DNA from: Bacillota bacterium
Lineage (GTDB): Bacteria > Bacillota > Dehalobacteriia > UBA4068 > UBA4997
Assembly: GCA_021769035.1 (NCBI GenBank)
Contig: JAETTP010000002.1
Location: 7,189 to 71,188, forward strand
Reading direction: 5' to 3'
Length of the DNA: 64,000 bases
The notes below the pieces were generated by a model. The model was given only the letters and a program-made list of their open reading frames with translations. It did no database searches and was not told where the DNA came from. Positions within the stretch are counted from its first letter, which is position 1, and each line of letters begins with the position of its first letter. Of the stretch, positions 1 through 64,000 are shown piece after piece. The translations under genes were made by a program, and so were the position numbers.

Positions 1-858
1 AAATTTGAATACAAATGGCAGTGGGCCTACCGCGAACGTTTTGAGCAGGCCGGCGTCACCGCCCTTTTGGGCAGCGGCTTCGACCCCGGCGTGACCGGTG
101 TTTTTTCCGCCTACGCTTTGAAGCACCATTTTGACGAAATCAACTATATCGATATTCTGGACTGCAACGCCGGCGACCACGGCTACCCCTTTGCCACCAA
201 CTTCAACCCGGAAATTAATATCCGCGAGGTTTCCGCCAACGGCAGCTACTGGGAGGCCGGCCGCTGGGTAGAAACTGCGCCGATGGAAATAAAGCGGGTT
301 TACAACTTCCCGGAGGTGGGCGAGCGCGATATGTACCTGCTGCACCACGAGGAGCTGGAGTCGCTGGCTTTGAATATGCCCGGCATTAAACGGATTCGCT
401 TTTTTATGACATTCGGCCAAAGCTATTTAACCCACCTGAAATGCCTGGAAAACGTTGGTATGACCTCCATCAAGCCGATTGAATTTGAGGGCAAGCAGAT
501 TGTGCCTTTGCAATTTCTGAAAGCCGTGCTGCCGGACCCGGCCTCCCTCGGCCCGCGCACCAAAGGCAAAACCAACATCGGCTGCATTTTCACCGGCCAA
601 AAGGACGGCCAAACCAAGCACTATTACCTCTACAACGTCTGCGACCACCAGGAGTGTTACAAAGAGGTAGGCTCCCAGGCAGTGGCCTACACCACCGGCG
701 TGCCGGCGATGATTGGCGCAATGTTGGTTATGCAGGGCGTTTGGAGCAAACCCGGCGTGCATAACATTGAGGAGTTTGACCCGGACCCCTTTATGGACGC
801 GCTGAACCGTTGGGGCCTGCCCTGGCAGGAAAGCTTCAACCCGGAGCTGGTGGATTAA
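1..858 (+). CDS. carboxynorspermidine/saccharopine dehydrogenase family protein, C-terminal part (5' end outside window)
   Basis: Open frame runs from the window start to the stop at 856-858. The translated segment resembles the saccharopine-dehydrogenase C-terminal domain. It is immediately followed by nspC, the usual partner gene. Confidence 0.65.
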   Translation, partial: KFEYKWQWAYRERFEQAGVTALLGSGFDPGVTGVFSAYALKHHFDEINYIDILDCNAGDHGYPFATNFNPEINIREVSANGSYWEAGRWVETAPMEIKRVYNFPEVGERDMYLLHHEELESLALNMPGIKRIRFFMTFGQSYLTHLKCLENVGMTSIKPIEFEGKQIVPLQFLKAVLPDPASLGPRTKGKTNIGCIFTGQKDGQTKHYYLYNVCDHQECYKEVGSQAVAYTTGVPAMIGAMLVMQGVWSKPGVHNIEEFDPDPFMDALNRWGLPWQESFNPELVD

Positions 859-2019
859 ATGACGGGCGCATTGCTTAACCCAACCCGCCTGCTTGTGGCG
901 GGCTCGCTGCCCTCCCCCTGCTATATCATTGACGAGGCCAAGCTGGAGGCCAACCTGCGCCTGCTGGCCGGCGTGGGCCGGCGCACCGGCTGCCGCATTT
1001 TGCTGGCCCAAAAGGCCTACGCCTGCCCGGCCACTTATCCCCTGATTGGCCACTATTTGCAAGGAACCGCGGCCAGCGGCCTGTTTGAAGCCCGCCTGGG
1101 CAATGAGGAAATGGGCGGCGAGGTGCACGTTTTCGCCGCCGCCTACCGTGAAGATGAGTTTGCGGAGCTGCTGCAATATGCCGACCATATCATTTTCAAT
1201 TCCGGCAATCAGCTGCTGCAATTTGGGCCGCAGGCCAAAGCGGCCGGTAAAAGCTGCGGCCTGCGCGTCAACCCGGAATTTTCCACCCAAGCCCACGCTA
1301 TTTACGACCCCTGCGCTCCCAACTCCCGGCTGGGCGTGCGCCGGGCTGATTTTGACCCAGCCTGGCTGCCCCTGCTGGACGGCCTGCATATCCACACCCT
1401 CTGCGAGCAGAACAGCGACGCGCTGGTGCAGACGGTGGCCGCGCTGGAAGCCAAATTTGGCGAGTTTTTGCCCCAAATGCACTGGCTAAACCTGGGCGGC
1501 GGCCACCACATCACCCGGCCGGATTATGACATTGCCGCGCTGGAGCTCTGCCTGCTGCGCTTAAACCAGCAATATGATGTGCAGCTCTATCTGGAGCCCG
1601 GCGAGGCGGTGGCCTTAAACTGCGGCTTTTTGCAAACCACTGTGTTGGACGTGCTGGCTCCCGCCGACGGCCTGCAAATTGCTATTTTGGATACCTCCGC
1701 CGCCTGCCACATGCCGGACGTGTTGGAAATGCCCTATCGGCCACCGCTGCAAAATGCGGCTGAGCCGGGCGTGCTGCCCCACACCTATCGCCTGGGCGGC
1801 CCCACCTGTCTGGCCGGCGATGTAATTGGCGACTACTCCTTTGCTCAGCCTTTGCGCCCCGGCGATAAGCTAACATTTGAGGATATGGCGATTTACACAA
1901 TGGTTAAGAACAACACTTTCAACGGACTGCCACTGCCGGCCATTGTGCTGCGCAACGCCGCCGGAGAGTATCGCCTGCACAAAAGCTTTGGCTATGCAGA
2001 TTTTAAGGAAAGATTGTAA
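859..2019 (+). CDS. nspC: carboxynorspermidine decarboxylase
   Basis: 386-aa ORF resembling a PLP-dependent Orn/DAP decarboxylase fold. Its start ATG abuts the stop of the upstream dehydrogenase gene at 858/859, the classic CANSDH-CANSDC pair. Confidence 0.75.
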   Translation: MTGALLNPTRLLVAGSLPSPCYIIDEAKLEANLRLLAGVGRRTGCRILLAQKAYACPATYPLIGHYLQGTAASGLFEARLGNEEMGGEVHVFAAAYREDEFAELLQYADHIIFNSGNQLLQFGPQAKAAGKSCGLRVNPEFSTQAHAIYDPCAPNSRLGVRRADFDPAWLPLLDGLHIHTLCEQNSDALVQTVAALEAKFGEFLPQMHWLNLGGGHHITRPDYDIAALELCLLRLNQQYDVQLYLEPGEAVALNCGFLQTTVLDVLAPADGLQIAILDTSAACHMPDVLEMPYRPPLQNAAEPGVLPHTYRLGGPTCLAGDVIGDYSFAQPLRPGDKLTFEDMAIYTMVKNNTFNGLPLPAIVLRNAAGEYRLHKSFGYADFKERL

Positions 2020-2038
2020 TTTTTTGGAGGTCAATGCT

Positions 2039-2371
2039 ATGCAAACAATTATCGTGCTTTTAAATCCGGGCAAACTGCAAAACCCTGATTTGGATTTGCG
2101 TTATTTAGTGCCGGAGCGTATTGAAAAAGCCTCCGGTTCATTAATTCAGGATAACGGTTACGATTATATAGACGCCGAGGAGGGCCAGCCTGGGCCGCTG
2201 ATGGGCATTTGGCTGGAAACAGAAAACGCGGCGCAAAATTGGCCGCTTATTGCCGAGCTGTTTCAAAACGAACAGTTTAAGGAGAACGATTTGTCCGCCT
2301 CCGCGCAAATTTATATTTCCGAAAATGATAGCGACGATTTGGAGAATTGCACTTTGGTTTTTCCGCAGTGA
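2039..2371 (+). CDS. hypothetical protein
   Basis: GGAGG RBS at 2025-2029 followed by ATG 2039 (MQTIIVLL...). Acidic 110-aa product with no recognisable family. Confidence 0.45.
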   Translation: MQTIIVLLNPGKLQNPDLDLRYLVPERIEKASGSLIQDNGYDYIDAEEGQPGPLMGIWLETENAAQNWPLIAELFQNEQFKENDLSASAQIYISENDSDDLENCTLVFPQ

Positions 2372-2382
2372 AATAAAAAGAT

Positions 2383-2402
2383 TGTCAGCGCCACTTGATA
2401 AC
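2383..2402. promoter_or_regulatory. palindromic operator-like site, copy 1 (TTGTCAGCGCCACTTGATAA)
   Basis: Inverted half-sites TTGTCA-N8-TGATAA. It is part of a 24-nt direct repeat shared with the second copy 90 bp downstream. Confidence 0.4.
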
Positions 2403-2480
2403 GTGAAACTCAGCGACTTGCGCAGCAAGAGCTGTAGTTGAACCAATCAAGTGGCTGTACTTCAAAACAGATTAAAAAGA

Positions 2481-2500
2481 TTGTCAGCGCCACTTGACAA
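2481..2500. promoter_or_regulatory. palindromic operator-like site, copy 2 (TTGTCAGCGCCACTTGACAA), overlapping the -35 element
   Basis: Perfect inverted repeat TTGTCA-N8-TGACAA. The right half-site is the -35 hexamer of the promoter at 2494-2522. Confidence 0.45.
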
Positions 2501-2522
2501 AGCAGCGCTGACGTTGTAAAAT
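2494..2522 (+). promoter_or_regulatory. sigma-70-like promoter (TTGACA-17 nt-TAAAAT)
   Basis: -35 TTGACA at 2494-2499, 17-nt spacer, -10 TAAAAT at 2517-2522. Confidence 0.55.
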
Positions 2523-2528
2523 GTAGTT

Positions 2529-2851
2529 AGGTAAAGCCGTAATGACGGCGGTTCGCCTTTTACTTTTCAAAAAATTTAACTTTTTGAACCGCTACTTGGC
2601 AGAGTGGCGGTTCTTTTTATGCGTGCGTTTAACGACTATCGTAATTGTAAAAACTCCGATATGGAATGTTATCCGTATAGGCATAGCATCACCTCCTTTC
2701 AGGAGGATTAGCAAACCGCCAGCCATCATAGGCTTTTCCTGCCGCCCACGTCCACTCTGTGGGCAACTACTAATATTTTAATACATTTGGCATCTCTTGT
2801 CAACACGGAAACCACCCTGTGCGCCAAACACAGAGGGGGTTTATTTTTTTA
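2529..2851 (+). ncRNA. candidate structured non-coding RNA (~320 nt), family unknown
   Basis: The interval between a consensus promoter and an intrinsic terminator lacks a credible ORF. It contains many local hairpins, for example TTCAAAAAA/TTTTTTGAA, AACCGC..GCGGTT and CCTCCTTTCAGGAGG. Confidence 0.4.
2813..2851 (+). terminator. intrinsic terminator
   Basis: Hairpin CCCTGTG/CACAGAGGG followed by TTTATTTTTTT. Confidence 0.6.
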
Positions 2852-2881
2852 TTCATCAGCAAACAAATTTTCCAAAATCTA

Positions 2882-2910
2882 TTGACTTTTTGCGGACGCA
2901 ATATTATAAT
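2882..2910 (+). promoter_or_regulatory. sigma-70-like promoter (TTGACT-17 nt-TATAAT)
   Basis: -35 TTGACT at 2882-2887, 17-nt spacer, -10 TATAAT at 2905-2910. Confidence 0.55.
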
Positions 2911-2939
2911 ATTAGCGGACGCAGAAAGTGAGGTGAACA

Positions 2940-3107
2940 ATGTCCCCAAAAACCGGACGTCCGCCAAAAGCAAATCCCCGAAATGCCAGTATCCACATAA
3001 GGGCTACTCAGGAGGAAAAAGAAAAAATTATGCAATACAGCCAAGAAAGTAAAAAAACTTGTCTTGAATTATTGCTTATTGGTATTGAGGCGGACAAACA
3101 AAAATAA
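2940..3107 (+). CDS. small ribbon-helix-helix (CopG/MobC-like) protein, 55 aa
   Basis: ATG 2940 follows a GTGAGGTG RBS-like purine run. The product MSPKTGRPPKANPRNASIHIRATQEEKEKI... has the GRPPK..R..I.IR.T.EE motif typical of RHH DNA-binding proteins. It is not in the ORF track. Confidence 0.4.
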   Translation: MSPKTGRPPKANPRNASIHIRATQEEKEKIMQYSQESKKTCLELLLIGIEADKQK

Positions 3108-3226
3108 CAGTATTGCACCACCGTATCAAAGCAACACAATACTGTTATTACCCAAACCTTTAGAGGTTGGTAAATCTATTATACCAACTTCTAAAGGTTA
3201 TTTCAAGACTTTAGGAGGTTTTTTAA

Positions 3227-3553
3227 ATGATAGTTAATCCCCAAATTTATATTGATGTAGCGGAACGTCTTTTGCAAACTGAGGTTTTGACTAATATGGA
3301 AGCGCAAAACCCAGCAATCAAATACACCTGTAAACAGTTATATGATTTTCTGGAGAAATTTAGAGGTCAATTATCTAACGAAGTGCTGGAAGAGATTACG
3401 GATTACATTGGTGACTATATTTCCGCCACCGCTGATTGCGCCATTTTATATGGCATTCAGGCAGGCGTTGCCTTAAATGAAATTATTGATAATCCAAACT
3501 TATATTCACAATATATGCTTGACAATTTTATACAAGCAGATAACGAGGCTTAA
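3227..3553 (+). CDS. hypothetical protein
   Basis: GGAGG RBS then ATG 3227. AT-rich 108-aa ORF with a terminator hairpin downstream. Confidence 0.55.
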   Translation: MIVNPQIYIDVAERLLQTEVLTNMEAQNPAIKYTCKQLYDFLEKFRGQLSNEVLEEITDYIGDYISATADCAILYGIQAGVALNEIIDNPNLYSQYMLDNFIQADNEA

Positions 3554-3568
3554 ATTATCAACACAATT

Positions 3569-3618
3569 ACAGTAACCCCCAACGCCCAAGCTATGCTTAG
3601 ACGTTGGGGGTTATTTTA
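3569..3618. terminator. hairpin/terminator module copy 1 (CCCCCAACGCC..GGCGTTGGGGG + T-run)
   Basis: GC-rich 11-bp stem followed by TTATTTT. Near-identical copy at 5403-5452. Confidence 0.6.
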
Positions 3619-4926
3619 TCTGCGACCAGCGCCCAAAATGCCAGAAGATATGGAACTTCCAGCAAAACCGGAGCTAGAACGCTCCAACAAATCGACAATC
3701 GTGCTGGCGGTCGTTCCGGCTGAATCCCGAACCGTAATTTTCATTTCACAACTACCAACGCCGGAAACCCTGGTTCTAATAGCATTTTCGGATCCCCAAC
3801 CGTCGCTGCTGCTGGTAACTTCACCATTTTGCATTAATTAAAACAAATATTCATAACCACCACTGCCACCAGATGCAGCAACTGAAAGGCTAAATTCCAA
3901 AGAATAACTATTTCCTACAATAGAAGCAGCCTTTGATAAACCTGCAACATCTACACGTAAATCACGATTAGCAGAGCTATTATTATCGTTATTATCTTCC
4001 CGGTCGTCTTCGTCATCATAATCATAAACCGGCCTAGATGAAGCGGAACCCTTTTCCAGCAAATCCACAACAGTGCGCACTTTATCGCCATTATCATCCC
4101 GCACCGTCACCCTAACTTCACAATTCCCACTGCCAGACAAACTGCTGCTAATACTATTTTTGTTAGTCCAGCCAGTGTCCTCCACAACCTTGTTGTTCTT
4201 CAACAATTCAAAGCGGTATTGATAATCGCCACTGCCGCCAGCCGCAAAAGCTGACAAACTGAACCGAATATTGTAAACTCTTCCGCTAATGGAAGCGCTT
4301 TTTGATAATGATGTTTTCACATTCAAATCATCATCGTAATTATCAGCATAATCATCATCGTTATAATACGACTCGTCAGCCCTACGGTCATTTCCTGACA
4401 TATTATGTAAATTATACAAAAGCACCATCACCTGACCACGGCTACAAATATGATTGGCTGAAAAAGTGCTAATACCCGTACTCTTGTTCAAACCATTTTC
4501 CACCGCCCAAGTTAAAGCGTCCGGCGATGGACGACCAGCAGTCAACCAAAGAGAGGTTAAAACCATACCCAAGTTACACTCAGCGTTTGGGTTAAATGTG
4601 TAACCAGATACCATTCCTTGCTGATAGCCCCAAAGCGCACACTTGTAATAAACACTGTTTATAGTATTGTTGAAAGGATTAGCAATGCCTGGCTCCGGCG
4701 CGCCGTTCATTCGCCACAAAAACAACAAAAATTGTCCTTGCGTACAAGGCTTATTAGGCTCAAAGATACCGTCGCCAGTTCCGTTAGTAATGCCATTTTC
4801 CGTAGCCCAAACCACCGCCTCAAAACAATATGAACCTGGCCAAACGTCCGTAAAATTAAACGCCACGGCTTTATCGCAAAAGACAAAGCAAAAAATTAAG
4901 GCCAAAGTAAATAGTTTGGGTTTCAT
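3616..4926 (-). pseudogene. SLH-domain repeat cell-surface protein interrupted by an in-frame TAA (3838-3840)
   Basis: Signal peptide MKPKLFTLALIFCFVF and two N-terminal SLH-like segments, then repeated ~90-aa modules (GGSGDYQYRF...CEVRVTVRDDNGDKVRTVVDLLEK). The 3616-3834 ORF is in the same frame and completes the second module (CEMKITVRDSAGTTASTIVDLLER). Confidence 0.55.
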
Positions 4927-5061
4927 TTTCAGATTATACCTCCCTAAATCCATCAAAATAAATAGCATTACACTTATTATTATAGGTGTAATACTGTGTG
5001 TTTGTCAAGCATTATTTTGAGTAAACTAAGTGTATAGCCGATATTAACGGAGGAACTTGCG

Positions 5062-5400
5062 ATGCGGCAAAAAAAAGAACTCAATATTCAAATAGGAAAA
5101 CAAATCAGAATTGCTAGAGAAAAACTGGGTTTAACTCAAGAGGAATTTGCTGAAGCTATTGATAAAACTCCCCAATTTATTTCTGATTTAGAACGTGGCG
5201 TTTATGGCATTTCCATAGAAACTCTAAAAACAATTTGTGAAACACTGTATATTTCCAGTGATAGCATAATTTTTGACCAATTAAATAAACCTGTTAATCA
5301 AATTGAACAGATAAATCAGCTCCTAAATTATATGACACCTGAACAGCTTCGCATAATGGAAGCCATAACCAACGCCTTTTTGCAGGCCTCAAACAAATAG
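5062..5400 (+). CDS. XRE-family HTH transcriptional regulator
   Basis: Cro/C1-type HTH motif (LTQEEFAEAIDKTPQFISDLERG). AT-rich. Confidence 0.7.
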   Translation: MRQKKELNIQIGKQIRIAREKLGLTQEEFAEAIDKTPQFISDLERGVYGISIETLKTICETLYISSDSIIFDQLNKPVNQIEQINQLLNYMTPEQLRIMEAITNAFLQASNK

Positions 5401-5402
5401 AT

Positions 5403-5452
5403 ACAGTAAACCCCCAACGCCCAAGCTATGCTTAGGCGTTGGGGGTTAATAA
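5403..5452. terminator. hairpin/terminator module copy 2
   Basis: Same ~45-bp sequence as 3569-3612, with one substitution in the loop. Confidence 0.55.
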
Positions 5453-5463
5453 ATTCAACTAAC

Positions 5464-5823
5464 TTACTGAAGCATTTCCGCTTTGCGGGCCAAAATGGCC
5501 GCGCCGGCCGTGCAGGCCGGGCAATCGCAATAAACCGCGCCGGACTTTTGCAGCTCCACAGAGTGCTCATGCATTTGTTTGGCCTTTTCCGCACCAAAAA
5601 GCTTAATCCCAGCCTCAGAGGCCGTAAAAGCCACGCAGGCTTCCACCGGCAGAACGTCCGCCTCCAGCTCCGCCAAAAATTTTTCCGTTTCCGCCTGCTC
5701 CGCCGCTGTGCCCAAAGCCGCCAGCCAACTTTCCGCCGCCGCTTTGGCCTCCGCTGAGCAGGAAAAAGCGTTCATCATCTCCTTAGCCTTTTCAACCGCA
5801 AAATCTTTAACTTCCTGTTTCAT
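5464..5823 (-). CDS. hypothetical protein with C-terminal CDCPAC motif
   Basis: GGAGGAA RBS then ATG at 5823 (MKQEVKD...). Ala/Glu-rich helical protein ending ...VYCDCPACTAGAA. Confidence 0.45.
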   Translation of the reverse strand: MKQEVKDFAVEKAKEMMNAFSCSAEAKAAAESWLAALGTAAEQAETEKFLAELEADVLPVEACVAFTASEAGIKLFGAEKAKQMHEHSVELQKSGAVYCDCPACTAGAAILARKAEMLQ

Positions 5824-5846
5824 CAAAAATTCCTCCAATCACATTT

Positions 5847-6614
5847 TCATTTTTTATCTATCTGCCTAGTATATCGACATTTAGGATAACCAGAACAAAC
5901 CATAAAACTACCATATTTCCCCTGTCTTTCAAGCAATTCTTTACCACAAACAGGACAAACATCACCAAACATTCTTTCATTAACCTGTTCAATATGTTTT
6001 TCTTTCTGTTCCATATCAAGATTAGACCATTCAATCAATTTGTTTTTTATTTCTAAAATTTGTTCCGGTGAAAAAACTTCTGACCGATCAGCAAACTGCT
6101 TCTGCAACATATTATACAAATCATTTCGATTGCAAATAGCAAAATCATCACCTTTTACAGTCGAAAGTCCAGATAAATCAGCCCTATTCTCAAAAACGAT
6201 TATTGAAAAAATGTATTCCAATGGAATGTTTAACGCATCTGCAAGTTTTTGACAATGATTTGCATTCTGCTTAATTGGATTATAAAAGACGCTTTTTTTA
6301 CCGCCAAGATATTGCGTCCACTTCATATTTTCAGGCCTGCCGTATATTTTACCGCCATAAGCCTTGCTTTCAAAAATATAAATTCCTTTCTTGCCAAGCA
6401 AAACAACATCTAATTCAGTTGTTCCATTTGAAGTTGGTACATAAACATTTTGAAATATGTCACCGTTCTCTGTCCAGTTTTGTAAAAGAACAGCAATACA
6501 TTTTTCTCCCCATTCACCCTCTGTGCCACCAGACAAGTCATGTTTAAATCGAGCCAACAGCCCAGGCTCATCACCTAACAGCATTCGTAAAATAGAAGCT
6601 CTCTCTTTGGGCAT
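5847..6614 (-). CDS. NERD-domain nuclease-related protein with C-terminal topoisomerase-type C4 zinc ribbon
   Basis: NERD-like N-terminal region plus [29 protein letters not shown] at the C-terminus. AT-rich. Confidence 0.65.
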
Positions 6615-6696
6615 AGCTTAAACCACCTCTTAACAATCTTATCACAATCTAAGAGTTATTTAATAACCCAGAAAAACCATACCTTTAAAATTATCA

Positions 6697-6939
6697 TTAG
6701 CGCACTTCCTCCACCAGCTTTAGAACCTCGTCCTCATTATGAACTCCCACAGCCTCCGCCGCACCCCTAAAAGCAGTGTGCGCCTTGCAGATAGCCTGGG
6801 CGGAAACATTGCTTAAAACAATTTCGCCATTTTGATTTTGCACAAAAAGCAGCTTATCGCCCGATTTCACACCCAGCAAACGGCGGATTTCCAACGGCAG
6901 AGTAACCTGGCCGTTTTCGGAAACTCTGGCTAAATTCAT
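6697..6939 (-). CDS. AbrB/MazE/SpoVT-family DNA-binding protein
   Basis: Swapped-hairpin motif GQVTLPLEIRRLLGVKSGDKLLF. AAGGGTGA RBS before ATG 6939. Confidence 0.55.
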   Translation of the reverse strand: MNLARVSENGQVTLPLEIRRLLGVKSGDKLLFVQNQNGEIVLSNVSAQAICKAHTAFRGAAEAVGVHNEDEVLKLVEEVR

Positions 6940-6971
6940 AACTATCACCCTTTCATTTTCATTTATCATAT

Positions 6972-8651
6972 TCACCGCAGCTTCCGCCCCGCCTCAATCA
7001 GCTCCTCCGCCTGGCGTTTGGTGGTGGCCGTCACCTTGTCGCCGGCCAACATTCGGCTGATCTCCTGCACCTTGGCCTCGCCGGCCAGCTCCTGCACGCC
7101 CGTCACCGTGCGGCCGTCCTGCTCGCGCTTCTCCACCAGCAGATTATTGTCCGCGTAGGCCGCCAGCACCGGCGCGTGCGTCACGCAAATGGCCTGCGTT
7201 TCCTGCGCCACCTGCACCAGCTTTTCCGCCACGCTGCCCAGGGCCCGGCCGCCCAAACCGGTGTCAATCTCATCAAAAATCAGGGTGGGCACCTCGTCAA
7301 GACTAGCCAAAATCACCTTAATTGCCAACATAATACGCGACATTTCGCCGCCGGAGGCAATCCGGGCCACCGGCTTCAACTCCTCGCCAGGGTTGGGGCT
7401 AATCATAAACTGCACCTCGTCGCAACCGTCCGCCGCCGGGGCCTTGGTCGGCAAGGCCACCGCAAATTTGGCTTTGGTCATCTGCAAATATTTCAGCTCA
7501 GCGCCAATCCGGGCCGCCAACTCCTGGCCGGCCGCCTCGCGCAGACTGTGCATCTGACCGGCCGCCTGCTGATAGTCAGCCGCCAGCTTGGCCTCGCGGC
7601 TGGCTAAATCCGCCAGATACTCCTCCCGATTCTCCCGCCGCTCCAGCTCCTGCTGATTAGCCGCCAAAATTTGCAGCAAACGGGCTTCGTCGGCATTATA
7701 TTTTTTACAAAGCGCTTTCAGAGCAAACTGCCTGGCGTTAATCTCCTCCAGACGCGCCGGGTCGTCCACAATATTCTCCCGATAATCGCGCAGCTCCAGC
7801 GCGGCGTCCTCCAACTCGTAGTACAGGCTTTGCATACGCTCCTGCAAAGGAGCCACCGCCTCGTCAAAGCGTTGCAGCTCCTCCAGCTCCCGCACCACGC
7901 CGTCCAAAGCCGCCAGCACCGCGCCATTGCCGGCGTAAAGCGCACTGTAGGCCCGGTTAGCACGCTCACTGCGCCGCTGCACGCTTTCCAGCCCGGCCGC
8001 CTCCTTGGCCAGCTCCTCCGCCTCGCCGGGGCGCAGCTTGGCCGCCGTCAGCTCCTCAATCTGAAACTGCAAAAAACGCCGCCGCTCCGCGTCATCAGCG
8101 TCCTCCTGCTGGGCCTGGGCCAGCTCCCGCGCCGTCTGCTGCCAAGCCTGATAAGCTGCCGCCACCTGCCGCCGCTGCTCGGCCACCGCCTCGCCGCCAA
8201 AGCTATCCAGCAAATGCAGCTGTTTATCCGGCTCCAGCAGGCTCACGTGCTCGCTCTGGCCGTGAATATTAATCAACAGCCGCCCCACGGATTTCAGCGC
8301 CGTCAGCGGCACCGGCTGCATATTAATCCGGCAGGAAGAACGCCCGGCCGCCTGCACCTCCCGGCTGAGAATCAGATCCTCCTCCGGGTCAATCTCCAGG
8401 CCCAGCTCGGCCAACGTTTGCTGCAAGCCGGCAGAAAAGGGCGGCGCAAACACGCCCTGCACCCGCAGCTTGTCCGCGCCCCAACGCACCTGCTCGCGCC
8501 CGGCCCGGCTGCCCAGCAGCAGAGAAACCGCGTCTAACAGCATTGATTTGCCCGCACCAGTTTCGCCAGAAAGCACATTAAGCCCCGGCTGCCACAGCAG
8601 CACAGCCTTTTCAATCAAAGCCAAATTTTCAATATAAAGCTCCGCAAACAT
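6972..8651 (-). CDS. recN: DNA repair protein RecN
   Basis: 559 aa with Walker A GETGAGKS near the N-terminus, long coiled-coil middle and an SMC-like C-terminus. Confidence 0.9.
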   Translation of the reverse strand: MFAELYIENLALIEKAVLLWQPGLNVLSGETGAGKSMLLDAVSLLLGSRAGREQVRWGADKLRVQGVFAPPFSAGLQQTLAELGLEIDPEEDLILSREVQAAGRSSCRINMQPVPLTALKSVGRLLINIHGQSEHVSLLEPDKQLHLLDSFGGEAVAEQRRQVAAAYQAWQQTARELAQAQQEDADDAERRRFLQFQIEELTAAKLRPGEAEELAKEAAGLESVQRRSERANRAYSALYAGNGAVLAALDGVVRELEELQRFDEAVAPLQERMQSLYYELEDAALELRDYRENIVDDPARLEEINARQFALKALCKKYNADEARLLQILAANQQELERRENREEYLADLASREAKLAADYQQAAGQMHSLREAAGQELAARIGAELKYLQMTKAKFAVALPTKAPAADGCDEVQFMISPNPGEELKPVARIASGGEMSRIMLAIKVILASLDEVPTLIFDEIDTGLGGRALGSVAEKLVQVAQETQAICVTHAPVLAAYADNNLLVEKREQDGRTVTGVQELAGEAKVQEISRMLAGDKVTATTKRQAEELIEAGRKLR

Positions 8652-8723
8652 TTTATTTTACCTCAATTTTATCTTACCTCAATTTCCCCGCCCTTTAATC
8701 TTCGACCCAGCTGCCGGCCGCGC

Positions 8724-9176
8724 CTATTCCACATATTCGTGCAGGCGTTTCACCAGTTCCTTGGCGCACTGGCTGCTTGGGGTCAGCACAAAGATAGTAT
8801 CGTCGCCGGCCACGGAGCCCAGCACAGCCTCCCAATTCATCGTGTCCAGGCAGGCGGCCACCGCGTTAGCCATTCCCGGCAGGGTTTTCAGCAGCACCAT
8901 ATTCTCCGCCCCCAGCACCTTCAGCACATTATCCCGAAACATTCGGCGAGAGCGATCGCCATTGTTCACCACCACCGCGGCCGGCAGGCTGTAGCGAAAG
9001 GTGTTCTCGGAGGACACCACCTTAATCAGCCCCAGTTCCTTAATATCGCGGGAAATGGTGGCCTGCGTCACATCAAAGCCAAACTTGCGCAGCTCCTGGG
9101 TCAGCTGCAACTGCGTTTCGATATTCTGGTTCTCCACAATCTCCCTAATCATTCGATGCCGTTTATTTTTCATCAA
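8724..9176 (-). CDS. argR: arginine repressor
   Basis: 150-aa ArgR/AhrC-like protein with a winged-helix N-terminus and an oligomerisation C-terminus. Confidence 0.85.
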   Translation of the reverse strand: MMKNKRHRMIREIVENQNIETQLQLTQELRKFGFDVTQATISRDIKELGLIKVVSSENTFRYSLPAAVVVNNGDRSRRMFRDNVLKVLGAENMVLLKTLPGMANAVAACLDTMNWEAVLGSVAGDDTIFVLTPSSQCAKELVKRLHEYVE

Positions 9177-9221
9177 GGCCAGGCCCCTTTCTGCTCGTTG
9201 TAATATTATTCCGCCAACCGA

Positions 9222-10103
9222 CTACTCCGTCAGCAGCTTGCTTTTCAATTTTTTCAGGAACATACCGCGCTCCGGCCAGACGAAAATCGCCGGGTGCTCA
9301 AAGCGGCGCACCTCCACCACATCACCATTGGCAATGTCATGAAACTGCTGGCCGTCGAAAGCGATTTTGGCCGAATCCGCCGCGCTGCTCACCCGCAGCT
9401 TGATGTCGCTTTCCGCCGAAACCACCATCGGCCGGGAATACAAGCTGTGCGCCGCCACCGGGGTTATCAGCATAACCTCCGTTTCCGGCAGCACAATGGA
9501 GCCGCCGGCGGAAAGCGAGTAGGCGGTGGAGCCGGTGGGCGTGGCCACAATCAGGCCGTCGCCTTTCATTTCCACGGCCAGGGTGCCGTCAATCCACACG
9601 TTTATATCAATCATACGGCTGATGTTGCCGTTGTTGATGACAATATCATTCTGGGCCACTCCCTCGGCAATCGGCTGGCCGTTGCGCCAAACCCGGCCGA
9701 AGATTTGCATGCGCGGCTCCGGGAAATATTCGCCCTGCACCAGCCGCAGCAAATTGTGCGGCATACCCTCCGGCTCCAGGGACATCAAAAAGCCCAGGTT
9801 GCCCATATTCACCCCCACCAGCGGAATATCCAGCCGGGAGATGGCCCGCGCCACGGCAATCAGGGTGCCGTCGCCGCCAAAAACCACGGCCAATTCCGGC
9901 CAGCAGGCCCGGTCCAGCTGTTGCAGGTCGGCCAGCAGCAAGTCCGGCCGGTGCCCGGAGTAGCCCGGCAGCTCGCCGTCTTTGGGCAGCAGCAGCTCCA
10001 CCCCCTGCGCCTCCAGCAGGGCCGCCGCCGAACAAGCCGCCTTAACCCCCCAGGCCTTGTGTTCGTTCAGTAAAAAAACCACCCGGTTTATCCGTTTAGC
10101 CAT
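9222..10103 (-). CDS. nadK: NAD(+) kinase
   Basis: GGDGT and NxGxLGFL motifs. The ORF-track start at 10109 is TTG. The ATG at 10103, with a GGGGGG RBS 9 nt upstream, is preferred. Confidence 0.85.
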   Translation of the reverse strand: MAKRINRVVFLLNEHKAWGVKAACSAAALLEAQGVELLLPKDGELPGYSGHRPDLLLADLQQLDRACWPELAVVFGGDGTLIAVARAISRLDIPLVGVNMGNLGFLMSLEPEGMPHNLLRLVQGEYFPEPRMQIFGRVWRNGQPIAEGVAQNDIVINNGNISRMIDINVWIDGTLAVEMKGDGLIVATPTGSTAYSLSAGGSIVLPETEVMLITPVAAHSLYSRPMVVSAESDIKLRVSSAADSAKIAFDGQQFHDIANGDVVEVRRFEHPAIFVWPERGMFLKKLKSKLLTE

Positions 10104-10292
10104 TGGCAAGTCCCCCCTTGTTCTCGTTTTTATGCAGAATATTCACTATATATACAATATGTTTTTTTAAGCAATTTGTCAAGTCTTTTCTGCAAATTAA
10201 AGCAGCGTTTTTTAACTTAAAGCCGCTTTAATATTCCTTTCAGGCAAAAAGGGGGCTAAACCGTTAAATCTTTTCGGCTTAGCCCGCAAATT

Positions 10293-11108
10293 TTATTCAC
10301 TTTTTGTATGCAAGGTTGCCGCCGCCTGCTGCACCACGTTCTCCGGCTTTGGCATATCAGCCCCGCCGGCCTGCGGCTGCTTGCCCAGCCAAAGCAGATA
10401 TTCAATGTTGCCCTTGGGGCCCTTGATTGGGGAAAAATCCAAACCCCAAGCGTAAAAGCCCAAGGCCTCTGCCGCGGCCAGCACCTGGCGGATAACTTCC
10501 AAATGCACGGCCGGCTCCCGCACCACGCCGTTTTTGCCCACCTTTTCCCGGCCGGCCTCAAACTGCGGCTTAATCAGCGCCATCACAAAGCCCTGCGGCT
10601 TCAGCAGCGGATAAAGCGCCGGCAGCAGCTTGCCTAGGGAGATAAAAGCGGCGTCAATGGTGGCCGCGTCCAGCGGCTCCGGGATTTGCTCCGTCGTTAA
10701 ATAGCGGGCGTTGGTTTCCTCCAACACCACCACCCTTTCGTCCTGGCGCAGCTTCCAGGCCAGCTGGCCGTAGCCCACGTCCACGGCGTACACCTTGGCC
10801 GCTCCGTTTTGCAGGGCGCAGTCGGTAAAGCCTCCCGTGCTTGCCCCAATATCCGCCACCACCAGGCCGGCAAAATTCAGCCCAAAGCTTTGCACCGCCT
10901 TGGCCAGCTTTAAGCCGCCGCGGCTGACAAAGGGCAGCTCTTGCCCCGTCACCTGCAAGTCGGCCTCCGGCTTCACCTGGGCGCCGGCCTTATCCACAAT
11001 CTGCCCGTCCACGCTCACCCGGCGCGACATTATGGCCGTCCGGGCTTGCTCGCGGCTGGGGAACAAGCCATTTTCAACCAATAAAACATCTAAGCGCATT
11101 TTAACCAT
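10293..11108 (-). CDS. tlyA: TlyA-family rRNA (cytidine-2'-O)-methyltransferase
   Basis: S4-like N-terminus (RLDVLLVENGL) plus FtsJ-type methyltransferase motifs. It sits in the conserved tlyA-nadK-argR-recN neighbourhood. Confidence 0.8.
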   Translation of the reverse strand: MVKMRLDVLLVENGLFPSREQARTAIMSRRVSVDGQIVDKAGAQVKPEADLQVTGQELPFVSRGGLKLAKAVQSFGLNFAGLVVADIGASTGGFTDCALQNGAAKVYAVDVGYGQLAWKLRQDERVVVLEETNARYLTTEQIPEPLDAATIDAAFISLGKLLPALYPLLKPQGFVMALIKPQFEAGREKVGKNGVVREPAVHLEVIRQVLAAAEALGFYAWGLDFSPIKGPKGNIEYLLWLGKQPQAGGADMPKPENVVQQAAATLHTKSE

Positions 11109-11191
11109 TTTATATTGTACCTCAATTTACTATTTCTATCTTAATTGTACAATATTTTTAGATCAAAAGCAAGGCTATAATATAGGTTAAA

Positions 11192-13105
11192 TTATTTCGC
11201 AGTGGCAACAATAATGCGTATCCGCCCGCCCTTGCTCATGCTCTTATCGTAATAAGCGCGCAATGTGTAGTTACTGCTGTTCAGTAAATTCAGGCTGGTT
11301 TGGTAGTAGGAGCCGTCGCGGCTTTCGTAAACCTGCACGCCGTCGGCCAGCAGCCATTTAACCCCAGCCGAATCGGTGACGCTGTTGGCCCCGTCGATAG
11401 ACTGCAAATTAACGCTGCTCAAATTGCTCATTGAAACCACGCTTTCGCCAATCTGCAAAATGGCTGCCGCGCCCCGGTTGACATTGTAAGACACATTGCC
11501 ACCGCCAATTTTCTGCACCTGTCCGTTGATTACGCACTCGTAGCTGCCGCTGCTGCCCTCCTCGTCGGCCTTTTGCAAAATGCCGTAGGTGAACAAGTCG
11601 CCACTGACGTTGTTCAAAATCAGCTTGCTGATGTAACCGTCCTCGTCCTGCTCCCAATACAGCACGTCGGAGGCCTCCAGGCGCATGCCGGCCAGCCGGC
11701 TGCGGTGCAGCTTAACCGCCGCAACCTTAATCGGATTGGCTTTGGTTTGGTAAACGTCCAAAATTTCCACATTGGCCGCCATCTGCCGGTTGCCAATTCG
11801 GTTGGCTTCCGCATCCACCGTGCCGCTCAGATTGCCGCGGGCGGAGCTGCCCAAGCCGCTTATCGTGCTGGTGCCGCCGCTGGTACGCACCCGCACCAAA
11901 GCGCCCACATTGTAGCCCTTGTTGGTGGAAATCTCGTAGCTTTGGCCGTCGGTTGCCAAAACTTGCACATAGTCGGTGCGGTAATCGTTGGCGGAACTAT
12001 CGCTGTAATTTTTGGTGCCCACCGCGCTCACCACGCCAACCAGCTCGCTGGTGGTGGCCATGGTAGCGTTGCCGCTGCCCGCGCCCAGCACCGCCACCAC
12101 GCTGTCGTCCCGGCCCAGCAGCACCGTCAGGCTTTCGCCCAGGCTATGGCCGCCCAAAACGGAAAGGGCGTAGGCCGCCTCGCTGCTGCCCACCTTGTAG
12201 GTAACGCCGGAGATAACCACGCTTTCCGGGCTGGTGCGGTCCGGCAAGGCGTTTTCATAAGTGCCGGTGCGCTGCTTGTTGTAGGCCCAAACGGTGCGCA
12301 TACCGCTGGAATAGTAAATCACGTCGTTCACCTGCACGCCAGCTGTGGAGCTGGCCGCGTCGTTGCGGTAAACAGTGGTCGGCTCAAAGCCCAGGCTGCT
12401 CTGCCAGCTGCTGTCGGAAACCACAAAGGGCCCGGAAATCTTGTCGTTCAGCAGGGAGAGGTAATCAATGCGGCCGCCCGCGTCCAGATTATAGCCCAGG
12501 GTTTGGGCCAAAACCTGTCCGGATTTGGTTTTCGCATTCAGCATATTGTAAATCAGATAAGCGCAGTCGCGCCGGGTCAGCTCGACCTCCGGGTCGCTCA
12601 AACTGAGGCCGTCGTCCAGCTTCAGCGAATGATAAAGCGACATCTGGCCGGTGGGATAGCTGCCGGCAAAATCGGCCTCGGTGTAGCCCAGGTTTTTCAG
12701 AACCACCGTCACGGCCTCAGCCAGCTTCACGCCGGCGTCCGGGCGGAAGGTGCCGTCCAGATAACCGCTGATCAGGCCCATATCCCGCGCAGTTTTAATA
12801 TAACCGGCCGCCCAGTGGCTGCGCGTCACGTCGTTGTAGGGCGAAAAGGAGCCCTGCATTTCCACCGCGTCTTTGCCGGAGCTGGCCGCCAGCACCATTT
12901 TGGTGAACTCCGCCCGCGTCACGCCGGAGCTCAGGTTCAGGCTGCCGCTTTCGTCGCCGTTCATAATCTCCAGCGCCGCCAGCACGTTCAGCATGCTGGC
13001 CTCGTTGAGGGCCGCGCCGCCCTCCGCCGCCCAGGCGACGGCCGGGTGCAGCCCGCAGAAGACCATAAACAGCAGGCTGAAAATTATATATCTTGCTTGC
13101 TTCAT
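11192..13105 (-). CDS. S-layer homology (SLH) domain-containing cell-surface protein
   Basis: Signal peptide, then tandem SLH-like segments (FSPYNDVTRSHWAAGYIKTARDMGLISGY...), then a large Ser/Gly/Thr-rich domain. Confidence 0.7.
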   Translation of the reverse strand: MKQARYIIFSLLFMVFCGLHPAVAWAAEGGAALNEASMLNVLAALEIMNGDESGSLNLSSGVTRAEFTKMVLAASSGKDAVEMQGSFSPYNDVTRSHWAAGYIKTARDMGLISGYLDGTFRPDAGVKLAEAVTVVLKNLGYTEADFAGSYPTGQMSLYHSLKLDDGLSLSDPEVELTRRDCAYLIYNMLNAKTKSGQVLAQTLGYNLDAGGRIDYLSLLNDKISGPFVVSDSSWQSSLGFEPTTVYRNDAASSTAGVQVNDVIYYSSGMRTVWAYNKQRTGTYENALPDRTSPESVVISGVTYKVGSSEAAYALSVLGGHSLGESLTVLLGRDDSVVAVLGAGSGNATMATTSELVGVVSAVGTKNYSDSSANDYRTDYVQVLATDGQSYEISTNKGYNVGALVRVRTSGGTSTISGLGSSARGNLSGTVDAEANRIGNRQMAANVEILDVYQTKANPIKVAAVKLHRSRLAGMRLEASDVLYWEQDEDGYISKLILNNVSGDLFTYGILQKADEEGSSGSYECVINGQVQKIGGGNVSYNVNRGAAAILQIGESVVSMSNLSSVNLQSIDGANSVTDSAGVKWLLADGVQVYESRDGSYYQTSLNLLNSSNYTLRAYYDKSMSKGGRIRIIVATAK

Positions 13106-13123
13106 TAAATTATTCCTCCTATA

Positions 13124-14314
13124 TTAATCGTATCTCAAAGCGTCAATCGGATTAAGCTTCGCCGCCTTATTAGCCGGTAAGTAACCGAATATAATGCCAA
13201 TGCCCACGGAAATGCCGAAAGAAAGCAAAATCGGGCTCAAGGTTGGCGTGATGGTGGTGTTCATCAGCACGCCGGCCGCCGCGCCCACCAGAGAGCCCAG
13301 CACAATGCCAATCACGCCGCCAATGGCGCTGGTGCTGGCGGCCTCGATGATAAATTGCAGCCGTATATCCCGCCGCTTGGCCCCCAGCGATTTGCGGATA
13401 CCGATTTCCCGCGTGCGCTCCGTGACGGAAACCAGCATAATATTCATAATCCCAATGCCGCCCACCAACAGGGAAATGCCGGCAATGGCCGCCAGCACCG
13501 TCACAATGGTGCTTTGCATTTTGTTGTATTCCTCCAGCATTTCGCTCAGGCTTTCCACATAGTAAAAGCCGCCGTCGTCATCGTCGCTGGAAAGCTTGGC
13601 CGCCAGCATGGCCTCAATCGTTTCCCGCGCCGCCGCAATGTTCTCCTTGCTGGTGGCGTTCAGGCCGTAGTTGTTCACCCGGCTGGTGCCGTTAAGCTGC
13701 AAAGCCACGGTGTAAGGCAGGAAAATATTATTGTCCTCGCTGCGCTCCGTGTTGTCGCCCTGTTGCTCAATAACCCCGATTACCGTCAGCGCCTCGCCGT
13801 TAATTTTGATAACCTTGCCCAGCGCGTCGCCGCCCAGATAATTCTCGGCCACATAGCTGCCAACCACGCAAACGTGCTCCTTGCGGGCAACGTCCACATA
13901 CTGCAAAAAGCGCCCCTGGCTCATCTTCAGCAGCTGCAGGCTGTCATAGGCCTCGCTTACGCCGTTCAGAGAGGTTTGCCCAAACGCTTCCGTGCCGCTT
14001 TTGGCCTGGCCCTCCACATTCACCAGCGGGCTCAGGTCGCAAAGCAAGTCCGGGTTGCTGTTCACCAAATCATACATATCGTCAACCGTAACCTGGCGGG
14101 AGGATTCTCCCCGGCCGTAAACGCCCACCTGGATAATATTTGCGCCCAGGCTGCTGAACATCTCGTTCACTTGGTTCATCAGGCCTTGGCCAATGCTCAT
14201 AATCGCAATCACCGCCGCCACGCCGATAATAATGCCCAGCATAGTCAGAATAGAGCGCAGCTTGCTGGCCATCAAGCTTTTGAAAGACATCTTAAACGCT
14301 TGCTGTATATCCAT
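13124..14314 (-). CDS. ABC transporter permease, MacB/FtsX family
   Basis: N-terminal TM helix, large extracytoplasmic domain and a C-terminal FtsX-like 3-TM bundle. Confidence 0.85.
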   Translation of the reverse strand: MDIQQAFKMSFKSLMASKLRSILTMLGIIIGVAAVIAIMSIGQGLMNQVNEMFSSLGANIIQVGVYGRGESSRQVTVDDMYDLVNSNPDLLCDLSPLVNVEGQAKSGTEAFGQTSLNGVSEAYDSLQLLKMSQGRFLQYVDVARKEHVCVVGSYVAENYLGGDALGKVIKINGEALTVIGVIEQQGDNTERSEDNNIFLPYTVALQLNGTSRVNNYGLNATSKENIAAARETIEAMLAAKLSSDDDDGGFYYVESLSEMLEEYNKMQSTIVTVLAAIAGISLLVGGIGIMNIMLVSVTERTREIGIRKSLGAKRRDIRLQFIIEAASTSAIGGVIGIVLGSLVGAAAGVLMNTTITPTLSPILLSFGISVGIGIIFGYLPANKAAKLNPIDALRYD

Positions 14315-15063
14315 TAAACCGCCTGCACCTCCTCCGGCAACGGCATTTCGTCCGGCTGCACCACGGCCTCCGGCCTATCCGCCGGCCCGTCGTAAATTAT
14401 CCGCCCGTCCGCCAGCCGCACAATGCGCTCCGCCTGCCGGGCGATGGAATTGTCGTGCGTAATCAGCACAATGGTGCTGCCGCCCCGGTGCAGCTTTTGC
14501 AAAAAGCTCAGCACCTCGCGGCCGGTGTGGCTATCCAGCGCGCCGGTGGGCTCGTCAGCCAAAATCACCTGCGGGTCGCCCGCCAGGGCCCGCGCAATGG
14601 AAACGCGCTGCTGCTGGCCGCCGGAAAGCTGGCTGGGCAGGTTCTGGGCCTTTTCGCGCAGGCCCACCCGCTCCAAGGAGGCCAAAGCCCGCCGCTGCCG
14701 CTCCGCCGGCGGCAGGCCGGCGTAAAGCAGGGGCAGCTCCACATTCTCGCACAGGTTCAGCTTAGGAATTAAGTTGTACTGCTGGAAGATGAAGCCCAGC
14801 ATTTTGTTGCGGATTTCCGCCTGCTCGTCGTCCTTCATCGTGGAAACGTCCACCCCGTTCAGGTGATAGCTGCCGGAGGTTGGCACGTCCAGGCAGCCGA
14901 TAATGTTCATGCAGGTGGATTTGCCGCTGCCGCTCTGGCCCACAATGGCCACAAACTCGCCCCGTTCAATGGTTAGGGAAACGCCGTCTAAAGCCCGCAC
15001 CTCGGAATCGCCCATCTGGTAGATTTTATAAATATCCTGTAATTCAATTAAAGCTTCTGCCAT
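14314..15063 (-). CDS. ABC transporter ATP-binding protein (MacB/LolD-like)
   Basis: Walker A GQSGSGKST, signature LSGGQQQRV and Walker B ILADEPTGALD. Confidence 0.9.
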   Translation of the reverse strand: MAEALIELQDIYKIYQMGDSEVRALDGVSLTIERGEFVAIVGQSGSGKSTCMNIIGCLDVPTSGSYHLNGVDVSTMKDDEQAEIRNKMLGFIFQQYNLIPKLNLCENVELPLLYAGLPPAERQRRALASLERVGLREKAQNLPSQLSGGQQQRVSIARALAGDPQVILADEPTGALDSHTGREVLSFLQKLHRGGSTIVLITHDNSIARQAERIVRLADGRIIYDGPADRPEAVVQPDEMPLPEEVQAV

Positions 15064-15078
15064 TATCCGCTCACCGCC

Positions 15079-16686
15079 TTAGCCAGCAGTTACTACAACT
15101 GTACCGCCTGGGCCGCCCGGCCCGCCGGGCCCGCCAAAGCCGCCGGACATATCCATACCGTTAGCCGGCACGGCAATCATCTCGCCCTCCTCCAGGCCGG
15201 AAATGATTTCTATGTAGGAATCATCGTTAACGCCAATTTCCACCTCGCGCCAAACGTAGCCCTCCGGGGTGGTTTGGCCGGCCGGCGGCTCCACATCGCT
15301 TTCTGCCTCAGCACCTTGCACCAGCACCAAATTGCCGCGCTGCACCGCGCCTGCCGGCACCGCCAGCACATTCTCCGCCTGTTGCAGCATAATGGTGGCG
15401 TTGATGTTCATGCCCGGCAGCAGGTTGCCGTATTCGTCCAGCTTCACCGTCACCGGGTAAGTGGTTACGCCGTTGTTGCTTTTGCCATTGATACTGATTT
15501 TGCTGACGTAGCCCTCAAACTGCTCACCCTCCAGGGCGTCGCAGGTGATTTGCACCTTTTGGCCCACTTGCAGCTTGCCGATGTCCAGCTCGTCAATATT
15601 CATCGTAAATTCCAACTGGCTCATATCGTAGATAACCGCCATCTCGCTGGCGTTGTTGTTGGAATCAATGGTGTCGCCCTGCTCAAATTTCTTTTCAATC
15701 ACCGTGCCAGCAATCGGCGAAGTAATGGTGTACTCGTCCAGCTGGGCCTGGGCGTTGTCCAGATTCAGCTGGGCGTTGCGCAGCCCCGTTTCCACCTGAG
15801 TGGAGGAAAGGCGCAGCAGGCTTTGCCCCTTGCTCACAACGTCGCCCTCTTTAACGTAAAGCTCCGCCAAATCGCCGCTCACTTCCGCCATAATCTGCTC
15901 GCTGTGGCGATATTCAAAGGTGCCGCTGCCCGCGCAGACAAAGCCGCCGGCCTCCGCCGTGGCAAAAACGCCCTCCGTCAGGCCGCCGGGGTTCTGCACC
16001 AAAATGCTCACCTCGTGGGTCAGGGTGCCGCCGGTGCCCACCTGCTGCACCGAGGAAATCTCCGTAATCGTGCCGGAAAATCGCTCGCCGGTGCTCTGCA
16101 TAATCACCTCCGCCGTTTGGCCGGGTTGCAGCTGAGCGGCCTCCGTGGTCAAAAATGGCACTTTCAGCAGCATATTCTGCCGGTCCTGCAATTCAATCAG
16201 CAGGCTGCCGGCGTTCACGCTCTCGCCCTGCTCGTAATGGATTTTCACAATCTGGCCGTCCGCCGGGGCCGTCACATTCAACTTGCCGGCCTCCTCCTGC
16301 GCGGTTTGCAGGTTCAGCTGGCTTTGGGTGTAGCTGTTTTTGGCCCGGTCCGGGTCAATCTGAAAAAGAACCTTGCCGGCTTCAATAACATCGCCCTCCT
16401 CAAAAGGCGCGCTTAAAACATCGCCCGTAACCAGGGCCTTAACCGTGTAGGAATTGACCGGCTGCACGGTGCCTGTGCCCTCCAGGGTGGAGGAAATCGT
16501 GCGCCGCGCCACCTCCTCAAAGAAAAATTCCGGCGCCGGCGGCTCCTTTTCCGCCAACATTCCGGGCACACGGGACGCCACCAACAGCAAGACTACCACA
16601 CCGGCTGCCACCATCAGCTTCTTCTTGCCGCTGAGCCCGCTCCACTTTGTTTTGCCGTTTTTCACGGCTTGTGAGAGTTTAGACAT
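15079..16686 (-). CDS. HlyD-family efflux transporter periplasmic adaptor subunit
   Basis: N-terminal TM anchor, coiled-coil/lipoyl/beta-barrel layout and a Gly/Pro-rich C-terminal tail. Confidence 0.8.
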   Translation of the reverse strand: MSKLSQAVKNGKTKWSGLSGKKKLMVAAGVVVLLLVASRVPGMLAEKEPPAPEFFFEEVARRTISSTLEGTGTVQPVNSYTVKALVTGDVLSAPFEEGDVIEAGKVLFQIDPDRAKNSYTQSQLNLQTAQEEAGKLNVTAPADGQIVKIHYEQGESVNAGSLLIELQDRQNMLLKVPFLTTEAAQLQPGQTAEVIMQSTGERFSGTITEISSVQQVGTGGTLTHEVSILVQNPGGLTEGVFATAEAGGFVCAGSGTFEYRHSEQIMAEVSGDLAELYVKEGDVVSKGQSLLRLSSTQVETGLRNAQLNLDNAQAQLDEYTITSPIAGTVIEKKFEQGDTIDSNNNASEMAVIYDMSQLEFTMNIDELDIGKLQVGQKVQITCDALEGEQFEGYVSKISINGKSNNGVTTYPVTVKLDEYGNLLPGMNINATIMLQQAENVLAVPAGAVQRGNLVLVQGAEAESDVEPPAGQTTPEGYVWREVEIGVNDDSYIEIISGLEEGEMIAVPANGMDMSGGFGGPGGPGGPGGTVVVTAG

Positions 16687-16943
16687 CTGCTACCTCCTAA
16701 AAATATTGCTGTAATATGTTTCAGCTTAATTATACAATGCCTTTTTCAAGTTTTTATGTGTCTTACGTGAATTTTGTGTGAAGAAATTGGAAAAATTATG
16801 TGTGCAATAAGCTGTTTTTCTTTATAATAAGTCAAGGCGGTATTCCCCAAATGAAATACCGCCACGATCAAGGTTTCTATGCTATAATTAAATCCTATCT
16901 ACTAACAATCAGCAGATTTGCCCCTATCCCCCCCTATTTATTG

Positions 16944-17495
16944 TTAAGAATTTAGAGCCGCGCAATTTTTACGGTGCGCTTTCAGCTTTTTCAGGGCCCA
17001 ATCGTAATGGCTGGAGGTGACGCTGACAAAATAGGAGCCCAACGCATTGTTGCCGGCCCACTTGAACACGCCCTTGCTGAAAAGCTGCTCATTGGAAAAC
17101 TCCGCCGCCAAAGCCAGCACCGCCGCGTGCGACTGCGCCAACAGCGTCTGCGCCTCCGCCAGGCTGGTGTTTTGGTGCCGCTGCCAAAATTCCTGATTCA
17201 TCTGGCCGTAGGTTTTCCAGTTGTAAGGCGCGGGCAAAAAGGGCCGCTCCTCCCCGGCCTGGTTGGCCTGCACCCATTTAAGCAGCAGCTGGTGCCACTC
17301 CCAAAGGTGCACCCAAACGTCCCGCAAATTCTTATCCCGCCGCCAATGCGCCTCTTTTTTCTTTTCGTCTGCGGAAAAATCAAAGGGCGTTGCCAGCTCC
17401 GCCGCCGTCAGGCCCGCGGCAAAATCATTCAGCTTCTGCCAGTTGGCAGCCGCCTGCTGCATTAAATCCTCTTTAGTGGTCGGTCTACTCATCAC
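16944..17495 (-). CDS. ClbS/DfsB-family four-helix-bundle protein (DUF1706)
   Basis: 183 aa with PYNWKTYGQMN and HYDWA motifs characteristic of the family. Confidence 0.65.
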   Translation of the reverse strand: MMSRPTTKEDLMQQAAANWQKLNDFAAGLTAAELATPFDFSADEKKKEAHWRRDKNLRDVWVHLWEWHQLLLKWVQANQAGEERPFLPAPYNWKTYGQMNQEFWQRHQNTSLAEAQTLLAQSHAAVLALAAEFSNEQLFSKGVFKWAGNNALGSYFVSVTSSHYDWALKKLKAHRKNCAALNS

Positions 17496-17641
17496 AAATT
17501 CCTCTTTTCTTTTAAGATAAACCTATTATACCGCATTTAATCTGACAACAGCCTGTCAGGTTTTATTTTTTTACTTGCTTTGCTTAGCAATATTTGCTAT
17601 AATTAAAGCAACATTTTAATTGGAAAGGCAGGGTACATCAG

Positions 17642-19330
17642 ATGAAAGTTGTTATTGTAGGCGGCGTGGCCGGCGGCGCCTCAGCTGCGGCCCGCCTGCG
17701 CCGCTTGGACGAGCAAGCCGAAATTACTATTTTTGAACGCTCCGGCTATATTTCCTATGCCAACTGCGGCCTGCCCTACTATATCGGCGGGGTTATTGAA
17801 GAGCAAGAAGAGCTGACGCTGCAAACCCCAGCCAGCTTCCAAAGACGCTTTAACATTGAAGTTAAGGTGGGCCACGAGGTGCAGGCGATTGACCGGGCCC
17901 AAAAGCAGGTCACCGTCTGCGATTTAGCCAGCGGCCAAACCTTTCAAGCCGGCTACGATAAGCTGATTTTGGCGCCCGGCGCTCAGCCGGTGCGGCCGCC
18001 GCTGCCCGGCGTGGACAGCCCGCGCCTGCTCACCTTGCGCACCGTGGAGGACACCCTGCATATCCGGGAGGCCGCCACGGCAGACGGCGTGCAGTCCGCG
18101 GTGGTAATCGGCGGCGGCTTTATCGGGGTGGAAATGGCGGAAAACCTGCGGGAGCTTGGTCTAAACGTCAGCCTGATTCAGCGGGAAAATCACCTGCTGG
18201 CCCCATTGGACCAGGATTTGGCCAGCTTCCTGCACGCTCACATGCGGGAACATGGAGTAAACCTGCTGCTGGAGCAGACCGTCACCGGCTTTGCGGAAAC
18301 CGAGGCCGGCATTGCCGTGCAGCTGGCCGCGGGCGAGCCCGTCCGCGCAGATCTGGCGATTTTGGCTATCGGCGTGCAGCCGGAAAACGCCCTGGCCAAA
18401 GCAGCCGGCCTCCAGCTGGGCACCAAAGGCAGCATTACCGTCAACGAGCGCATGCAAACCTCCGACCCGGATATTTACGCCGTGGGCGACGCAGTGGCCA
18501 TCACCAACACCGTCACCGGCCAGCCGGCTGTAATCGCCCTGGCCGGGCCGGCCAACAAACAGGGCCGCGTGGCCGCCGACAACATCGCCGGGCTGGACAG
18601 CCGCTATGCCGGCTCTCCCGGCTCCTCGGTGCTCAAGGTTTTTGAGATGACCGCCGCCTTTTGCGGCCTGAATGAGCAAGCCGCCCAGGCCGCCGGACTG
18701 GCCTATGAAAAGCTGATTGTTTCCCCGGCCTCCCATGCCGCCTACTACCCCGGCGGCCGCCAGATGACGATTAAGCTGCTGTTTGACAAACAGACGGAGA
18801 AAATCCTGGGCGCGCAAATTGTCGGCTTCGACGGCGTGGACAAACGGCTGGACGTTATCGCCTGCGCTATGCAGGCCGGACTTAGCGTCCGCGCCTTAAA
18901 GGAGCTGGATTTGGCCTACGCCCCGCCCTATTCCTCCGCCAAGGACCCGGTAAATATGCTGGGCTTTGTGGCGGAAAATGTCATCACCGGCAAGGTGAAG
19001 CAATTCTTTTATGAGGATATCGCCGGCCTCCCCAAGGACGGCAGCGTCACCCTGCTGGACACCCGCACGGAGGCGGAATATCGCCGGGGCCACGCGGCAG
19101 ATTTTGGGCTGAATATCCCGCTGGACAGCCTGCGGGAACGCCTGGCCGAACTGCCGGCGGACAAGCCGGTTTACGTGATGTGCCAAACCGGTATCCGCAG
19201 CTACATCGCCTGCCGGATTTTGCAGCAAAATGGCTTTGACTGCTTTAATTTCGCCGGCGGCTATCGCTTCTATGCCAGTGTGCACGACGACCAATTTGAC
19301 GCAGATTGCCGCACCGATTGCGGCCTGTAA
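17642..19330 (+). CDS. FAD-dependent pyridine nucleotide-disulfide oxidoreductase (CoA-disulfide reductase/NADH oxidase-like) with C-terminal rhodanese domain
   Basis: GGVAGG FAD-binding site, redox-active Cys (SYANCGLPY) and a C-terminal rhodanese active-site Cys (CQTGIRS). Confidence 0.8.
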
Positions 19331-19362
19331 TATTATTTAAAATAGAAAGGAAGCTTGCGACT

Positions 19363-19521
19363 ATGAAAAAATACGTTTGCGAAGTTTGCGGCTGGGTTTA
19401 CGACGAAGCCCTGGGCGACCCGGAGCACGGCATCGCCCCCGGCACCAAATTTGAGGATCTGCCGGCTGATTTTGAATGCCCGCTGTGCGGCGTTGGCAAA
19501 GACCAGTTTAGCGAAGAATAA
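19363..19521 (+). CDS. rubredoxin
   Basis: CEVCGW ... CPLCG, two CxxC pairs in 52 aa. ATG at 19363, located by hand inside the longer ORF-track frame. Confidence 0.85.
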
Positions 19522-19530
19522 AGAATAAGA

Positions 19531-19578
19531 CAAAGGCCCCGCTTCTGCATAATCCAGAGGCGGGGCCTTATATTTGTG
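19531..19578. terminator. bidirectional intrinsic terminator
   Basis: Stem AAGGCCCCGC/GCGGGGCCTT with T-runs on both flanks, between convergent genes. Confidence 0.6.
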
Positions 19579-19604
19579 AACGCATATTTGCAAAGAGCTA
19601 TTGA

Positions 19605-20999
19605 CTACATAGAAATCCAACCCAACACGTTGGCAATGGAGCTCAGCAGCACAACCAAAATGAAAACCGGGGCCAAATACTTCATAAAAAAGCCATACAA
19701 CCGCTTGCCCCTAAAGGCGGAGGACTGCTCCACCTCCTGGGCAATCTTGTCCAGCCCCACCACGCGCGTCACCAGCAGGCAGGTGGCCAGCGCCGCCACC
19801 GGCATCATCAGGGAGTTGGCCAGGAAATCCAGAAAATCCAACACCGTCATACCAAGCAGCGTGAGGCCGGAAAGCACGCCAAAACCCATCGAGGAGGCCG
19901 AACCCAGCAGCAGGATAATCGCCCCCATCAGCAAAATGGCCTTGGTGCGGCTGAGGCCCAGCTGGTCCTCAAAGGTGGAAACGCCGGATTCCGCCAGGGA
20001 AATCGCGCTGGTTAGAGCTGCCATAAACACCAGCAAAAAGAACATCAGCCCGGCGCCGGTGCCAAAGCCCATGCTGGCAAACACCTTGGGAATGGTGATG
20101 AACATCAGCGAGGGCCCGGCGTTTAGGGTTTCCGGCGCGCCGCCGGAAAAGGCGAAAACCGCCGGAATGATCATCAAGCCGGCCAAAATGGCAATGCCGG
20201 TGTCGAAAATACCCACTTGATAGGTAGATTTTTCAATATCCACTTCCTTTTTCATATAGGAACCGTAGGTGTATAAAATGCCCATAGCGATAGACAGAGA
20301 ATAAAACATCTGCCCCATAGCGGCCACCACCGTCATCCAGGAAAAGTTCTCCAGGTTGGGAATCAACAGATATTTCACGCCCTCCATAGCGCCCGGCCGG
20401 GTGACGGCGTAGCCGGCCACAAAAATTGCCAGCAGCACCAACAGCGGCATCATCACCTTGGAAACCCGCTCCACGCCCTGCTTCACGCCGGCCAGCAGCA
20501 CCACCAGCACCGCCAGGCTAAAGAGCACAAACCAAAATTCCGCGCTGGCGCTTTCAGCAATAAAATCCGGGAAGTAATTATCATTGGCCAAAGTGGCCGT
20601 GCTGCCCCGCAGATACTCAAAAAGATACTTGGTCACCCAACCGCCAATCGCACAGTAATAGGACACAATCACCATCGGGATGATGGCGTTCATCCAGCCG
20701 CCAAAGCTGAAAGCCCGGCCACGCCCAAAAGCATGAAAAGCCCCCACCGGGCTGCGCTTGGTCATGCGCCCCAAGGCCGTTTCCGACACAATCAGCGCGT
20801 AGCCGAAAGTCAACATCAAAATCAGATACACCAACAAAAAAATGCCGCCGCCGTATTTGGCCGCCAAATACGGAAAACGCCAAATGTTGCCCAGCCCCAC
20901 AGCGGAGCCGGCCACCGCCAGCACATAGCCCAGCCGACCGGAAAAGCTACTGCGGGGCTTAGCGTTTGGCGGTCTGCCGCCACTTTTTTCTGCTTTCAT
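19605..20999 (-). CDS. sodium-dependent transporter, neurotransmitter:sodium symporter (NSS/SNF) family
   Basis: GLGNIWRFPYL motif and ~11-12 predicted TM helices. Confidence 0.85.
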   Translation of the reverse strand: MKAEKSGGRPPNAKPRSSFSGRLGYVLAVAGSAVGLGNIWRFPYLAAKYGGGIFLLVYLILMLTFGYALIVSETALGRMTKRSPVGAFHAFGRGRAFSFGGWMNAIIPMVIVSYYCAIGGWVTKYLFEYLRGSTATLANDNYFPDFIAESASAEFWFVLFSLAVLVVLLAGVKQGVERVSKVMMPLLVLLAIFVAGYAVTRPGAMEGVKYLLIPNLENFSWMTVVAAMGQMFYSLSIAMGILYTYGSYMKKEVDIEKSTYQVGIFDTGIAILAGLMIIPAVFAFSGGAPETLNAGPSLMFITIPKVFASMGFGTGAGLMFFLLVFMAALTSAISLAESGVSTFEDQLGLSRTKAILLMGAIILLLGSASSMGFGVLSGLTLLGMTVLDFLDFLANSLMMPVAALATCLLVTRVVGLDKIAQEVEQSSAFRGKRLYGFFMKYLAPVFILVVLLSSIANVLGWISM

Positions 21000-21210
21000 T
21001 TTTCAATAACCTCCTCCAGGTGACATCATTCTTTTTATGATAGCACATCTGGCAAGTACAATCAATATTGCTATTGTATATAGAATACATTAATTTGGCT
21101 GCCATAAATACTACATTTCAGCCTAAACTGTCCGTTTTATATTTTTAGCCGTTATGTTAAAATTAATAATAGCTACAAAAACTATTTATAACAGAAAGGG
21201 TGGGGTTGAA

Positions 21211-21654
21211 ATGGGTAAGGATTTATTTTACGGTACTATTGAACATTCCGGCTTTGCGGTTCCGGATCTTGAGGCGGCCATTCGGTTTTTTACGGAGGTT
21301 TTGGGTTTTAAGCTGCTGTTTCAGGCGGAGCCTCAGCAAAAGGACGACGACAGCCTGCGCGATTACTTTGGGGTGCACCCGCGTTCCGTCGCTTACGGCG
21401 CTTTTTTGGAGTACGGCGGCAAAAAGATTGAACTGGTGCAGTGGGATTCCCCGGACAATCGGGAAATTGCCTTAAAACCCAGCGAGGCCGGCTGCGCACA
21501 CTTGGCGATTACGGTTAAGGATTTGCAGGCGGCCGCGGCCTATCTGGCCCAGCAGCCGGGCGTTAGGGTGCGGGCCTTTTGCCCGCTGGGCTTTGTTTAC
21601 GCCGTAACCCCCTGGGGAATGGAAATTCAGCTGCTGGAAAAAATCGAGTTTTAG
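21211..21654 (+). CDS. VOC-family (glyoxalase/bleomycin-resistance fold) protein
   Basis: Paired beta-alpha-beta-beta-beta modules (HSGFAVPDLEAAIRFFTEVLGF). ATG 21211 follows GGGTGGGG. Confidence 0.65.
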   Translation: MGKDLFYGTIEHSGFAVPDLEAAIRFFTEVLGFKLLFQAEPQQKDDDSLRDYFGVHPRSVAYGAFLEYGGKKIELVQWDSPDNREIALKPSEAGCAHLAITVKDLQAAAAYLAQQPGVRVRAFCPLGFVYAVTPWGMEIQLLEKIEF

Positions 21655-21667
21655 AAAAAATCCTGTT

Positions 21668-22252
21668 TTAAACTTTAAGCCTGCCGGTTGGCAACAGCTG
21701 AGGCAGCTCCTGGGCAATCACAGTTTGCATTGTTTCAGCAATTTCCTCCAGCGCAATAGCCTCGCCGTTGCCGCTGCAGGCAAAAAGGCTCATCAGCCCG
21801 CCGATAATCAGCTCCAGCCTAAGCCGCAGCGTTTTATCCAGGCCGGCAAAGCTGATGCCGGCGGCGGCCGACCAAAGGCGGAGCATTTCATTTTTGAACC
21901 TTTGGGCAAAGCCGGGGTCCCCGTGGGCGCTCAGCAAATAACAAATCTGTTTATATAAAGCCTGATGGGAGGACACAAAGGCGGCGATTTCGTCATAATT
22001 CCGCTCGCCTGTGATGATCTGTACAATCAGGCTGGGCAGCTCCACCGGCAGGCAATGCAGCTCAATCTCCTCCAAAACCGCGTACACGTCGCAGTAGTAA
22101 TAATAAAAGGTTGTTCGGTTGCAACCTGCCAAGGCGACGATTTCCTTAACGCTGATTTTGCCAATCGGCCGGCTTTGATAAAGCGCCCAAAAGGCCTCTT
22201 TAATCCGTTCCTTGGCGTTCGGGCTGGGGCTTTCCCTGCGTGGTCTGGCCAT
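21668..22252 (-). CDS. TetR/AcrR-family transcriptional regulator
   Basis: N-terminal HTH (ISVKEIVALAGCNRTTFYYYY). Divergent from deoC, with an AT-rich intergenic region carrying tandem TGTATATATTATTTT repeats. Confidence 0.7.
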   Translation of the reverse strand: MARPRRESPSPNAKERIKEAFWALYQSRPIGKISVKEIVALAGCNRTTFYYYYCDVYAVLEEIELHCLPVELPSLIVQIITGERNYDEIAAFVSSHQALYKQICYLLSAHGDPGFAQRFKNEMLRLWSAAAGISFAGLDKTLRLRLELIIGGLMSLFACSGNGEAIALEEIAETMQTVIAQELPQLLPTGRLKV

Positions 22253-22466
22253 GGCTTGTTTCCTCCGTTTAATTAAAGCTGTTAATCCAATACAGTGTAG
22301 CATTTTGCGGGGCGGATGGCAAGCCTTTTTGTTGTATATATTATTTTGTATATATTATTTTAATAATAGTAGCTTTTTACCTTGACATTGATAAAAAAAT
22401 TAGTTAAAATATGAAGTAAGAAATATTAACCTAATATTAAGTCGGCAAATGAGGAGGAAAAACGCA

Positions 22467-23120
22467 ATGAAAAACGCAGAAATTTTACGTCATGTGGATC
22501 ACACTCTGCTGCAAGCCGTGGCCACTTGGGATGAAATCAAAACCCTTTGTGATGAAGCCGTGGCCAACCAAACAGCCTCTGTCTGCGTGCCCCCAAGCTA
22601 CATCAAACGCATTGCCGATACATATGGCCCAGCCGTGAACATCTGCACGGTGGTGGGCTTTCCTTTGGGCTATCAAACCACGGCGGCCAAGGTTTGCGAG
22701 GTACAGCAGGCCATTGCCGACGGCGCAAACGAGGTGGATATGGTTATCAACCTGGGCGATGTGAAAAACGGCGAGTTTGACAAGGTGACGTCGGAAATTA
22801 AGGCCCTGAAGCAGGCCGCCGGCAGCCATATCCTTAAAGTGATTATTGAAACCTGTTATTTAACCGAGGCGGAAAAAATTGAGCTGTGCCACTGCGTGAC
22901 GGAGGGTGGCGCGGATTACATCAAAACCTCCACCGGCTTTGGCACGGCCGGCGCCAAAATTGAGGACATCCGCCTGTTTAAGCAGCACATCGGCCCGGCT
23001 GTGAAGATGAAAGCGGCCGGCGGCGTGCGCACCAAGGAGGATTTGGAGCTTTTCCTGGCCGAGGGTTGCGAGCGGATTGGCACCAGCTCCGCCTTGAAAA
23101 TTCTGCAAGCGGCGGATTAA
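22467..23120 (+). CDS. deoC: deoxyribose-phosphate aldolase
   Basis: AGGAGG RBS then ATG 22467. Resembles the DeoC TIM-barrel family, with the Schiff-base lysine context (KMKAAGGVR). Confidence 0.8.
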   Translation: MKNAEILRHVDHTLLQAVATWDEIKTLCDEAVANQTASVCVPPSYIKRIADTYGPAVNICTVVGFPLGYQTTAAKVCEVQQAIADGANEVDMVINLGDVKNGEFDKVTSEIKALKQAAGSHILKVIIETCYLTEAEKIELCHCVTEGGADYIKTSTGFGTAGAKIEDIRLFKQHIGPAVKMKAAGGVRTKEDLELFLAEGCERIGTSSALKILQAAD

Positions 23121-23196
23121 CCCACCACCAAATGCAATGTAAACGCTCTCTGCACGCGTTTCATTAATATTATTTTGTAACAGGAGGATTTGCAAA

Positions 23197-24246
23197 ATAA
23201 AGAAAAAGTTTTTAGCGATACTTTGTATCGCGGCGCTGGCGCTGGTTGGCCTGGCAGGCTGCGGCGGCGACAGCGGCACAACCCAACAAGGCAACGCCGG
23301 TAATCAGGACGGCGCGGCCACCGGCGGCACTGTAATCATTTACAGCCCGCTGACTCAGTCTATGATCGACTCTATGTGCACCCAGTTTGAAGCAGATACC
23401 GGCATCCACGCCGAATGCTTGGCCATGGGCACCGGCGATGCTCTGAAGCGTATTGAAACCGAGGTTGACAATCCGCAGGCCGACATTTTGTGGTCCGGCA
23501 CTATCGGCACAGTTAAAAACCGTAGCGAGTTCTTTGCGGATTACACCTGCGCCAATGAAGAATTCTTCTTTGACGAGTACAAAAACGTGGAAGGCAACCT
23601 GACCCGTTTCGATACCATTCCCTCCGTTATCATGGTCAACACCGATCTGATTGGCGACATTGAAATCAACGGCTATGAGGACCTGCTGAACCCGGAACTA
23701 AAAGGCAAAATCGCTTTCTGCGACCCGGCGGCTTCTTCCTCCGCTTTTGAGCACCTGGTGAACATGCTGTACGCCATGGGCGGCGGCGACACCCCTGAGG
23801 GCTGGGATTATGTAACCAAGTTCTGCGAGCAGCTGGATGGCAAGCTGCTGAGCGGTTCCTCCGCGGTTTATAAGGGCGTTGCCGACGGCGAATACACCGT
23901 GGGCCTCACCTTTGAGCAAGGCTCTGCCCAGTATGTGGGCGCTGGCGCTCCGGTTAAAACCGTTTATATGGAAGAGGGCGTTATCTTCCGTGGCGACGGC
24001 GTTTACATCATCAAGAACTGCCCCAACGAGGAAAATGCCCGCGCTTTTGTTGATTGGCTGACCAGCAAGGACGTTCAGGAAATGATGAACAACACCCAGT
24101 ATCGCCGCACTATCCGCACCGACGTGCCGGCTGGCGATGCAATGGTTCCGATGGATCAAATCAACGTGATTACTGACGATGAGGCCAACACGGCGGCTCA
24201 CAAGTCTGAATGGCTGGATAAATTTAAGGATATTTTCACCCAGTAG
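23197..24246 (+). CDS. ABC transporter substrate-binding lipoprotein (Fe(3+)/polyamine-type family); start codon non-canonical or miscalled
   Basis: The in-frame upstream extension encodes a lipoprotein signal KKKFLAILCIAALALVGLAGC after AGGAGG (23183-23188). No ATG/GTG/TTG is in frame there. The first ATG is at 23362, downstream of the signal peptide. Confidence 0.55.
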   Translation: MKKKFLAILCIAALALVGLAGCGGDSGTTQQGNAGNQDGAATGGTVIIYSPLTQSMIDSMCTQFEADTGIHAECLAMGTGDALKRIETEVDNPQADILWSGTIGTVKNRSEFFADYTCANEEFFFDEYKNVEGNLTRFDTIPSVIMVNTDLIGDIEINGYEDLLNPELKGKIAFCDPAASSSAFEHLVNMLYAMGGGDTPEGWDYVTKFCEQLDGKLLSGSSAVYKGVADGEYTVGLTFEQGSAQYVGAGAPVKTVYMEEGVIFRGDGVYIIKNCPNEENARAFVDWLTSKDVQEMMNNTQYRRTIRTDVPAGDAMVPMDQINVITDDEANTAAHKSEWLDKFKDIFTQ

Positions 24247-24382
24247 TCTAAGTAATCTAAACTGATAAAAAACAAAGGGAAGCCTGGTAGAAGAACCGCT
24301 CCAAGGGACGGCAGCTTTCTGCCGGGCTTCCTTTCCCTTTTTTGGCAGTTTGGAAATAGAGAAAGATTAAGAGGATAGAAAA

Positions 24383-25507
24383 ATGAGCGTATCAATCAAC
24401 ATTGACCACACGGTTAAAAAATATGGCGATTTAACCATTATTCCAGACCTTTCCGCCAATATCAAGAACGGGGAGTTTTTCACTCTGCTGGGCCCCTCCG
24501 GTTGCGGCAAAACCACCCTGCTGCGCATGATTGCCGGTTTTAACAGCATTGAGGGCGGCACCATCAGCTTTGACGAGCAGGTGATTAACGATATTCCCGC
24601 CCAAAAGCGCAACATTGGTATGGTTTTCCAAAGCTATGCCATTTTCCCCCACCTCACCGTGCGCCAAAATGTGGAATACGGCCTGAAGCTGCGCAAAATC
24701 CCCAAAGCGGAAATGAAGCAGCGCGTGGACGATATTTTGCGGGTGGTGCGGATTGAGGAATATCAGGACCGCCTGCCCGACCGCCTTTCCGGCGGCCAGC
24801 AGCAGCGCGTGGCCCTGGCCCGCGCCATTGTAATCCACCCTCAGGTACTGCTGATGGACGAACCCCTTTCCAACCTGGACGCCAAGCTGCGGATTGAAAT
24901 GCGCAGCGCTATCCGCGACGTGCAAAAGCAGGTTGGTATCACCACGGTTTACGTCACGCACGACCAGGAGGAGGCTCTGGCTATCTCCGACCGCATTGCC
25001 GTGATGAAGCTGGGCGTTATTCAGCAAATCGGCTCGCCCCACAGCATCTACAGCCGGCCCTACAACGCTTTTGTTTCCACTTTCATCGGCCATTCCAACC
25101 TGTTCTACGCCACGGTGAAAAAATCCGGCGCAGATACACGGCTGGTGTTCAACAACGGCTATGAAATTGAGATGAAAAACCTGCTGCCCAGCGTGACCGA
25201 CGGCCAAAAATGCGTGGTTTCCGTGCGGCCGGAGGAGTTTTCGCTGAACGATAGCGGCATGGAGTGCGAGGTTATCAACCGCACTTTCCTGGGCAAATAT
25301 ACCAATTACTTCCTGCAATTTGCCGACGGCGTAGTGATTGAGGACCAGCCCAGCATTGAGTACTCCCAGGATTTAGGCCACGTGGACACAATTATCGACA
25401 CCGGCACCAAAATCCGCCTGCGCCCCAACCCCAACAAGATAAACGTCTTCTCCGAGGATATGGAGCAGAGCCTGATTAGGGATGTGAAACGCTATGACGA
25501 AATTTAA
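24383..25507 (+). CDS. ABC transporter ATP-binding protein with C-terminal TOBE domain (FbpC/PotA-like)
   Basis: Walker A GPSGCGKTT, signature LSGGQQQRV, Walker B LLMDEPLSNLD and a C-terminal TOBE-like domain. Confidence 0.85.
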   Translation: MSVSINIDHTVKKYGDLTIIPDLSANIKNGEFFTLLGPSGCGKTTLLRMIAGFNSIEGGTISFDEQVINDIPAQKRNIGMVFQSYAIFPHLTVRQNVEYGLKLRKIPKAEMKQRVDDILRVVRIEEYQDRLPDRLSGGQQQRVALARAIVIHPQVLLMDEPLSNLDAKLRIEMRSAIRDVQKQVGITTVYVTHDQEEALAISDRIAVMKLGVIQQIGSPHSIYSRPYNAFVSTFIGHSNLFYATVKKSGADTRLVFNNGYEIEMKNLLPSVTDGQKCVVSVRPEEFSLNDSGMECEVINRTFLGKYTNYFLQFADGVVIEDQPSIEYSQDLGHVDTIIDTGTKIRLRPNPNKINVFSEDMEQSLIRDVKRYDEI

Positions 25508-27146
25508 GATTAAATGGGATTTTTGGACCATCATCACAGTGGCCATCATCGCCCTGTTTATGCTGTTCCTGATATATCCCCTGCTCAGCCTGTTTTTAAG
25601 CGGCTTTAAGGAAACCGGTTCCGATGCTTGGACAATCGAGAACTACACCAAATTCTTCTCCCGCAAATATTACACGGAAGCCCTGCTGAACTCCTTTAAG
25701 TTGACGGCCTGCGTAACGGTTGTGGCCATTATGCTGGGTGTTCCGTTGGCCTATTTTATGTCTTTTTACAAAATCAAGGGCAAAGGTTTGCTGGAAATTC
25801 TTTTCATCATCTCTATGATGAGCCCCAACTTCATCGGCGCCTACTCCTGGATTTTGCTGCTGGGACGTAGCGGCAGCGTCACCCAGTTTTTGAAGGGCCT
25901 GGGCATCGACACGCCCTCCATCTACGGCTTTGGCGGCATGCTGTTGGTGTTTGCCCTGAAGCTTTACCCATTCATTTATATGTATGTTTCCGGCGCGCTA
26001 AAGAAGATTGACGTGGCCCTTTCCGAAGCGGCGGAAAGCCTTGGTTGCAGCGGCCTGCGCAAGGTTTTCACCGTGATTATGCCGTTGGTGACTCCCACCC
26101 TGGTGGCAGCCGCCCTGCTGGTGTTTATGAACTGTATGGCCGATTTCGGCACGCCGGCCCTGATTGGCGAGGGCTATCGGGTTATGCCCACCCTGGTTTA
26201 TGCCGAATTTGTGGGCGAATCCGGCGGCTCGGCCAACTTTGCCGCCTGTATGGCTACTATTATGGTGATAATCACCGCGGCCATTTTCTTGCTGCAAAAG
26301 TGGTATGTCAACACCAAATCATTCACCATGAGCTCTATGCGGCCCATTCAGCCCAAATCGGTGAGCGGCTTTAAAGGCTTTTTCATTCACCTGTATATTT
26401 ACCTGTTGGCCGGCCTGTCTATTATTCCGCAGTGCATGGTAATTTACACCTCTTTCCGGGCCACTCATTTGCAGGTGTTTGTGGACGGCTTCTCCCTGGA
26501 AAGCTACCGCAAGGTGTTTTCCACCGCCATTCAGTCCATCACCAACACCTATCTGTACTGCCTGATAGCCATTCTGGTTATCGTGGTTTTGGGTATGCTC
26601 ATCGCTTACCTGGCCGTGCGTCGCAAAAGCTGGCTTACCAACCTGATTGACACCATTGCGATGTTCCCTTACATCGTGCCTGGCTCCGTGCTTGGTATCA
26701 CTCTGCTGGTGGCTTTCAATCATCAGCCGCTGATGCTGGCCGGTAGCGCCTTGATTTTGATTATCTCGCTGGTAATCCGCCGTATGGCCTACACCCTGCG
26801 CTCCAGCTCGGCTATTCTCTATCAGATTAGCCCCAGTATGGAGGAGGCCGCCATCAGCCTGGGCGATTCGCAGCCCAAGGCCTTTGCCAAAGTGACGGCC
26901 AAGATGATGCTGCCCGGCGTGGCCTCCGGCGCAATCCTCAGCTGGATTACCCTGATTAATGAGTTGAGCTCCTCGGTTATGCTTTACACAGCCCGCACCC
27001 GCACCATGTCGGTGGCAATTTACAATGAGGTTATCCGCGCCAGCTACGGCACCGCCGCAGCCCTGGCCACTATCCTAACCATTACCACTGTAATCTCGTT
27101 GCTGATATTCTTCAAGGTTTCCGGCAGCAAGGACGTGACGATGTAA
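25494..27146 (+). CDS. ABC transporter permease, duplicated-domain type (FbpB/SfuB-like)
   Basis: 550 aa with two BPD_transp_1-like halves. It overlaps the upstream ATPase gene by 14 nt. Confidence 0.8.
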   Translation: MTKFKIKWDFWTIITVAIIALFMLFLIYPLLSLFLSGFKETGSDAWTIENYTKFFSRKYYTEALLNSFKLTACVTVVAIMLGVPLAYFMSFYKIKGKGLLEILFIISMMSPNFIGAYSWILLLGRSGSVTQFLKGLGIDTPSIYGFGGMLLVFALKLYPFIYMYVSGALKKIDVALSEAAESLGCSGLRKVFTVIMPLVTPTLVAAALLVFMNCMADFGTPALIGEGYRVMPTLVYAEFVGESGGSANFAACMATIMVIITAAIFLLQKWYVNTKSFTMSSMRPIQPKSVSGFKGFFIHLYIYLLAGLSIIPQCMVIYTSFRATHLQVFVDGFSLESYRKVFSTAIQSITNTYLYCLIAILVIVVLGMLIAYLAVRRKSWLTNLIDTIAMFPYIVPGSVLGITLLVAFNHQPLMLAGSALILIISLVIRRMAYTLRSSSAILYQISPSMEEAAISLGDSQPKAFAKVTAKMMLPGVASGAILSWITLINELSSSVMLYTARTRTMSVAIYNEVIRASYGTAAALATILTITTVISLLIFFKVSGSKDVTM

Positions 27147-27166
27147 CAAAAACCATTTATAACCGC

Positions 27167-27206
27167 AAATACCTCTCCGAAATCCTTCAGAGAGGTATTT
27201 GTTTTG
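27167..27206 (+). terminator. intrinsic terminator of the ABC importer operon
   Basis: Stem AATACCTCTC/GAGAGGTATT followed by TGTTTT. Confidence 0.55.
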
Positions 27207-27224
27207 CAACAATTAGCGCACATA

Positions 27225-27262
27225 AAAGCCCCCTCCGAAAGTTATCCAGAGGGGGCTTTTGC
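27225..27262. terminator. bidirectional terminator (serves rlmH on the minus strand)
   Basis: Stem GCCCCCTC/GAGGGGGC with T-runs on both sides. Confidence 0.55.
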
Positions 27263-27272
27263 TATCTATATT

Positions 27273-27752
27273 TTATTTATGATATGGCTCATTTCGATTA
27301 ATCTTCACAGAGCGATAAATCTGCTCGCAAAGGATAAGGCGCATTAACTGGTGCGGAAAAGTGGCCGGGCCAAAGGAAAGCTGAAAATCCGCCCGCTGCA
27401 AAACTGCCGGGGCCAGCCCATAGCTGCCACCGATGACGAAAACCAGCTCCCGGCGGCCACTGGCCGACCACTCCGCCAGCTTGGCCGCCAACTCCGGGCT
27501 GGCCAGCTGCCGGCCTTTAATAGCCAAAGCCACCACCAGAGCCTCAGGAGAAAGCTGGGCCAAAAGCTTTTGCCCCTCCTGCTCCACCAGCTGGGCAATC
27601 TGCGCCGCAGAGGCGTTGTTGGGGGCCGGCAGGTCCTTAACCTCCTGCACAGTCACCGGAAACACCGGCCGCAGGCGCTTCAAATATTCGTTAATCCCGG
27701 CTGTAAAGTAGGCCTCCTTAATGCTACCCACCGCTAAAATACGGCATTGCAT
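27273..27752 (-). CDS. rlmH: 23S rRNA (pseudouridine1915-N3)-methyltransferase RlmH
   Basis: 159-aa SPOUT-family protein with a typical RlmH N-terminus (MQCRILAVGSIKE...). Confidence 0.85.
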   Translation of the reverse strand: MQCRILAVGSIKEAYFTAGINEYLKRLRPVFPVTVQEVKDLPAPNNASAAQIAQLVEQEGQKLLAQLSPEALVVALAIKGRQLASPELAAKLAEWSASGRRELVFVIGGSYGLAPAVLQRADFQLSFGPATFPHQLMRLILCEQIYRSVKINRNEPYHK

Positions 27753-28969
27753 CAGTCCGCCAACTCCTGCAAGGTCACTTCAAAATCCAGATTTTCCTCG
27801 CCGCGCACCACCGTCACCTTAACAGTGTCGCCAATTTGGTGTTCAAAAATGGCCGTTTGCAACTCCGAAAAAGTTTCAATTTTCTTTTCGTCCAAGGCCA
27901 CAATAATATCGTAAACCTGCAAGCCAGCCTGCTCCGCATTACTGCCCTGGCTGGGCTCAATCATCACACCGTAATCCACGGAAAGCTCGTTGTAGTAGGC
28001 CAGCTGCGGGGTCACGTTGCAGATAATGCCCACGCCCAGGGCCGGGCGCACCACCTTGCCCTCCTTAATCAGCTGCTGGCAAATCTCCAGTACATCATTG
28101 CTGGGGATAGCAAAGCCCATACCCTCGTAGCCGGTCATACCAATCTTAATCGTGTTAATACCAATAACCTCGCCCTTGGCATTGCAAAGCGCGCCGCCGC
28201 TGTTGCCGGGGTTGATAGCCGCGTCCGTCTGCACCACCTTGAGCACCGTGCCGTCCGAGGTGGAAACAGAGCGGTCCAGGCCACTGATTACCCCCTGCGT
28301 CAGGGAATTGGTGAAATTCTCGCCGCCGGGGTTGCCGATAGCAATGGCCACTTCGCCCACCACCAGCTTGTCAGAATCGCCAAAGGTGGCCACCGTCAGC
28401 TCCTCGTTAGGCTCAATCTTAATCACCGCCAAATCACTGCGCTCATCTCGGCCAACCACCTCGGCCAAATAGGAATTGCCGTTGTAGAGGGTCACGCTCA
28501 GGCGTTCTGCCCCGGAAACCACGTGATTGTTGGTGATAATGTAACCGTCGTCGGAATAGATAACGCCGCTGCCCGTGCTGACAACCATCTCCGTAGTTTG
28601 CGAACTGCGCGAGCTGTACCAGCTATTGAAGCTGAACGCCCGCACGTTTTGAATATTGCTAATGAACACCACCGCTGGCGATACATTTTGCCCCACGGCT
28701 ATGGTAGCCTCGTCGCTGCGGCCTTGAGTCAGGGCGGTGCTGTTCAGATTCAATAGCGGCGTTTCCGCATTGACTGGCTGATCGCCCGGAACATTGCTCA
28801 CCGTCGGCCCTGCCTGAGCCAGCTGTTGGCTGCAAACCGCCCAGGAAACGCCGGCGCTGACCACTGCGCAAATCAAGCAGGCCAAAACCAGCGTCAAAAA
28901 ACCGCCGCCGCGCCGTTTAGATTTAGACGCGGAACCTTTGCCATCAAAATCCGCCAAATAATTGTCCAT
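27752..28969 (-). CDS. HtrA/DegP-family trypsin-like serine protease with PDZ domain
   Basis: TM anchor, catalytic triad context (TNNHV...D...GNSGGAL) and a C-terminal PDZ domain. Confidence 0.85.
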   Translation of the reverse strand: MDNYLADFDGKGSASKSKRRGGGFLTLVLACLICAVVSAGVSWAVCSQQLAQAGPTVSNVPGDQPVNAETPLLNLNSTALTQGRSDEATIAVGQNVSPAVVFISNIQNVRAFSFNSWYSSRSSQTTEMVVSTGSGVIYSDDGYIITNNHVVSGAERLSVTLYNGNSYLAEVVGRDERSDLAVIKIEPNEELTVATFGDSDKLVVGEVAIAIGNPGGENFTNSLTQGVISGLDRSVSTSDGTVLKVVQTDAAINPGNSGGALCNAKGEVIGINTIKIGMTGYEGMGFAIPSNDVLEICQQLIKEGKVVRPALGVGIICNVTPQLAYYNELSVDYGVMIEPSQGSNAEQAGLQVYDIIVALDEKKIETFSELQTAIFEHQIGDTVKVTVVRGEENLDFEVTLQELAD

Positions 28970-29010
28970 TCAAAACACTCCTTTTATTAAGCTTAATTTA
29001 AGAGCAGCCC

Positions 29011-29793
29011 TCAATCCAGCTGCCAAACCAACGATTGCCCCAACGCCGGGGCCACGCTCAGCCACTGGGGCAGCTCCGCCACCGAAATCTGCCGGCTCAA
29101 AACCGCCGCCGCCGTGTCGTAGGCCAGCTTGGGCGTGTTGTTGGTTTCACTCAAATGCGCCAGCATCACCGGGCAAACGCCCTGCCGCTGCCAAAGCCAG
29201 CTCACCAGCTCCGCCGTTTGCGCATTGGCCAAATGCCCCTGCTCGCTGGCCACCCGCCGCTTTAGCGCGTAGGGATAGGGCCCTTGCAGCAGCATTTGCC
29301 TGTCGTGGTTGGCCTCCAGCACCAGGCCTGCCAAAGGTTCAGCCGTCAACGCAGCCAGCATGCCGCGGGTGACGCAGCCGGTATCGGTGATATAAGCCAA
29401 ACGCTTGCCCTCTGCCTGAAACACCAGGCCCACCGGCTGAACCGCGTCGTGCGACGTTTTGCAGAAATCCAGCGCAATGTCCCCCAGCTGCAAGCCGTAG
29501 CTGTAATCATTTTGCAGGTAAGCCGGCACCTCCGACAGGCTGGCCCAGGTTTTGGGCGTGGCGTAAACCGGCAGGCTATATTTATAGGCCAGGCGGGCCA
29601 CTCCCTGCACGTGGTCGGCGTGCTCGTGCGTAAGCAAAATAGCCGTCAGCTGCTCCGGTCGCTCGCCCACGGCTTGCAGGGCCTTTTCCAGGCGGGCCGC
29701 AGAGAGGCCGGCGTCAATCAGCAGCTTGGTGTCGCCGGCGCAAATCAGGGCGCAGTTGCCCTTGGAGCTGCTGGCTAGTGTAAAAAAATACAT
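29011..29793 (-). CDS. MBL-fold metallo-hydrolase (YycJ/WalJ-like)
   Basis: THEHADH metal-binding motif. Position next to htrA and rlmH mirrors the yycJ-yycK-rlmH arrangement of Bacillus. Confidence 0.7.
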   Translation of the reverse strand: MYFFTLASSSKGNCALICAGDTKLLIDAGLSAARLEKALQAVGERPEQLTAILLTHEHADHVQGVARLAYKYSLPVYATPKTWASLSEVPAYLQNDYSYGLQLGDIALDFCKTSHDAVQPVGLVFQAEGKRLAYITDTGCVTRGMLAALTAEPLAGLVLEANHDRQMLLQGPYPYALKRRVASEQGHLANAQTAELVSWLWQRQGVCPVMLAHLSETNNTPKLAYDTAAAVLSRQISVAELPQWLSVAPALGQSLVWQLD

Positions 29794-29886
29794 CTCTTTC
29801 TCTTTTCATCTTTCTAAAATAATTATAACTAGCTTTTATGAAAAATATATGAACATTGGCAGAATTTTTCAAGAAAATTTATTAAA

Positions 29887-29904
29887 TCGCTAAGTGTTCA
29901 CACA
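29887..29904. repeat. 18-nt exact repeat TGTGTGAACACTTAGCGA (reverse orientation), copy 1
   Basis: Reverse complement of the 18-mer at 54849-54866. It lies ~30 bp upstream of the MBL-gene promoter and just after the hppA terminator. Confidence 0.6.
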
Positions 29905-29955
29905 TAAACCGGGCAGAGCGTTATTACTCTGCCCGGTTTTCGGTTCAAATCAATT

Positions 29956-31998
29956 TTACAGGAACAACGGCACAAACACCAGCGCAATAATCGTCATCAG
30001 CTTAATCAAGATGTTGATAGACGGGCCGGAGGTGTCCTTGAAAGGATCGCCCACGGTATCGCCGTTTACAGCTGCGGCGTGGGCGTCGGAGCCTTTGCCG
30101 CCGTGGTTGCCGTTCTCGATGTACTTTTTCGCATTATCCCAAGCGCCGCCGGCATTACTCATCATAACAGCCAGCAGAAAGCCGGTCACCAAGGAACCGG
30201 CCAGCAAGCCGCCCAAAGCTTCCGGCCCAAGCACCAGGCCAACCAGCAGCGGAGCCACCACAGCCAAAACGGCCGGCAGCACCATCTCGCGCAGGGCGGC
30301 GGTGGTGGAAATATCTACGCAACGGGCATAATCCGGTTTAGCAGTTCCCTCCATCAGGCCGGGGATTTCCCGGAACTGCCGACGTACCTCAGTAATCATA
30401 TGGGCAGCGGAACGGCCCACAGCGCTCATCGTCATAGCGGAGAACAGGAAAGGCAGCATACCGCCTACAAACAGGCCGATAACCACCATCGGGTTCATAA
30501 TATCAATGTTGGTAACCCCGGCTGCCTGGGTGTAGGCGGAGAACAGGGCCAGCGCTGTCAGCGCTGCGGAGCCGATAGCAAAGCCTTTGCCGATAGCGGC
30601 GGTGGTGTTGCCCACAGCGTCCAGGTTATCGGTAATCTCGCGCACGTGGTGCTCCAGGCCGGCCATCTCGGCAATGCCGCCGGCGTTGTCGGAAATCGGA
30701 CCGTAAGCGTCCACCGCCACCACAATGCCGGTGGTGGAAAGCATACCCACAGCGGCAATCGCAATGCCGTACAGGCCGGCAAAGTAATAGGCTGCAAAAA
30801 TACCGCAACAGATAACGATAATCGGCATAGCGGTGGAGGTCATACCGGTAGCAATACCGGAAATGATGTTGGTAGCCGTACCGGTTTCACAGGAAGCTGC
30901 AATTTCCTTAACCGGCTTGTACTCCGCCGAGGTGTAATATTCGGTAATTTTACCAATCAGGGTGCCGGCCACCAGACCCGCCACGCTGGCGATAAACACG
31001 CCCATGCTGGTGTAGCGGCCATCCAGGAAAGTTTCCGGCAACACAAATTTACAAATAACAAAGGTGCCGATAATGGACAGCAAAGTAGCTACGTATGTGC
31101 CGGTGTCCAATGCCTTTTGCGGATTTTTGCCCTCGCCGGTGCGCACAAAGAAAGTACCAGCAATACTGGAAATAATACCCCAAGCGGCCAGCAGCAGGGG
31201 CACAATCACGCCCTCGCCGTTGTTGCCGATAGCCAGGGAAGCGCCCAGAGCGATAGCGGCAATAACCGAGCCTACATAGGACTCAAACAAGTCGGAACCC
31301 ATACCGGCTACGTCGCCCACGTTATCGCCCACGTTATCAGCGATAACCGCCGGGTTGCGCGGGTCGTCCTCCGGGATACCGGCTTCCACCTTGCCCACCA
31401 GGTCGGCGCCCACGTCGGCCGCCTTGGTGTAGATACCGCCGCCCACACGGCCAAACAGAGCTACTGAGGAAGCGCCCAGAGAGAAGCCGTTAATTACAGC
31501 CGACTGACCGGGGAACAAAACAATAATAATACCTAAGCCTAGCAGGCCCAGGCCCACCACGCTCATACCCATAACAGCGCCGCCGGAAAAGGCTACGCCC
31601 AGGGCCTTGTTCAGGCCGCTTTGCTGCGCAGCGTTGGCCGTGCGGGCATTGGCCTTGGTGGCAATACGCATACCAATGTTGCCGGCCAAAATAGAGCACA
31701 CAGCACCAGCCACAAAGGGCACCACCGTCATCGGGTTCAGACCACCTTCCGTGCCGCCGGTGAGCATACCGGCCACCACAATCACCACGGCCATAGCGGC
31801 CACGAAAATCAGCAGGGTTTTGTACTGACGGCTCAAAAAGGCCATTGCACCCTCATGAATGGAGCCCATAATCTCCGTCATTTTGGCGTTGCCAGGCTCC
31901 ACCGAGGTTACACGCTTGGCCAACACCACGGCAAAAAGCAAGGCCAGCACGCCGCAGGCTGCCGCAATTATGGGAGCCATTGCATTCAATTCACTCAT
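29956..31998 (-). CDS. hppA: membrane-bound proton/sodium-translocating pyrophosphatase
   Basis: 680 aa with ~16 TM helices and conserved [12 protein letters not shown] motifs. Confidence 0.9.
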
Positions 31999-32062
31999 AA
32001 TTTTCTCCTTATCCTCCTGTTCTTTTTAAACAAACTTAACCCTTTCTTTTTAACGGCCAGGG

Positions 32063-32284
32063 TTAAAACATGGCCAGCAGCAGTGTCAGCAGCAAAAACA
32101 GCGCCGAAGCCGCGATTGAGCACTTGCTAAGCATCTCGTCCATACCTTTCTTTTTGCCGAAAAAGGTTTCCGCACCACCGGCAATGGAGCCGCTCAAACC
32201 CGCGCTTTTGCTGGACTGCAACAAAACGCTGACAATCAGCGCAATGGCGCACAGCATTTGCAAAATAGTCAACACCAAAGTCAA
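32063..32284 (-). CDS. secG: preprotein translocase subunit SecG
   Basis: 73 aa with two TM helices and the LLQSSKSAGLSG motif. Confidence 0.7.
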   Translation of the reverse strand: MTLVLTILQMLCAIALIVSVLLQSSKSAGLSGSIAGGAETFFGKKKGMDEMLSKCSIAASALFLLLTLLLAMF

Positions 32285-32549
32285 AATTTTTCACCTCCGC
32301 TTCCCTGCAACTATCTTTATTAAATTTAAAACGTATTAAAGTACCTTGTATTTTAACATATTTTGGGCTTATTAGCAAGGCATTTTCCAATTTTTTTGTA
32401 TAACTTGGCCGGAAATTTAATTTTATTTTTTCCCTAAACCCCGCAAGCTAAAAATGATTTTATTTTTTTGTAGACGTAAGCCCAAAAATGTGATAATATT
32501 TATTTATAGCCCTTATGCCAAAATTTAATCCCCTAAGGAGGAATTTTCA

Positions 32550-33122
32550 ATGAACGATAATTTGGCCCGCACTGAATATCAACGCAGCGAGTTACTGAAC
32601 GGCCGTTTGGTTATGATGTCGCCCCGACTGGCCTACAATCATAACCGTATCGCCAGCAATATTTTTAAGCTTTTTGATAACTATCTTGCCGGCAAAAATT
32701 GCACCGCTATCGCCGACGGCACCGACCTTTATCTCACGGAAAAAGACCGCCTGGTGCCGGATATGATGATTGTCTGCGACCGCGATAAAATCAAATATAA
32801 CGGCGTGCACGGCGCGCCCGATTTACTGGTGGAGGTGCTCTCGCCCGGCACCTACAAAAACGACCGCGGCTACAAAAAAAACCTGTACGCCAAATGCGGC
32901 GTGCGCGAATACTGGCTGGTGGAACCGGCCAGCTTCACGGTGGAGCAATATCTGCTGGAGAATGATCAGCTGGAGATTGCCGAAATTTATCACCTTTACC
33001 CCGATTATATGCTGGCCGATATGGACGAGCAGGAACTGGCGGCGATTGTTACCGCGTTCAAATGCAGCCTCTACGACGATTTGCTGATTAAGCTTGAGGA
33101 TATTTTTGCCAATTTAATTTAA
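32550..33122 (+). CDS. Uma2-family endonuclease (DUF820)
   Basis: PD-(D/E)XK-like core (DLYLTE...PDLLVEVLSP...EYWLVEP). Confidence 0.7.
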   Translation: MNDNLARTEYQRSELLNGRLVMMSPRLAYNHNRIASNIFKLFDNYLAGKNCTAIADGTDLYLTEKDRLVPDMMIVCDRDKIKYNGVHGAPDLLVEVLSPGTYKNDRGYKKNLYAKCGVREYWLVEPASFTVEQYLLENDQLEIAEIYHLYPDYMLADMDEQELAAIVTAFKCSLYDDLLIKLEDIFANLI

Positions 33123-33138
33123 GTAAGGAAGTGTTACG

Positions 33139-34332
33139 ATGTCTGAAAACTCACCCCGCCCCAACCCGCTGCTGGAACAGCGTTTTGAGCAGCTGGCGCA
33201 GGGCTTTTTAGTTTTTTGCCAAAGCGACGCGCTGCTGCCGAACGAGCTGCAAACGCCCCCGGTGTTCTTCAACGCCCCACAGGTGAAAAAGCTACTGACC
33301 TTCACCGATGACCACGAGGAATTTATGCCGGCCCTGCTGGAAACGCTGGCCCAAATCGGCCAAATGTCGATTTATCGCGGCTCTCTGGTGGGCTATCTAA
33401 TTGGCCTCTTCGGCGAAAAGGGCTATGACAGCCGCCAAACGGACGCAGCCCTGGTGGATTTTTACCAGCGCGTGGTGCAGCTTAATGAGCAATATGTGGC
33501 GGCCGCCTGCCACCGCCTGGGCGTGGAACCCAGGCAACTGGCCGAGGACGACGCGCTGCTGAAGCGATTGGATATTCTGCCGCCGGCGGAGGCCGCGCCG
33601 GGTCAGCCTCAGCTGCAACAGGCCTGGTGCGCCTTTTCGCCTCTCTCGTTTGGCATGATGTCGCGTTTGGCGGCCAGCCGGCCAGCGCGGGAGCGTATGC
33701 GCAGCCACAATGCAAACGGCCGCCTGCCCAGCCTTTGCCGCCTGCTAAGCGAATGGCACGAGGCCGTCGGCTATATCCCCTATATGCTGGATTTGGCGGA
33801 GGACGAAACGGCCCTGGTGATTGCCCCGGCCACCGGGCGCGGCGTGGAGGTGCGTCTGCAACAAATCGACAGCAACAACCTCTTCTTTACCCTGCTGCAA
33901 TTCGCCCTCTATCATAAAAACCTGCTGAACGCTCTGGATGCCGGGCCTTTCACCTACGACCCGGTTATTGAAAAAATCGCCCTGCACCAGCCGGTAGACG
34001 AAGAGGAATATCCCCAGCAGCTTTATCAGCAGGGCTGCCTAGGCTACTACAACTGGCGGGCCATGGGCACGGCCGGCATATTCGGCGGCCGTTTTGACGA
34101 AATGCAGGCCGTCTGGGGCGAGGGCTGCTTTGCCGAGGTGCCCCGGCTGAACGGCAGACCGGTGATTTTGGTAGGCCGGCCGCAGATTTTGCGCAGCTGG
34201 GGCCAAGCCTTTGTGGCCAGCACTCACATCAACCTGCAGCCCAGCGTGGAAATCCTGCGCGAGCTCTCCCAGGCGGAGGTGCAGCTGTGCCTGACGGAAA
34301 TCCAAAGCGCCAGCCGCCGCCTAGTCGATTAA
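33139..34332 (+). CDS. hypothetical protein (397 aa)
   Basis: High-GC ORF co-directional with Uma2 and cobD, 16-bp gap upstream. No family recognised. Confidence 0.5.
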   Translation: MSENSPRPNPLLEQRFEQLAQGFLVFCQSDALLPNELQTPPVFFNAPQVKKLLTFTDDHEEFMPALLETLAQIGQMSIYRGSLVGYLIGLFGEKGYDSRQTDAALVDFYQRVVQLNEQYVAAACHRLGVEPRQLAEDDALLKRLDILPPAEAAPGQPQLQQAWCAFSPLSFGMMSRLAASRPARERMRSHNANGRLPSLCRLLSEWHEAVGYIPYMLDLAEDETALVIAPATGRGVEVRLQQIDSNNLFFTLLQFALYHKNLLNALDAGPFTYDPVIEKIALHQPVDEEEYPQQLYQQGCLGYYNWRAMGTAGIFGGRFDEMQAVWGEGCFAEVPRLNGRPVILVGRPQILRSWGQAFVASTHINLQPSVEILRELSQAEVQLCLTEIQSASRRLVD

Positions 34333-34350
34333 TTTATATATGAAAGGAAA

Positions 34351-35430
34351 ATGTTAATGCACATTCACGGTGGTGATATTTACACTTATCAGGGAATGTT
34401 GGATTTTTCGGCCAACATCAACCCGTTGGGCCTGCCGGAGGCCGTGGTGCAGGCGGCCGCCAAAGGGGCGGCCCTATCCGCCGCCTATCCCGACACCCAA
34501 TGCCGGGCCCTGCGCCAGGCTTTGGCCCAAACCGAGGGGCCCGGCTGGCTGCAACCGGACAACATCATCTGCGGCAACGGCGCGGCAGACCTCATCTTTA
34601 TGCTGGCCCTGGCGGCCAAGCCCCGGCGGGCCCTGCTGCTGGCCCCCGGCTTTCACGAATATGAACAGGCCCTGCGCGCCGTCGGCTGCCAAATCAGCTA
34701 CTATTATTTGCCGGAAGCGGAGGGCTTTCAGCTGGACGTGGCCCGTTTGCTGGCCCAAATGCAGGCGGAAAAGCCGGATATGCTGTTCCTCTGCAACCCC
34801 AATAACCCTACCGGCCTGGCCTTGCCCCAGCCGGAGCTGCAACCACTGGCCGAGCGCTGCCGGCAGACGGGCGCGCTGCTGGTGCTGGACGAGTGTTTTA
34901 ATGAGTTTTTGGACGAGCCCGCGGCCTACACCCTGAAGCCGCTGCTGCCCGCCAACCAGCAGCTTTTTATATTGAAAGCCTTCACCAAGCTTTACGCTAT
35001 GCCGGGCCTGCGTTTGGGTTTTGGCCTTTGCACCAACGCCGCCCTGCTGGCCCAAATGGAGGCCTGCGCACAGCCCTGGCGGGTTTCTACACCGGCGCAG
35101 CTGGCCGGCCTGGCCGCCTTGCAGGAAACGGCTTACGTGGCCCAGGCGCAGGCGTTGGTGCAGCAGGAGCGGGCCTTTCTGCTGACAGAATTGAACAAAC
35201 TGGGCTTGCAAACCTACAACTCTATGGCTAATTACCTGTTTTTCCGCGCTCCGCAAGCGCCAAAGCTGGCCGAGGCCTGCCGCAGCCAACAGCCCGGCGT
35301 TTTAATCCGCGATTGCAGCAATTATGTAGGTTTGGAGCCGGGCTACTTCCGGGTGGCCGTGCGCACCCGTCTGGAAAATGAGCAGCTTTTGCAGGCCTTG
35401 GCCGCCGGCTTGCAGGAGGTGTCGGCATGA
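34351..35430 (+). CDS. cobD: threonine-phosphate decarboxylase (CobD-like PLP aminotransferase-fold enzyme)
   Basis: N-terminal HGGD...LDFSANINPLG matches the CobD signature. Resembles a class I/II aminotransferase fold. It overlaps cobO by 4 nt. Confidence 0.7.
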   Translation: MLMHIHGGDIYTYQGMLDFSANINPLGLPEAVVQAAAKGAALSAAYPDTQCRALRQALAQTEGPGWLQPDNIICGNGAADLIFMLALAAKPRRALLLAPGFHEYEQALRAVGCQISYYYLPEAEGFQLDVARLLAQMQAEKPDMLFLCNPNNPTGLALPQPELQPLAERCRQTGALLVLDECFNEFLDEPAAYTLKPLLPANQQLFILKAFTKLYAMPGLRLGFGLCTNAALLAQMEACAQPWRVSTPAQLAGLAALQETAYVAQAQALVQQERAFLLTELNKLGLQTYNSMANYLFFRAPQAPKLAEACRSQQPGVLIRDCSNYVGLEPGYFRVAVRTRLENEQLLQALAAGLQEVSA

Positions 35431-35975
35431 CGAGCTGCACAACGCCAGACACGCCGGGCCTGATTCATATTTACACCGGCGACGGTAAAGGCAAAACCAC
35501 GGCGGCCGTCGGTTTGGCAGTGCGCTGCGCTGGCAGCGACGGGCAAGTTGTTTTTTGCCAGTTTATGAAAAATAACCGCTCTTCGGAGCTAAATATTCTG
35601 CGCCAGCTGCCGCAAATTCAGCTGGTGCAGGCGGAGCAATGCTTCGGCTTCTATAAATACCTGAACGAAGAGCAACAAGCCGCCGCTGCCCTGGTTTGCA
35701 GCCAACTGCTGGAGCAGGCCATAGCCGCCGCTGAAGAAAGTAACGCCCGGCTTTTGGTGCTGGACGAAGCTATCTCCAGCTACAACCACGGGCTACTGCC
35801 CCGGCAACGTCTGCTGGACTTTTTGCAGCACAAGCCGGCCGGGCTGGAGGTGGCGCTGACCGGCCGCGACCCCGCGCCGGAGCTGGCAGAGCTGGCCGAC
35901 TATCTTTCGGATATTCGCAAAATCAAGCACCCGTTTGACAAGGGGATTGCTGCCAGAGAAGGCATCGAAAAATAG
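35427..35975 (+). CDS. cobO: cob(I)yrinic acid a,c-diamide adenosyltransferase (CobO/CobA/BtuR)
   Basis: P-loop IYTGDGKGKTTAAVGLAVR and the xLDEaxxSYN motif. Confidence 0.8.
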   Translation: MTSCTTPDTPGLIHIYTGDGKGKTTAAVGLAVRCAGSDGQVVFCQFMKNNRSSELNILRQLPQIQLVQAEQCFGFYKYLNEEQQAAAALVCSQLLEQAIAAAEESNARLLVLDEAISSYNHGLLPRQRLLDFLQHKPAGLEVALTGRDPAPELAELADYLSDIRKIKHPFDKGIAAREGIEK

Positions 35976-36087
35976 CTAAATATAAGCAAAGCGACGTTTC
36001 TCCACGGAACGCCGCTATAAATTAAGATGGCATTTCCCATTACCTCTGGGCCAAATGCCGTCTTGTTTTTTTGCGATATTGGCGAAA

Positions 36088-36291
36088 TTATTCGTCCGTA
36101 AATTCAAACAGCTCCTCCACCGTCGTCTGAAAAACTCCGGCAATATCCATTGCCAGCTTCAACGAGGGATTATATTTGCCATTTTCCAAATGGACAATCG
36201 TTTCACGCCGAGCGTGCACCAATTCCGCCAATTCGCTTTGCTTTAAGCCTGCTTTTTCTCGATATTCCTTAATCCTTGTTTTAAGAGACAC
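36088..36291 (-). CDS. XRE-family HTH transcriptional regulator (67 aa)
   Basis: [23 protein letters not shown]. Its start is 1 nt from the stop of the upstream membrane-protein gene. Confidence 0.7.
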
Positions 36292-36292
36292 C

Positions 36293-36697
36293 TCAGACTC
36301 CCTTACTGTCCATCACGCAAAAGATGACGAAGCGGACAACGGCCAGCAGCAATATCAGGCCCACCAGCGCATAGCCCGCCGCCACGCCGTCTATACATCG
36401 GAGGGCACAGGCAAAGGCGATGACGGCGGCGGCCGCCACCATGATCTTTAGGCCGATTGCATCTGTTCTGCGTAAATTTTGAATTGCCAACTCGTCCTTT
36501 TCTTCTTTGCTGTATTTCCAAATTCGGATTGCCTGCAACCCAAAAAAAATAACGGTAAATATGACAAGCATATCCTGAATTGTCGTATAGTAATCCTGCC
36601 AATCCCGCCTGGCCCACATCCAGTAGTAGCAGGCCAGCAGCATTGCATAAACAATTTTTGTTCCCACAATTTCCTTTAAGGTGACTTTCGTTTTCAT
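36293..36697 (-). CDS. hypothetical membrane protein (4 TM)
   Basis: Hydrophobic 134-aa ORF co-operonic with the small XRE regulator. Confidence 0.5.
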
Positions 36698-36787
36698 CGT
36701 CCAACCCCTCCAAGTGATATATTTTTAACTTTATTAATGTTATAAATATATCACTTTTACAAGGTTTTGTCAATAGCAAAAGCCAAT

Positions 36788-37573
36788 TTAACGCAAAGGT
36801 TGGGCCGCCTCCGCGTGCTGCACAAATATATCCGCAATGCCGTCCAGCTCGCCTAGGCCGCGCAGCACACAGTCCACCTGATAGCCGGCCTCCTGCAAGC
36901 GGCTTTTCCAGCTGTCCGGTTCATCGCCGGCCATATCGTTGGTGGCGTGGTCGCCTGCCACAATCATAAAAGGCGCTAAACGCACCCGGCGATAAGGCGT
37001 TTTAGCCAACAAGCTAAGCACGTTATCCAAAGCCGGATAGGCCTCCACCGTGCCGACAAAAATATTCGTATGCCCAACATCCTTAAACATATAATCCAGC
37101 GCGGCGTAAACCGGGTTGATTTGGTGGCTGGTGCCGTGGCCCATCAAAACCAGCGCCTTGTCCGGCTCGCCGTCCAGCTCCTTAGCCACCACGTCAATCG
37201 TCTTAAACATATCCGCCGCCTCGGCCAGCAGCGGCTGGCCCACGCTCAGCTGGGCGAAGTTGCCTGCCTGGGCCTGAAGCTCCGCCAGCATCAAATCATT
37301 TTCCACACCGGGCAAAATATGCGTGGGCTGCACCAGCACATCGTCAACGCCCTCCGCCTGCATCCGGGCCAGGGCCTGGGCCACAGTGTCCACCTGCAAA
37401 TTCTGCTCCCGGCCCACCTTGGCAATAATCATCCTGCTGGTCCAGGCGCGATACAGCTTGCGCTCCGGAAAAGCGGCCTGCAAAGTTGCTTCCAGTTTTT
37501 CAATAGTTTTCGCTCTAGTTTCAGGATAGCTGGTGCCAAAACTAACCACCAGCAACGCCTTGTTTTGCTCCAT
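36788..37573 (-). CDS. cbiK: sirohydrochlorin cobaltochelatase (anaerobic type)
   Basis: CbiK/CbiX-like N-terminus (LLVVSFGTSYPETR) and a conserved His-containing C-terminus. Confidence 0.75.
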   Translation of the reverse strand: MEQNKALLVVSFGTSYPETRAKTIEKLEATLQAAFPERKLYRAWTSRMIIAKVGREQNLQVDTVAQALARMQAEGVDDVLVQPTHILPGVENDLMLAELQAQAGNFAQLSVGQPLLAEAADMFKTIDVVAKELDGEPDKALVLMGHGTSHQINPVYAALDYMFKDVGHTNIFVGTVEAYPALDNVLSLLAKTPYRRVRLAPFMIVAGDHATNDMAGDEPDSWKSRLQEAGYQVDCVLRGLGELDGIADIFVQHAEAAQPLR

Positions 37574-37776
37574 CGTTTAACCTCCCAACAGCTTAACAAG
37601 TTTCATTTTGAAAAATATTGGAATTAGATATTCGTCCCCGCAAGCCAAAACCCTGCTTGCTGCTTATATTATGCGCCAGGCCGGCTGAAAATAATAGGGT
37701 GAATAAAAAAAGCCCCCGAAGAAGCGCGTCCTCAGGGGGCTTGAAATCCTTTAACTTTTGTGCCAAAAACGAAAAA

Positions 37777-37953
37777 TTACTTCCATTTGCGTTTTCTGGC
37801 GGCCTCAGACTTTTTCTTTCTTCTGACGCTAGGCTTTTCATAGTGTTCATGCTTACGGATTTCGCTCATAACGCCGGAACGCTGGCAGGTCCGTTTAAAC
37901 CTACGCAAAGCACTGTCAAGGGACTCATTCTTGCCAACTTTGACCTCGCTCAC
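37777..37953 (-). CDS. rpsU: 30S ribosomal protein S21
   Basis: GTG start at 37953 after a GGAGGGG RBS. The product [58 protein letters not shown] matches S21. It is not in the ORF track because of the GTG start. Confidence 0.8.
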
Positions 37954-38227
37954 TGTTTCCCCTCCCCTCGCAATCAGCGGCTACCCGCTGAAGACTTGCA
38001 GGATAACATCCTCGAAATTATGTCAACCGCAAAAAGCGGCGCTCTCACAAAAAAAACAGCTTAACAAATCAACTGCCAAAAAGGTGAACCGGCCCCGACA
38101 AAATATCCCTTTGCAGGCTGATATTACGGCCGGTAAAAACATCACCTAAAATATTATATAATTTTTTGCGTGGATAGTCAACAGTTTTTTCCGCAATCGG
38201 CTAATTTTAATTCAGTTTTTTCTCAAA

Positions 38228-38572
38228 TCAGCCCCGAATATCCCCCAAAGGCTCCCCACCCAGCAGATGATAGTGCAGATGAGCCACCTCCTGGCCGGAA
38301 TTGGGGCCGCTGTTGGCCACCACCCGGAAGCCGCTTTCCGCCACGCCCTCCTGCTCCGCCAGCTGCCGGGCCAAAAGCTGCATTTTGCCCAGCAGGGCCG
38401 CGTCCTCCGGCCCGGCCTCCGCCAGGCTGGCTAAATGCTTTTTGGGAATCAGCAAAATATGCACCGGCGCTTTGGGCGCAATATCCCGAAAAGCCAAAAT
38501 CTCCTCGTCCTCGTAAACCTTGGTGCTGGGGATTTCCCCCGCCGCAATTTTGCAAAACAAACAGTCGCTCAT
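38228..38572 (-). CDS. HIT-family (histidine triad) protein
   Basis: CLFCKI... and the HxHxHLL triad (AHLHYHLLGG). Confidence 0.8.
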   Translation of the reverse strand: MSDCLFCKIAAGEIPSTKVYEDEEILAFRDIAPKAPVHILLIPKKHLASLAEAGPEDAALLGKMQLLARQLAEQEGVAESGFRVVANSGPNSGQEVAHLHYHLLGGEPLGDIRG

Positions 38573-38601
38573 AAAAATCTCTCCTTTTTACATTAAACTT
38601 T

Positions 38602-38997
38602 TTACATTAAATCTGAAAGCAGCTTAACAATCCGAGAGGTATCGGCCGTATAGCAATAATCAGTCGACACAATTCTACTATTATCCAGGATTGTAAATTG
38701 CCCAATCGCTTCATTTTCAGCACTAAAAATATTTATTACGTACAGATAACCGTTTTCGCTATGCTTAACCTTTCTTTTTATAATCGGTGACAGATCGTTC
38801 AGCTGTTGAACCAGTTGAGAAACCTCCTCGCTGTCCGCAATCCTGGCCTGCGCACCGCTCAAGCCGTCCAATACGTCAACATACGCGCCAGCAGAGGCGG
38901 TTAGCTCAAACCGGCCTGGCAAAGCGTACCGCAACCCGGCTGCTACCAACAACGCAAGCAACAACAGCCATAGCAATTTTCGCTTTTGATGCACCAT
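38602..38997 (-). CDS. hypothetical membrane-anchored protein
   Basis: N-terminal TM/signal anchor LLWLLLLALLVAAGL. Confidence 0.45.
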   Translation of the reverse strand: MVHQKRKLLWLLLLALLVAAGLRYALPGRFELTASAGAYVDVLDGLSGAQARIADSEEVSQLVQQLNDLSPIIKRKVKHSENGYLYVINIFSAENEAIGQFTILDNSRIVSTDYCYTADTSRIVKLLSDLM

Positions 38998-39005
38998 AGC
39001 TCCCT

Positions 39006-40358
39006 CTATTCCGCCAGTTTAGCAATTATTTCGTCGCCGCAATCCGGCAGCAGACCCAGCGGCAACACCTGCACAAACCGGCCGGCCAGCTGCGACCCCA
39101 GCCCCGGCACAAACACCGGCAGATAATCCGCGGTGTAGCCCTGCATACCAGCCTGGCCCGCACGCTCCACCGGCTGCTCCAGCAGCACACGCAGGCTTTG
39201 GCCCTCCACGCAACGGCCCGCCCGAAAAGCGCGCCGGCTTTCCGCCACCGCCGCCGTCAGCACCGCTGCCCGGCGGTTTTTTTCCGCATTGGGCAGCTGA
39301 CCGGCAAACTCCGCCGCCGGGGTGCCCGGCCGCCGGGAATAGGGGAAGATATGCGCATCGGCAAAGGCCAGCCGCCGCACCTGCTCCAGCTCCGCCGCAA
39401 AATCAGCCTCGGTTTCACCCGGAAAACCGGCGATCATATCCGTGGTGACGGCTGCCTCCGGCAGTAGTCGCCGAATATCCGCCACCAACTCGCTATAATA
39501 GGGCATATCATAATCGCGGCCCATCAGCTGCAAAACCGAATCAGCCGCCGCCTGCAAGGGAATATGAAAATGCGGACAAATTACCGGATTTTCGGCCGCC
39601 AGCCGCAGCAGCTTAGCTGATACCTCCCGCGGCTCCACCGAGCCCAAACGCAGGCGGGAGAGCCCCGGCGTGGCCGCCACCGCCGCCACCAAATCCGCAA
39701 AGTCGGCCGCCGGCTCCGCCGCCGACCACGCGCCCACGTGAATACCCGTCAGCACAATTTCCTGATAGCCCGCCGCCACCAGCTGCCGCACCTCGGCCAG
39801 CACCGCCGCCAGCGGTCGGCTGCGCACCGGGCCGCGCACGTGCGGCACAATGCAGTAGGTGCAAAACTGATTGCAGCCGTCCTCAATCTTCACAAAGGCC
39901 CTGGTGCGACTGGTCAGGCTGTGGGCATTGCCCAGCTCCTGATATTGGCAGGCCTGCACCGCCGGGCTAACCTGAATTTGCGACGAGAACGCGGCCGTGT
40001 CCTGCTGCTTCTGAGCCGCCCCGGCCGCCGCCAAATCAAACAGCAAATGCTTCTCATTGGCCCCCAGCAGCAAATCCAGCCCGGCAATCGCCGCGGCCTC
40101 CTGCGGCTTCATCTGCACATAACAGCCGGTTCCCACCACGTAAGCCTGCGGATTGGCGGCCAAAGCCCGGCGCAGCATATTGCGGCTTTTCTTTTCCGCA
40201 ATTTGGGTGACGGTGCAGGTGTTGACAATGCAGACCGCAGCCGACTCGCCAAAGGGCCGCTGCCGCCAGCCGTGCTCCACAAAAACATTAGCCAGGGCCG
40301 CGCTTTCCTCCTGGTTCACCTTGCAGCCCAGCGTGAAAATAGCAAAGGTTTTATCCAT
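39006..40358 (-). CDS. mtaB: tRNA methylthiotransferase, MtaB-like radical SAM enzyme
   Basis: MTTase N-terminal domain (FTLGCKVNQ), radical-SAM CxxxCxxC (CNQFCTYC) and a TRAM C-terminus. Start taken at MDKTF. Confidence 0.75.
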   Translation of the reverse strand: MDKTFAIFTLGCKVNQEESAALANVFVEHGWRQRPFGESAAVCIVNTCTVTQIAEKKSRNMLRRALAANPQAYVVGTGCYVQMKPQEAAAIAGLDLLLGANEKHLLFDLAAAGAAQKQQDTAAFSSQIQVSPAVQACQYQELGNAHSLTSRTRAFVKIEDGCNQFCTYCIVPHVRGPVRSRPLAAVLAEVRQLVAAGYQEIVLTGIHVGAWSAAEPAADFADLVAAVAATPGLSRLRLGSVEPREVSAKLLRLAAENPVICPHFHIPLQAAADSVLQLMGRDYDMPYYSELVADIRRLLPEAAVTTDMIAGFPGETEADFAAELEQVRRLAFADAHIFPYSRRPGTPAAEFAGQLPNAEKNRRAAVLTAAVAESRRAFRAGRCVEGQSLRVLLEQPVERAGQAGMQGYTADYLPVFVPGLGSQLAGRFVQVLPLGLLPDCGDEIIAKLAE

Positions 40359-41121
40359 TCGGCCCCTCTCCTGACAAATCTCCCCAAACATACATTATAA
40401 TGGACATGGCGGCAATGGCCGCAGTTTCCGTGCGCAAAATGCGCCGGCCCAGGGTTACCAGCGTTGCACCGCAGCCCTCCGCCAGCCGGGCCTCCTCCTC
40501 CGTCAGGCCGCCCTCCGGCCCGATAACCAGCGCCACAGCTGGCGGCGGCTCCTCGGCCGCCAAAGCCTGCCGCAGGGAGGAGCCCACCTGGCGGCCGTCG
40601 GCCTCCTCCCATGGCATCAGCACCCGGCAGCCCGCCGGCAGGCTGGCCAAAGCCTCCGCCAAGCCCTGCACCGGAGCCACCGGCACCAGCTTACTGCGGC
40701 CGCATTGCTTGGCCGCGGCGTCGGCAATTTTTTGCCAACGCTGCTGTTTAGCCGCCGCTTTTTCCCCCGCCAGCCGCACCACGCTACGCTGGCAGGCCAC
40801 CGGCAAAATGCAGGCCGCCCCCAGTTCCACCGCCTTTTGCAGCACAATCTCCATTCGCTCGCCCTTGGCCAACCCCTGCAACAGAAACAGCTGCAAGGGA
40901 GCCTCGCTGTAGGCCGCCAGCTCCTGCAGCAAGCGCGCCTGGGCCGGTTCCTGCTCGGAGCCCGCGCTCAGCAGCTCCGCCGCAAAAACTCGGTTGGCGC
41001 TTACCACCTCCAGTTGGCAGCCCGGCTTTTTGCGCAGCACCTTGCCCAGATGATAGCTGTCCGCCGTGGACAAGCTGACTACATCGCCAACCCCGGCGGC
41101 TTCCTCTAAAAAAAATCGCAT
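40351..41121 (-). CDS. rsmE: 16S rRNA (uracil1498-N3)-methyltransferase RsmE
   Basis: PUA-like N-terminus (MRFFLEE) and SPOUT C-terminus. Conserved neighbour of mtaB in Firmicutes. Confidence 0.75.
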   Translation of the reverse strand: MRFFLEEAAGVGDVVSLSTADSYHLGKVLRKKPGCQLEVVSANRVFAAELLSAGSEQEPAQARLLQELAAYSEAPLQLFLLQGLAKGERMEIVLQKAVELGAACILPVACQRSVVRLAGEKAAAKQQRWQKIADAAAKQCGRSKLVPVAPVQGLAEALASLPAGCRVLMPWEEADGRQVGSSLRQALAAEEPPPAVALVIGPEGGLTEEEARLAEGCGATLVTLGRRILRTETAAIAAMSIIMYVWGDLSGEGPNG

Positions 41122-41383
41122 AAATTTATCTCCAGACGCCACAAGAGCTACCCTTGCGGATAGCTCTTGTGGCTGTGATAGTGTATAGTTGTGTGAGCTT
41201 TTCGATTTTAAGTTCCTGGCAGTATCCGCAAAGTTTTAAGTATTTTTTAGCGTATAAATTTCTTCTTTAGCTGCTCAGGATTGTTGCCCTGAAGATTACT
41301 TTACTATTATATCGCATCTTATTGATTTTGGCAAGAGTTTTTTAGAAGTTTTTTTCGACTTATTTAGATTTTTCTGCAAAAAC

Positions 41384-42109
41384 TCAACTCTGCTGTTCCT
41401 CAACCACTTGAACCACGGCAGCCTCCGCCGCCTCGTTAGCCGCTTTCTGCTGGGCCTTTTGCTTTTTTTGCCCCTTGTAGCTGATATGCTGATAGGCCGG
41501 TTTGGCCGGCTTATTCTGCTTAGCGGCAGCCTCCGCCTTGTTTTTCTTCTTATTATTTTTCTTAGGCGGGGCGGTTTTAATCGTTTCCTTGGGCCGGTCT
41601 TTCAGATATTTAAAGTTACGCACAATCAAAATCAAGCCCTGGGCCATCAGATATAAGGAAAGAATAATTGTGGATTTTTCCCACCAGCCCTTTAAAAAAT
41701 CAAGATAGCCGGCCAGGCCGCACAGCCAAACAACGGTGCCCACAGTTGTGGTGGCCAAACCCACCAAAACCCGCTTGCGGGCCAGCGCATAGGGCTTCCA
41801 GTAGCTTTCACCGGTGGTTATGCGCAGATAAGAGGCCTTGATGAAGAAGCCCAAAATGCACCACATACCCACCAACAGCAAAAGCAGGCAAACCTTCCAA
41901 AGGCTGTGGTTTGCCACGTCGTCCAGCGACGGCTGCGGGTACAGCCCAGGAATAAACAACGTCAACGGCACAAAAACAAAGTAGGCGATGTAGCCAAAGG
42001 CCAGCGGCCAACAGCTTTTGTCGTAACGAAACATCCCAATCAAACTTTGTATGCCAACCATTGCTCCGTAAAAGAACACGGCCAGCAGACCAAAAATAAT
42101 TGCTTTCAA
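41384..42109 (-). CDS. hypothetical membrane protein with Lys-rich C-terminal tail
   Basis: ~6 TM helices, then KKNNKKKNKAEAAAKQNKPAKP... Confidence 0.5.
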   Translation of the reverse strand: MKAIIFGLLAVFFYGAMVGIQSLIGMFRYDKSCWPLAFGYIAYFVFVPLTLFIPGLYPQPSLDDVANHSLWKVCLLLLLVGMWCILGFFIKASYLRITTGESYWKPYALARKRVLVGLATTTVGTVVWLCGLAGYLDFLKGWWEKSTIILSLYLMAQGLILIVRNFKYLKDRPKETIKTAPPKKNNKKKNKAEAAAKQNKPAKPAYQHISYKGQKKQKAQQKAANEAAEAAVVQVVEEQQS

Positions 42110-42315
42110 AGAATAATCACTCCCATTCTCTGTTATATATTCTCGCCGGCGGGCGGATTTTCCTCTATCCGAAAGGGAAGCGTCGAAAAATTTTTTATTT
42201 ATTGTAAATATAATTTGCTTTTTAGCAAAAATATGGTATACTTAGATGTAGTATACTTGAATTATAAGTTTACTTTTTTAATTTAATGTTAATAAAATGT
42301 ATTGGAGGCCGCAAA

Positions 42316-43164
42316 ATGCTGAAAATAATCACAGACAGCTGCGTCGACCTGGAAGAGAGCTTTGTGCAGGAGCACAATATCGGCCTGGCAAACCTGCATT
42401 TGCAGGTGGACGGCGCGAATTACACCCCCGGCGAGGACATCACCACGGAGCAGGCCCTGGCCAAAATTGCCGCGGCCCAGGATATGCCCAAAACTTCCCA
42501 GCCCGCCCCCCACGCCTGGCAGCAAATTTTTGCCCAAGCCCAAGATGAGGAGGGGGCCCTTTGCCTGACGGTTTCCTCGGAGCTTTCCGGCAGCTTCAAC
42601 TCCGCCAACCTGGCCGCCCAAGGCAGCAAACTTCCGGCCCACACGCACGACACCCGCATGGGTTCGTTTGGGCAGGGCTTTCAGGTGATGCTGGCCGCCT
42701 TGATGACCGAAAAGGGCAAAAGCCTGGCGGAAATTAAAGACGCCTTGCAGGAGTTTTATCACAAATCCAGCATTATCGTAATCCTGGAAAAGTATGATAA
42801 CGCCATTAAAAGCGGCCGCATGAACAAATACGCCGGCAAAATCATCGAAAAGCTGAATATCCGCGGCATTATTGAGGTGCTGGACGGCAAGGTGGTGACG
42901 GTGGACAAAGCCCGCGGCGCGGACAAAACCTTTCAGAAAATGCTGGAGCGCATTGCCAGCAAAGCAGAGGACTTCTCCCAGATGGTAATTGGCATTGCCC
43001 ATTTCAACAACCCGGAAATGGCCGAGAAATACCGCGCCGCCCTGGAGGATTTGCTGCACCCGGCCCGCATTTATCTGAGCCTGCTCAATCCGGCCATCGG
43101 CGTATATTGCGACAAGGGCGGGCTGGTTATCAGCGTTGCGCCGAACCCTTACACGTTTGCTTAA
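42316..43164 (+). CDS. DegV-family fatty-acid-binding protein
   Basis: GGAGG RBS then ATG 42316. DegV/EDD-like fold (MLKIITDSCVDL...). Confidence 0.8.
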   Translation: MLKIITDSCVDLEESFVQEHNIGLANLHLQVDGANYTPGEDITTEQALAKIAAAQDMPKTSQPAPHAWQQIFAQAQDEEGALCLTVSSELSGSFNSANLAAQGSKLPAHTHDTRMGSFGQGFQVMLAALMTEKGKSLAEIKDALQEFYHKSSIIVILEKYDNAIKSGRMNKYAGKIIEKLNIRGIIEVLDGKVVTVDKARGADKTFQKMLERIASKAEDFSQMVIGIAHFNNPEMAEKYRAALEDLLHPARIYLSLLNPAIGVYCDKGGLVISVAPNPYTFA

Positions 43165-43188
43165 ACCAAAAACACCAAAAACACTTAA

Positions 43189-43227
43189 CCCCCGGAGATG
43201 TCAAAATTCCGGGGGTTTTTATTTTTT
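43189..43227 (+). terminator. intrinsic terminator after degV
   Basis: Stem CCCCCGGAG/TTCCGGGGG followed by TTTTTATTTTTT. Confidence 0.6.
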
Positions 43228-43370
43228 CAAGAATTTTTACGGATATAAATTTGCAACGCCTTAATACTCAGCACCGCCAAAGGCACGGCCAGAACGACCA
43301 GAACTACACCCAGCAGCAATAAAGCATAATTTAACACAATCGTAAAAAAAGACAACGCCGGTATCGACAT
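43227..43370 (-). CDS. small hydrophobic protein (47 aa)
   Basis: GAGGGGG RBS then ATG. The product MSIPALSFFTIVLNYALLLLGVVLVVLAVPLAVLSIKALQIYIRKNS is absent from the ORF track. Confidence 0.35.
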   Translation of the reverse strand: MSIPALSFFTIVLNYALLLLGVVLVVLAVPLAVLSIKALQIYIRKNS

Positions 43371-43397
43371 CACTATCGCCCCCTCTTAGTTTTTCAG

Positions 43398-43913
43398 CTA
43401 AGCTTCTTCCTTATCAAACCAGTACCAGGTGCCGGTGCGCAGGTTTAAGATAATCAGCTCGCTGTCCTCCTCCACCAAAAAGCCGTAATAGGCCGTTTGC
43501 CAATCGCCGTCCAGCTGCTCCTGCCCGTTCATCATAAAGGACTGGTTGTTGCAGGAAAAGCAAACAAAGTTTTCCAGCTTGTAATCCTCATCAAACTTGC
43601 CGTTGTCCTCAATCAGCTTTTCCGCCGCTTCCTTGGTGTGGTTAAACTCCGCCAAGCTGTCCGCCAAAAAGTCCAACCCGGCCTGGCCGCGATAGGCCTC
43701 ATAGGTGCCGGAATAGTAGTTATCGTCCTGCACATTTTTGTCCTGATACCAGCCAAAGCTGCCGTCCACCGAAAAATTCCACCAGGAACCGTCATTTTGG
43801 GCAATCCAGGCCGTGCCCGCCAAAGGGTCTGCCGCCTGCTGGCTGCTGCTGCAAGCGCCCAGGGCCAAAACCAACGCCAACATCAGCAGCCCCCAAAAGC
43901 TTCTCTTACGCAT
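43398..43913 (-). CDS. hypothetical lipoprotein
   Basis: Signal peptide with lipobox LALGAC. Confidence 0.55.
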   Translation of the reverse strand: MRKRSFWGLLMLALVLALGACSSSQQAADPLAGTAWIAQNDGSWWNFSVDGSFGWYQDKNVQDDNYYSGTYEAYRGQAGLDFLADSLAEFNHTKEAAEKLIEDNGKFDEDYKLENFVCFSCNNQSFMMNGQEQLDGDWQTAYYGFLVEEDSELIILNLRTGTWYWFDKEEA

Positions 43914-44130
43914 TTTTATCCCCTCCCGTTATCTTATATTTATTTTATACCATAGAAATAAAAAAAGCAACTAATTTTACAAATTGCACTATGGTATTTG
44001 TTCAACATCAGCTCTGGCTACGCCCCTTTGGGGCTTGCCAATCGCTGTGTATTCACATTATAACATGCGGACAAATTTTGCAATCCATTTTTCTGACAAC
44101 AAAAAAACGGTGTACATTGCCTGTCAAGGC

Positions 44131-44159
44131 TTGTCAAACGGCGCAAAAAGGAGTAAAAT
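44131..44159 (+). promoter_or_regulatory. sigma-70-like promoter of mtnN (TTGTCA-17-TAAAAT)
   Basis: Hexamers at 44131-44136 and 44154-44159. Confidence 0.4.
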
Positions 44160-44212
44160 ATGATAAAGTAAAATATAACGCTGAAAACTTTTGTTTTGGG
44201 AGGATACAAACT

Positions 44213-44911
44213 ATGCCAAAAAAAATTGCCATAATGACCGCAATGGCGGAGGAAATGGAGCCATTGCGCGCGGCCCTGCACCCCAAGGAGATTTACCGCA
44301 ACAAGATGGTGTGCATTGAACAGGCTGGCGATTTGCTGCTGCTGCAATCCGGCATCGGCAAGGCCAACGCGGCCGCCGCCTGCGCCCTGCTGTTTCAGCT
44401 TTTTCAGCCGGCGGCCCTGCTGAACATCGGCTCCGCCGGCGGCTTTGCGCGCGATTTGCACCTTGGCGACATAGTGGTGGCTACGGAAATGCTCTATAGC
44501 GATGCGGACGCCACCTGCTTCAACTATCAGCTGGGCCAAGTGCCCCAAATGCCGCCCGCTTACCCGGCCGCGCCCTGGCTGCTGAACGCCGCCAAGGCCA
44601 CTGCCCGCCTGCCCCGCTTTGCCGGCCACATCCACTTTGGTCAGGTGCTCACCTCCGATAGCTTTATGAGCAGCCCCAGCCTGGCTAACCGCCTGCGCCA
44701 AACATTCCCGCAGGCCCTGGCTTCCGATATGGAGGGTTGCGCCGCCGCCCAAATCGCTTACATCTTTAGCAGGCCCTTTTTGAACCTGCGCTCCATCTCG
44801 GATATCGCCGGCGAGGAGGCCGCCGCCAGCTTTGACGATAACCTGGAACTGGCCGCCAAACGGGCGGTGCATTTTTGCTGCACCCTGCTTGACCGCCTGC
44901 GGCAGGCTTAA
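44213..44911 (+). CDS. mtnN: 5'-methylthioadenosine/S-adenosylhomocysteine nucleosidase
   Basis: GGGAGG RBS then ATG 44213. PNP/UDP-phosphorylase fold (IAIMTAMAEE...SGIGKANAA). Confidence 0.8.
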   Translation: MPKKIAIMTAMAEEMEPLRAALHPKEIYRNKMVCIEQAGDLLLLQSGIGKANAAAACALLFQLFQPAALLNIGSAGGFARDLHLGDIVVATEMLYSDADATCFNYQLGQVPQMPPAYPAAPWLLNAAKATARLPRFAGHIHFGQVLTSDSFMSSPSLANRLRQTFPQALASDMEGCAAAQIAYIFSRPFLNLRSISDIAGEEAAASFDDNLELAAKRAVHFCCTLLDRLRQA

Positions 44912-45243
44912 AGCCGCTTATATTGCAGCAGTTGACGCAGCAGAACCAAAAGAGCCTGCTGCTCCCGCGGTGGGCATTCCTGCACCAGCTGATAAATTTC
45001 CTCAGCCGGGCCGGGCTGGCTGGCTGGATTGGGCAAATGCGCAAAAAGCTGCGCCGCCGGCACGTCCAGCGCGTTAGCCAGCTTGCAAATGCTTTCGATT
45101 GTAGCGTTTTTTTCGCCGCGCTCCAGCTGGCCGATATAGGTCGGGTGCATATCAGCCTGCTCCGCCAAACGCTCCTGGGTAAGCCCAGCCGCAATCCGCA
45201 GGCTGCGCAGACGCTCGCCAATTTGCTTGCTTAGTTGTGACAT
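44908..45243 (-). CDS. XRE-family HTH transcriptional regulator
   Basis: LTQERLAEQADMHPTYIGQLERGE. Confidence 0.7.
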   Translation of the reverse strand: MSQLSKQIGERLRSLRIAAGLTQERLAEQADMHPTYIGQLERGEKNATIESICKLANALDVPAAQLFAHLPNPASQPGPAEEIYQLVQECPPREQQALLVLLRQLLQYKRL

Positions 45244-45483
45244 ATTCTTCCCTCTTTGCCGAATTCATTATAACTCACTTTCTATACTACAAATATTATA
45301 ACCAACATTAAATATACTATTGATATTTGTTTGCTTTTGTTATATACTATAAGTATTATTTGCCGCAAAAATCCCGCATATAAATAGTGCAATGGGTTCC
45401 CGAAAGGAGATTTGGGTATAGAGTGTGAGCATAAAAGCCGGCGCAGTCAAGAGGGAACACCATGGCAAATAAGGCTGCCCGGC

Positions 45484-45531
45484 CTCTTAAAAAACTAAAA
45501 GACCCCTGGGAGAAAATCCTCCAGGGGTCTT
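45484..45531 (-). terminator. intrinsic terminator of pyrB
   Basis: 12-bp stem AGACCCCTGGAG/CTCCAGGGGTCT, followed on the minus strand by TTTTAGTTTTTT. Confidence 0.6.
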
Positions 45532-45555
45532 GCTATTCTATCCGTTATTCGGGGT

Positions 45556-46560
45556 TTACTCCGCCCATTCCGGCTTAAATGCGCCTTTCACCCGGCCGGC
45601 GGTCATCGCCAGCAGCGCCATCCGCACAAACAGGCCGTTGCCAGCCTGCCGGAAGTAAGCCGCGCCGGGATAATCGTCCACCGCCAGAGCAATCTCGTTC
45701 ACTCTGGGCAGGGCGTGCATAATCACCGCGCCGGGCTTCAAATGCTGCAAGGTTTCCTCCGTCATCAAATACATATCCTTCACAGCCTCGTATTCCGCCA
45801 GATCGGCAAAACGCTCTTTCTGCACCCGCGTCATATAGACAATATCCGCTTCGGCCACCGCCTCGTTAATGCTCTGGCAAAAGTCCACCTGCACGCCGCC
45901 GGCTTGCAGCTTGCGCACAATGCTCTCCGGCATTTTAAGCTCGTCCGGGCTGGCTAAAATCAGGCGGCATCTGTAATACTTCAAAAAGTCCACCAGGGAA
46001 TGAACAGTGCGGCCATATTTGAGGTCGCCAATCAGGGCCACCGCCAAGCCCTCCGGGCTGCCCTTTTCCTTAACAATCGTATACATATCCAGCAAGGCCT
46101 GGCTGGGGTGCTGGCCAAAGCCGTCGCCGGCGTTAATCACCGGGTGAGTGGCCGCCTCCGCCGCAATCTGGGCGTCGCCCGTCTGTGGGCTGCGGATTAC
46201 AATCACGTCCGCGTAATTGTTGACTATTTTAATCGTGTCGTGTACGGTTTCGCCTTTGGAGGTGGAACTGATTCGGTTCTCCGGCGATTCCGCCAGCGTA
46301 ATCACCCGGCCTCCCAGCCGGTGCATAGCAGTTTCAAAGGAGAGTCTGGTGCGGGTGGAGGGCTCAAAAAACAGCGCCGCCATCACCCGGCCGTCCATAT
46401 CCCAAAGCCGCCGGCCCTCGGCCAGGGCTTGCTCATAAAAGCCGGCCACGCCCAGCACAGCCTCCAGCTCCGCCTGGCTGAACTGCTCCGCACTCAAAAT
46501 ATCCTTGCCAACAAAGCTGGCCAGCATTTCCTCACTGGGAAACTTAAAATCACTCAGCAT
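45556..46560 (-). CDS. pyrB: aspartate carbamoyltransferase catalytic subunit
   Basis: STRTR carbamoyl-phosphate motif, HPSQ and GDLKYGRTVHS motifs typical of the ATCase/OTCase family. PyrB-like length. Confidence 0.75.
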   Translation of the reverse strand: MLSDFKFPSEEMLASFVGKDILSAEQFSQAELEAVLGVAGFYEQALAEGRRLWDMDGRVMAALFFEPSTRTRLSFETAMHRLGGRVITLAESPENRISSTSKGETVHDTIKIVNNYADVIVIRSPQTGDAQIAAEAATHPVINAGDGFGQHPSQALLDMYTIVKEKGSPEGLAVALIGDLKYGRTVHSLVDFLKYYRCRLILASPDELKMPESIVRKLQAGGVQVDFCQSINEAVAEADIVYMTRVQKERFADLAEYEAVKDMYLMTEETLQHLKPGAVIMHALPRVNEIALAVDDYPGAAYFRQAGNGLFVRMALLAMTAGRVKGAFKPEWAE

Positions 46561-46822
46561 ATTTTAAATTTACCTCCGCTATATCTTCGTACTGTCATAT
46601 CACTCACAGTCTGTCAGTTTTTACACCAACAAATTGCATTTTTTTATTTACCTCCGCTATATCTTCGTACTGACGTATCACTCACAATCTGTCAGTTTTT
46701 TCACCAACAAATTGCATTTTTTTATTTACCTCCGCTATATCTTCGTACTGACGTATCACTCACAATCTGTCAGTTTTTACACCAACAAATTGCATTTTTT
46801 TATTTACCTCCGCTATATCTTT
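46561..46822. repeat. tandem repeat, 3 full copies plus a partial of a 77/78-bp unit, filling the ileS-pyrB intergenic region
   Basis: The unit ATTTACCTCCGCTATATCTTCGTACTGACGTATCACTCACAATCTGTCAGTTTTTACACCAACAAATTGCATTTTTTT is directly visible three times, with a truncated fourth copy next to the ileS stop. Each unit carries the pyrB RBS context (GGAGGTAAAT on the minus strand). Confidence 0.8.
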
Positions 46823-46833
46823 GCGCAATTATT

Positions 46834-49572
46834 CTATTCCTCCGGCAGTTTTTCCAACACTGCCGCGCAGCGCGGGCAAACGCCGCCCTCCTCTTTGATG
46901 TCCTCGCTGTAGATCCAGCAGCGGGCGCATTTGTGGCCGTGGGCCGGCTCCACGCTGATTTCCAGCTCGCCCGCCGCTTTGGCCTCCAGCACGCACTGGG
47001 ATACGATGAACAGGTGCGGCAGCTCCGCCGCCATCTCCTGCAACAGGGCCAGCTGCTCGCCGGCCGCCTTGATAGTCACTCTGGCGTCCAGGGAGTGGCC
47101 AATCTGCTTGGCCTGGCGGGCCAATTCCAGCTGGCCGGCCACCTGCTCCTTGCAGGCCGCCAGCTTTTGCCATTTAGCGTCCAGCGCCTCGTCCAGCCAG
47201 TCCGGGTTCACCTTGGCCATATCCAGCAGCTGCACGCTTTGCAGCCCGGCCGTCCCTTTGGGCATATAACGGTAAATTTCCTCGCTGGTGAAAGCCAAAA
47301 TGGGCGTAAGCAAGCGCACCAGGGCGTTCAAAATCAGATACATAACCGTTTGAACGGAACGCCGCTGTTTATCCTCCGGCAGCTCCGCATAAAGGGTATC
47401 CTTGGTAATATCCAGGTAGAAGTTGCTCATCTCCACCACGCAGAAGCGATGAATGGCGTGGTGCACAACGTGGAACTCATAAGCGTCGTAAGCGGCAACG
47501 GTTTTTTCAATCAGCAGCTGCAAGCGGTGCAGGAACCAGCGGTCAACCTCCCGCAGTTCCTCATAAGGCAGGAAATTTTCCTCCGGGTCAAAATCATTCA
47601 GATTGGAAAGCAGGAAACGGGCCGTGTTACGGATTTTTCGATAGGTTTCGCTCACCTGCTTCAAGATATTATTGTTAATCGCCAGGTCGGAGCGATAATC
47701 CGCCGAGCTCACCCACAGGCGCAAAACGTCCGCGCCCATTTTGTTGATAACATCCAGCGGGTCCAGGGCGTTGCCCTGTGATTTGCTCATCTTGGCGCCC
47801 TTTTCGTCCACCAAAAAGCCGTGGGTCAGAACCGCCTTGTAGGGAGCCTGCCCCTTGCAGGCCACCGCGATGTTCAGGGAGGAGTTAAACCAGCCACGGT
47901 GCTGGTCGGAGCCCTCCAGATACAAGTCCGCCGGCCAGGTCAACTCCGGCCGCTGCTCCAGCACGGCCAAATGGCTGCTGCCGGAATCGAACCACACGTC
48001 CATAATATCCGTTTCCTTGCGGAAGTGGGTGCAGCCGCACTCACACTTTAGGCCGGCCGGAACCAGCTCGTCCGCCTCCTTAGCAAACCAGATGTTGGAA
48101 CCGTGTTCCGCAAACAGCTTTTGAATATGCTTAATAGTTTCGTCGTTGACAGTTTCCTTGCCGCAGTCCGCGCAGTAGAAAATCGGAATTGGCACACCCC
48201 AGGTGCGCTGCCGGGAAATGCACCAGTCGCTGCGGTCTTTCACCATATTGTAAATGCGGTCGTGTCCCCAGGCGGGAATCCACTGCACCTTGTCAATCTC
48301 AGCCAACGCCTTTTCCCGGAAGCCCTCAATGGAGCAGAACCACTGCTCCGTGGCCCGGAAGATAATCGGCTTTTTGCAACGCCAGCAATGCGGATAGGAG
48401 TGGGTAATCCATTGCAGCTTCAAAAGCGCGCCGCAAGCGTCCAGGTCTTTCACAACCTCCTTGCCGCCAGCGTTGATTTCCATTCCGGCGTACTTGCCGG
48501 CCTCCGCCGTAAAGTAGCCCCGGTTGTCCACCGGCGAGAGAACCTCCAGGCCGTAGCGCTGGCCAACCTCAAAGTCCTCCACGCCATGGCCCGGAGCGGT
48601 ATGCACGCAGCCACAGCCGGCGTCCAGCGTTACGTGGTCGCCCAGGATAACCACGGAATCCCGGTCATAAAGCGGGTGCTTGCAAACAACGCCCTCCAGC
48701 TCCTTGCCCTTAAACTCGGCCAGCACGCTGTAATCCGCAACGCCAATATCCTCGGCCACCTTAGGCAGCAGCTCCTTAGCCAGCACCAGCCGATGCTCGC
48801 CCAGCTGCACCAAAGCGTAAACGTATTCCGCGTGAATACAAATTGCCAGGTTGGCGGGGATTGTCCAGGGGGTGGTTGTCCAAATCAAAAAGCTAACATC
48901 GTCCCCCAGCAGGCCTTTGCCGTCGGTTACGGCAAATTTCACGTAGATAGAGGGGCTTTTCACGTCGGCATATTCCACCTCGGCCTCAGCCAGGGCAGTC
49001 TCACACTCCGCACACCAGTAAACCGGCTTTTTGCCCTTGTAAATGTAGCCTTTTTTCACCATCTCGCCAAAGGCGCCAATCTGAGCAGCCTCAAACTCCT
49101 TTTGCAGGGTGATGTAAGGGTGCTCCCAATCGCCGCGCACGCCCAGGCGTTTAAATTGCTCGCGCTGGGTGTTCACAAAACCGCGGGCAAATTCCTCACA
49201 TTTCTCGCGAAAGGCCACTTTGTCCTCGCTGTGCTGGTTAATGCCCAGCTGTTTGATGGCCCGCTGTTCAATCGGCAGGCCGTGGGTGTCCCAACCGGGC
49301 ACGTAGGGCGCGTCGAAGCCGGCCATGCTCTTATATTTTACGATAATATCCTTCAGCACCTTGTTCAGCACGTGGCCGGTGTGAATGTTGCCGTTGGCGT
49401 AAGGCGGGCCGTCATGCAGCACAAACTTGGGTTTGCCGGCATTGTGGGCCTGCACCAGCTGATAGATGTCCTTTTGCTGCCAAAACTGCAAAATTTCCGG
49501 CTCCCGCTGCGGCAGGTTGCCGCGCATCGGGAACTCAGTTTCCGGCAGATTAAGCGTTTTACCGTAATCCAT
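46834..49572 (-). CDS. ileS: isoleucine--tRNA ligase
   Basis: 912 aa with HIGH ([11 protein letters not shown]) and KMSKS motifs and a C-terminal zinc-binding CxxC pair. Confidence 0.95.
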
Positions 49573-49705
49573 AGTAATTTTTACTCCTAACTTTCAAAAA
49601 AATTATATTAAAATCTATCCCTAAAAACAAATTTGGGTTCAGATGTGATTTAAGGCCGCTCAGCAAGCGGCCCTCAACACAGCTATTTTTTAGCGCCCAA
49701 CCACC

Positions 49706-49978
49706 CTAAAACAGCATAACCAGTAGCCGAAACACCAAAACCTCCATAATATACAAGGCGAAAATAGCCAGCACCGGCGAAAAATCCAGCGGGAAACGCG
49801 GGCTGGGCGGCAAGATACGGCGGAAAATCCGCAAAAAAGGCTCCGTCATTTCATAAATAAAATCGGTGATCACATTACCGCGCCGCATCGGAAACCAGGA
49901 AAGAATTATGTTCGCCAACAACAGAAAATAATAAATGCGAAAAGCCACGTGCACAAAATTAAAGATAAAGCTTACCAT
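49706..49978 (-). CDS. YggT-family membrane protein
   Basis: 90-aa, two-TM YggT-like protein in the division-cluster tail. Confidence 0.7.
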   Translation of the reverse strand: MVSFIFNFVHVAFRIYYFLLLANIILSWFPMRRGNVITDFIYEMTEPFLRIFRRILPPSPRFPLDFSPVLAIFALYIMEVLVFRLLVMLF

Positions 49979-49996
49979 AGCATCACGTACCCTCTT

Positions 49997-50500
49997 TTAA
50001 CGCCGCCAAGGCGAAAAACCGCCGCCCTGGCCGCCGTCTGCTCCGCTGAAAGCCTGAACCTCCGGGTCCATAATCTGGCCGGCCAAATCAACCTGGCTGG
50101 AGCTGAACAAAAAAGTGGAACCGCTGACCTTTTTAGGCTCACCGTCCAGCGCAAAAACCGCGCCGGAAAGAAAATCCACCATGCGCTGGGCTGTTTCCTT
50201 GTCCAGATCCTCAAAATTGACAATAACCACCTTTTGCTCTTTAATATTGCGAGCAATGCTTTGCAAATCGTCATAAGCTTTGGCCTTGACCAAAACCATT
50301 TCATAGCTTTTTTTGGCCTCGGAGGCAGTGGGAATGGCCATCACCTGCGGCCGCCGTGCTTTTTGCACGTCTGCCTCCTGCCACACATCTTTTTTGGCGC
50401 CTTTGGCCAGCTCGTCCATTTCCTCCTGGTTCAAGCTGTCTTCCTCTTCGTCTTGAAAGAATATGCTGGATATTTTACTCCAAGCTCCTCCTCCTGCCAT
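49997..50500 (-). CDS. sepF: cell division protein SepF
   Basis: Conserved SepF C-terminal domain (VVIVNFEDLDKETAQRMVDFLSGAVFAL). Confidence 0.8.
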   Translation of the reverse strand: MAGGGAWSKISSIFFQDEEEDSLNQEEMDELAKGAKKDVWQEADVQKARRPQVMAIPTASEAKKSYEMVLVKAKAYDDLQSIARNIKEQKVVIVNFEDLDKETAQRMVDFLSGAVFALDGEPKKVSGSTFLFSSSQVDLAGQIMDPEVQAFSGADGGQGGGFSPWRR

Positions 50501-50553
50501 AAAGAACCCTCCTTAAAAAAATATAACCCAAACGCCTGGGCCGCCGGGCGACC

Positions 50554-51294
50554 TCAGCGATAAATTCTTGCTCCAAAAATCCGGCTACCGATACGCACCA
50601 TTGTGGCGCCCTCTTCCACGGCAACTCTGTAATCATTCGACATACCCATCGAAAGCTCCTGCAAAGACAGATTGGAATAAGCGACTTTTTCCGCCCTTTG
50701 CTGCATTTTATCGCGCAGGCTGCGCATTTCCGCAAACACAGGCCGGGCTTGCTCCGGCTGTTCCACCGCCGGGGCCACCGTCATCAGGCCGCGAATATTC
50801 ACATGCGAGAGGGCCGCGCAGCTTTGCAAAAAATCCCACAGCTCCGTCGGGGCCAGTCCGAATTTGCTGCCCTCGGCGGCCACGTTCACCTCCACCAGGC
50901 AATCCAGCGGCAAACCGCGGGCCTCCGCCTGTTTTTCCAGTTCCACCGCCAAATGCCAGCTATCCAAAGAATGCAGCAGCCGCAAACGGGGCGTTGCCAA
51001 AAGCTGTTTAACCTTGTTGGTTTGCAGATGGCCGATGAAGTGCCAAGGGGTCGTCTGGGGCAAAAACTCGCTTTTTTGTCGCAGCTCCTGCACCTTGTTT
51101 TCCGCCAGGCCCGCCAAACCCAAAGGTTGTCCGGCCTGCCAGCAAGCTGCCGCCCGCCAGGCCTCCACCGTTTTGGAAACCGCCAACAGTTTCACCTGGG
51201 ACGCGGCGTGAGGGCTGGCCTCCCTAAGCTCGGCAATCTCCCGCAGCAGCTGGCCCAGCCGCTCGGCAAACTCCTGCTCCGCCTGAATTTGCAT
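50554..51294 (-). CDS. YggS-family pyridoxal-phosphate homeostasis protein
   Basis: Alanine-racemase-N fold with PLP lysine context (LLAVSKT) and HFIGHLQTNK. Start placed at the second ATG (51294), which has a weak RBS. The ORF-track start at 51333 has none. Confidence 0.7.
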   Translation of the reverse strand: MQIQAEQEFAERLGQLLREIAELREASPHAASQVKLLAVSKTVEAWRAAACWQAGQPLGLAGLAENKVQELRQKSEFLPQTTPWHFIGHLQTNKVKQLLATPRLRLLHSLDSWHLAVELEKQAEARGLPLDCLVEVNVAAEGSKFGLAPTELWDFLQSCAALSHVNIRGLMTVAPAVEQPEQARPVFAEMRSLRDKMQQRAEKVAYSNLSLQELSMGMSNDYRVAVEEGATMVRIGSRIFGARIYR

Positions 51295-51449
51295 TTGTTC
51301 CTGCTCCGTCAACGCAGCCGCGCCTCCTCTCATCTTTTGCCATTTAAATAAAGCTGATATACTATTATATCACAATAACATGTATTTTGCAAAATATTTT
51401 TTTGAAAAAATTAAAAATTTTTTTTCTGGCTCCAACATCTTGACATCCT

Positions 51450-51478
51450 CCACTTTGTGTGCGATAATATTTCTGCAC
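51450..51478 (+). promoter_or_regulatory. sigma-70-like promoter of nrdD (TTGACA-17-GATAAT)
   Basis: Hexamers at 51450-51455 and 51473-51478. Confidence 0.4.
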
Positions 51479-51623
51479 GATAACAAACACAAAATATACG
51501 CATTTTTGTCGGGCAAACCACTATAACTAGTTGTCAGCAGCAGTTAAACGGCCATCTGGCCTGCTCCAGCGGCAACCGGCTGGGTTGTTTCGGCAAAATA
51601 TGACTCAGGAGGAAAATCTTTCC

Positions 51624-53981
51624 ATGTTTGACAGTATTATCAAGCGCGACGGGCGCCGCGTGCCTTATGACATCAGCAAAATCACCGACGCAATCCGCAA
51701 GGCGATGGAAGCCAGCGGGCGCGACGCCGCCGGGCAGGAATGCGAGCGTTTGGCCGCCCTGGTGGAGGACAAGCTGAACGCCACCTTTAAGGGCGAGGCC
51801 CCAGGCATTGAGGATATTCAGGATATGGTGGAAACCGTGCTGATGGAAAACGGTTACGCCCTGGTAGCCCGCAAATACATTATTTACCGTAGCGAGCGCA
51901 CCCGCAGCCGCGAGATGAACACCCGACTGATGCGCATTTACGACGAGCTGACCAACACGGATTCTCTGCTGTCAGACATGAAGCGCGACAACGCTAATAT
52001 CGACGGCGACACCGCCATGGGCACAATGCTGAAATACGGCAGCGAGGGCGCTAAGGATTACTACGAAAAATATGTGCTCTCGCCGGCCCAAAGCAAGGCC
52101 CACGCCGAGGGCGACATTCATATCCACGATTTCGATTTTTACACCCTGACGACCACCTGCTGCCAGATTAATCTGCTGGATCTTTTCAAAGACGGTTTTT
52201 CCACCGGGCACGGTTTTCTGCGGGAACCCAACGACATCTCCAGCTACACTGCGCTGGCCTGCATTGCCATTCAGTCCAACCAAAACGACCAGCACGGCGG
52301 CCAAAGCGTGCCCAACTTCGATTATTGTATGGCGCCGGGCGTGGCCAAAACTTTCAAAAAGCTGTATATCAGCAATTTTTTCAAGGCGGCGGAACTGCTT
52401 TGGCCGCAGTATCCGCTCTCGCAGGACCAGACCAAGGCTGTTTTTGAGCAGCTGGCCGCCGAGCAGCCGGAGCTTATGCCCCGCATTGCTTTAAGCGAGC
52501 AGTTTGAACCCGCCTTGCAGGAGGCGCTGCAAACGGCCATTGCCGAGCCTGATAAACAGCTGCCGGCGGAGGTTTTTGCCCACTGCGCCCGCTTTGCCTA
52601 CGACACCGCCCTGGCGGAAACGGACAAGCACACCTTTCAGGCTATGGAGGCGCTGGTGCACAATCTGAACACTATGCACAGCCGGGCCGGCGCACAAACC
52701 CCGTTTTCCTCCATCAACTACGGAACGGACACCTCGCCGGAGGGACGCATGGCCAGCAAAAATATTCTGCTGGCGACGGAGGCCGGCCTGGGCCAGGGCG
52801 AAACGCCGATTTTCCCTATTCACATCTTCAAGGTGAAAGCCGGCGTCAGCTTCAACCCGGAGGACCCCAACTACGACCTTTTCAAGCTGGCCTGCCGGGT
52901 CAGCGCCAAGCGGCTGTTCCCCAACTTTTCTTTCATCGACGCGCCGTTTAACCTGCAATATTACAAGCCAGGCCACCCGGAAACGGAGGTTTCCTATATG
53001 GGCTGCCGCACCCGCGTGCTGGGCAACCACTACAACCCGCAGCAGGAAATCACCTACGGCCGCGGCAACCTGAGCTTCACCTCAATCAACCTGCCCCGTA
53101 TTGCGATTAAGGCCAACCACAATCTGGAGCTTTTCTTCGACGATTTGGAGCGCAAAATGGATTTGGTAGCCAACCAGCTGCTGGACCGCTTCAAAATCCA
53201 ATCCCACAAAAAAGTGCGCAACTTCCCCTTTTTGATGGGCCAGGGCGTTTGGATTGGCTCCAAGGATTTGGATATTGACGACGAGGTGGGCGAGGTGCTG
53301 AAAAACGGCACCCTATCCATCGGCTTTATTGGCCTGGCGGAAACGCTGGTGGCCCTCACCGGCAAGCACCATGGCGAGTGCGTGGAATCCCGCAACCTGG
53401 GCCAGGAAATCGTCAGCTTTATGCGCGAATACTGCGACCGCAAAAGCGAGGAAACCGGCCTGAACTTCACCCTGCTGGCTACTCCGGCCGAGGGCCTCTC
53501 CGGCCGCTTTGTCCGCATTGATAAGAAGAAATTCGGCATTATCCCCGGCGTCACCGACCGCGATTACTACACCAACAGCTTCCACGTGCCGGTTTACTAC
53601 CCCATCAGCGCCTATGAAAAGCTGAAGATTGAAGCGCCCTATCACGCGCTGACCAACGCCGGCCACATCTCTTATGTGGAGCTGGACGGCGACACCGCTA
53701 AAAATATTGAAGCGTTTGAGCAAATCGTCCGTTATATGCAGCAAGTCGGCATCGGCTACGGCTCTATCAACCACCCGGTTGACCGCGACCCGGTTTGCGG
53801 CTACAGCGGCATTATCAACGAGGTTTGCCCGCGCTGCGGCCGCCACGAGGGCGAGGGCGTCAGCCTGAGCAAGCTGCGAGCGATTAAGGCCACCGTGCGC
53901 GGCAATACGGAAACCTGCGGCTACTGCGGCGACCCTAACGAAGAAAACGAACGTCAGGCCAACCCCAACAAGCTGGGCTGA
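51624..53981 (+). CDS. nrdD: anaerobic ribonucleoside-triphosphate reductase (class III), large polypeptide ending after the zinc ribbon
   Basis: AGGAGG RBS then ATG 51624. ATP-cone N-terminus (MFDSIIKRDGRRVPYD). C-terminal Cys cluster CPRCG..CGYCG. No C-terminal RxxGY glycyl-radical motif in this ORF. Confidence 0.85.
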   Translation: MFDSIIKRDGRRVPYDISKITDAIRKAMEASGRDAAGQECERLAALVEDKLNATFKGEAPGIEDIQDMVETVLMENGYALVARKYIIYRSERTRSREMNTRLMRIYDELTNTDSLLSDMKRDNANIDGDTAMGTMLKYGSEGAKDYYEKYVLSPAQSKAHAEGDIHIHDFDFYTLTTTCCQINLLDLFKDGFSTGHGFLREPNDISSYTALACIAIQSNQNDQHGGQSVPNFDYCMAPGVAKTFKKLYISNFFKAAELLWPQYPLSQDQTKAVFEQLAAEQPELMPRIALSEQFEPALQEALQTAIAEPDKQLPAEVFAHCARFAYDTALAETDKHTFQAMEALVHNLNTMHSRAGAQTPFSSINYGTDTSPEGRMASKNILLATEAGLGQGETPIFPIHIFKVKAGVSFNPEDPNYDLFKLACRVSAKRLFPNFSFIDAPFNLQYYKPGHPETEVSYMGCRTRVLGNHYNPQQEITYGRGNLSFTSINLPRIAIKANHNLELFFDDLERKMDLVANQLLDRFKIQSHKKVRNFPFLMGQGVWIGSKDLDIDDEVGEVLKNGTLSIGFIGLAETLVALTGKHHGECVESRNLGQEIVSFMREYCDRKSEETGLNFTLLATPAEGLSGRFVRIDKKKFGIIPGVTDRDYYTNSFHVPVYYPISAYEKLKIEAPYHALTNAGHISYVELDGDTAKNIEAFEQIVRYMQQVGIGYGSINHPVDRDPVCGYSGIINEVCPRCGRHEGEGVSLSKLRAIKATVRGNTETCGYCGDPNEENERQANPNKLG

Positions 53982-54018
53982 CGTAAATATAATAACGAAA
54001 ACTAAAGGAGCGATTGAT

Positions 54019-54186
54019 ATGACTAACAATAAAAACACTAATCCGCAAAATGATGTTATGGTGGGCGAGGGCGTAGGCTTTGAGCGTATCCGCCGGATCA
54101 CCGGCTATCTTGTAGGCACCCTGGACCGTTTCAACAACGCCAAACGCGCCGAGGAAAAGGACCGCGTGAAGCACAATGTCGGCTAA
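54019..54186 (+). CDS. 55-aa protein carrying the NrdD-type glycyl-radical motif (RRITGYLVG ... FNNAKRAEEKDRVKH)
   Basis: AAAGGAG RBS then ATG 54019. The sequence resembles the extreme C-terminus of E. coli NrdD (RRVCGYLG...FNAGKQEEVKRRVKH). It overlaps the nrdG start by 11 nt. Confidence 0.5.
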   Translation: MTNNKNTNPQNDVMVGEGVGFERIRRITGYLVGTLDRFNNAKRAEEKDRVKHNVG

Positions 54187-54718
54187 TTGCCCAACCCAAA
54201 CAACACCGCGGACAATCCAGCTGGCCGGCGTCGTCAATGATTCTATCACCGACGGCCCAGGCATTCGGCTGACGGTGTTTGTGCAAGGCTGCCCGCACCA
54301 TTGCCCCGGCTGCCACAATCAGCAGACCTGGGATTTTGCCGGCGGCCAGCCAACCACAACCGAGGAGCTTTGGCAGCAAATTCAGCAAAACCCGCTGCTT
54401 TCCGGCGTTACTTTCAGCGGCGGCGAGCCTATGGCCCAGGCCGCGGCCCTGTTGCCGCTGGCCCAACGGATTAAGCAGGCCGGGCTGGAGCTGGCTATTT
54501 ACTCCGGCTACACATTTGAGCAGTTGCTGAACCTGCCCGACCCTGCCGTCCGCCAGCTGCTTGAACTGGCCGACACATTGATTGACGGGCCTTTCATTTT
54601 GGCTCAGCGCAATTTGGAGCTGAACTTCCGCGGCTCTGAGAACCAACGGATTCTTAAAGCGGCCGCCTCGTTAAAAGAGGGCCGTCCGGTTTTAGAAGAA
54701 GCTGAACGCTGGCATTAA
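54176..54718 (+). CDS. nrdG: anaerobic ribonucleoside-triphosphate reductase activating protein
   Basis: Radical-SAM cluster motif CPHHCPGCHN and GGEP. Confidence 0.85.
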   Translation: MSANCPTQTTPRTIQLAGVVNDSITDGPGIRLTVFVQGCPHHCPGCHNQQTWDFAGGQPTTTEELWQQIQQNPLLSGVTFSGGEPMAQAAALLPLAQRIKQAGLELAIYSGYTFEQLLNLPDPAVRQLLELADTLIDGPFILAQRNLELNFRGSENQRILKAAASLKEGRPVLEEAERWH

Positions 54719-54722
54719 ATGC

Positions 54723-54849
54723 TTGACAAAAGGGCGGAAAGTATTGTATAATAAATAAAGAAAGAGCCGGCCTCAAATGGGGTCAGCCCTCAATAGTTAG
54801 CTACAAAAATAGCCGTAACCTTTTGGAAGTTGGAGGCGGCTATTTTTTT
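54723..54849 (+). ncRNA. small transcription unit 1: consensus promoter (TTGACA-18-TATAAT) + ~90-nt transcript + intrinsic terminator
   Basis: -35 at 54723-54728, -10 at 54747-54752. Terminator ATAGCCG..CGGCTAT + T7 at 54809-54849. No credible ORF. Paralogous copy at 56694-56815. Confidence 0.45.
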
Positions 54850-54866
54850 GTGTGAACACTTAGCGA
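54849..54866. repeat. 18-nt exact repeat TGTGTGAACACTTAGCGA, copy 2
   Basis: Identical to the reverse complement of 29887-29904. It lies immediately after a terminator T-run. Confidence 0.6.
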
Positions 54867-55290
54867 CTGGCAAGGCCAAAGGCCGCAGACAGAGCTTAGT
54901 GTGAACCACCCCTGAGCGAAGCGAATGGGGTATGTCTTATTGCAAAGTCCGCAACTGTTATTAACAGTATAAGTAATGCGGATACTTCTAAAAAAGTCAT
55001 ACAACCACCCCCTCTCGTCTTGCAAGAATAAGAGAGGGCTACTAAACCCTCTCCCACTCCTTACGTATGCGATAGTGTGCTGAGGGCCAACCGCCAATTA
55101 AAACCAAACTCTTTCTTGACGATATTATATCACTTTGAATACCAAATAGCAACATTTTTTTACATTATACGCACAAAGGTGACTAGCCAAATTCGGCAGT
55201 CACCTTTTTTGTATCACTTTTACAACCACCTTATTTATCATTATGCGCTAAACTAATGGTGCAAATAATGATACAAAGGTGGTTTTAGCA

Positions 55291-55542
55291 ATGCCCAAAC
55301 CTAGCACATCAGACGGTAAAAAAAATTTAATCCAAGAACGCTTAAAGCAGCTGCGAGATGAGCGCGACTTATCGCAACGAGATTTAGCCCATCTGCTACA
55401 ACTGGCTGGCTATGATATGGATAAAAACGTTATAACTCGTATTGAAACCAACAAACGCTTTGTTTCCGATATTGAGCTAAAAGCGTTGGCCGAAATTTTT
55501 CAAGTCAGTTATGCCTGGCTGCTGGACGGCGAGGAAAAATAA
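55291..55542 (+). CDS. XRE-family HTH regulator, paralog 1 (83 aa)
   Basis: AAAGGTGG RBS then ATG 55291. Near-identical to the 56069-56320 product. Confidence 0.65.
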   Translation: MPKPSTSDGKKNLIQERLKQLRDERDLSQRDLAHLLQLAGYDMDKNVITRIETNKRFVSDIELKALAEIFQVSYAWLLDGEEK

Positions 55543-55799
55543 ACACCGTAATCATACATTTTCAATGCTAAATGTTTACTAATAGCAAACATATTAGTAA
55601 TAATCTCCTCCAAATCCTTATCCGTTTGCACCCCTAAGCGATTACACAAACGCTGATTGGCACTGAAAATTTTTTCATAGGCAGTATCGCAAAAACTGCC
55701 AGCAACAAATTCATTTTGAACAACCCCTCCATAATTTAAATAAAATCTCTCTTCATCAATTTCTCCTGTCATAGTGCTATAAAGTAGTTCCCTGTTCAT
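55509..55799 (-). CDS. hypothetical protein (96 aa), convergent with and overlapping the 3' end of XRE paralog 1
   Basis: AAGGAAG RBS then ATG 55799 (MNRELLYSTMTGEIDEERFY...). The promoter region contains the shared TTGTA-N7-TACAA box. Confidence 0.3.
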   Translation of the reverse strand: MNRELLYSTMTGEIDEERFYLNYGGVVQNEFVAGSFCDTAYEKIFSANQRLCNRLGVQTDKDLEEIITNMFAISKHLALKMYDYGVYFSSPSSSQA

Positions 55800-56068
55800 T
55801 TTACATCTTCCTTTCGTCAATTTATTGTATCACTTTTACAACCGATTATACACTTTATTATAGCCTAAAGCAATACTTGCAAAACACAATCGTTCTCTTT
55901 TTTTCACCATATTATTATTAAATTCGACTTTAATATAAATAATATACCTAAATTATTCTGTAGATTTTCTATATTGGAAAATATTTTTGTATCACTTTTA
56001 CAACCAACTGATTTATCATTATGCGCTAAACTAATGGTGCGAATAATGATACAAAGGCGGTTTTAGCT

Positions 56069-56320
56069 ATGCCCAAACCTAGCACATCAGACGGTAAAAA
56101 GAATTTAATCCAAAAACGCTTAAAACAACTACGAGATGAGCACGATTTATCGCAGCGAGATTTAGCCCACCTGCTGCAACTGGCTGGCTATGATATGGAT
56201 AAAAACGTTATAACCCGTATTGAAACCAACAACCGCTTTGTTTCTGATATTGAAATAAAAGCGTTGGCCGAAATTTTTCAAGTCAGTTATGCCTGGCTGC
56301 TGGACGGCGAAGAAAAATAA
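56069..56320 (+). CDS. XRE-family HTH regulator, paralog 2 (83 aa)
   Basis: Differs from paralog 1 by a handful of substitutions. The upstream ~90 bp is also duplicated. Confidence 0.65.
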   Translation: MPKPSTSDGKKNLIQKRLKQLRDEHDLSQRDLAHLLQLAGYDMDKNVITRIETNNRFVSDIEIKALAEIFQVSYAWLLDGEEK

Positions 56321-56414
56321 ATAGGGAAAAGCCGCTTCCGATTGGCGGCTTTTCCCTATTTTACTTGCTATTCTCGTTGCAATAGTATATAATAAAGGCA
56401 AAGGAGTGGATATA

Positions 56415-56684
56415 ATGGCCAACGTAAATATCAGAGTGGATGAGAACTTAAAAAATCAAGCCGATGTTATTTTTGCTGATTTGGGTATAGATTGTACAGT
56501 TGCCACTAATATTTTTTTGAAACAGGTTGTGCGCCACAACGGCCTGCCTTTTGAAATGCGTATCGACCCTTTTTACTCATCAGAAAACCAAAAACGTCTA
56601 TTAATCGCCAAGGAACGAATGGTTAATGGCGGCGGTACTCCACACGAATTAATAGAGTACGATGATTATAATACAAATAACTAA
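56415..56684 (+). CDS. RelB/DinJ-family type II antitoxin-like protein, no adjacent toxin gene
   Basis: AAAGGAG RBS then ATG 56415. MANVNIRVDENLKNQADVIFADLGIDCTVATNIFLKQVVRHNGLPFEM resembles DinJ. Confidence 0.6.
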   Translation: MANVNIRVDENLKNQADVIFADLGIDCTVATNIFLKQVVRHNGLPFEMRIDPFYSSENQKRLLIAKERMVNGGGTPHELIEYDDYNTNN

Positions 56685-56693
56685 CATATCACT

Positions 56694-56815
56694 TGACAAA
56701 ACACTGCAAACGTTATATAATAAACAAAAAAGAGCTGGCCTCAAATGGGGTCAGCCCTCATATTAGACTAAAAAATAGCCGTAACCTTTGGTGCAGGAGG
56801 CGGCTATTTCTTTAT
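56694..56815 (+). ncRNA. small transcription unit 2: consensus promoter (TTGACA-17-TATAAT) + ~90-nt transcript + terminator
   Basis: -35 at 56694-56699, -10 at 56717-56722. Shares the core AGAGCYGGCCTCAAATGGGGTCAGCCCTCA and the terminator ATAGCCGTAACC...GGAGGCGGCTATTT with unit 1. Confidence 0.45.
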
Positions 56816-56828
56816 ATTTAATTGACTT

Positions 56829-57005
56829 TTAGGCACTTTTTTCTGTTTGCAACTGCTTAATCTCGTCTATAGCCAAACCGGATATATTGGCTATTTCATC
56901 TAAAGTATATTTACCTGCTGACAACATACGACAAGCAACCTCGCGTTTTTCTTCCTGTCTTTCCTGAGCCAGCATTTCCTCTATTGTTCTACACACAATT
57001 GTCAC
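56829..57005 (-). pseudogene. remnant resembling the C-terminal (DUF4351-like) tail of an Rpn/YhgA-family PD-(D/E)XK nuclease
   Basis: 58-codon frame ...QERQEEKREVACRMLSAGKYTLDEIANISGLAIDEIKQLQ, bounded upstream by an in-frame TAG. No nuclease core present. Confidence 0.35.
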
Positions 57006-57023
57006 CCACCCCTATATTTTAAC

Positions 57024-57488
57024 TCAATCCTTAGGGGCGGCCTCCATCATTTTATGTATCTCCTGAATAAAAGTTTCAACGTCCTCAAACTTGCGATAAA
57101 CCGAAGCAAAACGCACGTAAGCCACATCGTCCACAGCGCGCAGGCGTTCCATAACCATATCGCCAATGCGCATAGCGGGCACCTCCCGCTCCATAGAGCC
57201 TTTCAGTTCCTTTTCAACGTCCAGCACAAGCTGCTCCAGCACAGCCACCGGCACCGGGCGTTTGTCGCAGGCGCGCACCAATCCGGCCAAAATTTTGTTC
57301 TTATCAAAAATTTCCCGGTTGCCATCGCGCTTCACCACCAGCAGGCTGGTTTCCTCTTCCCGCTCGTAGGTTGTAAACCTTTTTCCACAGCTGAGGCACT
57401 CACGCCGCCGCCGAATACTGCGCCCATCTTCCACCGGGCGGGAATCCAACACCTTTGAGTCAGGATAACCACAAAATGAACAACGCAT
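57024..57488 (-). CDS. nrdR: transcriptional repressor NrdR
   Basis: Zinc ribbon CSFCG..CLSCG plus an ATP-cone. Confidence 0.9.
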   Translation of the reverse strand: MRCSFCGYPDSKVLDSRPVEDGRSIRRRRECLSCGKRFTTYEREEETSLLVVKRDGNREIFDKNKILAGLVRACDKRPVPVAVLEQLVLDVEKELKGSMEREVPAMRIGDMVMERLRAVDDVAYVRFASVYRKFEDVETFIQEIHKMMEAAPKD

Positions 57489-57564
57489 GCCAACCCCTCC
57501 TTATGTTTAAAATATTACTACATCAAAGGGCAGGCTGTCAAGCTAAAAATTTCACGCTATTCAT

Positions 57565-57882
57565 TCAATCGTCCCAAAGCAAATCCTCCGGCGGCGCCTC
57601 CGCCTCAGTCGCGCGGCGGCGGCCCTTAGGCCCCGGCTGCCAGCCGCCGGCCGGCCCGTCCACCAGCACCACGTCCACACCAATCTTCTTAATCTGCTCC
57701 CAAGGCACAACCACGTCCTCACCCCGGGTGAAAACCCCTAAAAAGCGGCTGCTGCCCGGCAAAATCAGGGCCACAATCCGCCCCGCCGCCAAATCCACTT
57801 CCACATCACGCACCGGGCCCAGCCGCTTGCCCTCGCTCAGGCTGATAATATCTTTGTTGCGCAGGTCAGAAATCTTAAACAT
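57565..57882 (-). CDS. YlmC/YmxH-family sporulation protein (PRC-barrel)
   Basis: [22 protein letters not shown]... typical of the family. Confidence 0.7.
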
Positions 57883-57933
57883 CACAAACCACCTCAAGAC
57901 AACCTATGCCTGACCGCGCCAAAAAATACCGTC

Positions 57934-58629
57934 TTACTTCTGATTAAATATTTCGCAAATTTTCAGCTTCACCTGCCGCTCGCCGGCCAGCAGAGAGCCC
58001 TCCGGGGCCGCGCCGCCCGCCTCAGGGCAAACGGCAAATTCGCCGGCCTCGTCCACGAAGCAAAGCGGCGGAAACAGCACGCACCACCAGTTGCGCCCAG
58101 CGCCCTCGCCCAAAACCAAACGCAAGGCCGGGTATTCCCCCGCCGGCAGTTGCAGCTGGCCGTAACGCCGGGCCGGAAAATCAAAGCGGCCCATCTCAGC
58201 CTGCGCGCCGTAGCCAAAATCAGCCGTCATTCCGGCCGCCAAGGCCTGCAACTGCGGCAGCTGCTCCGCCAGCAAGGCCTCCGCCTCCTCCCTGGTCTGC
58301 ACCTGAGCCAAAAGCGGGGTCAGATACTCCACCACAGCGTCCCGCACTTGCAGCTTCAAAGCTTGGTCGGCCGCATTATCGCTGTTGGCGATGATATGCA
58401 GGCGCAACGGCAAATCCTGCGCCGCCGCCTGCTGCCCCGGCCCCACCGCAAGCAGCAGCCCGGCCACGGCAACCAGCAGCGCCAACGCCGCCGCCAAAGC
58501 CCAACGCCAACGCCGCAGCAAGCGGGCCCGCCGGCTCAAATAATCCCCGCGCATCACCATTGCCGCCAGCTCAGGCTCGTGAATTTCCACCTTGTTCTGG
58601 GCAAAAGCTCTATGTTCAAATCTCGGCAT
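57934..58629 (-). CDS. spoIIR: stage II sporulation protein R
   Basis: HIIANSD motif and NWWCVLFPPLCF. Confidence 0.75.
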   Translation of the reverse strand: MPRFEHRAFAQNKVEIHEPELAAMVMRGDYLSRRARLLRRWRWALAAALALLVAVAGLLLAVGPGQQAAAQDLPLRLHIIANSDNAADQALKLQVRDAVVEYLTPLLAQVQTREEAEALLAEQLPQLQALAAGMTADFGYGAQAEMGRFDFPARRYGQLQLPAGEYPALRLVLGEGAGRNWWCVLFPPLCFVDEAGEFAVCPEAGGAAPEGSLLAGERQVKLKICEIFNQK

Positions 58630-58721
58630 AATATCAGCTCCCTAAAATTCAGTTTATGGCTATATTATGTCCGCTTAAACAAGGCCTAAACCCGGTTTGG
58701 CAAAATTTTCCCGGCTAAAAG

Positions 58722-58928
58722 CTAAATATATTCGTCTGACTGCCGCCGCCAATCCAGCCAGGCCTCCAGCACCCAAGCCGCCAGGCCCAGCCAGAGCAGC
58801 AGGGCCGCCGCGCCGCAAAGCCGCAGCCAGCCGCCCAAAGCCAGCAGAACAACCGCCGGCGCGGCTAACAGCAACGCGGCCAGCAGCACGCCCAACAAGC
58901 GCAGCCAGCGTATTCGCCGCCATTCCAT
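58722..58928 (-). CDS. hypothetical small membrane protein
   Basis: Two hydrophobic helices. GC-rich. Confidence 0.3.
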   Translation of the reverse strand: MEWRRIRWLRLLGVLLAALLLAAPAVVLLALGGWLRLCGAAALLLWLGLAAWVLEAWLDWRRQSDEYI

Positions 58929-58967
58929 AAAAACGCCGCCTCCTCTCCAACTGCCATTGTTGCAAGG

Positions 58968-60113
58968 TTACTGCTCCGCTGTTTCCTGCCGCAGTAGCCG
59001 CACCTGCTCCGCCACAATGGCCGCCGCCTGCTGGGCCTCCGCCAGGGTGTTCTCCCAGCCAAAGGTCAGGCGCACCGCGCTCTTCAGCCGCCATTCCGGC
59101 AGGCCCAAAGCCTGCAAAACGTGCGAGGGCTCCGCCCGGCCGGAACTGCAAGCGGAAGCCGCGCTGACCGCCACCCCGGCCATATCCAGAAACAGCAACA
59201 AGGGCGCGCTTTCCAGCCCGACAAAGCTCAGATTCAGGTTGTTAGGCAGCCGGTGGGCCCAGCCGCCGTTTACCACCACGTCGGGCGCCTGCCGGCTGAG
59301 CTCCTGCCAAAAACAATCGCGGGCGGCGGCCGCCTGCCGGGCCTGCTCCGGCCAACGCTGGGCCGTCAGCTCCGCGGCCACGCCAAACCCCACAATGCCC
59401 GGCAGGTTTTCCGTGCCACTGCGCAGGCCGCGCTCCTGGCCGCCTCCCCAAAGCACGGGCTGCAAATCCGTCTGGTGCCGCACGTAGAGCGCGCCGCAGC
59501 CCTTGGGCCCGTTGATTTTGTGGGCGGAAAGGGTCAGCATATCCACGCCCAGCTCCGCCACCTGCACCGGCATCTTGCCCACCGCCTGCACCGCGTCGGT
59601 GTGCAGCAACACGCCGCGCCCGGCCAGCAGCCGGCCAATCTCCGCCACCGGCTGCAAGGAACCGATTTCATTGTTCGCCAACATCAGGCTCACCAGCAGG
59701 GTGTCCGGCCGCAAAGCCTGCTCCACCTGGGCCGGGCTGACAATTCCCTCCGCGTCCGGCGGCAGATAAGTCACCGCAAAGCCCTGCCCCTCCAGATAGC
59801 GGCAGCAGTTCAGCACGGCCGCATGTTCGATGCTGCTGGTGATGATATGCCCGCGTTGAAAACGGCCGGCCACGCCCAAAATCGCCAAATTATCTGCCTC
59901 AGTGCCGCCGGAAGTGAAATAAATTTCGTCCGGCTCCGCACCCAGCAGGCCGGCCACCTGGCGGCGGGCGGCGCTCATTGCGTCGTAAGCGTCGCGGCCA
60001 AAGCTGTGGATACCGCTGGGGTTGCCCCAGTTGTCCTGCAAAACCTCCTGCATCGCCGCCACCACCTCCGGATAAGGCTTGGTGGTGGCGCTGTTATCCA
60101 AATATATTCTCAT
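58968..60113 (-). CDS. cysteine desulfurase (NifS/IscS family)
   Basis: Aminotransferase class V fold with PLP lysine context (SAHKINGPKG) and active-site Cys near the C-terminus (SAASACSSG). Confidence 0.85.
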   Translation of the reverse strand: MRIYLDNSATTKPYPEVVAAMQEVLQDNWGNPSGIHSFGRDAYDAMSAARRQVAGLLGAEPDEIYFTSGGTEADNLAILGVAGRFQRGHIITSSIEHAAVLNCCRYLEGQGFAVTYLPPDAEGIVSPAQVEQALRPDTLLVSLMLANNEIGSLQPVAEIGRLLAGRGVLLHTDAVQAVGKMPVQVAELGVDMLTLSAHKINGPKGCGALYVRHQTDLQPVLWGGGQERGLRSGTENLPGIVGFGVAAELTAQRWPEQARQAAAARDCFWQELSRQAPDVVVNGGWAHRLPNNLNLSFVGLESAPLLLFLDMAGVAVSAASACSSGRAEPSHVLQALGLPEWRLKSAVRLTFGWENTLAEAQQAAAIVAEQVRLLRQETAEQ

Positions 60114-60298
60114 ACGCCTAATCTCCCTGTGTGTTAAACCTTAACACTAACAGCTTATGCAGCAGACAAGCAAAAGGCGCAATTACAGCGGCGTTTTCAA
60201 AATTGAACGCCGCTGTAAATTGTTCCTAAAAGAAAGCCCGGCCTGCCTCCCACATAGGGAGCGCAAACCGGGCGGTCAGCTTTAGCCTGGGCTTTAGC

Positions 60299-60679
60299 TT
60301 ATTTGATTTCGCCGTGTTTTTCCGCAAAAACCTCCGCGATCTGGTTTTTATCATCAACCAGCACCACGGTGGGGCTGAAGCTTTGGGCTTCCTCCTCGCT
60401 CATCGTAGCGTAAACCATAATAATGGCAATATCTCCGGGCTGAACCAGCCTGGCGGCTGAACCGTTCAGGCAAATCACGCCGGAACCTGCCGGCCCCGGA
60501 ATAGCGTAAGTAACCAGCCGGGAGCCATTGTTGTTATCCACCACATGCACCTGTTCATTGGGCAAAATATGGGCGGCGGCCATCAAATCCGAATCAATCG
60601 TGATACTGCCAACGTAATTCAGATTTGCCTCTGTCACCGTCACGCGGTGCAGCTTGGCCTTTAACATGGTAAGATTCAT
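60299..60679 (-). CDS. panD: aspartate 1-decarboxylase
   Basis: [25 protein letters not shown] with the self-cleavage G-S site. Confidence 0.85.
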
Positions 60680-60790
60680 TCTGCTTTAACCTCCAAGGTA
60701 GCAATAAAAAAGGGTTATCATCACGTTCAATGATATGATAGTATAAATAGTATACACTATTTTGCGAGAATTGCAAGCCATTTCAGCAAA

Positions 60791-61321
60791 TTATTTTTTA
60801 TTTATCACTTCAACCTGCAAACCCTCCAAAACTTTCAGGGCTGCTTCGTGCATTTCCGGATCCGGCGCGGCGCAGGCGGCTGCGTCCACCACAATGCGCA
60901 CCTCCGGCTGAGCGCATTTCGCCAGCACGGCGTTGCTCAGCACGCACATATTAGTCACCAGGCCGCAAAGCTCAATCTGCTCAAAGCACTGCGAACTACG
61001 CAGATAATCAAACAGCTGGCCGGAGCCAAAGGTGGGCTTTTCAAAAGCCCGGCAATCCTCCACCAAAGTGGCAGTTTCGCCGTAAAGCCGCCAGCCCTCG
61101 CTCTCGCGCAGGCAATGACGCACCGGCAGCTTGCGCCCCTCCTGGGTGCGTGAATATTCTTCATCGTGAGTGTCCAAGGTTACAACAACCTTATCCTCGT
61201 TGGCCAAGTAGGCCTTAACCTTTGCGGCAATCCGCTCATCCAAAGCTTCCGCCCCGGCAAAGCCCAAGGCTCCGTCTACAAAGTCCTTTTGGTAGTCAAC
61301 GACGATCAAAAGCTTGCTCAT
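60791..61321 (-). CDS. isochorismatase-family cysteine hydrolase (nicotinamidase-like)
   Basis: LLIVVDYQKDF ... catalytic Cys context LCGLVTNMCV. Confidence 0.65.
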   Translation of the reverse strand: MSKLLIVVDYQKDFVDGALGFAGAEALDERIAAKVKAYLANEDKVVVTLDTHDEEYSRTQEGRKLPVRHCLRESEGWRLYGETATLVEDCRAFEKPTFGSGQLFDYLRSSQCFEQIELCGLVTNMCVLSNAVLAKCAQPEVRIVVDAAACAAPDPEMHEAALKVLEGLQVEVINKK

Positions 61322-61436
61322 AATTTTAATCCCAGCCTCTCCTGCAAAATTTTAGGTTATTTTTTTGTTTTTTCAATTTAACTATTTTAATTATAATTAA
61401 TTATAACGCATAAATCAAGAAAAATCAACAAGTTAA

Positions 61437-62279
61437 TTATCCCAACAGCACATTATCAATCAATCTGGTGCCCTTAAAGCGCACCGCCACCGCCAACATA
61501 ACCTGGCCCTCCGGCCGACGCACCGGCTGCATAGTCACCGCGTCCACCATTTCCACATATTCAATCTGGGCCAACGGCGCGGTTTCAATATGCGCCTGCA
61601 CCGCAGCCTTAATCAGGCTGGCGTCGCGCTCGCCCTCGTCAAACAGCCGTTTGGCCAGCTGCAAGCTTTGATTCAGCACCAAGGCCTGCTCCCGGCATTC
61701 CGCGTCCAGATACACGTTGCGGGAGCTTTTAGCCAAGCCGTCCGCCTCGCGCACAATCGGCACGCCGGCAATGTGCACCGGTATATTCAAATCCTTCACC
61801 AGCTTGCGCACCACAGCCAGCTGCTGGCCGTCTTTTTGGCCAAAATAAGCATTGGCGGGCTGCACCAGATTAAACAGCTTGGTTAAAACCACGCACACGC
61901 CCTGAAAATGCCCCTTGCGGCTGGCCCCGCACAGGGTTTCCGTCACCCCGGCCACGTCCATAGAGGTGCCAAAGCCCTGCGGATACATATCCTCCGCCTC
62001 CGGCACAAAGGCGTAGTTTACGCCCACCGCGCCGGCTTTGGCCAAATCGCCGTCCAAATCGCGCGGATAAACCGCCAAATCCTCACTGGGGCCAAACTGT
62101 ATCGGGTTGACAAATATACTCAGCACCGTCAAATCGTTCTCGCCCACGGCTCTTTGAGCCAGCGCCAAATGTCCCTCGTGCAAATAGCCCATCGTGGGCA
62201 CCAGGCCGACCCGGAGGTTTTCCGCCCGCCATTTCCGGCCCAGGGCGGCCATCTCCGCCACGCTTCTAATCAATTCCAT
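61437..62279 (-). CDS. panC: pantoate--beta-alanine ligase
   Basis: PTMGYLHEGH HIGH-like motif. Start at MELIRS (ATG 62279), preceded by AAAGGGG. Confidence 0.85.
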   Translation of the reverse strand: MELIRSVAEMAALGRKWRAENLRVGLVPTMGYLHEGHLALAQRAVGENDLTVLSIFVNPIQFGPSEDLAVYPRDLDGDLAKAGAVGVNYAFVPEAEDMYPQGFGTSMDVAGVTETLCGASRKGHFQGVCVVLTKLFNLVQPANAYFGQKDGQQLAVVRKLVKDLNIPVHIAGVPIVREADGLAKSSRNVYLDAECREQALVLNQSLQLAKRLFDEGERDASLIKAAVQAHIETAPLAQIEYVEMVDAVTMQPVRRPEGQVMLAVAVRFKGTRLIDNVLLG

Positions 62280-62304
62280 AAAATGTTTACCCCTTTCTGT
62301 CATT

Positions 62305-62853
62305 TTATTTTTCAGTTGAAGCTGCCACCGCCAGCGGCTTAGAATCCGGCCAGGCCGCCAAATCCAGCACCGGCACAACACCCTGCTTCTCCTCCGGCGG
62401 CAAAGCCGCCAAAAGCTGGGCCGCGCCGCCTCGGCCGGGGATTGTCAACTCCGGGGCCAATTCCAGCAGCGGAATCAGCACAAAAGCCCGGCGGTGCATA
62501 TCCACATGGGGAATTTTAAGCCCTTCAGCGGAAAAAGTCAACTCCCTATACAATAAAATATCAATATCCAGCACCCTGGCGCCCCAACGCGGCCCCGGCT
62601 GCCGGCCCACCGCCCGCTCCGTCGCTTTAGCCAGCTGCAACAGTTGCGGCGGCGGCAAATCGGTGCCCACCAGGGCGGCCAGATTGTAAAAATCCGGCTG
62701 GGGCACGCCGCCCCACGGGGCCGTTTGATAAACCCTGCTGACGGCCTGCGGCGGCGCACCGCCCTCTGCCAGCAGGCGCAACCCCCGGCGCAGATTTTCC
62801 GCCCGGTCGCCCAGGTTGCTGCCCAAGCCTAAATATACCGCATATTTCGCCAT
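62305..62853 (-). CDS. folK: 2-amino-4-hydroxy-6-hydroxymethyldihydropteridine diphosphokinase
   Basis: YLGLGSNLGDR N-terminal signature. Confidence 0.8.
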   Translation of the reverse strand: MAKYAVYLGLGSNLGDRAENLRRGLRLLAEGGAPPQAVSRVYQTAPWGGVPQPDFYNLAALVGTDLPPPQLLQLAKATERAVGRQPGPRWGARVLDIDILLYRELTFSAEGLKIPHVDMHRRAFVLIPLLELAPELTIPGRGGAAQLLAALPPEEKQGVVPVLDLAAWPDSKPLAVAASTEK

Positions 62854-62858
62854 AGCTT

Positions 62859-63254
62859 TCACATACCAAAATCCGCCACGGTGCGGGTCAGCTCCAGCAC
62901 AGCCGGCGCTTGAAGCCGCGGGGCCAGCGGGGCTAGGCATTTTTCCAGCCGCACCGTCACCGCCTGCACCTGCTCGTCGGCCAGCAGGGTGTGGGCAATC
63001 TCCGAAGCCAGGCTCTCCAGCAAATTATGCCGGGGCCCCAGCATAATCTTCTCAATCTGGCGATACACCTGGCCGTAGTCCACCGTGTCCGCCAAATCGT
63101 CGGATTCCGCCGCCTCCTCCGTATCCAAAATCAACTCCACCCGCAGCTTAAACTCCTGTTTTTGCTCCTGCTCCTGCGGCAAAACCCCGTGGCAGGCCCA
63201 AAAGCTAAGCTCCGGCAGAATAATCTTATCCTGATGGCAAATATCGTTAAACAT
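62859..63254 (-). CDS. folB: dihydroneopterin aldolase
   Basis: Small tunnel-fold protein in the folP-folB-folK order. Start overlaps the folP stop (ATGA). Confidence 0.75.
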   Translation of the reverse strand: MFNDICHQDKIILPELSFWACHGVLPQEQEQKQEFKLRVELILDTEEAAESDDLADTVDYGQVYRQIEKIMLGPRHNLLESLASEIAHTLLADEQVQAVTVRLEKCLAPLAPRLQAPAVLELTRTVADFGM

Positions 63255-64000
63255 CAAATTACCTCCCGGTCCCGGTTGATTTGATAAAGCGGCCGGCAAA
63301 CGGCCAGCACATCGGCCGCCGCCGCCACGTCGTGCACACGCACCAGGGCCGCGCCAAAAAGCTGGGCCGCCGCGGTGGTGGCGTCGGTGGCCGCCAGGCG
63401 TTCCTGCACCGGCCGGCCCGTCAGCAAGCCTAAGGTAGACTTGCGCGAGGCCGCCACCAGCAAGGGCCGGCCCAAAATCCGCAAGGCAGGCACGGCAGCC
63501 AAGGCCTGCATATTCTGATCCGGGTTTTTACCGAAACCAAAACCAATATCAAAAATCAGCTGTTCCGCCTGCATACCGGCCCCCTCGGCAATCTGCCGGC
63601 TTTGCCGGAAAAAGCGGGTCAATTCCTGGGGCACGTCCAAATCCGCCACCTCCGGCCGATTGTGCATCGCAATCACCGGGCAGGCAAATTCCGCCGCCAG
63701 GGCCGCCATCTGCCGCTCCGGGTCGTCCGGGCATTGCAGCCCCCAAATATCATTTATTATATCCGCACCGGCTGCCAGGGCCGCCCTGGCCACAGCCGGC
63801 TTGTAGGTGTCAATCGAAATCAAACAATCGCTGCGCTGGCGCAAAGCCCGGATTACCGGCTCCACCCGGCCAATTTCCTCGGCCTCGCTAATCTGCTGGT
63901 GCCCCGGCCGGGTGCTCTCGCCGCCCACGTCGATAATATAAGCGCCCTGCTCCTGCATTTGCAGAGCTCGCTCCACCGCCTGCTCCACGCTGGCATAGCT
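63254..64000 (-). CDS. folP: dihydropteroate synthase (3' portion; 5' end outside window)
   Basis: DIINDIWG and GADIIDVGGESTRPG motifs. The frame remains open to the window edge. Confidence 0.8.
   Translation of the reverse strand, partial: SYASVEQAVERALQMQEQGAYIIDVGGESTRPGHQQISEAEEIGRVEPVIRALRQRSDCLISIDTYKPAVARAALAAGADIINDIWGLQCPDDPERQMAALAAEFACPVIAMHNRPEVADLDVPQELTRFFRQSRQIAEGAGMQAEQLIFDIGFGFGKNPDQNMQALAAVPALRILGRPLLVAASRKSTLGLLTGRPVQERLAATDATTAAAQLFGAALVRVHDVAAAADVLAVCRPLYQINRDREVI

Follow-up and report, generated by a model that had tools for sequence, protein, structure and literature searches.

The ribosome-binding region of pyrB is repeated several times over in the spacer that separates ileS from pyrB in a gut bacterium of the Peptococcaceae (Avidehalobacter-like). 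This raises the question of whether the copies set the expression of pyrB or whether they form a minisatellite that carries a translation start along. The window, i.e. the whole stretch of DNA that was analysed, comprises 64,000 nt. The original prediction left three options: a copy-number-variable expression tuner, a leader with decoy ribosome-binding sites (RBSs) or simply a minisatellite. The last of the three fits best. With a probability of about 65%, the array is a dispensable, strain-variable minisatellite (VNTR) that arose from a duplication including the pyrB initiation region.

The ileS-pyrB junction and its repeat units

The upstream cistron is ileS, encoding isoleucine--tRNA ligase (912 aa; 46834-49572, minus strand; TIGR00392 with 1035 bits, Pfam tRNA-synt_1 and Anticodon_1), with its stop codon TAG at 46834-46836 (minus strand). 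The downstream cistron is pyrB, encoding the catalytic chain of aspartate carbamoyltransferase (334 aa; 45556-46560, minus strand; TIGR00670 with 349.7 bits at a cut-off of 237, OTCace_N and OTCace). Both genes had been named correctly, and both are on the minus strand. The gap between them is 273 nt long and consists almost entirely of tandem repeat. pyrB is solitary at the 3' side of ileS, with neither pyrI nor another pyr gene adjoining. Its ATG start is backed by MLSDFKFP, the beginning of an N-terminal extension of 18 residues (MLSDFKFP...); both are kept in relatives down to about 60% identity. The NCBI annotation of a PyrB orthologue from a junction with overlapping genes starts at Met12 (323 aa), probably in error.

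A promoter-like TTGTTT-17 nt-TATAAT was read directly in the sequence 5' of ileS (49602-49630, minus strand). It was omitted by the consensus scanner, as its -35 hexamer matches at only three of six positions. This site is likely to be the start of an ileS-pyrB transcript. An intrinsic terminator, AGACCCCTGGAG-loop-CTCCCAGGGGTCT followed by TTTTAGTTTTTT, was likewise read directly 3' of pyrB (45489-45530, minus strand); it was missed by the scanner, whose loop limit is 8 nt. The terminator is strong, and no comparable structure lies between ileS and pyrB. The promoter and terminator scans returned nothing inside any array unit. The sole promoter-like match in the spacer was TTGGAA-18-AATAAT at 46857-46828 (9 of 12 positions), which straddles the ileS stop. 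As ileS and pyrB overlap in close relatives (see the following section), pyrB is clearly served there by transcription through ileS. With this overlap, a terminator after pyrB and none in the spacer, we therefore read the array as an intercistronic region, presumably that of a bicistronic ileS-pyrB mRNA.

Further features were seen around the two genes. A GGCCGCT/AGCGGCC hairpin lies 3' of yggT and upstream of ileS (within 49602-49700, minus strand). A T-box leader before ileS is common in Firmicutes; none was found here by Rfam (scan of 45000-50500, E<=10). An AT-rich segment (45275-45350, minus strand) 5' of an XRE-family HTH gene (44908-45243, minus strand) contains a TAGTATA motif three to four times; these copies are possible operator sites.

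Tandem Repeats Finder placed the array at 46568-46821, with a period of 78, 3.3 copies, 97% matches, no indels and a score of 480. No other array in the window comes near this score. The 34-nt core of the unit occurs exactly three times (none in 100 shuffles), and the units are 96-100% identical to each other in blastn. The predicted three full copies plus a partial one, filling the spacer, were thus recovered by both programs. Of the predicted 77/78-bp unit length only the larger value held, since all periods are 78.

A non-repeated 12-nt linker, AATAATTGCGCA, separates the ileS stop from the array (46822-46833, minus strand), at just the distance given in the original prediction. Unit 1, the distal one (46743-46820, minus strand; Tandem Repeats Finder, blastn), is 78 nt long and reads AGATATAGCGGAGGTAAATAAAAAAATGCAATTTGTTGGTGTAAAAACTGACAGATTGTGAGTGATACGTCAGTACGA on the mRNA strand. 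It contains the Shine-Dalgarno sequence (SD) GGAGG at 46807-46811, a mini-ORF at 46760-46795 and a 13-bp hairpin at 46762-46793 (all minus strand). Unit 2 (46665-46742, minus strand) differs from unit 1 by 1 nt (GTGT>GTGA, V6E in the mini-ORF); its SD, mini-ORF and hairpin are at 46729-46733, 46682-46717 and 46684-46715 (minus strand). Unit 3, the proximal one (46587-46664, minus strand), differs from unit 1 by 3 nt (GATTG>GACTG and ATACGTCAGT>ATATGACAGT), with the SD at 46651-46655 and the mini-ORF at 46604-46639 (minus strand). Its peptide is the same, because TTG>CTG is synonymous. Together, the three units differ at four positions. The final partial unit of 19 nt (46568-46586, minus strand; blastn) is the working ribosome-binding region of pyrB, with GGAGG at 46573-46577, 12 nt before the pyrB ATG.

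In each full unit, GGAGG is followed by an ATG 11 nt downstream. Complementary to the anti-SD and at a workable distance from the start codon, as a decoy RBS or a translated upstream ORF (uORF) would need, this SD was found in every unit. The ATG opens the mini-ORF MQFVGVKTDRL on the pyrB strand, which ends with TGA. The anatomy of SD, ATG and mini-ORF in each unit was therefore foreseen correctly, and so was the peptide apart from V6E in unit 2, while the ORF has 11 codons plus TGA instead of ten. The first unit ATG lies 38 nt after the ileS stop, and 33 nt separate the stop of each mini-ORF from the ATG that follows. The exact repeat begins 7 nt from the pyrB ATG and not 10 nt as proposed. 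Weaker similarity of the unit to the gene continues through ATGC, and on this ground the duplication is taken to have included the pyrB initiation region.

The predicted ACTGAC/GTCAGT hairpin is present, with a loop of 16 nt rather than 17. It is overlapped by the stronger 13-bp hairpin GCAAUUUGUUGGU/ACUGACAGAUUGU, which includes four G-U pairs. In unit 3 the long hairpin is shortened to 8 bp and a new ACUGU/ACAGU hairpin is present. There is no U-tract after either hairpin.

Copy-number alleles and junctions in relatives

An exact-protein look-up of PyrB yielded 17 short-read contigs from several sequencing projects, ten of which are shown here. Five of these ten (L001, L004, L005, L007 and L008) start 79 nt upstream of the ATG, and four (L002, L006, L009 and L010) start 93 nt upstream. 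The remaining one of the ten, L003, spans ileS to pyrB with a single unit (1.3 copies) and 100% identical flanks. Two contigs with the exact IleRS (L170 and L171) end 42 nt past the ileS stop codon.

These end points were compared with a de Bruijn graph simulation (k=31) of candidate alleles. Alleles with units 1 and 3 gave exactly 79, and alleles with units 2 and 3 and no unit 1 gave exactly 93. Every allele of at least 2.3 copies gave 42, and a pass-through was obtained only for 1.3 copies. The simulated values match the contig ends, so the unit variants of the window exist in independent samples. Among bacteria with identical PyrB there are at least three array alleles: 1.3 copies, units 2 and 3 without unit 1, and units 1 and 3 (including the window type), read from Logan data that are short-read metagenomes in which strain mixtures or graph simplification could blur allele calls. 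The exact count of 3.3 is that of the window assembly alone. As in a VNTR, head-to-tail units of at least 10 bp stand at high identity (period 78, 97% matches), and strains differ by whole periods in the short-read metagenome assemblies. The copy-number variation that had been predicted was thus borne out by population data, from independent contigs as well as from relatives.

The same data bear on whether a single unit was falsely expanded during assembly. L003, which has one unit between identical flanks, would speak for this, although it could itself be a collapsed path. Against it, the three units are not identical, 11 independent contigs, drawn from four or more sequencing projects, end exactly at branch points that are set by the unit variants, and 2.5 copies were fully assembled in two metagenome-assembled genomes (MAGs) of a related species. 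An expansion artefact, which would have overturned the original prediction, is therefore not what the independent assemblies point to, as they break in the array just where multi-copy alleles predict. We regard its probability as negligible.

The loci of relatives were anchored on PyrB in species-representative genomes, metagenomes and cluster members. This comparison of the same spacer, which had been proposed as a check, revealed overlapping genes, a 44-nt spacer, and junctions of 1.3-1.5 and of 2.5 or more copies. No spacer at all was found in L011, L090, L091, L172-179, L188-195 and L225-230 (pyrB about 91-92% nt identity), where ileS reaches 11 nt into pyrB as far as its stop TGA (ATGCTGAGTGA). 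The same 11-nt overlap without a spacer occurs in L183-187, with 97.0% nt identity in pyrB and 98.8% in the 3' end of ileS; judged by their pyrB and ileS markers, these fall in the window's own lineage group. A single 44-nt spacer with one RBS segment was found in L204-213 and L219-224 (PyrB 94.3% aa identity). The form with 1.3 copies was found in L180-182 (96.8% nt identity in pyrB and 99.3% in the 3' end of ileS).

Two other species have units of slightly different length. The L029 species (with L196-203) has 1.5 copies of a 79-nt unit, and its 123-nt spacer was identical in each of the seven assemblies compared. The L012 species has 2.5 copies of an 80-nt unit, and this is the form fully assembled in two MAGs (L214 and L216). 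A scaffold gap of exactly 100 N lies inside the array in two MAG scaffolds of this mouse-gut species, L215 and L012 (L012:3865-3964), so the repeat defeats short-read assembly there too. Overall, the window's strain group holds 1.3, at least 2.3 and 3.3 copies, and the sister lineages hold 0.5, 1.5 and 2.5 or more.

An alignment of the window, L029 and L012 units covers the SD segment plus ~45 nt at the start of the unique segment, which makes the arrays homologous. Within species, the repeated segments are 89-100% alike versus roughly 60% between species. This homogenisation within species is the signature that repeated expansion and contraction, or concerted evolution, would leave. L219 is what its sister L196 would be with exactly one 79-nt period taken out. 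As the 0.5-copy forms are without the unique segment, they are contractions and not precursors. Distant relatives (82-85% PyrB) have spacers of 70-100 nt which share only a GTGTAAAA-like block.

In L021 (3925-4000; 84% PyrB), TTGCTGAA(AAAA)TTTTGGAG was seen by eye twice in a 70-nt spacer, flanking ATAGATTGGTGTAAGTTGAT; the repeat finder was silent there. An architecture of one to two copies with a degenerate upstream SD may thus be older than the inner clade. In one overlap lineage the flanking genes are 97-99% identical to those of the window, yet the last ~30 nt of ileS have diverged far more than the sequence 5' of them, which suggests that an old overlap junction haplotype was moved by recombination. 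A deletion from the GGAGG at the end of ileS to the GGAGG of the last unit was also considered as the origin of the overlap haplotype. Its length would fit (33 nt to the shared TGA); as 10 of the 13 intervening bases differ, it is no more than a candidate.

Origin and possible effects of the array

The comparison suggests the following course of events. An ancestral spacer of roughly 80 nt would have been duplicated along with the translation start of pyrB (SD, A-rich spacer and ATG). The duplication would have left two direct repeats of 20-40 nt which flank a unique segment, i.e. the state with 1.3-1.5 copies. Whole periods are then gained or lost, as the allele series shows, when the duplicated SD segments slip or recombine unequally. 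The extra units carry an SD and AUG as good as the real ones, and ribosomes probably translate the 11-codon mini-ORF as a throw-away product. Where the overlap haplotype couples translation tightly, the array would have ribosomes initiate independently at the last SD. The additional initiation sites, up to three of them, would be by-products, and they may shift the output of PyrB.

Two other small RBS-adjacent tandem duplications were seen in the window. A 16-nt unit, AAATTGAGGTAARATAAAAT, is present in 2.2 copies directly before the ATG of a RecN-like gene (6972-8651, minus strand; repeat at 8650-8685, minus strand). TTTAATGTAAAAAG is present twice at 38584-38611 (minus strand), spanning the stop of the upstream gene (38602-38997, minus strand) and abutting the SD AAAGGAGAG of the next gene (start 38572; MSDCLFCKIAA, HIT-like). 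They suggest a general tendency to slippage.

No function-bearing feature of the unit was conserved. The mini-ORF has 11 codons here, is reduced to ATG-CAG-TAA (two codons) in L012, and has AAG in place of ATG in L029. The 13-bp hairpin reached z = -3.3 in the window unit and was weakened to z = -1.8 in the proximal unit. The corresponding values in relatives were +0.94 (L029), -0.60 (L012) and -0.13 (P0004, with a 44-nt spacer). The comparison comprises three to four independent lineages. The whole spacer is also dispensable, as lineages very close to that of the window are without it. With mini-ORF and hairpin unconserved and the spacer dispensable, there is no support for a sensor, an attenuator or a conserved leader peptide. 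The overall interpretation behind the original prediction was therefore supported in part: the minisatellite and its variable copy number stood, a tuner or a decoy leader is possible, and the comparison with relatives spoke against a conserved mini-ORF and hairpin.

Several specific candidates were dropped. A conserved RNA structure was rejected, as the hairpin was significant only in the window and not in the spacers of L029, L012 and P0004. A conserved leader peptide was rejected on the ORFs of L012 and L029. A coding role of the 78-nt period (26 codons) does not go with an in-frame TGA in each unit and with periods of 79 and 80 nt in relatives. A CRP/FNR-like site or operator palindrome (ACTGAC-N16-GTCAGT) was set aside because it is lost from the proximal unit and absent in relatives.

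A pyrimidine-responsive leader would work by attenuation of the PyrR type or of the E. coli pyrBI type, through the mini-ORF and hairpin. The position directly 5' of pyrB and the short ORF and hairpin in each unit are what one would look for in such a leader. The unit also contains AATTTG, the string at the transcription start of E. coli pyrBI. The Rfam scan (cmscan, 45000-50500, E<=10), however, had no match to PyrR (RF00515), to the T-box or to any other family in the array, in line with the earlier statement that no PyrR binding loop is visible. Three sub-threshold matches lay outside the array and belonged to unrelated families (His_leader on both strands, c-di-GMP-I-GGC). Neither a terminator/antiterminator 5' of pyrB, as in PyrR attenuators, nor a conserved leader ORF coupled to a terminator, as in pyrBI of E. 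coli, was found in the array. The hairpins lack the U-tract of a terminator, ORF and hairpin vary as described, and some relatives have no leader at all. The leader reading is thus largely refuted and very improbable.

Units could also act as a tandem promoter array. Each would hold a weak promoter, with a -10-like TGTAAAAA or TGTTAAAAT in the 'GTGTAAAA' block, and more units would give more pyrB-specific transcripts independent of ileS. Within the unique segment, TTRGTGTAAAA(Y)TGA is indeed what is best conserved among the window (W), L029, L012, L013 and L021, and the block of L012 reads TGTTAAAAT, an extended -10-like string. The unit of L180-182 contains a perfect TTGACA, and the spacer is AT-rich within a GC-rich genome. 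Yet the consensus scan had no promoter in the units, its only match being the one at the ileS stop (46857-46828), and a hand search near GTGTAAAA and the TTGACA of L180-182 found no workable -35/-10 spacing. Moreover, the overlap and 44-nt haplotypes are without the segment and must still express pyrB from upstream. We therefore consider promoter activity of the units unlikely.

A mobile intercistronic element similar to MIRUs may be thought to have entered the locus at the pyrB start codon and multiplied there. The array resembles these elements in lying between co-oriented operon genes, in belonging to the 40-100 bp class, and in having variable tandem copies and a small ORF on the same strand. 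Mobility would call for a second locus, and no other copy of the unit was found in the 64-kb window (search with three mismatches; blastn-short) or in the fetched flanks. The ORF of the unit stays clear of the start and stop codons on either side. The unique segment has its homologue in the ordinary spacer of more distant relatives, hence it is local and not an insertion. An inserted element is accordingly hardly to be expected here.

The most probable of the rival readings is that of an adaptive translational rheostat or ribosome relay. The number of decoy sites (SD, AUG and uORF) would determine the supply of ribosomes to the pyrB start, and the array would be kept for this. As units are easily gained and lost, the ratio of PyrB to IleRS could be tuned heritably and reversibly, with the overlap haplotype as the fully coupled extreme. 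The SD spacing in the units, which is like that of the real site (11 versus 12 nt) and is followed by an ATG, fits this well. So do the polymorphic copy number in the strain group, where multi-copy alleles predominate, and the recurrence of the architecture in three species. In general, a uORF or an upstream RBS can increase or reduce translation of the main ORF through coupling or occlusion (PMC13285730, PMC12548453). The uORF varies in length and is even absent in places, however, and with 33 nt from its stop to the next AUG the geometry for coupling is missing. Nor is the hairpin conserved, and the array was lost repeatedly, including in a lineage of the same species. A rheostat of this kind is possible, and we think of it as a minority view. 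A more specific form seems doubtful: the junction as a heritable 'dial', with overlap, single RBS and one to three decoy sites as its settings, would adjust entry into pyrimidine synthesis versus the synthetase. The settings would be kept circulating in one gut species by slippage and recombination.

Some observations stand against a purely neutral minisatellite. At least three diverged lineages have kept the duplicated SD segment or formed it anew, and there could be weak selection for at least the form with 1.3-1.5 copies. Multi-copy alleles dominate the strain group of the window, in that nine of the ten contigs shown break and one passes through. GGAGG and ATG are intact in every full unit, and one of the three substitutions in unit 3 is synonymous in the mini-ORF. 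Still, we judge that the minisatellite would have no dedicated sensory or regulatory role, because its features are not conserved and the array is dispensable. An effect of copy number on PyrB output would be a by-product.

Significance and comparison with known systems

Even if it is only a minisatellite, the array is of use in telling apart the strains of an uncultured gut Peptococcaceae lineage. Assemblers should also beware of it, as contigs and MAG scaffolds break or carry N-gaps at the array. Near-identical strains have an 11-nt overlap, a 44-nt spacer, or 1.3-3.3 units with full decoy initiation sites. This allelic series is a natural experiment in its native context on how coupling, spacer length and decoy RBSs relate to the expression of a downstream cistron. 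The natural experiment is neat; the kind of array is known and unsurprising. Our literature searches returned no description of the ileS-pyrB array locus or of RBS-replicating arrays.

Like PyrR attenuators and the leader of E. coli pyrBI, the array lies directly 5' of pyrB and comprises a short ORF and hairpins. Unlike them, it has no PyrR loop, terminator or U-tract, and it is absent in close relatives.

Control by upstream RBSs or uORFs also involves an SD and a start codon 5' of the main start, along with short ORFs that probably do not act through their peptide (PMC13285730, PMC12548453). The difference is that the sites here are exact tandem copies of the main one in strain-variable number, and that the uORF is not conserved between species.

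MIRUs, as summarised in PMC12548453 (citing Supply et al. 1997), are tandem units of 40-100 bp between co-oriented operon genes, with variable copy number. They have a small ORF in gene direction that is thought to pass ribosomes on, they are dispersed over many loci, and the ORF overlaps the neighbouring start codon at -4 nt (PMC12548453). Measured against that description, the ileS-pyrB array is similar in lying between co-oriented minus-strand genes with a mini-ORF on the same strand. It differs in that its unit was found at one locus (64-kb window and fetched flanks) and is derived from the local spacer, and in that its ORF ends 33 nt before the next AUG without the -4 nt overlap.

The closest resemblance in kind is with the bacterial intergenic VNTRs or minisatellites used in MLVA typing. 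These too are near-identical head-to-tail units of tens of bp in intergenic regions, and their copy number differs among close strains by whole periods. At the ileS-pyrB junction, in contrast, the unit is the spacer itself and copies the RBS and start codon of the downstream gene. In addition, homologous arrays are found here in several species, beside an overlap haplotype which has no spacer.

Follow-up and report, generated by a model that had tools for sequence, protein, structure and literature searches.

A predicted two-piece class III ribonucleotide reductase with its glycyl-radical loop on a separate 55-residue protein

The results presented here indicate that a Bacillota bacterium probably possesses a functional class III (anaerobic) ribonucleotide reductase (RNR) whose catalytic polypeptide is made in two pieces, a reading to which we assign a probability of roughly 0.8 from comparative sequence analysis. 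Class III RNRs are the essential source of dNTPs in many strict anaerobes, and they are textbook glycyl-radical enzymes, understood as homodimers of a single chain that bears the radical glycine itself. Judged from the loci compared below, the arrangement of a large and a small gene is conserved across many gut anaerobes. We found no description of a split or two-subunit NrdD, or of an RNR spare part, in the full-text literature searched (most subscription papers lie outside it), and no entry describing the two-piece arrangement in Pfam, NCBIfam or PHROG.

Results

The window, by which we mean the whole 64,000-nucleotide stretch of DNA analysed, carries nrdD-large, the small subunit gene and nrdG in one operon on the forward (+) strand. 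A predicted operon promoter at 51440..51468 (TTGACA-17-GATAAT with a TG extension; 11/12 matches in a consensus scan) precedes nrdD-large (51624..53981), for which the preferred start is the ATG at 51624, with AGGAGG 11 nt 5' of it, and the stop is the TGA at 53979-53981. The resulting 785 aa equal the length of 96%-identical homologues, and differ only trivially from the 786 aa of the first-pass annotation, which had rightly recognized a separate large NrdD ORF. An AT-rich intergenic gap of 37 nt (53982..54018), in which GC drops to 0.30, contains the AAAGGAG Shine-Dalgarno (SD) sequence (54004-54010) that lies 8 nt 5' of the ATG of the small gene (54019..54186, 55 codons). The frame offset between the two ORFs is +1, and the initiation region of the small ORF is predicted to be unstructured (MFE -4.9 kcal/mol over 91 nt, z +1.5). 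The third gene, nrdG (54176..54718), encodes a radical SAM activase of 180 aa (TIGR02491, 142.6 bits against a cut-off of 126.1, together with Fer4_12), and its ATG at 54176 overlaps the 3' end of the small ORF by 11 nt. The ribosome-binding site, start codon, spacing and nrdG overlap originally noted for this ORF thus all hold. A putative terminator, a hairpin followed by a T-run at 54808..54849 (AATAGCCG...CGGCTATTTTTTT), was read from the sequence; the scanner did not call it because of its long loop. No internal promoter was called in the 37-nt gap by the promoter scan, and no Rfam model matched anywhere in the window at gathering thresholds, so that neither the operon leader nor the gap shows a riboswitch or other known RNA.

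The large protein is a class III NrdD by every profile applied, and its matches end where the glycine loop should begin. In addition to the ATP-cone, Pfam NRDD (PF13597) aligns with 634 bits (cut-off 26.2) at profile positions 1-531 of 562 only, NCBIfam PRK07111 at positions 2-712 of 746 with 1090 bits (cut-off 764), and TIGR02487 reaches 579 bits (cut-off 326). Against the solved NrdD of Prevotella copri (8p23) the E-value is 1e-175, and the alignment ends at CPRCGRHEGE. From this alignment and the residue positions, the large subunit has kept its full set of catalytic residues: besides the ATP-cone we recognize the NxN flap (from D122), the beta-A cysteines Cys179/180, the finger loop M459-G-C461-R, N482 and E623. 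The segments YMGC461RTR and TTTC179C180Q align to the Cys416 loop and Cys171 of the P. copri enzyme, and the MGCR motif is a marker that defines the formate-type lineage (PMC9669993). A predicted Zn ribbon, D722/C725...C735/C738 (DPVCGY...CPRCG), aligns to CLDCGY...CPKCG (CxxC...CxxC) of 8p23, with Asp instead of Cys as first ligand; Zn ligands are known to vary among NrdDs, as in the CxxxHx6CxxC of T. maritima (PMC4493059). With the profile match ending at 531/562, no RxxGY glycyl-radical motif was found on the barrel polypeptide. The segment PVCGYSG, initially raised as a possible glycine-radical loop, falls on the first Zn knuckle when aligned with P. copri NrdD and is thereby excluded. The ORF had also been said to end directly after a ribbon CPRCG...CGYCG; CPRCG does belong to the ribbon, and the rest needs correction, since a tail of 39 aa follows and CGYCG (C765/C768) lies in it, outside the ribbon.

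What is missing from the large protein is found on the small one, in agreement with the first-pass annotation, which had placed RxxGY and the conserved tail on a separate 55-codon ORF. Pfam NRDD matches it at positions 533-562 (32.3 bits, cut-off 26.2), including RRITG29Y, and PRK07111 at positions 711-744 of 746. The protein consists of a variable, low-complexity leader rich in N, K and T (residues 1-15) and a conserved core, G16-H52 (GEGVGFERIRRITG29YLVGTLDRFNNAKRAEEKDRVKH), in which the codon of the radical glycine, G29, occupies 54103-54105. Residues 21-53 align to residues 707-739 of the P. copri NrdD chain, that is, the Gly711 loop and the C-terminal tail (PMC11226230), and G29, Y30 and R37 are invariant in our alignment (A1). 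Its only matches were NRDD and a sub-threshold Pinin hit in Pfam, and three NrdD models in NCBIfam; neither Pfam Gly_radical (PF01228) nor a GrcA model matched in these two collections. By tblastn, no second glycine-loop copy was found in the 64-kb window (next match E 0.087). A repeat search revealed a 12-nt direct repeat, GGGCGAGGGCGT, whose two copies are 214 nt apart and both encode GEGV, one (53849..53860) where the conserved part of the large subunit ends and the other (54063..54074) where the small-subunit core begins. GEGV is found in both pieces in most split loci. Pfam detected no intein or Hint domain on either piece, and a split intein with trans-splicing was rejected for this reason, and also because the 39-aa tail and the 15-aa leader are too short and are accounted for by glycine-loop homology.

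The split recurs well beyond the window. The identical 55-aa protein is present on 217 public contigs, and its stand-alone homologues form at least 150 clusters at 50% identity. The top 120 clusters at 90% identity are short without exception, as are the best 150 at 50% identity, and M begins each of the 150 representatives and every sequence read. A protein of 435 aa (P0131) that fell into the small protein's own 90% cluster is unrelated, and was set aside as a clustering artefact. Large and small genes are adjacent in 66 of the 80 best species-genome loci; nrdG lies downstream in 56 of these, and in 44 of those 56 its start overlaps the small-ORF stop or is at most 30 nt away. Cultured bacteria among the carriers include Acutalibacter caecimuris M00118 (L019) and Scatolibacter rhodanostii (L057). 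The closest relatives (large subunit 71-96%, small subunit 85-98% identical) are all split, and a continuous ORF is found only once identity falls to 69-75% or below, which answers the alignment check proposed at the outset. In such fused relatives CPxCGR is joined to GxGFERIRRITGY by about 8 residues, without the tail, and roughly 210 nt of the split form (tail, gap, SD and leader) are missing. In a neighbour-joining tree of large-subunit bodies, sampled with a bias towards split forms and without branch support, the split forms do not separate from the fused ones but interleave with them (about 5 Fitch changes), which suggests that the history of the split was not simple.

Copies of the small gene also occur on their own. 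An orphan copy was found in 64 of the 80 best viral-contig loci, beside genes for tail fibres, endolysins and integrases, and pN/pS of the viral copies is 0.155. Some Desulfovibrio and Succinivibrionaceae genomes likewise have orphan copies away from any nrdD. Eggerthella phage EL753P1 was considered as a clean cultured example and dismissed, its small ORF being frameshifted in the record; the gene order there is nrdD-large (with an intein), an ORF of 102 aa, and the small ORF.

Structure prediction, proposed at the outset as a check of docking, was run with AlphaFold2 on the concatenated large and small proteins (A2, an alignment of 89 rows). The mean pLDDT was 70.7, with residues 710-840 below 50. 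In a control with a fused homologue (P0189; A3, same depth) the Zn ribbon reached 70-78, and the glycine loop was likewise below 50.

Discussion

Seen in one assembly only, a split essential enzyme is what an indel from sequencing or assembly would produce, or else a normal single-chain nrdD that had recently become a pseudogene, and one cultured phage record (OP172808.1) does contain a frameshifted small ORF. The comparative data nevertheless refute this explanation. Identical recovery of the small protein on 217 independent contigs argues against an indel; the split is retained in 66 species-level genomes with both pieces under selection; and the roughly 210 nt absent from fused relatives are beyond any single indel. 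The small ORF is under strong purifying selection in genomes (pN/pS = 0.15, with synonymous sites saturated). The two ORFs would instead yield one polypeptide if programmed frameshifting, or ribosome bypassing that starts from GGC-TGA in the manner of phage T4 gene 60, bridged the 37-nt gap. The large ORF indeed ends in GGC TGA, in-frame GGC codons occur at the start of the small-ORF core, and the frame offset in the window is +1. We nonetheless regard recoding as very improbable. Across the 66 species-level loci the gap ranges from 1 to 298 nt and frame offsets of 0, 1 and 2 all occur, variation through which no conserved recoding signal could survive, and the ATG and an AGGAGG-like SD sequence of the small gene are kept in nearly all loci. 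Moreover, 10 of 24 long gaps in other species contain a sigma-70-like promoter, against 3.7 +/- 1.7 in shuffles, and orphan small genes exist without an upstream nrdD. In our judgement the adjacency in 66 of 80 loci, the variable gap and frame, the retained SD and ATG and the pN/pS of 0.15 together exclude sequencing error, pseudogene formation and recoding. The original proposal of a true two-piece class III reductase, and not a frameshift, is accordingly supported by the 217 contigs, the 66 split loci and the purifying selection.

A more serious alternative, though still an unlikely one, is that the small protein serves only as an auxiliary, a spare part of the GrcA/YfiD kind that rescues oxygen-damaged enzyme, and that the large subunit has a radical of its own, for example in the CGYCG of its tail. 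This tail (S747-G785, 53862..53978, with C765xxC768) is lineage-specific and has no counterpart in fused relatives, and hhalign places it collinear with the glycine loop (P 4e-4 and 6e-4), as would be expected if it derived from a copy of that loop. The PROSITE glycine-radical pattern is R-[IVT]-[CSA]-G-Y-x-[GACV], and ETCGYCG in the tail of the window fits most of it. In three related loci (L007, L036 and L061) the tails even retain [KR][KR][LI]xGY in register, and the orphan copies in phages, some Desulfovibrio and Succinivibrionaceae, away from any nrdD, behave like autonomous spare parts. However, at the position of the radical glycine the tail of the window has Ala-Thr where the small protein has Gly-Tyr (RAIKAT versus RRITGY), and CGYCG does not lie in register and has no Arg at -3. 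Most split loci have tails of type 2 or type 3, and these end soon after GEGVSxEKLxEL without any G-Y, so that the small protein would have to be the sole radical carrier there, and the profile match of the large protein stops before the glycine loop. The three loci with G-Y in the tail suggest that the small protein may not be obligatory everywhere.

We infer that the tail is a decayed duplicate of the glycine-loop domain. The alignments suggest that the split began when the last ~40 codons of a single-chain nrdD were duplicated in tandem. The fused copy would then have decayed into the tail (with Gly replaced by Ala in the window), and the free copy would have acquired a start site. Being homologous to the glycine loop and tethered to the large subunit, such a tail could rival the small subunit for a place in the barrel, a point that weighs against the two-piece reading.

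According to the two-piece reading, the ATP-cone, the Zn ribbon and a ten-stranded barrel whose finger loop bears Cys461 would all come from the large subunit, and the glycyl-radical loop and C-terminal tail of the canonical enzyme from the small one. The small ORF would be translated independently, and the overlap would couple translation of nrdG to it. NrdG and S-adenosylmethionine would abstract hydrogen from Gly29 of the small protein, and the loop would then enter the barrel of the large subunit beside Cys461, with contacts as in single-chain NrdD (Tyr30-Glu623, and Arg37 with the NxN flap). Formate would be the reductant, because the finger loop is of the MGCR type and Asn482 takes the place of a third Cys. 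In this account the assembly of the enzyme, its activation by NrdG and its catalysis are all predictions.

Class III RNRs have been described as homodimers of one polypeptide (PMC4520616). Canonical single-chain NrdD with NrdG (E. coli, phage T4, Prevotella copri; PDB 8p23, 1h7a) belongs to the same family, has an adjacent activase gene, and shows the same domain order of ATP-cone, barrel, MGCR finger loop, Zn ribbon, RxxGY loop and C-terminal tail. Here, in contrast, the break in the chain falls after the Zn ribbon and before the glycine loop; an extra, decayed loop copy sits on the large piece, and the small piece brings a start of its own as well as a leader that varies. The closest functional likeness is to GrcA/YfiD of E. 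coli and Y06I of phage T4, which are also small stand-alone proteins with a disordered N-terminal part and a glycine-radical loop, presumably activated by the activase of their partner and inserting into a barrel without a working loop; for both these and the NrdD small protein a phage-borne version exists (PMC8683613). Yet the small protein is not homologous to GrcA/YfiD at the family level (no match to PF01228) and is much shorter (55 versus 127 aa). A GrcA-type part also requires a partner with its own, replaceable glycine loop, whereas no such loop was found on the large subunit in the window, and this would make the small protein a constitutive subunit and not a repair part. According to recent reviews, no glycyl-radical spare parts are known outside the formate-lyases (PMC13450708), and PFL is the one enzyme for which they have been validated (PMC8683613).

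Other RNRs in pieces differ more. In the split class II RNR of Pseudomonas aeruginosa, NrdJa/NrdJb, the catalytic chain is also cut near its C-terminus and encoded by two adjacent genes in one operon, and both proteins are needed, forming a dimer of heterodimers (PMC4520616); it is, however, of another class, and NrdJb (229 aa) bears the redox Cys tail and not the radical site. Interrupted nrdD genes of phages likewise come in more than one piece, such as the T4 gene with its group I intron and I-TevII and the fragments in Aeromonas phage phiAS4 (PMC3653736). Those cases involve intron or intein splicing, or unexplained fragmentation in a single genome, in contrast to the conserved design of two proteins with separate starts seen here.

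The benefit of such a split is a matter for speculation; it may be that the oxygen-labile, consumable part becomes a cheap module that can be replaced and activated separately, an idea which temperate phages with orphan small genes would fit. Going further, and only tentatively, since we hold it to be possible and somewhat less than probable, the small protein could be a diffusible radical cartridge, charged by NrdG while free in solution, plugged into the large subunit, destroyed by oxygen, and replaced without resynthesis of the 88-kDa subunit, with phages carrying their own copy beside their genes for lysis and integration. If this were true, temperate phages of gut anaerobes would sustain or boost dNTP synthesis of their hosts with a cartridge gene of their own, formate-lyases would no longer be the only enzymes with an autonomous glycyl-radical cofactor, and the gene would represent a new class of auxiliary gene in phages.

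In conclusion, a widespread NrdD with its radical loop on a 6-kDa protein would contradict the claim made in 2015 that NrdJa/b is the sole split RNR in cellular organisms (PMC4520616), and would bear on the field's open question of whether spare-part or autonomous radical domains exist beyond PFL (PMC8683613, PMC13450708). Annotations of such large subunits as complete NrdD would have to be revised, and thousands of small genes listed as 'hypothetical protein' in gut bacteria and phages could receive a name. The two-piece enzyme would also offer a natural system in which to study access of the activase to the glycine (with no flip-out of a domain needed), docking of the loop, and repair of oxygen damage.

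Results

Three genes of the same orientation follow one another on the forward strand of the window. Judged from the sequence, the large NrdD subunit (nrdD-large) most likely starts at ATG 51624, with AGGAGG 11 nt upstream, and ends at TGA 53979-53981; the resulting 785 aa equal the length of its 96%-identical homologues. A 37-nt AT-rich gap (GC down to 0.30), carrying AAAGGAG at 54004-54010, lies between the end of this TGA (53981) and ATG 54019, where a small ORF of 55 aa begins (54019-54186, MTNNKNTNPQNDVMVGEGVGFERIRRITGYLVGTLDRFNNAKRAEEKDRVKHNVG), offset by +1 from the frame of the large ORF and with a translation initiation region predicted to be unstructured. The activase gene nrdG starts at ATG 54176, so that it overlaps the 3' end of the small ORF by 11 nt. 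The NrdD profiles are split neatly between the two ORFs, the large one covering positions 1-531 and the small one 533-562 of Pfam NRDD (562 positions), and 2-712 and 711-744, respectively, of NCBIfam PRK07111 (746 positions), and the product of the third gene is a genuine NrdG (TIGR02491, 142.6 bits; cut-off, 126.1). Consequently, the first-pass annotation, made from the sequence alone, was accurate in describing a NrdD ORF separate from a downstream 55-codon ORF that has its own AAAGGAG and ATG and overlaps the nrdG start; only its length of 786 aa for the large ORF had to be corrected.

The surroundings of the operon were also inspected. Between 54723 and 54849 (forward strand), a perfect TTGACA-18-TATAAT promoter begins 5 nt past the nrdG stop, and a hairpin with a T-run (AATAGCCG...CGGCTATTTTTTT) lies about 50 nt beyond it. 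Promoter and hairpin could specify a small RNA of about 90 nt, or the hairpin may simply terminate nrdG; Rfam gave no match at this forward-strand interval. Upstream of the operon (49997-51333, reverse strand), translations read by eye resemble SepF (167 aa) and a YggS-type PLP-binding protein (259 aa).

The nearest solved structure to the large protein is Prevotella copri NrdD (8p23, E 1e-175). The alignment ends at CPRCGRHEGE, chain residue 708, and residues 21-53 of the small protein align with chain residues 707-739. In P. copri, residues 676-739 make up the glycyl radical domain, in which a Zn site is followed by the buried Gly711 loop, a short helix and a tail in extended form (PMC11226230). 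Hence it is inside this domain, between Zn ribbon and glycine loop, that the chain is broken. All catalytic residues are kept in the large subunit (NxN flap, Cys179/180, MGC461R finger loop, Asn482, Glu623), and a finger loop of the MGCR type is a marker of the formate-type lineage (PMC9669993). The motif PVCGYSG, flagged earlier as a radical loop to be excluded by alignment, pairs with CLDCGYEN, the first Zn knuckle of the P. copri enzyme, and is thus excluded. The putative Zn ligands would be D722/C725 and C735/C738; similar variation is known from T. maritima (PMC4493059). In the small protein, Tyr30 and Arg37, invariant across its family, correspond to P. copri Tyr712 and Arg719, which anchor the glycine loop through contacts with Glu581 and the flap (PMC11226230). 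AlphaFold2 produced no confident model of the concatenated pair past residue 710, and in a fused-homologue control of equal alignment depth the glycine loop could not be modelled either.

Records of exactly this 55-aa small protein exist for 217 contigs, under the names "hypothetical protein [Peptococcaceae bacterium]" at NCBI and "anaerobic ribonucleoside-triphosphate reductase" at JGI. Among 8000 hits from a word-indexed search, the 120 top-ranking clusters (90% identity) are all 46-81 aa long. When 1.84 billion cluster representatives were searched exhaustively with a profile, 1803 matched at E 1e-10 or better. The 150 top-ranking of these are all short (54-196 aa, median 66) and begin with Met, and 139 contain RRITGYLVG. 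Within the small-protein family the core is almost invariant, and the leader and the C-terminal end vary freely. No dedicated PHROG, Pfam or NCBIfam family exists for the protein, whose only matches there are to the C-terminal end of models for complete NrdD.

When each species was represented by one genome, scanning yielded at least 598 loci, of which the best 80 were classified. A window-like nrdD-large lies directly upstream of the small ORF in 66 of the 80, and six are single-chain. Among the 66 split loci nrdG is also found downstream in 56, overlapping or abutting the small ORF in 44 of them. Record titles of split loci include Oscillospiraceae, Acutalibacteraceae, Butyricicoccus, Anaerovoracaceae and uncultured Bacilli, and cultured isolates are represented by Acutalibacter caecimuris, Scatolibacter rhodanostii and "Bacterium 1XD42-1". 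Of the 24 loci with a gap of 60 nt or longer, 10 have a promoter-like site ahead of the small gene (9 or more of 12 positions matching; shuffles, 3.7 ± 1.7), so in some lineages the small gene and nrdG may be transcribed independently of nrdD-large.

Could the split be an error, or be repaired during translation? A sequencing error or a recent pseudogene is excluded by the 217 contigs, the 66 split loci, the retained Shine-Dalgarno site and ATG, and selection on the 37-codon core, where synonymous sites are saturated (pS 0.85) and pN is 0.13 (ratio 0.15); of the other two frames, one is closed in 62 and the second in 70 of 75 loci. Frameshifting or ribosome bypassing is excluded by the comparative data, in that gap length varies between 1 and 298 nt, the small ORF can have any of the three frame offsets, and its start codon is nearly always an ATG placed 7-9 nt past an AGGAGG-type site. 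Recurrence, selection and the varied gaps and frames support the earlier view that this is no frameshift error but a true two-piece reductase.

Aligning the large subunit with related NrdD, as the first-pass annotation had advised, revealed a split arrangement in each of the 34 closest homologues (71-96% identity), continuous chains starting only at 69-75% identity. In these single-chain relatives the sequence runs CPxCGRxE-(5-6 residues)-FERIRRITGYLVG, with no tail. Every split large subunit continues as CPRCGRxxGE[GA][VI][SP]xEKLxxL into one of three tails, of about 45 residues (as in the window), of 28 residues (..RKKYPNMPxFxGIE) or of 18 residues ending in CC or CxC. Because GEGV both ends the conserved part of the large protein and opens the core of the small one, the motif is present in both pieces; a repeat search of the window found it as an exact 12-nt direct repeat (53849-53860 and 54063-54074, forward strand). 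Over their whole length, the long tails can be aligned with the glycine-loop domain through the anchors GEGV, [LI][KR][KR][LI] and EE.D[RK] (hhalign, P 4e-4 and 6e-4 for two tail sets). The window tail reads RAIKAT in the columns of RRITGY, the radical glycine thus being replaced by alanine. Of the cysteines after which the large ORF was said to stop, CPRCG does belong to the zinc ribbon, but CGYCG lies in this probable decayed copy of the glycine loop. Three tails (L007, L036 and L061 of the genome set, with large-gene stops at locus positions 3684, 3949 and 3948) keep EE.DKV.H and a G-Y in exact register with RRITGY (KKLNGY, KKLKGY, KAKGY); these lineages may be intermediates that have two glycine loops, one fused and the other free. 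In a rough NJ tree, split and fused forms are interleaved.

Two further features of the termini were noted. Cys pairs (CC, CxC, CGYCG) end many large-subunit tails (C765xxC768 in the window, 53916-53927) and some small-subunit C-termini (..CCSLDE, ..CSCTK, ..SSCCG), frequently though not universally among the best 80 genome loci. A 15-nt direct repeat with 14 of 15 positions identical (53796-53810 and 53916-53930, TGCGGCTAC[A/T]GCGGC) encodes CGYSG of the first Zn knuckle and CGYCG of the tail, and may be explained by strong codon bias on similar peptides.

Orphan small genes, with no nrdD-large within 4 kb, account for six of the best 80 genome loci, five of them also without nearby nrdG. The matches lie near locus position 4001 in L013, L022, L029, L038 and L076 and at 3402 in L079, and the carriers are two Desulfovibrio, one Deltaproteobacteria, one Succinivibrio, one Anaerostipes and one Candidatus Crickella MAG. 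Neighbours at the five loci scanned are unrelated or prophage genes (GemA, DUF5131, GGDEF-HD, Zn protease, thioesterase). Among at least 579 IMG/VR loci, the best 80 comprise 64 orphans without nrdD or nrdG within 4 kb and two fused genes; upstream sequence was too short to judge in 11. Orphan NrdD-type glycine-loop genes of temperate-phage contigs encode 44-60 aa (e.g. L100 4001-4135, L106 3992-4165, L133 3992-4132, L146 3989-4138), and the viral small genes are under purifying selection as in genomes (pN/pS 0.155). In four of seven sampled loci, those whose scanned neighbours had named functions, they sit between tail-fibre, endolysin and integrase genes, the usual site of temperate-phage cargo. 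In the cultured Eggerthella phage EL753P1 (OP172808.1, 1694-5160), a 102-aa ORF stands between the small ORF and an upstream nrdD whose tail is of the split type; an intein interrupts this nrdD at the catalytic MGC|RTRV finger loop, and the small ORF is frameshifted in the deposited sequence, beside a repeated ATTTGACC.

Discussion

Our results favor a functional two-subunit class III reductase, to which we assign a probability of about 0.8. What we observed directly is how the genes are arranged, where the chain is interrupted relative to a solved structure, that catalytic and contact residues are conserved, and that the small ORF is under selection of its own. Every class III feature tested is present except one, since the radical motif lies off the barrel polypeptide.

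The tail comparisons argue, with moderate strength, for an origin by duplication. The last ~40 codons of a single-chain nrdD would have been duplicated in tandem, the fused copy would have decayed or been truncated, and the free copy would have gained a Shine-Dalgarno site, an ATG and a leader.

The nearest precedent among ribonucleotide reductases for a two-piece catalytic chain is the split class II NrdJa/NrdJb. Phage nrdD genes that are intron-interrupted, or fragmented in one genome (PMC3653736), represent a different phenomenon. We found no description of a two-piece NrdD in the full-text literature searched, the coverage of which was incomplete, so that an earlier mention is possible. 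According to a June 2026 review, spare-part proteins are known for no glycyl-radical enzymes other than formate-lyases (PMC13450708), and a 2021 study of YfiD asks whether other enzymes have spare parts (PMC8683613). PFL with GrcA is similar insofar as a small glycyl-radical protein serves a barrel enzyme; however, GrcA is a repair part, whereas the small NrdD-type protein is constitutive and not a member of the GrcA family.

As we picture the mechanism, NrdG would activate Gly29 on the free small protein, the activated loop would enter the barrel of the large subunit beside Cys461, and formate would serve as the reductant. In single-chain NrdD the glycine domain is highly mobile (PMC11226230) and must flip out of the core for activase access (PMC12662201). 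A detached loop would be spared this movement. Glycyl-radical enzymes are cut by oxygen at the radical glycine; for PFL, rescue comes from the small protein YfiD/GrcA or from its T4 homologue Y06I (PMC8683613). By a speculative analogy, detachment would make the oxygen-damaged part cheap to replace. We regard such a replaceable cartridge as a tentative and rather doubtful rationale for the detached loop. The phage-borne orphans fit a modular use of the loop.

Follow-up and report, generated by a model that had tools for sequence, protein, structure and literature searches.

Here, we describe the AT-rich DNA between nrdG and nrdR in a gut Peptococcaceae genome as an islet that is real, acquired and variable among strains and that consists of small modules of a selfish or regulatory nature. 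We suggest, with a probability of roughly two in three, that the nrdG/nrdR junction is a recombination-tolerant hot spot at which low-GC modules have been gathered stepwise, i.e., a par-like type I toxin-antitoxin (TA) locus, a switch consisting of an 83-aa XRE regulator (XRE83) and a DUF6809-like protein, an orphan RelB/DinJ antitoxin gene and a small open reading frame (ORF).

The window, i.e., the whole stretch of 64,000 nt analyzed here, derives from a genome with a GC content of 54.5%. Between the stop codons of nrdG (54718) and nrdR (57024) lie 2,305 bp with a GC content of 0.380 (38%) compared to 0.545 for the remaining window, and the GC3 of the genes in this block is 0.34 to 0.42 compared to 0.59 to 0.75 in nrdD, nrdG, nrdR and spoIIR. 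Both the composition and the codon usage of the block are foreign to the host. Contigs assembled independently from many runs (Logan and ENA) tile the block at 99 to 100% identity (L067, 54000–55320; L042, 54463–56040; L048, 55855–58000), and an assembly artefact is ruled out. The original prediction of ∼2.3 kb of AT-rich DNA between nrdD/nrdG on the plus strand and nrdR on the minus strand is, thus, borne out, and the twin small-RNA (sRNA) units, the two near-identical XRE genes, the convergent 96-aa ORF and the DinJ/RelB-like antitoxin without a toxin that it listed are all present, with transcription of the sRNA units being predicted (Table 1). By contrast, the insert, proposed to split the nrd loci, leaves the nrd regulon undisrupted. 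In all relatives, the two operons lie side by side and converge, and NrdR-box-like sites lie upstream of nrdD, with none placed in the insert. Similarly, a 420-bp stretch described as free of ORFs holds a conserved 34-aa minus-strand ORF, for which a promoter and a Shine-Dalgarno (SD) sequence can be recognized.

Table 1. Features of the nrdG–nrdR interval and its flanks (window coordinates; promoters, terminators and RNAs are predicted)
Feature	Position	Strand	Evidence and remarks
nrdG (class III RNR activase)	54176..54718	+	Pfam Fer4_12, 1.6e-40; syntenic in L001–L008; conserved left flank
Unit A promoter, TTGACA-18-TATAAT, 12/12	54723..54752	+	Conserved in L001, L039, L043
sRNA unit A, putative antitoxin RNA	54758..54852	+	Fold; 83% identical to unit B; covariance model R1, 119.7 bits
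Bidirectional intrinsic terminator AAAAATAGCCG...CGGCTATTTTTTT	54802..54852	both	Sequence and fold; A-tract, 12-bp stem, T-tract
REP-like hairpin	54853..54905		Inserted between terminator and end of toxin ORF; holds the toxin stop codon here
Putative type I toxin ORF, 34 aa, MTFLEVSALLILLITVADFAIRHTPFASLRGGSH	54896..55000	-	Conserved; promoter and SD
Toxin mRNA leader, ∼117 nt	55001..55117	-	Conserved in L001 and L039
Toxin promoter, TTGCTA-17-TATAAT with TG extension, 10/12	55124..55152	-	Conserved in L001 and L039
Hairpin terminator AAAGGTGACTAGCC...GGCAGTCACCTTTTTT	55168..55205		Retained in L001
XRE1 control region: operator TTGTATCACTTTTACAACC and inverted arm	55208..55277		Repeats D2, D3, I6; motif in L061, L063, L065, L066
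XRE1, 83-aa HTH_3 regulator (XRE83)	55291..55542	+	Pfam HTH_3, 1.4e-9
orf96, DUF6809-like small helical protein, 96 aa	55509..55799	-	3′ end overlaps the 3′ end of XRE1 by 34 nt
orf96 promoter -10 (TATAAT), XRE operator directly after	55821..55851	- (for -10)	Read from sequence
Duplicate of operator, control region and XRE (XRE2, 56069–56320)	55984..56320	+	Repeat D1, 93% over 300 nt; BLAST, 338 nt, ∼94%
Perfect 17-bp hairpin terminator after XRE2	56319..56361	+	Inverted repeat I5
Promoter (56365–56393) and orphan relB/dinJ antitoxin gene (56418–56684)	56365..56684	+	Own promoter
sRNA unit B: promoter TTGACA-17-TATAAT, 12/12; 5′ hairpin; bidirectional terminator	56693..56816	+	Fold z -3.7; covariance model, 98.4 bits
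55- to 58-aa ORF directly downstream of nrdR (ORF58)	56829..57005	-	Weakly Rpn-tail-like
nrdR	57024..57488	-	Pfam Zn_ribbon_NrdR and ATP-cone; 76–98% identical in L001–L009; conserved right flank

The gene order nifS-spoIIR-ylmC-nrdR converging on nrdG-nrdD-yggS is kept in eight related species, and the stop-to-stop gap between nrdG and nrdR ranges from 46 to 2,510 bp. This gap is 46 bp in L005 and 91 bp in L007, with one bidirectional terminator each; thus, the empty sites to be looked for under the original prediction exist. The gap is 226 bp in L006 and holds an unrelated GNAT-like gene in L008, and these four most distant syntenic relatives (L005–L008) lack every module of the block. In L002–L004, the gap of ∼640 bp contains only a hairpin and an orf96 homologue, placed and oriented as in the window. 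The window and L001, the closest strain, have gaps of ∼2.3 to 2.5 kb and add the sRNA/toxin units, a module common to the window and L001-type strains only. The middle cargo differs among the window, L001 and L051. L001 has kept the sRNA units in three to four copies, one of them in tandem, carries a different XRE (XRE98), a 69-aa ORF and a 316-aa ORF, and has toxin and relB copies that are deleted in part; in L051, the order is unit A, toxin, operator, a different 101-aa XRE, unit B, ORF55 and nrdR. We suggest that the junction originally held the shared terminator only and that modules were added in steps within this Peptococcaceae lineage. Homologous recombination, acting both at the conserved flanks and among the repeated units (sRNA and XRE), would account for the turnover of cargo.

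The sRNA-like units at 54720–54852 (unit A) and 56690–56816 (unit B) are 83% identical by MAFFT and 86% by BLAST, each has a sigma-70 consensus promoter (12/12), and their common core is beyond chance (0 matches in 100 shuffles). Unit A is predicted to comprise a 5′ hairpin (∼54763–54790), an A-rich linker and a terminator hairpin (∼54802–54852). Among four sequences, the stems are invariant and the loops vary, with 22/24 pairs unchanged and 0 compensatory changes, so that covariation is absent. Compared to Rfam ctRNA_pT181 (RF00242), unit B scored 32.9 bits (E 0.2; gathering score 56), and unit A was unreported. The terminator at 54802–54852 is predicted to serve unit A and, on the other strand, the toxin mRNA, and probably also the nrdDG operon; in the 27-aa toxin variants (L001 and L043), the toxin stop codon lies inside its stem. 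A simple terminator scan reported no terminators because the loops here exceed its 8-nt limit. Unit B, the terminator of which is predicted also to end the nrdR-ORF58 transcript, has no toxin partner.

Between the window and L001, the 23 shared codons of the toxin ORF differ by eight synonymous changes and one R to K change, with 8/9 changes at third positions (P about 1e-3); judged from this codon pattern, the ORF is coding and under purifying selection. The peptide has a hydrophobic core (hydropathy 2.28) and a basic tail, matches nothing in Pfam and NCBIfam even at E ≤ 10 and came up in our searches solely in a single lineage of uncultured Peptococcaceae. The 27-aa alleles end in ...AIKHCNKK (L001) or ...AIRHSNKK (L043) and lack the ∼50-nt REP-like element, which also occurs at other intergenic sites of L002–L004. 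Because insertion of this element altered the C-terminus to the 34-aa form, the toxin of the present strain may be attenuated. In the leader, the SD (GAGAGGGGGTG, 55006–55016) and a hairpin (GGGAGAGGG/CCCUCUC, ∼55030–55060) can be recognized; the SD is predicted to be paired in three alleles (P(unpaired) 0.04 to 0.13), with pairing partners that differ among alleles. A second toxin copy in L001 and L039 has lost the -10, leader, SD and start codon, whereas the sRNA that partners it is still present, as is a third sRNA remnant; read from these sequences, the loss is decay typical of TA loci. Upstream of the toxin promoter, the hairpin at 55168–55205 has a homologue directly after nrdG in L002 and L003 (88 to 91% identity) and is probably the older nrdG/orf96 terminator.

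The minus-strand peptide and unit A probably constitute a type I TA locus, in which an RNA controls a membrane toxin; the earlier reading of the twin units had missed this toxin-like small ORF, which best explains both units. As in par/Fst-like loci, the promoters converge (54723–54752 on the plus strand and 55152–55124 on the minus strand), the terminator is bidirectional and shared, the peptide is small, hydrophobic and coding, and folding is predicted to sequester the SD. We propose that an mRNA from the minus-strand promoter, with a leader of ∼117 nt that hides its own SD, would encode a membrane peptide of 27 to 34 aa, and that the strongly promoted unit A would converge on this mRNA, with the terminator common to both. 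Because this terminator is shared, the 3′ stem-loops are fully complementary, and we infer that their pairing would block toxin translation or trigger mRNA decay, possibly aided by a CCCUC anti-SD element in the sRNA and by the A-rich linker opposite codons 2 to 4. Unit B would be a paralogous copy that lost its toxin and now also serves as the nrdR transcript terminator. Outside the terminator, complementarity between sRNA and toxin mRNA shows no clear significance: the RNAduplex comparison with shuffles gave fractions of 0.49 for the L001 pair and of 0.047 and 0.013, which are marginal, for the window, and the best additional match, identified by eye, is an A/U tract of 8 to 9 nt opposite codons 2 to 4. 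From promoter to hairpin, the sRNAs share same-sense homology with the promoter and leader of the toxin (0/1000 shuffles for unit B and 16/1000 for unit A).

It is unlikely that the twin units are not antitoxins but promoter-bearing bidirectional terminators or 3′-end regulatory sRNAs of nrdDG and nrdR, with an ORF that is non-functional or encodes a harmless membrane micro-protein. Such roles would fit the position of both units at the ends of core operons (unit A at nrdDG and unit B at nrdR-ORF58), the missing partner of unit B, the lack of clearly significant complementarity in trans and the place of the toxin outside known families. However, relatives end both operons with one plain hairpin and no promoter-bearing unit, and the ORF has not only codon-level selection but also a dedicated promoter, SD and long leader. 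Moreover, the sRNA and the toxin leader are paralogous, and in L001 and L039 it is specifically the toxin copy that is inactivated while the sRNA sequence persists.

The two XRE proteins are 95% identical and result from a 338-nt duplication (∼94% identity) that includes the operator, and in the duplicate, the last 13 codons of orf96 are present in antisense. XRE1 is 67 to 72% identical to XREs paired elsewhere with DUF6809-like genes, and such pairs lie in four unrelated loci on contigs with 33 to 39% GC. In L061, L063/64 and L065, the two genes are convergent with a 3′ overlap of 28 to 37 nt and both operator positions are kept, and L061 also has the TATAAT-CGGTTGTAAAAGTGA(T/G)ACAA layout of the orf96 promoter; in L066, the XRE lies divergently upstream of the DUF6809-like gene. 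Homologues of orf96 number 285 representatives at E ≤ 1e-3. DUF6809 (PF20648) matches 13/77 aligned homologues (best E 6e-6), and the window protein gives no match at E ≤ 0.1. An AF2 model of orf96 has a pLDDT of 89, and Foldseek found no match for it in the PDB at E ≤ 0.001. With PADLOC, the XREs match generic HTH models only, and orf96, RelB, ORF58 and the toxin have no match. We suggest that the XRE may bind the 19-nt operator TTGTATCACTTTTACAACC both at the promoter of its own gene and just after the -10 of the DUF6809-like gene, and that the convergent overlap of 34 nt would add antisense interference. The orf96 homologues of L002–L004 have no neighboring XRE, which argues against orf96 as a classical toxin. 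A bolder proposal joins two ideas: the XRE83/DUF6809-like pair would be a new horizontally mobile two-gene switch in addiction or anti-phage defense, and the sRNA units would be portable bookends that enable capture and swapping of cargo without a recombinase, with unit B tuning the 3′ end of the nrdR transcript. We regard this combination as decidedly doubtful.

The remaining two genes would represent modules 3 and 4 of the islet. The RelB/DinJ protein matches TIGR02384 with 63.9 bits (cut-off 45.65) and Pfam RelB with 5.4e-10. No toxin ORF or remnant follows it at the locus, where the promoter of unit B begins 8 nt past the stop codon (56684), and in L001 and L039 relB has an internal in-frame deletion. 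ORF58, also called in other assemblies in a 55-aa form (P0152), is placed for cotranscription with nrdR. The original prediction regarded it as the remnant of an Rpn/DUF4351 tail; however, it matches only below threshold (TIGR01784, 16.5 bits, E 0.0056, cut-off 52.1; PHROG 3300, E 1.2e-4), Pfam DUF4351 is absent even at E ≤ 10 and there is no nuclease domain, and a decayed gene is not demonstrated.

Regarding the origin of the islet, the suggestion of an acquired cassette, possibly a decayed mobile element, survives in part. The block is accessory and acquired, as evidenced by the empty sites, the foreign codon usage and the recurrence of the XRE and 96-aa genes in unrelated contigs. By contrast, a single cassette or mobile element is not supported: we detected no recombinase, transposase, integrase or nuclease domain in any ORF or frame of the block and no element ends, and the parts have separate histories. 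Descent from one decayed insertion sequence, integrative element or prophage end, with the twin units as duplicated target or attachment sites, is very unlikely. Such an element could account for the AT-rich DNA with its foreign codon usage, the empty sites, the direct repeats of ∼130 nt that bracket ∼1.97 kb and the weak Rpn/transposase-tail match at the right edge. However, the block is bracketed by no repeats other than the promoter-bearing sRNA units, which are just 83 to 86% identical, each with a perfect promoter, and which occur in three to four copies in L001. Moreover, the block DNA matches none of 72,556 plasmids and 50,697 phages, phylogenetic depth differs among the parts, and the XRE/DUF6809-like pair travels alone elsewhere. 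An ancestral presence of the region in the family, followed by drift to AT-richness and with secondary deletions in relatives, is least probable of all: although the hairpin and orf96 gene are shared with L002–L004 and the same block is found in every strain in which NrdG and NrdR are identical, L005–L008 have none of the modules, orf96 is only 58 to 60% identical to the L002–L004 copies compared to 87 to 93% for NrdR, the coding GC3 cannot arise by intergenic drift, and unrelated organisms of low GC content carry close relatives of the XRE module.

Between convergent core genes, hypervariable islets that gather TA and small regulator modules are common, and the overall finding is, therefore, ordinary. 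What is new is a candidate type I TA family from uncultured Peptococcaceae of the gut, with a toxin and an RNA that fall outside known families. Its putative antitoxin gene looks like a partial copy, in inverted orientation, of the promoter and leader of the toxin, and this offers a clue to the origin of antitoxins of this type. Likewise, the DUF6809-like family becomes experimentally approachable through an operator that is now defined and a gene layout that is conserved. Finally, the junction offers a natural series of islet growth and decay, from the empty site to a hairpin with one gene, the full islet, and variants with deleted toxin and relB.

Among known systems, DUF6809 proteins (PF20648) resemble orf96 in being helical, ∼96 aa long and encoded beside a Cro/C1-type HTH gene with palindromic operators, but orf96 itself is below Pfam significance. 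Our literature search found no mention of DUF6809, of the convergent overlapping XRE layout or of the 19-nt operator. Like type II RelB/DinJ antitoxins, the present relB has an RHH antitoxin family match and its own promoter, but it lacks a RelE, YafQ or ParE partner and has an internal deletion in L001/L039. In Escherichia coli, the C-terminal part of Rpn is expressed as RpnS, an intragenic antitoxin (PMC10400941). ORF58 shows a weak alignment with the last ∼45 residues of Rpn models, but it scores far below the family cut-offs, has no Pfam match and, because nrdR sits there, has no nuclease domain upstream; it is established neither as an Rpn remnant nor as RpnS-like. The txpA/RatA, bsrG/SR4 and C. 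difficile CD-RCd systems of Bacillus and Clostridioides, as partly described in PMC6563280 and PMC7699646, resemble the present locus in having a cis-encoded convergent antitoxin over the 3′ end of the toxin mRNA, lysine-rich toxin C-termini and accessory or mobile loci; here, however, the overlap does not extend beyond the ∼50-nt terminator, the sequences are not similar, and our searches found the locus in a single uncultured Peptococcaceae lineage only. The closest architecture is reviewed for the par(pAD1)/Fst-type loci of Firmicutes with RNA I and RNA II (PMC7472228). The Fst/Ldr signature P/D/S/T-XXX-G(C) and the Trp before the tail (PMC7472228) are absent from MTFLEVSALLILLITVADFAIKHCNKK, which has no Pfam/NCBIfam match, there are no convincing DRa/DRb-type repeats over the start codon, and the 5′ half of the present sRNA is a same-sense paralogue of the toxin leader and not its complement. 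Nevertheless, both are characterized, here by prediction, by promoters that converge, a small hydrophobic peptide ending in a charged tail, a short antisense RNA and a toxin mRNA with one bidirectional intrinsic terminator in common, and an intramolecular structure that hides the SD, and both have chromosomal copies that lie, as paralogues, between core operons.

Here, we identify the AT-rich DNA between nrdG and nrdR as a real, acquired and strain-variable islet, situated where convergent genes meet and made up of small modules for addiction and regulation, and we put the probability of the model as a whole at about 0.65. The host of the window belongs to a gut Peptococcaceae lineage, with MAG JAAWKH010000012 as the best genome match (NrdR 98% identical). 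From the nrdG stop codon to the nrdR stop codon, the insert spans 2,305 bp with 38.0% GC versus 54.5% in the remaining window, and GC3 is 0.34 to 0.42 for its genes versus 0.59 to 0.75 for the flanking genes. The insert is not an assembly artefact, as the entire interval is covered at 99 to 100% identity by independent contigs (Logan and ENA) that come from many sequencing runs. The components listed in the original prediction are all present, with two corrections: a stretch described as free of ORFs contains a small conserved ORF, and the label of Rpn/DUF4351 tail is backed by sub-threshold matches only.

Features in and near the nrdG-nrdR interval and in a second AT-rich island (window coordinates)
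Feature	Position	Strand
SLH-domain protein, second island	3838-4968	-
HTH_3/XRE, second island	5062-5400	+
NERD nuclease with Top1-type Zn ribbon, second island	5847-6614	-
MazE/AbrB-like protein, second island	6697-6975	-
Two NrdR-box-like sequences upstream of nrdD, ACACAAAATATACGC and CCACTATAACTAGTTG, ∼31 nt apart	51486-51533	
nrdD two-gene split, whole	51531-54186	+
nrdD	51531-53981	+
55-aa glycyl-radical ORF, separate from nrdD	54019-54186	+
nrdG	54176-54718	+
sRNA-like unit A	54720-54852	
REP-like imperfect hairpin, ∼50 nt	54853-54905	
Putative toxin ORF, 34 aa, MTFLEVSALLILLITVADFAIRHTPFASLRGGSH	55000-54896	-
Toxin SD, strong, GAGAGGGGGTG	55006-55016	-
Putative toxin mRNA leader, ∼117 nt	between promoter and SD/ORF	-
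Degenerate XRE operator TTATATCACTTTGAATACC	55125-55143	
Putative toxin promoter, TTGCTA-17-TATAAT with TG extension	55152-55124	-
Reverse of unit A terminator	after toxin ORF	-
sRNA-like unit B	56690-56816	
nrdR	57488-57024	-

Comparison with related genomes, retrieved by NrdR similarity, bears out the proposal that the insert was acquired. The eight species obtained (NrdR 78 to 98% identical) all keep the order nifS-spoIIR-ylmC-nrdR convergent with nrdG-nrdD-yggS. The nrdG-nrdR gap is 46 bp in locus L005 and 91 bp in L007, each an empty site with a single bidirectional terminator; 226 bp in L006, with a terminator and short repeats; 519 bp in L008, with an unrelated GNAT-like gene of normal GC; ∼640 bp in L002 to L004, with a hairpin homologous to window 55168-55205 and a homologue (58 to 60% identical) of orf96, the 96-aa ORF of the insert; and ∼2.5 kb in L001, with sRNA/toxin units and otherwise different cargo. 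Because gap size and content vary among these syntenic relatives, the junction is a hot spot with stepwise growth, and the loci suggest that an empty site first gained the hairpin and orf96 and later became the mosaic seen in the window. Both the empty-site comparison and the check for an ancestral block of matching composition in relatives come out for acquisition.

That the insert is a single cassette, possibly a decayed mobile element, had been proposed from its composition and the remnant tail. This is not supported: its parts are distributed separately, no ORF of the insert has a recombinase, transposase or nuclease domain, and blastn of the insert against plasmid and phage collections gave no DNA match. 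The idea that units A and B, the twin sRNA-like units, are the att sites of an element integrated here was also considered and dropped. In strain L051, the toxin module is separated from unit B by one different 101-aa XRE, which stands in place of XRE1-orf96-XRE2-relB, and the breakpoint falls exactly at the promoter of unit B. L001, the closest strain sequenced, has other cargo at the equivalent site (10602-12233, between the toxin modules and nrdR): an XRE of 98 aa, whose divergent promoter region is large and palindromic, and two ORFs of 69 and 316 aa, the longer of which has an N-terminus like that of a lipoprotein.

Within this acquired islet, we suggest that unit A and the small ORF opposite it form a type I toxin-antitoxin (TA) locus, a reading that we regard as moderately probable. 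In both units A and B, a promoter with perfect TTGACA and TATAAT elements precedes a 5' hairpin, which an A-rich linker joins to a terminator hairpin flanked by A- and T-tracts; unit B has no toxin partner, and its terminator is predicted also to end the transcript of nrdR and the following ORF58. The toxin alleles in L001, L039 and L043 are 27 aa long, end in KHCNKK or RHSNKK, and have their stop codon within the shared terminator. Over the 23 codons common to the window and L001 alleles, there are eight synonymous changes and one R-to-K change, with third positions accounting for eight of the nine substitutions (P about 1e-3). The ORF is a real coding gene, and its predicted product is a hydrophobic peptide whose tail is basic. 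Folding of three alleles predicts a paired toxin SD in each, and a CCCUC element common to the sRNA and the toxin leader is predicted to pair with it in the L001 fold. From the -10 element through hairpin 1, the sRNA gene has same-sense homology to the toxin promoter and leader, with a score reached by none of 1,000 shuffles for unit B and 16 of 1,000 for unit A; by this homology, the antitoxin gene resembles a partial copy, in inverted orientation, of the 5' end of the toxin gene. In L001 and L039, deletion has removed the -10 element, leader, SD and start codon of a second toxin copy, the neighbouring sRNA unit lacks its terminator, and a third, degenerate sRNA unit adjoins nrdR, a pattern of decay typical of TA loci.

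The sRNA stems are identical across the four sequences compared and, thus, covariation is neutral on the structure. No convincing second sRNA-mRNA pairing site of the DRa/DRb type was found, the RNAduplex signal not being robust, and a 7-codon ORF within the sRNA hairpin was dropped because it lacks an SD. Rfam (window positions 50 to 60 kb, E ≤ 1) gave only ctRNA_pT181, SR1 and L20-leader, all sub-threshold and rejected. The sRNA/toxin system was not found beyond this lineage: the pattern scan for the sRNA core had no match in viral contigs and five in metagenomes, of which three are the same locus and two fall by chance within coding DNA of high GC. A scan of 346 kb with the sRNA covariance model R1 added only L005 19430-19529 (34.5 bits) and L006 19524-19600 (23.7 bits), which are weak, terminator-like and without promoter or convincing partner ORF, and were rejected as probably terminator similarity only. 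The L005 match, downstream of a pyrB-like gene, has a hairpin and terminator but no consensus promoter, and a 36-aa minus-strand ORF passes through its terminator.

Two further features touch the toxin gene. The REP-like hairpin, which in the window separates the toxin ORF from the shared terminator, is also present in related species at intergenic positions unrelated to this one (L002 6262-6312; L003 9755-9803 and 9929-9979; L004 15199-15247). The C-terminus of the 34-aa form accompanies this hairpin, and the truncated L001/L039 copy has the same tail, the other alleles ending in KHCNKK or RHSNKK. The degenerate XRE operator (15 of 19 matches, opposite strand) overlaps the -10 element of the toxin promoter, and may reflect XRE cross-control of the toxin or chance.

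The two near-identical XRE genes and orf96 make up the second module. The orf96 product has 285 representative homologues (E ≤ 1e-3), and DUF6809 is matched by 13 of 77 homologues; a further search with orf96 and ORF58 returned self or near-self only. AF2 predicts a helical protein with an MSA (pLDDT 89) and performs poorly from a single sequence (pLDDT 53), and no solved structure matches (Foldseek against PDB, E ≤ 0.001; PDB profile search, none below E 0.36). In unrelated low-GC contigs (L061, L063/L064 and L065), an 83- to 86-aa XRE, 67 to 72% identical to the window XRE, is convergent with a DUF6809-like gene with a 28- to 37-nt 3' overlap; the XRE lies upstream in divergent orientation in L066 and, for a second copy, in L061. 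The 19-nt motif TTGT(A/C)TCACTTTTACAACC has two fixed positions in the three convergent loci, one immediately past the TATAAT that serves the DUF6809-like gene and the other upstream of the XRE gene. We, therefore, propose from this recurrence that the window XREs are a variant of a conserved, mobile regulator-plus-effector module, in which XRE would repress its own gene and orf96. The contigs bearing the pair have 33 to 39% GC, in line with the composition of the module in the window. The window strain has undergone a recent duplication or homogenisation of ∼338 nt, a stretch that takes in the antisense of the final 13 codons of orf96. The solitary copies in L002 to L004 argue against orf96 as a classical toxin, and PADLOC on the insert gave generic HTH matches only.

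RelB/DinJ truly belongs to its family, scoring above the TIGR02384 cut-off, and has its own predicted promoter. Because unit B begins 8 nt past its stop codon, relB has no toxin gene; it is internally deleted in L001 and L039. ORF58 (55 to 58 aa) starts 19 to 28 nt past nrdR and resembles the final ∼45 residues of proteins of the Rpn type at sub-threshold scores, with no nuclease domain upstream; an RpnS-like role (PMC10400941) is only a lead. NrdR-box-like sites lie upstream of nrdD only, with none in the insert, a placement that would fit control of nrdDG by NrdR. Over the whole window, the pattern occurs no more often than by chance and, thus, the case for these boxes is one of position.

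The nrdD gene itself is split. The large ORF stops just past the Zn ribbon (...CGYCGDPNEENERQANPNKLG*). A spacer of 37 nt, which contains a further SD, separates it from a 55-aa ORF in a different frame that bears the glycyl-radical motif (...FERIRRITGYLVGTLDRFN...; Pfam NRDD positions 533-562), resembling for class III RNR the autonomous glycyl-radical peptide GrcA/YfiD of PFL. The split is kept in all eight related species, with spacers of ∼14 to 220 nt. RNR genes split by intron, intein or otherwise are described in a phage-RNR paper (PMC3653736), and the part consulted gives no comparable nrdD split. A second, larger AT-rich island (∼2000-7000, 39 to 43% GC) adjoins a RecN-like SMC_N gene.

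Islets of small modules at convergent-gene junctions are already well known; new here are a candidate type I TA specific to this lineage and an XRE/DUF6809-like module that is now defined. The window toxin peptide matches no family model and, lacking the PXXXG and Trp signature, fails membership of the Fst/Ldr family. By contrast, the locus shares its anatomy with par(pAD1)-type type I TA loci, i.e., convergent promoters, a bidirectional terminator, a hidden SD (predicted here) and a small membrane peptide (PMC7472228).

Follow-up and report, generated by a model that had tools for sequence, protein, structure and literature searches.

A candidate type I toxin-antitoxin-like module with a par-like layout in a small set of related, uncultured bacteria

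Type I toxins are small (<60 aa) and hydrophobic, with a potential transmembrane segment and charged C-terminal residues (PMC6563280). In the par system, the promoters of the toxin and antitoxin genes converge on a shared bidirectional terminator, which is also the site at which pairing of the two RNAs starts, and a structure in the toxin mRNA sequesters its Shine-Dalgarno sequence (PMC7472228). In bsrG/SR4 of Bacillus subtilis and CD2517.1/RCd8 of Clostridioides difficile, the toxin is likewise a small hydrophobic peptide with a charged C-terminus, and the antitoxin is convergent and overlaps it at the 3' end; systems of this type are thought to act by causing decay of the mRNA, by altering the structure around the ribosome-binding site, or both (PMC6563280). 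The toxins of different families of this type show no sequence similarity to one another.

Here we describe a locus in the gap between nrdG and nrdR that shares much of this organization. It lies in the window, i.e., the whole 64-kb stretch of DNA that was analysed, and contains two short transcription units, one of which faces the gene for a small hydrophobic peptide. On balance, we consider it probable that unit and peptide gene together are a new type I toxin-antitoxin-like module, with the layout of par from plasmid pAD1. The module is seen only in a few related uncultured bacteria, and all of the evidence is drawn from a small number of uncultured lineages that are closely related. The features of the two units are as follows.

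54723 to 54752, plus strand: promoter of unit 1, with the -35 hexamer TTGACA at 54723-54728, an 18-nt spacer and the -10 hexamer TATAAT at 54747-54752 (a 12/12 match).
54759 to 54849, plus strand: predicted small RNA of unit 1, ~90 nt, with its start placed 7 nt past the -10 hexamer and its end at the T-run.
54763 to 54790, plus strand: hairpin 1 of unit 1, with the stem GCCGGCCUC / GGGGUCAGC and the loop AAAU.
54804 to 54849, both strands: bidirectional terminator of the unit 1 RNA and the peptide mRNA (A-run, ATAGCCG...CGGCTAT, T-run).
56693 to 56721, plus strand: promoter of unit 2 (TTGACA, 17 nt, TATAAT; a 12/12 match).
56728 to 56813, plus strand: predicted small RNA of unit 2, ~86 nt, with hairpin 1 at 56731-56758 and a bidirectional terminator at 56770-56813.
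56829 to 57005, minus strand: ORF55/58, the convergent partner of unit 2, just downstream of nrdR and on the same strand as nrdR.

Two paralogous units of ~90 nt had been proposed at 54723-54849 and 56694-56815, each with a textbook promoter, and both were found, at 54723-54849 and 56693-56813 on the plus strand. No other 12/12 promoter match occurs in 54600-57100. The two units are ~85% identical. The core that they share, GGCCTCAAATGGGGTCAGCCCTCA, occurs exactly twice in the 64 kb, where none is expected (100 shuffles), as part of a longer common core, AAGAGCYGGCC...CCCTCA. The terminator halves AAAAATAGCCGTAACCTTT / GGAGGCGGCTATTT are also common to both. The promoter spacer and the terminator loop differ, as had been stated, and so does the linker. 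Each copy folds into a 5' hairpin and a terminator hairpin, with energies of -28.4 and -31.9 kcal/mol (z = -2.0 and -3.5). Hairpin 1 of unit 1 includes two G.U pairs, one C.A mismatch and outer AG/CU pairs, and its 3' tail, CCCUCA, resembles an anti-Shine-Dalgarno sequence. A simple terminator scanner reported nothing at the units, because the terminator loop is longer than its limit, but the hairpin and T-run are plain in the sequence. The intrinsic terminator of the original prediction is present and is bidirectional, since an A-run precedes the hairpin and a T-run follows it.

The units had been read as sRNA genes of no named family, and this reading stands: each is a small transcription unit on its own, followed by no gene on its strand, and both are most likely genes for non-coding RNAs. 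In Rfam, the whole window gave no family at the gathering score, and a search of 54500-57100 at E <= 10 gave sub-threshold matches only. The best of these was ctRNA_pT181 (RF00242), which is also an antisense RNA of ~90 nt with a 5' hairpin and a CUUUGG-containing loop in its terminator hairpin. However, the match scored 32.9 bits (E = 0.052) against a gathering score of 56 and concerned unit 2 only, unit 1 giving none, and the locus has neither a replication gene nor a plasmid context.

The order of promoter, structured leader and terminator is also that of an attenuator, and a unit might be conceived as a cis-regulatory leader or riboswitch. Similarly, it might encode a tiny peptide, for the short ORFs noted earlier are indeed present (MGSALNS and MGSALILD, each from an AUG in the hairpin loop), and such an ORF of 7-8 codons is kept in all variants. 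Yet both units run into minus-strand genes, and the leader reading was rejected because no gene lies downstream; nor is there a match to any Rfam riboswitch or leader. As for the ORFs, their AUG lies inside a hairpin and has no proper Shine-Dalgarno sequence, the copies diverge after MGSAL, and stop codons are in any case frequent in the AT-rich linker. We give these two possibilities almost no credence.

Conservation among the relatives is concentrated in particular parts of the units. In the -35 and -10 hexamers, the hairpin core and the terminator stems, 58/63 columns are invariant, versus 25/63 in the spacer, leader, linker and loop (Fisher p = 4e-10). This contrast indicates that the units are under patterned purifying selection. 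The promoter hexamers are invariant in six variants with four different spacers, and a fifth spacer is found in L098-L106. Within hairpin 1, 26/30 columns are invariant. As to the proposed check for compensatory changes, both copies fold, but no covariation was found in either hairpin of the small RNA, and two stem positions are mismatched in some variants (C.A, A.C).

The original prediction had allowed that the units might be att-like duplications bracketing an insert, i.e., recombination repeats that end a mobile island. They are direct repeats near both ends of the low-GC nrdG-nrdR gap, a unit or its remnant stands at both ends of the gap in a sister lineage too, and assemblies break inside the core. 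Nonetheless, no integrase, transposase or other recombinase is present, the identity of the copies is well short of complete, and their conservation follows promoter, hairpin and terminator. In addition, the small genes of the gap vary even in lineages without units, one of which carries a homologue of ORF96 (a by-eye similarity, from the L095 sequence), while the right-hand copy in the sister lineage is a decayed remnant. A blastn search with unit 1 of plasmid and phage collections yielded nothing meaningful. Near-identical bordering repeats with a recombinase, as would mark att sites or the ends of an IS, MITE or prophage, were not found, and we rejected these candidates; the island reading is, in our assessment, very improbable.

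The other suggestion, that the units are sRNA regulators of the XRE/RelB block between them, finds no support, for the gene upstream of unit 2 can be exchanged: the window has RelB there, and L023 has another gene, for a 101-aa XRE. The constant partner of the intact unit next to nrdG is instead a convergent gene for a small peptide. This minus-strand gene beside unit 1 had been overlooked. For genome scans, the lesson is that, where two orphan promoter-hairpin-terminator units form a pair, a very short ORF should be looked for on the opposite strand. The features of the peptide gene are these.

54850 to 54932, minus strand: segment of ~83 nt found only in the 'long-form' peptide gene, encoding the C-terminus TPFASLRGGSH and the stop.
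54896 to 55000, minus strand: ORF for a small hydrophobic peptide, the candidate type I toxin (ATG at 55000, stop at 54896), 34 aa: MTFLEVSALLILLITVADFAIRHTPFASLRGGSH.
55001 to 55117, minus strand: leader of the peptide mRNA, for which an RNAalifold consensus was computed from 5 sequences.
55124 to 55152, minus strand: promoter of the peptide gene (TTGCTA, 17 nt, TG-n-TATAAT; 10/12 with an extended -10).

In the relatives the peptide reads MTFLEVSALLILLITVADFAI(R/K)H(S/C)N(K/R)K, and its length ranges from 27 to 34 residues. The ~83-nt segment is missing from L086, L090 unit A and L091, where the ORF ends in RHSNKK and its stop codon lies inside the A-run of the terminator. Residues 2-21 have a mean Kyte-Doolittle hydropathy of 2.1, and the tail is rich in K and R (R/K-H-x-N-K/R-K). 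The peptide thus answers to the description of type I toxins in size, hydropathy and charged tail (PMC6563280). Between the window and L090 the codons differ by 6 synonymous and 0 non-synonymous changes, and between the window and L091 by 8 synonymous and 1 non-synonymous, with 8/9 at third positions. The pattern indicates that this is a real coding gene under coding constraint. Its promoter hexamers are kept in L090 and L091 with a different spacer.

Searches of Pfam, NCBIfam (both with cut-offs of E <= 1-10) and PHROGs, and tblastn on plasmids, assigned the peptide to no family and to no known toxin family, and its sole relative among 1.84 billion representative proteins is a 27-aa copy. Unlike members of the Fst/Ldr superfamily, it has neither the PXXXG(C) motif nor the conserved W. 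That the peptide is an Fst toxin was ruled out by the lack of both the motif and a family match.

Unit and peptide gene are linked across lineages. An intact unit and an intact peptide gene stand together after nrdG in the window lineage, L086, L090 and L091-L093. By lineage, the two co-occur in that of the window and in a sister lineage (88% NrdG identity). A third lineage (94% NrdG identity) has the unit, and its contigs break before any position at which the peptide gene could lie. In lineages with 85% and 78% NrdG identity, both the unit and the peptide gene are absent. Decay is also seen: in L091, a unit with a mutated -35 and no terminator lies beside a truncated peptide gene, and a second decayed unit (TTAACA/TATAAG, no terminator) stands alone next to nrdR. 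The locus offers, within one genomic gap, a natural series of intact modules, decayed modules and empty sites. Unlike bsrG/SR4, CD2517.1/RCd8 and their relatives, it is neither in a prophage nor beside a CRISPR array.

These observations bear on the possibility that the units are stand-alone small RNAs, trans-acting or protein-binding, with targets elsewhere, and that they lie beside the peptide gene only through co-inheritance of the block. A sequence-specific target or a protein partner would fit with hairpin 1 being invariant in sequence and not co-varying, and the C-rich CCCUCA and GCCUCA could bind Shine-Dalgarno sequences in general. Unit 2, moreover, is intact without an adjoining peptide gene. 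Yet lineages without the peptide gene are also without the unit, and the two decayed copies are found where the peptide gene is truncated or missing. A target scan of the 64 kb brought out no outstanding candidate, the top non-self duplexes being in GC-rich coding DNA. The RNA is also narrowly distributed, which is unusual for a housekeeping regulator. The exact 18-mer core gave 12 matches in GTDB representative genomes, all of them by chance in unrelated taxa, and the core itself was found in 0 of 185,579 species-representative genomes. It had 0 matches in IMG/VR viral contigs, and a scan of JGI metagenome contigs with CCTCAAATGGGGN5CCCTCA returned 34 matches, all in unrelated coding sequences. 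We regard this explanation as unlikely.

The case for the module includes the convergent promoters (12/12 for the unit, 10/12 plus TG for the peptide gene) around a single terminator of A-run, hairpin and T-run. This is the arrangement of par in Enterococcus faecalis pAD1, with its Fst mRNA (RNA I) and antitoxin (RNA II), and of par-like loci in Firmicutes, where convergent promoters likewise share a bidirectional intrinsic terminator. As in par, a short antitoxin RNA would be opposed to a longer mRNA, of ~230 nt, for a membrane peptide of ~30 aa. With respect to type I systems in general, the locus offers a convergent small RNA gene with its own 12/12 promoter and 45 nt of perfect complementarity, both transcripts being predicted.

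That complementarity is confined to the terminator. Because one bidirectional terminator would end both transcripts, the last ~45 nt of each are perfectly complementary to those of the other, and this is the only fully complementary stretch of the unit 1 RNA and the peptide mRNA; in the short-form module it spans the last three codons and the stop codon. It is also the only certain complementarity on the sequence, and one expected of any convergent pair with a common terminator. The overlap is shorter than the long complementary regions of bsrG/SR4 and CD2517.1/RCd8. Par has a second complementarity, of the DRa/DRb type, to the translation initiation region; here, no such pairing rises above chance. 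In RNAduplex scans of both strands, the best window of the small RNA 5' domain with the peptide mRNA ranks 2307 of 12,792, and with the translation initiation region this domain pairs no better than shuffled RNAs do (p = 0.12-0.7), so a par-like second site was rejected. In the apical region of the terminator, a YUNR-like UUGG is invariant in all six variants amid variable surroundings. It is on the small RNA strand, whereas the U-turn motif of par is on the toxin RNA, and it is partly paired in some predicted folds.

RNA folding models predict that the leader of the peptide mRNA sequesters the Shine-Dalgarno sequence of that mRNA together with the first codons; a toxin mRNA structure that hides the Shine-Dalgarno sequence is again a feature of par. 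The 5' end of the leader, AAGAAAGAG (55117-55109), is predicted to pair with codons 2-4, and GCGGUUGGCCCUC (around 55080-55092) with the Shine-Dalgarno region GAGAGGGGGUGG (55005-55016). In the consensus fold, GCGGUUAGCCCUC pairs with GAGAGGGGGUGAUUGC, and AAGAAAGAGUU with codons 2-4. Over the 5 sequences, 210/210 cells are paired in RNAalifold and 6 one-sided changes keep pairing; there are no double compensatory changes.

The first ~36 nt of the small RNA are homologous, in the same sense, to this leader, and the stretch of hairpin 1 in unit 1 to the first ~37 nt of the peptide mRNA. The alignment scores 30-48, and 0/2000 shuffles reached the observed score (shuffle maxima 27-31). In this respect the locus differs from par: the 5' domain of its small RNA repeats the toxin leader in the same sense.

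The homology could also mean that the units are by-products with a functionless RNA. In that case promoter and leader of the peptide gene would have been duplicated in inverted orientation and joined to the terminator, and the result would be kept, if at all, as a strong convergent promoter with a double terminator that insulates the genes nearby. Read on the minus strand, hairpin 1 has a U-rich run after it and might serve as a back-up terminator, and two stem variants, U-to-C at 54768 and G-to-A in L090 unit B, fit pairing on the minus strand and not on the plus strand. On the other hand, the C-to-U change in L090 unit A preserves plus-strand pairing only, and the two G.U pairs in hairpin 1 favour a plus-strand RNA fold. 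In addition, the 12/12 promoter match is kept in six variants despite their differing spacers and lost in the copies that are clearly decaying. We think it improbable that the units are such by-products.

For the toxin-antitoxin-like module, we propose the following mechanism. Each unit would be the gene for a small non-coding RNA of ~90 nt under a very strong constitutive promoter, and the native unit would belong to a compact, two-part module of ~370-450 bp. Its counterpart there would be the convergent mRNA of ~230-310 nt, which encodes the hydrophobic peptide of 27-34 residues with its basic C-terminus. This mRNA may silence itself by pairing of its 5' leader with its own Shine-Dalgarno sequence and first codons. 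The abundant small RNA would anneal to the terminator hairpin at the 3' end of the peptide mRNA, perhaps with a first contact at the conserved apical UUGG, and this pairing would either mark the mRNA for cleavage and decay or lock it in an inert fold. The 5' domain of the small RNA (hairpin 1 and CCCUCA) probably arose by inverted duplication of the peptide leader; it most likely protects the RNA as a 5' hairpin, with an anti-Shine-Dalgarno contact as a possible further role. The analysis shows how the sequence is built, that unit and peptide gene are linked across lineages, that the peptide is under coding constraint and that the leader is homologous to the small RNA; from this we infer the transcripts, the RNA-RNA pairing in vivo, the toxicity of the peptide and the direction of regulation.

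A more speculative extension, which we hold to be doubtful, is that the antitoxin RNA is a trans-acting mimic of the self-silencing toxin leader from whose inverted duplication it derives. After docking at the terminator, AAGAAAGAG and (C/U)AGCCCUCA of the small RNA might replace or reinforce the cis leader on the first codons and the Shine-Dalgarno sequence. Such mimicry would become important if, for instance, the toxin mRNA were processed at its 5' end, and would explain why any copy of the unit, unit 2 included, could protect against any copy of the toxin. To our knowledge, an origin of type I antitoxins by duplication or mimicry of the toxin leader has not been described.

If confirmed, the module would represent a new family of type I toxin-antitoxin systems in which neither toxin nor RNA has homologues in known families. 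Its hosts are uncultured, spore-forming, Clostridia-like bacteria, in which type I systems easily escape notice, since annotation misses both partners. The evolutionary link of the antisense RNA to the leader of its target mRNA bears on the origin of RNA antitoxins.

Besides the absence of covariation, of pairing above chance outside the terminator and of a match to known toxin families, it counts against the module that unit 2, although fully intact, faces an ORF that is not hydrophobic. In our proposal, unit 1 would be the partner of the peptide gene. Unit 2, its paralogue, would now oppose the nrdR-ORF55 transcript and could have kept its ability to act in trans on the peptide mRNA. ORF55/58 is similar to the C-terminus of Rpn-family proteins, with matches to the end of TIGR01784 (model positions 226-273 of 273, E = 0.0056) and of the phrog_3300 transposase (positions 270-312 of 313, E = 1.4e-4). 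Searches for homologues of ORF55 and ORF96 found almost nothing outside the same lineage. One homologue of ORF55, 82% identical and in another genomic context, retains the same terminator.

Both elements lie exactly where the original prediction placed them, and each carries the promoter described there, namely TTGACA and TATAAT separated by a 17- or 18-nt spacer; nothing else in the region matches the promoter consensus at 12/12. Two copies of the 24-nt core GGCCTCAAATGGGGTCAGCCCTCA are present in the 64 kb, where none is expected. Alignment of the two units shows that the promoter hexamers, the core and the terminator stems are identical, and that the spacer, the linker and the terminator loop have diverged. 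In keeping with the predicted intrinsic terminators, the fold of each copy consists of a 5' hairpin and, after it, the hairpin of the terminator; hairpin 1 has the predicted stem GCYGGCCUC / GGGGUCAGC and an AAAU loop. Because the terminator has an A-run on its 5' side and a T-run on its 3' side, it would be able to stop transcription from either direction. The earlier statement that the motif was not recognised as any named RNA family agrees with a search of the entire window against Rfam 15, which gave no match at gathering score; the best sub-threshold match, for unit 2 only, was the plasmid countertranscript ctRNA_pT181 (32.9 bits vs 56 required). The module belongs to no Rfam family.

The units are located in a low-GC gap, with nrdD-nrdG (plus strand) on one side and nrdR (minus strand) on the other.

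Features of the nrdG-nrdR gap, in order
54723-54849, plus strand: unit 1
55152-55124, minus strand: peptide-gene promoter (TTGCTA, 17 nt, TGnTATAAT); the transcript has a short ORF (ATG 55000, stop 54896) with a long Shine-Dalgarno sequence in front
Third to fifth: XRE gene, 96-aa ORF (minus strand), second XRE gene
56415-56684, plus strand: RelB/DinJ-family antitoxin gene without a toxin partner, i.e., with no RelE/YafQ-type toxin gene after it
56693-56813, plus strand: unit 2, starting 9 nt past the RelB/DinJ stop codon
56829-57005, minus strand: 55-58-aa ORF (ORF55), directly 3' of nrdR

No same-strand gene lies downstream of unit 1 or unit 2. Both run head-on into minus-strand genes, each sharing its terminator with the opposing gene, and we regard it as extremely improbable that the units are cis-leaders or micro-ORFs.

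Opposite unit 1, the window peptide reads MTFLEVSALLILLITVADFAIRHTPFASLRGGSH. Diverged copies were reached in public assemblies, both of the window lineage and of related ones, by exact-protein look-ups (NrdG, NrdR, RelB and homologues). In assembly sequences L086, L090 and L091-L093 the peptide is MTFLEVSALLILLITVADFAI(R/K)H(S/C)NKK, with the stop codon within the terminator A-run, and in the window ~83 extra nt (54850-54932) lead to a different C-terminus. That is, an indel between terminator and ORF produces two forms, one ending in RHSNKK (the 27-aa short form) and the other in RHTPFASLRGGSH (the long form). The ~83-nt segment, found also at L090 1488-1571 and L091 7138-7180, has small hairpins of its own (GGCC-AAA-GGCC and CCCC...GGGG), and AATGGGGT within it repeats 8 nt of hairpin 1 in direct orientation. 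Judged by its sequence, the opposite-strand ORF is a real gene. All six codon differences between the window and L090 are synonymous; relative to L091 there are eight synonymous and one conservative difference, 8/9 at the third position. Strong hydrophobicity and a basic tail give the peptide the features by which type I toxins are described (PMC6563280). Family searches (Pfam, NCBIfam, PHROGs) and tblastn against plasmids gave no match, and the one relative recovered from 1.84 billion representative proteins was the peptide's own 27-aa variant. The core, likewise, was not found in 185,579 species-representative genomes, in JGI metagenome and IMG/VR viral contigs, or in plasmid and phage collections; the assemblies that carry it come from Logan, ENA and JGI and represent only a few close lineages. 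This candidate family is narrow, had no earlier annotation and falls within a well-known kind of system; its single unusual trait is that the antitoxin RNA is homologous to the toxin leader.

In a sister lineage (NrdG 88% identical; labelled Peptococcaceae MAG by one source), an intact unit lies after nrdG, together with a convergent peptide gene. A third lineage (NrdG 94%) also has a unit after nrdG, with a further distinct promoter spacer; all nine of its contigs end inside the core, as expected of a repeated sequence, so that the view stops short of the peptide-gene site. In lineages whose NrdG is 85% or 78% identical, unit and peptide gene are both lacking, and nrdG has just an ordinary terminator after it. 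L090 carries two intact units, the second followed by the segment that forms the window's long-form 3' end; the contig ends before a second peptide gene could come into view. In L091 the second module is wrecked: the RelB gene is internally deleted, the unit has a mutated -35 and no terminator, and the long-form peptide gene is truncated. At the place of the window's unit 2, ~40 nt from nrdR, the sister lineage has a decayed unit (TTAACA/TATAAG, no terminator). Thus, where the flank is readable, the nrdG-adjacent unit accompanies an intact peptide gene, and at the two decayed units the gene is either disrupted or lacking. Unit 2 of the window departs from this: it is intact and has no adjoining peptide gene.

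Among six distinct intact variants, 58/63 columns are invariant in the -35, -10, hairpin core and terminator stems, vs 25/63 in the spacer, 5' leader, linker and terminator loop (Fisher p = 4e-10, with segment borders partly set after the alignment was seen). With this pattern in hand, the proposal that the units are att-like repeats appears very improbable. All variants share the predicted two-hairpin shape. No compensatory double changes occur among them in the small-RNA stems; one pair is G-C, G.U or A.C, and another U-A or C.A. Constraint on the unit is therefore, as far as the alignment indicates, mainly at the sequence level; what backs the predicted structure is thermodynamics and two G.U pairs favouring the plus strand. 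Many antisense RNAs use a YUNR motif. The otherwise variable apical part of the terminator contains an invariant UUGG, which fits YUNR, is carried on the small RNA, and is partly paired in some predicted folds.

Over its first ~36 nt the small RNA shows same-sense homology to the start of the peptide mRNA (~37 nt), the shared elements being AAGAAAGAG ... GG(U)(C/U)AGCCCUCA. Local alignment scores were 30-48, and 0/2000 dinucleotide shuffles per pair attained the observed score (maxima 27-31). The module DNA is therefore bounded by an inverted repeat of transcribed 5' ends. The units might then be functionless by-products, or insulators, left by an inverted duplication, which we consider quite unlikely in view of the 12/12 promoter that six variants retain despite differing spacers. 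Within the peptide mRNA, the predicted partners of these two leader elements are the first codons (ACUUUUUU) and the Shine-Dalgarno region (GAGAGGGGGUGAUUGC). The consensus leader structure is paired in all 210 of its cells, and all six substitutions keep pairing; the support is modest, because the structure was derived from those same few sequences. The leader may thus sequester its own Shine-Dalgarno region and first codons. Type I toxin mRNAs, par RNA I among them, typically have primary transcripts that are self-silenced (PMC7472228).

Pairing between the small-RNA 5' domain and the peptide mRNA was not detectably above chance. In a target scan of both window strands the best peptide-mRNA window ranks 2307 of 12,792; duplexes with the translation initiation region were no better than those of shuffled RNAs (p = 0.12-0.7), and opening hairpin 1 uses up most of the duplex gain. 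The sequence-level constraint on hairpin 1 and the solitary unit 2 would suit trans-acting or protein-binding small RNAs with no connection to the peptide, a reading we hold to be unlikely given the joint occurrence of unit and peptide gene. The sole firm complementarity between the two RNAs is the shared terminator (~45 nt), which in the short-form module spans the last three codons and the stop codon. We favour, with somewhat better than even confidence, a type I toxin-antitoxin-like module of par-like layout. On this view, the small antisense RNA would be strongly expressed and the mRNA for a small membrane peptide self-silenced, and the two would meet at a common terminator and pair by means of it; the small-RNA 5' domain would be a duplicated toxin leader, evolved into a stable 5' hairpin, and unit 2 a paralogous copy now sharing its terminator with the nrdR-ORF55 transcript. 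Like par RNA I, the peptide mRNA is predicted to be self-silenced, but membership of the Fst/par family was rejected because the toxin motifs and DRa/DRb repeats are absent, the latter judged from 5'-domain pairing no better than chance. In its probable mode of action the module resembles such systems.

The similarity of ORF55 to Rpn-family nuclease/transposase-like proteins is confined to their extreme C-terminus (TIGR01784, positions 226-273 of 273, E = 0.0056; phrog_3300, E = 1.4e-4). Small proteins produced from this C-terminal region in E. coli act as antitoxins against the long Rpn nucleases (PMC10400941). ORF55 stands alone. An 82%-identical copy in another genomic context (L043 736-1002) retains the same unit-type terminator downstream.

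A duplication (55206-55505 and 55984-56283; 300 nt, 93% identical) comprises the XRE gene together with the sequence upstream of it. The 21-nt motif TTGTATCACTTTTACAACC occurs four times (55125-55145, 55209-55229, 55825-55845, 55987-56007); a degenerate copy among them extends over the -10 region of the peptide-gene promoter, which makes the XRE protein a possible repressor of the peptide gene. In the sister lineage's peptide promoter the motif is not kept, and that lineage has an internally deleted remnant of the RelB/DinJ-family gene (L091 ~6999-7045). In L023 (3383-4001, opposite orientation), a strain variant with a far shorter gap, the peptide-gene promoter leads straight into a different XRE gene of 101 aa, with unit 2 behind it; the central part of the gap is thus exchanged between strains, and the end modules are retained. 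A second bidirectional terminator, AAAGGTGACTAGCCAAATTCGGCAGTCACCTTTTTT (55177-55212), lies between the peptide-gene promoter and the first XRE gene. Its close copy is a plain terminator 3' of nrdG in a unit-less lineage (L095 ~1678-1718), so it may be the ancestral end of the nrdDG operon. Between nrdD (51531-53981) and nrdG (54176-54718), a separate 55-aa ORF (54019-54186, plus strand) has an NRDD Pfam match and the glycyl-radical-like motif RRITGYLVG. It therefore appears that the anaerobic ribonucleotide reductase has its C-terminal radical domain encoded separately from the main protein of 785-816 aa. This split is kept in all related lineages fetched (L033, L091, L094, L095).
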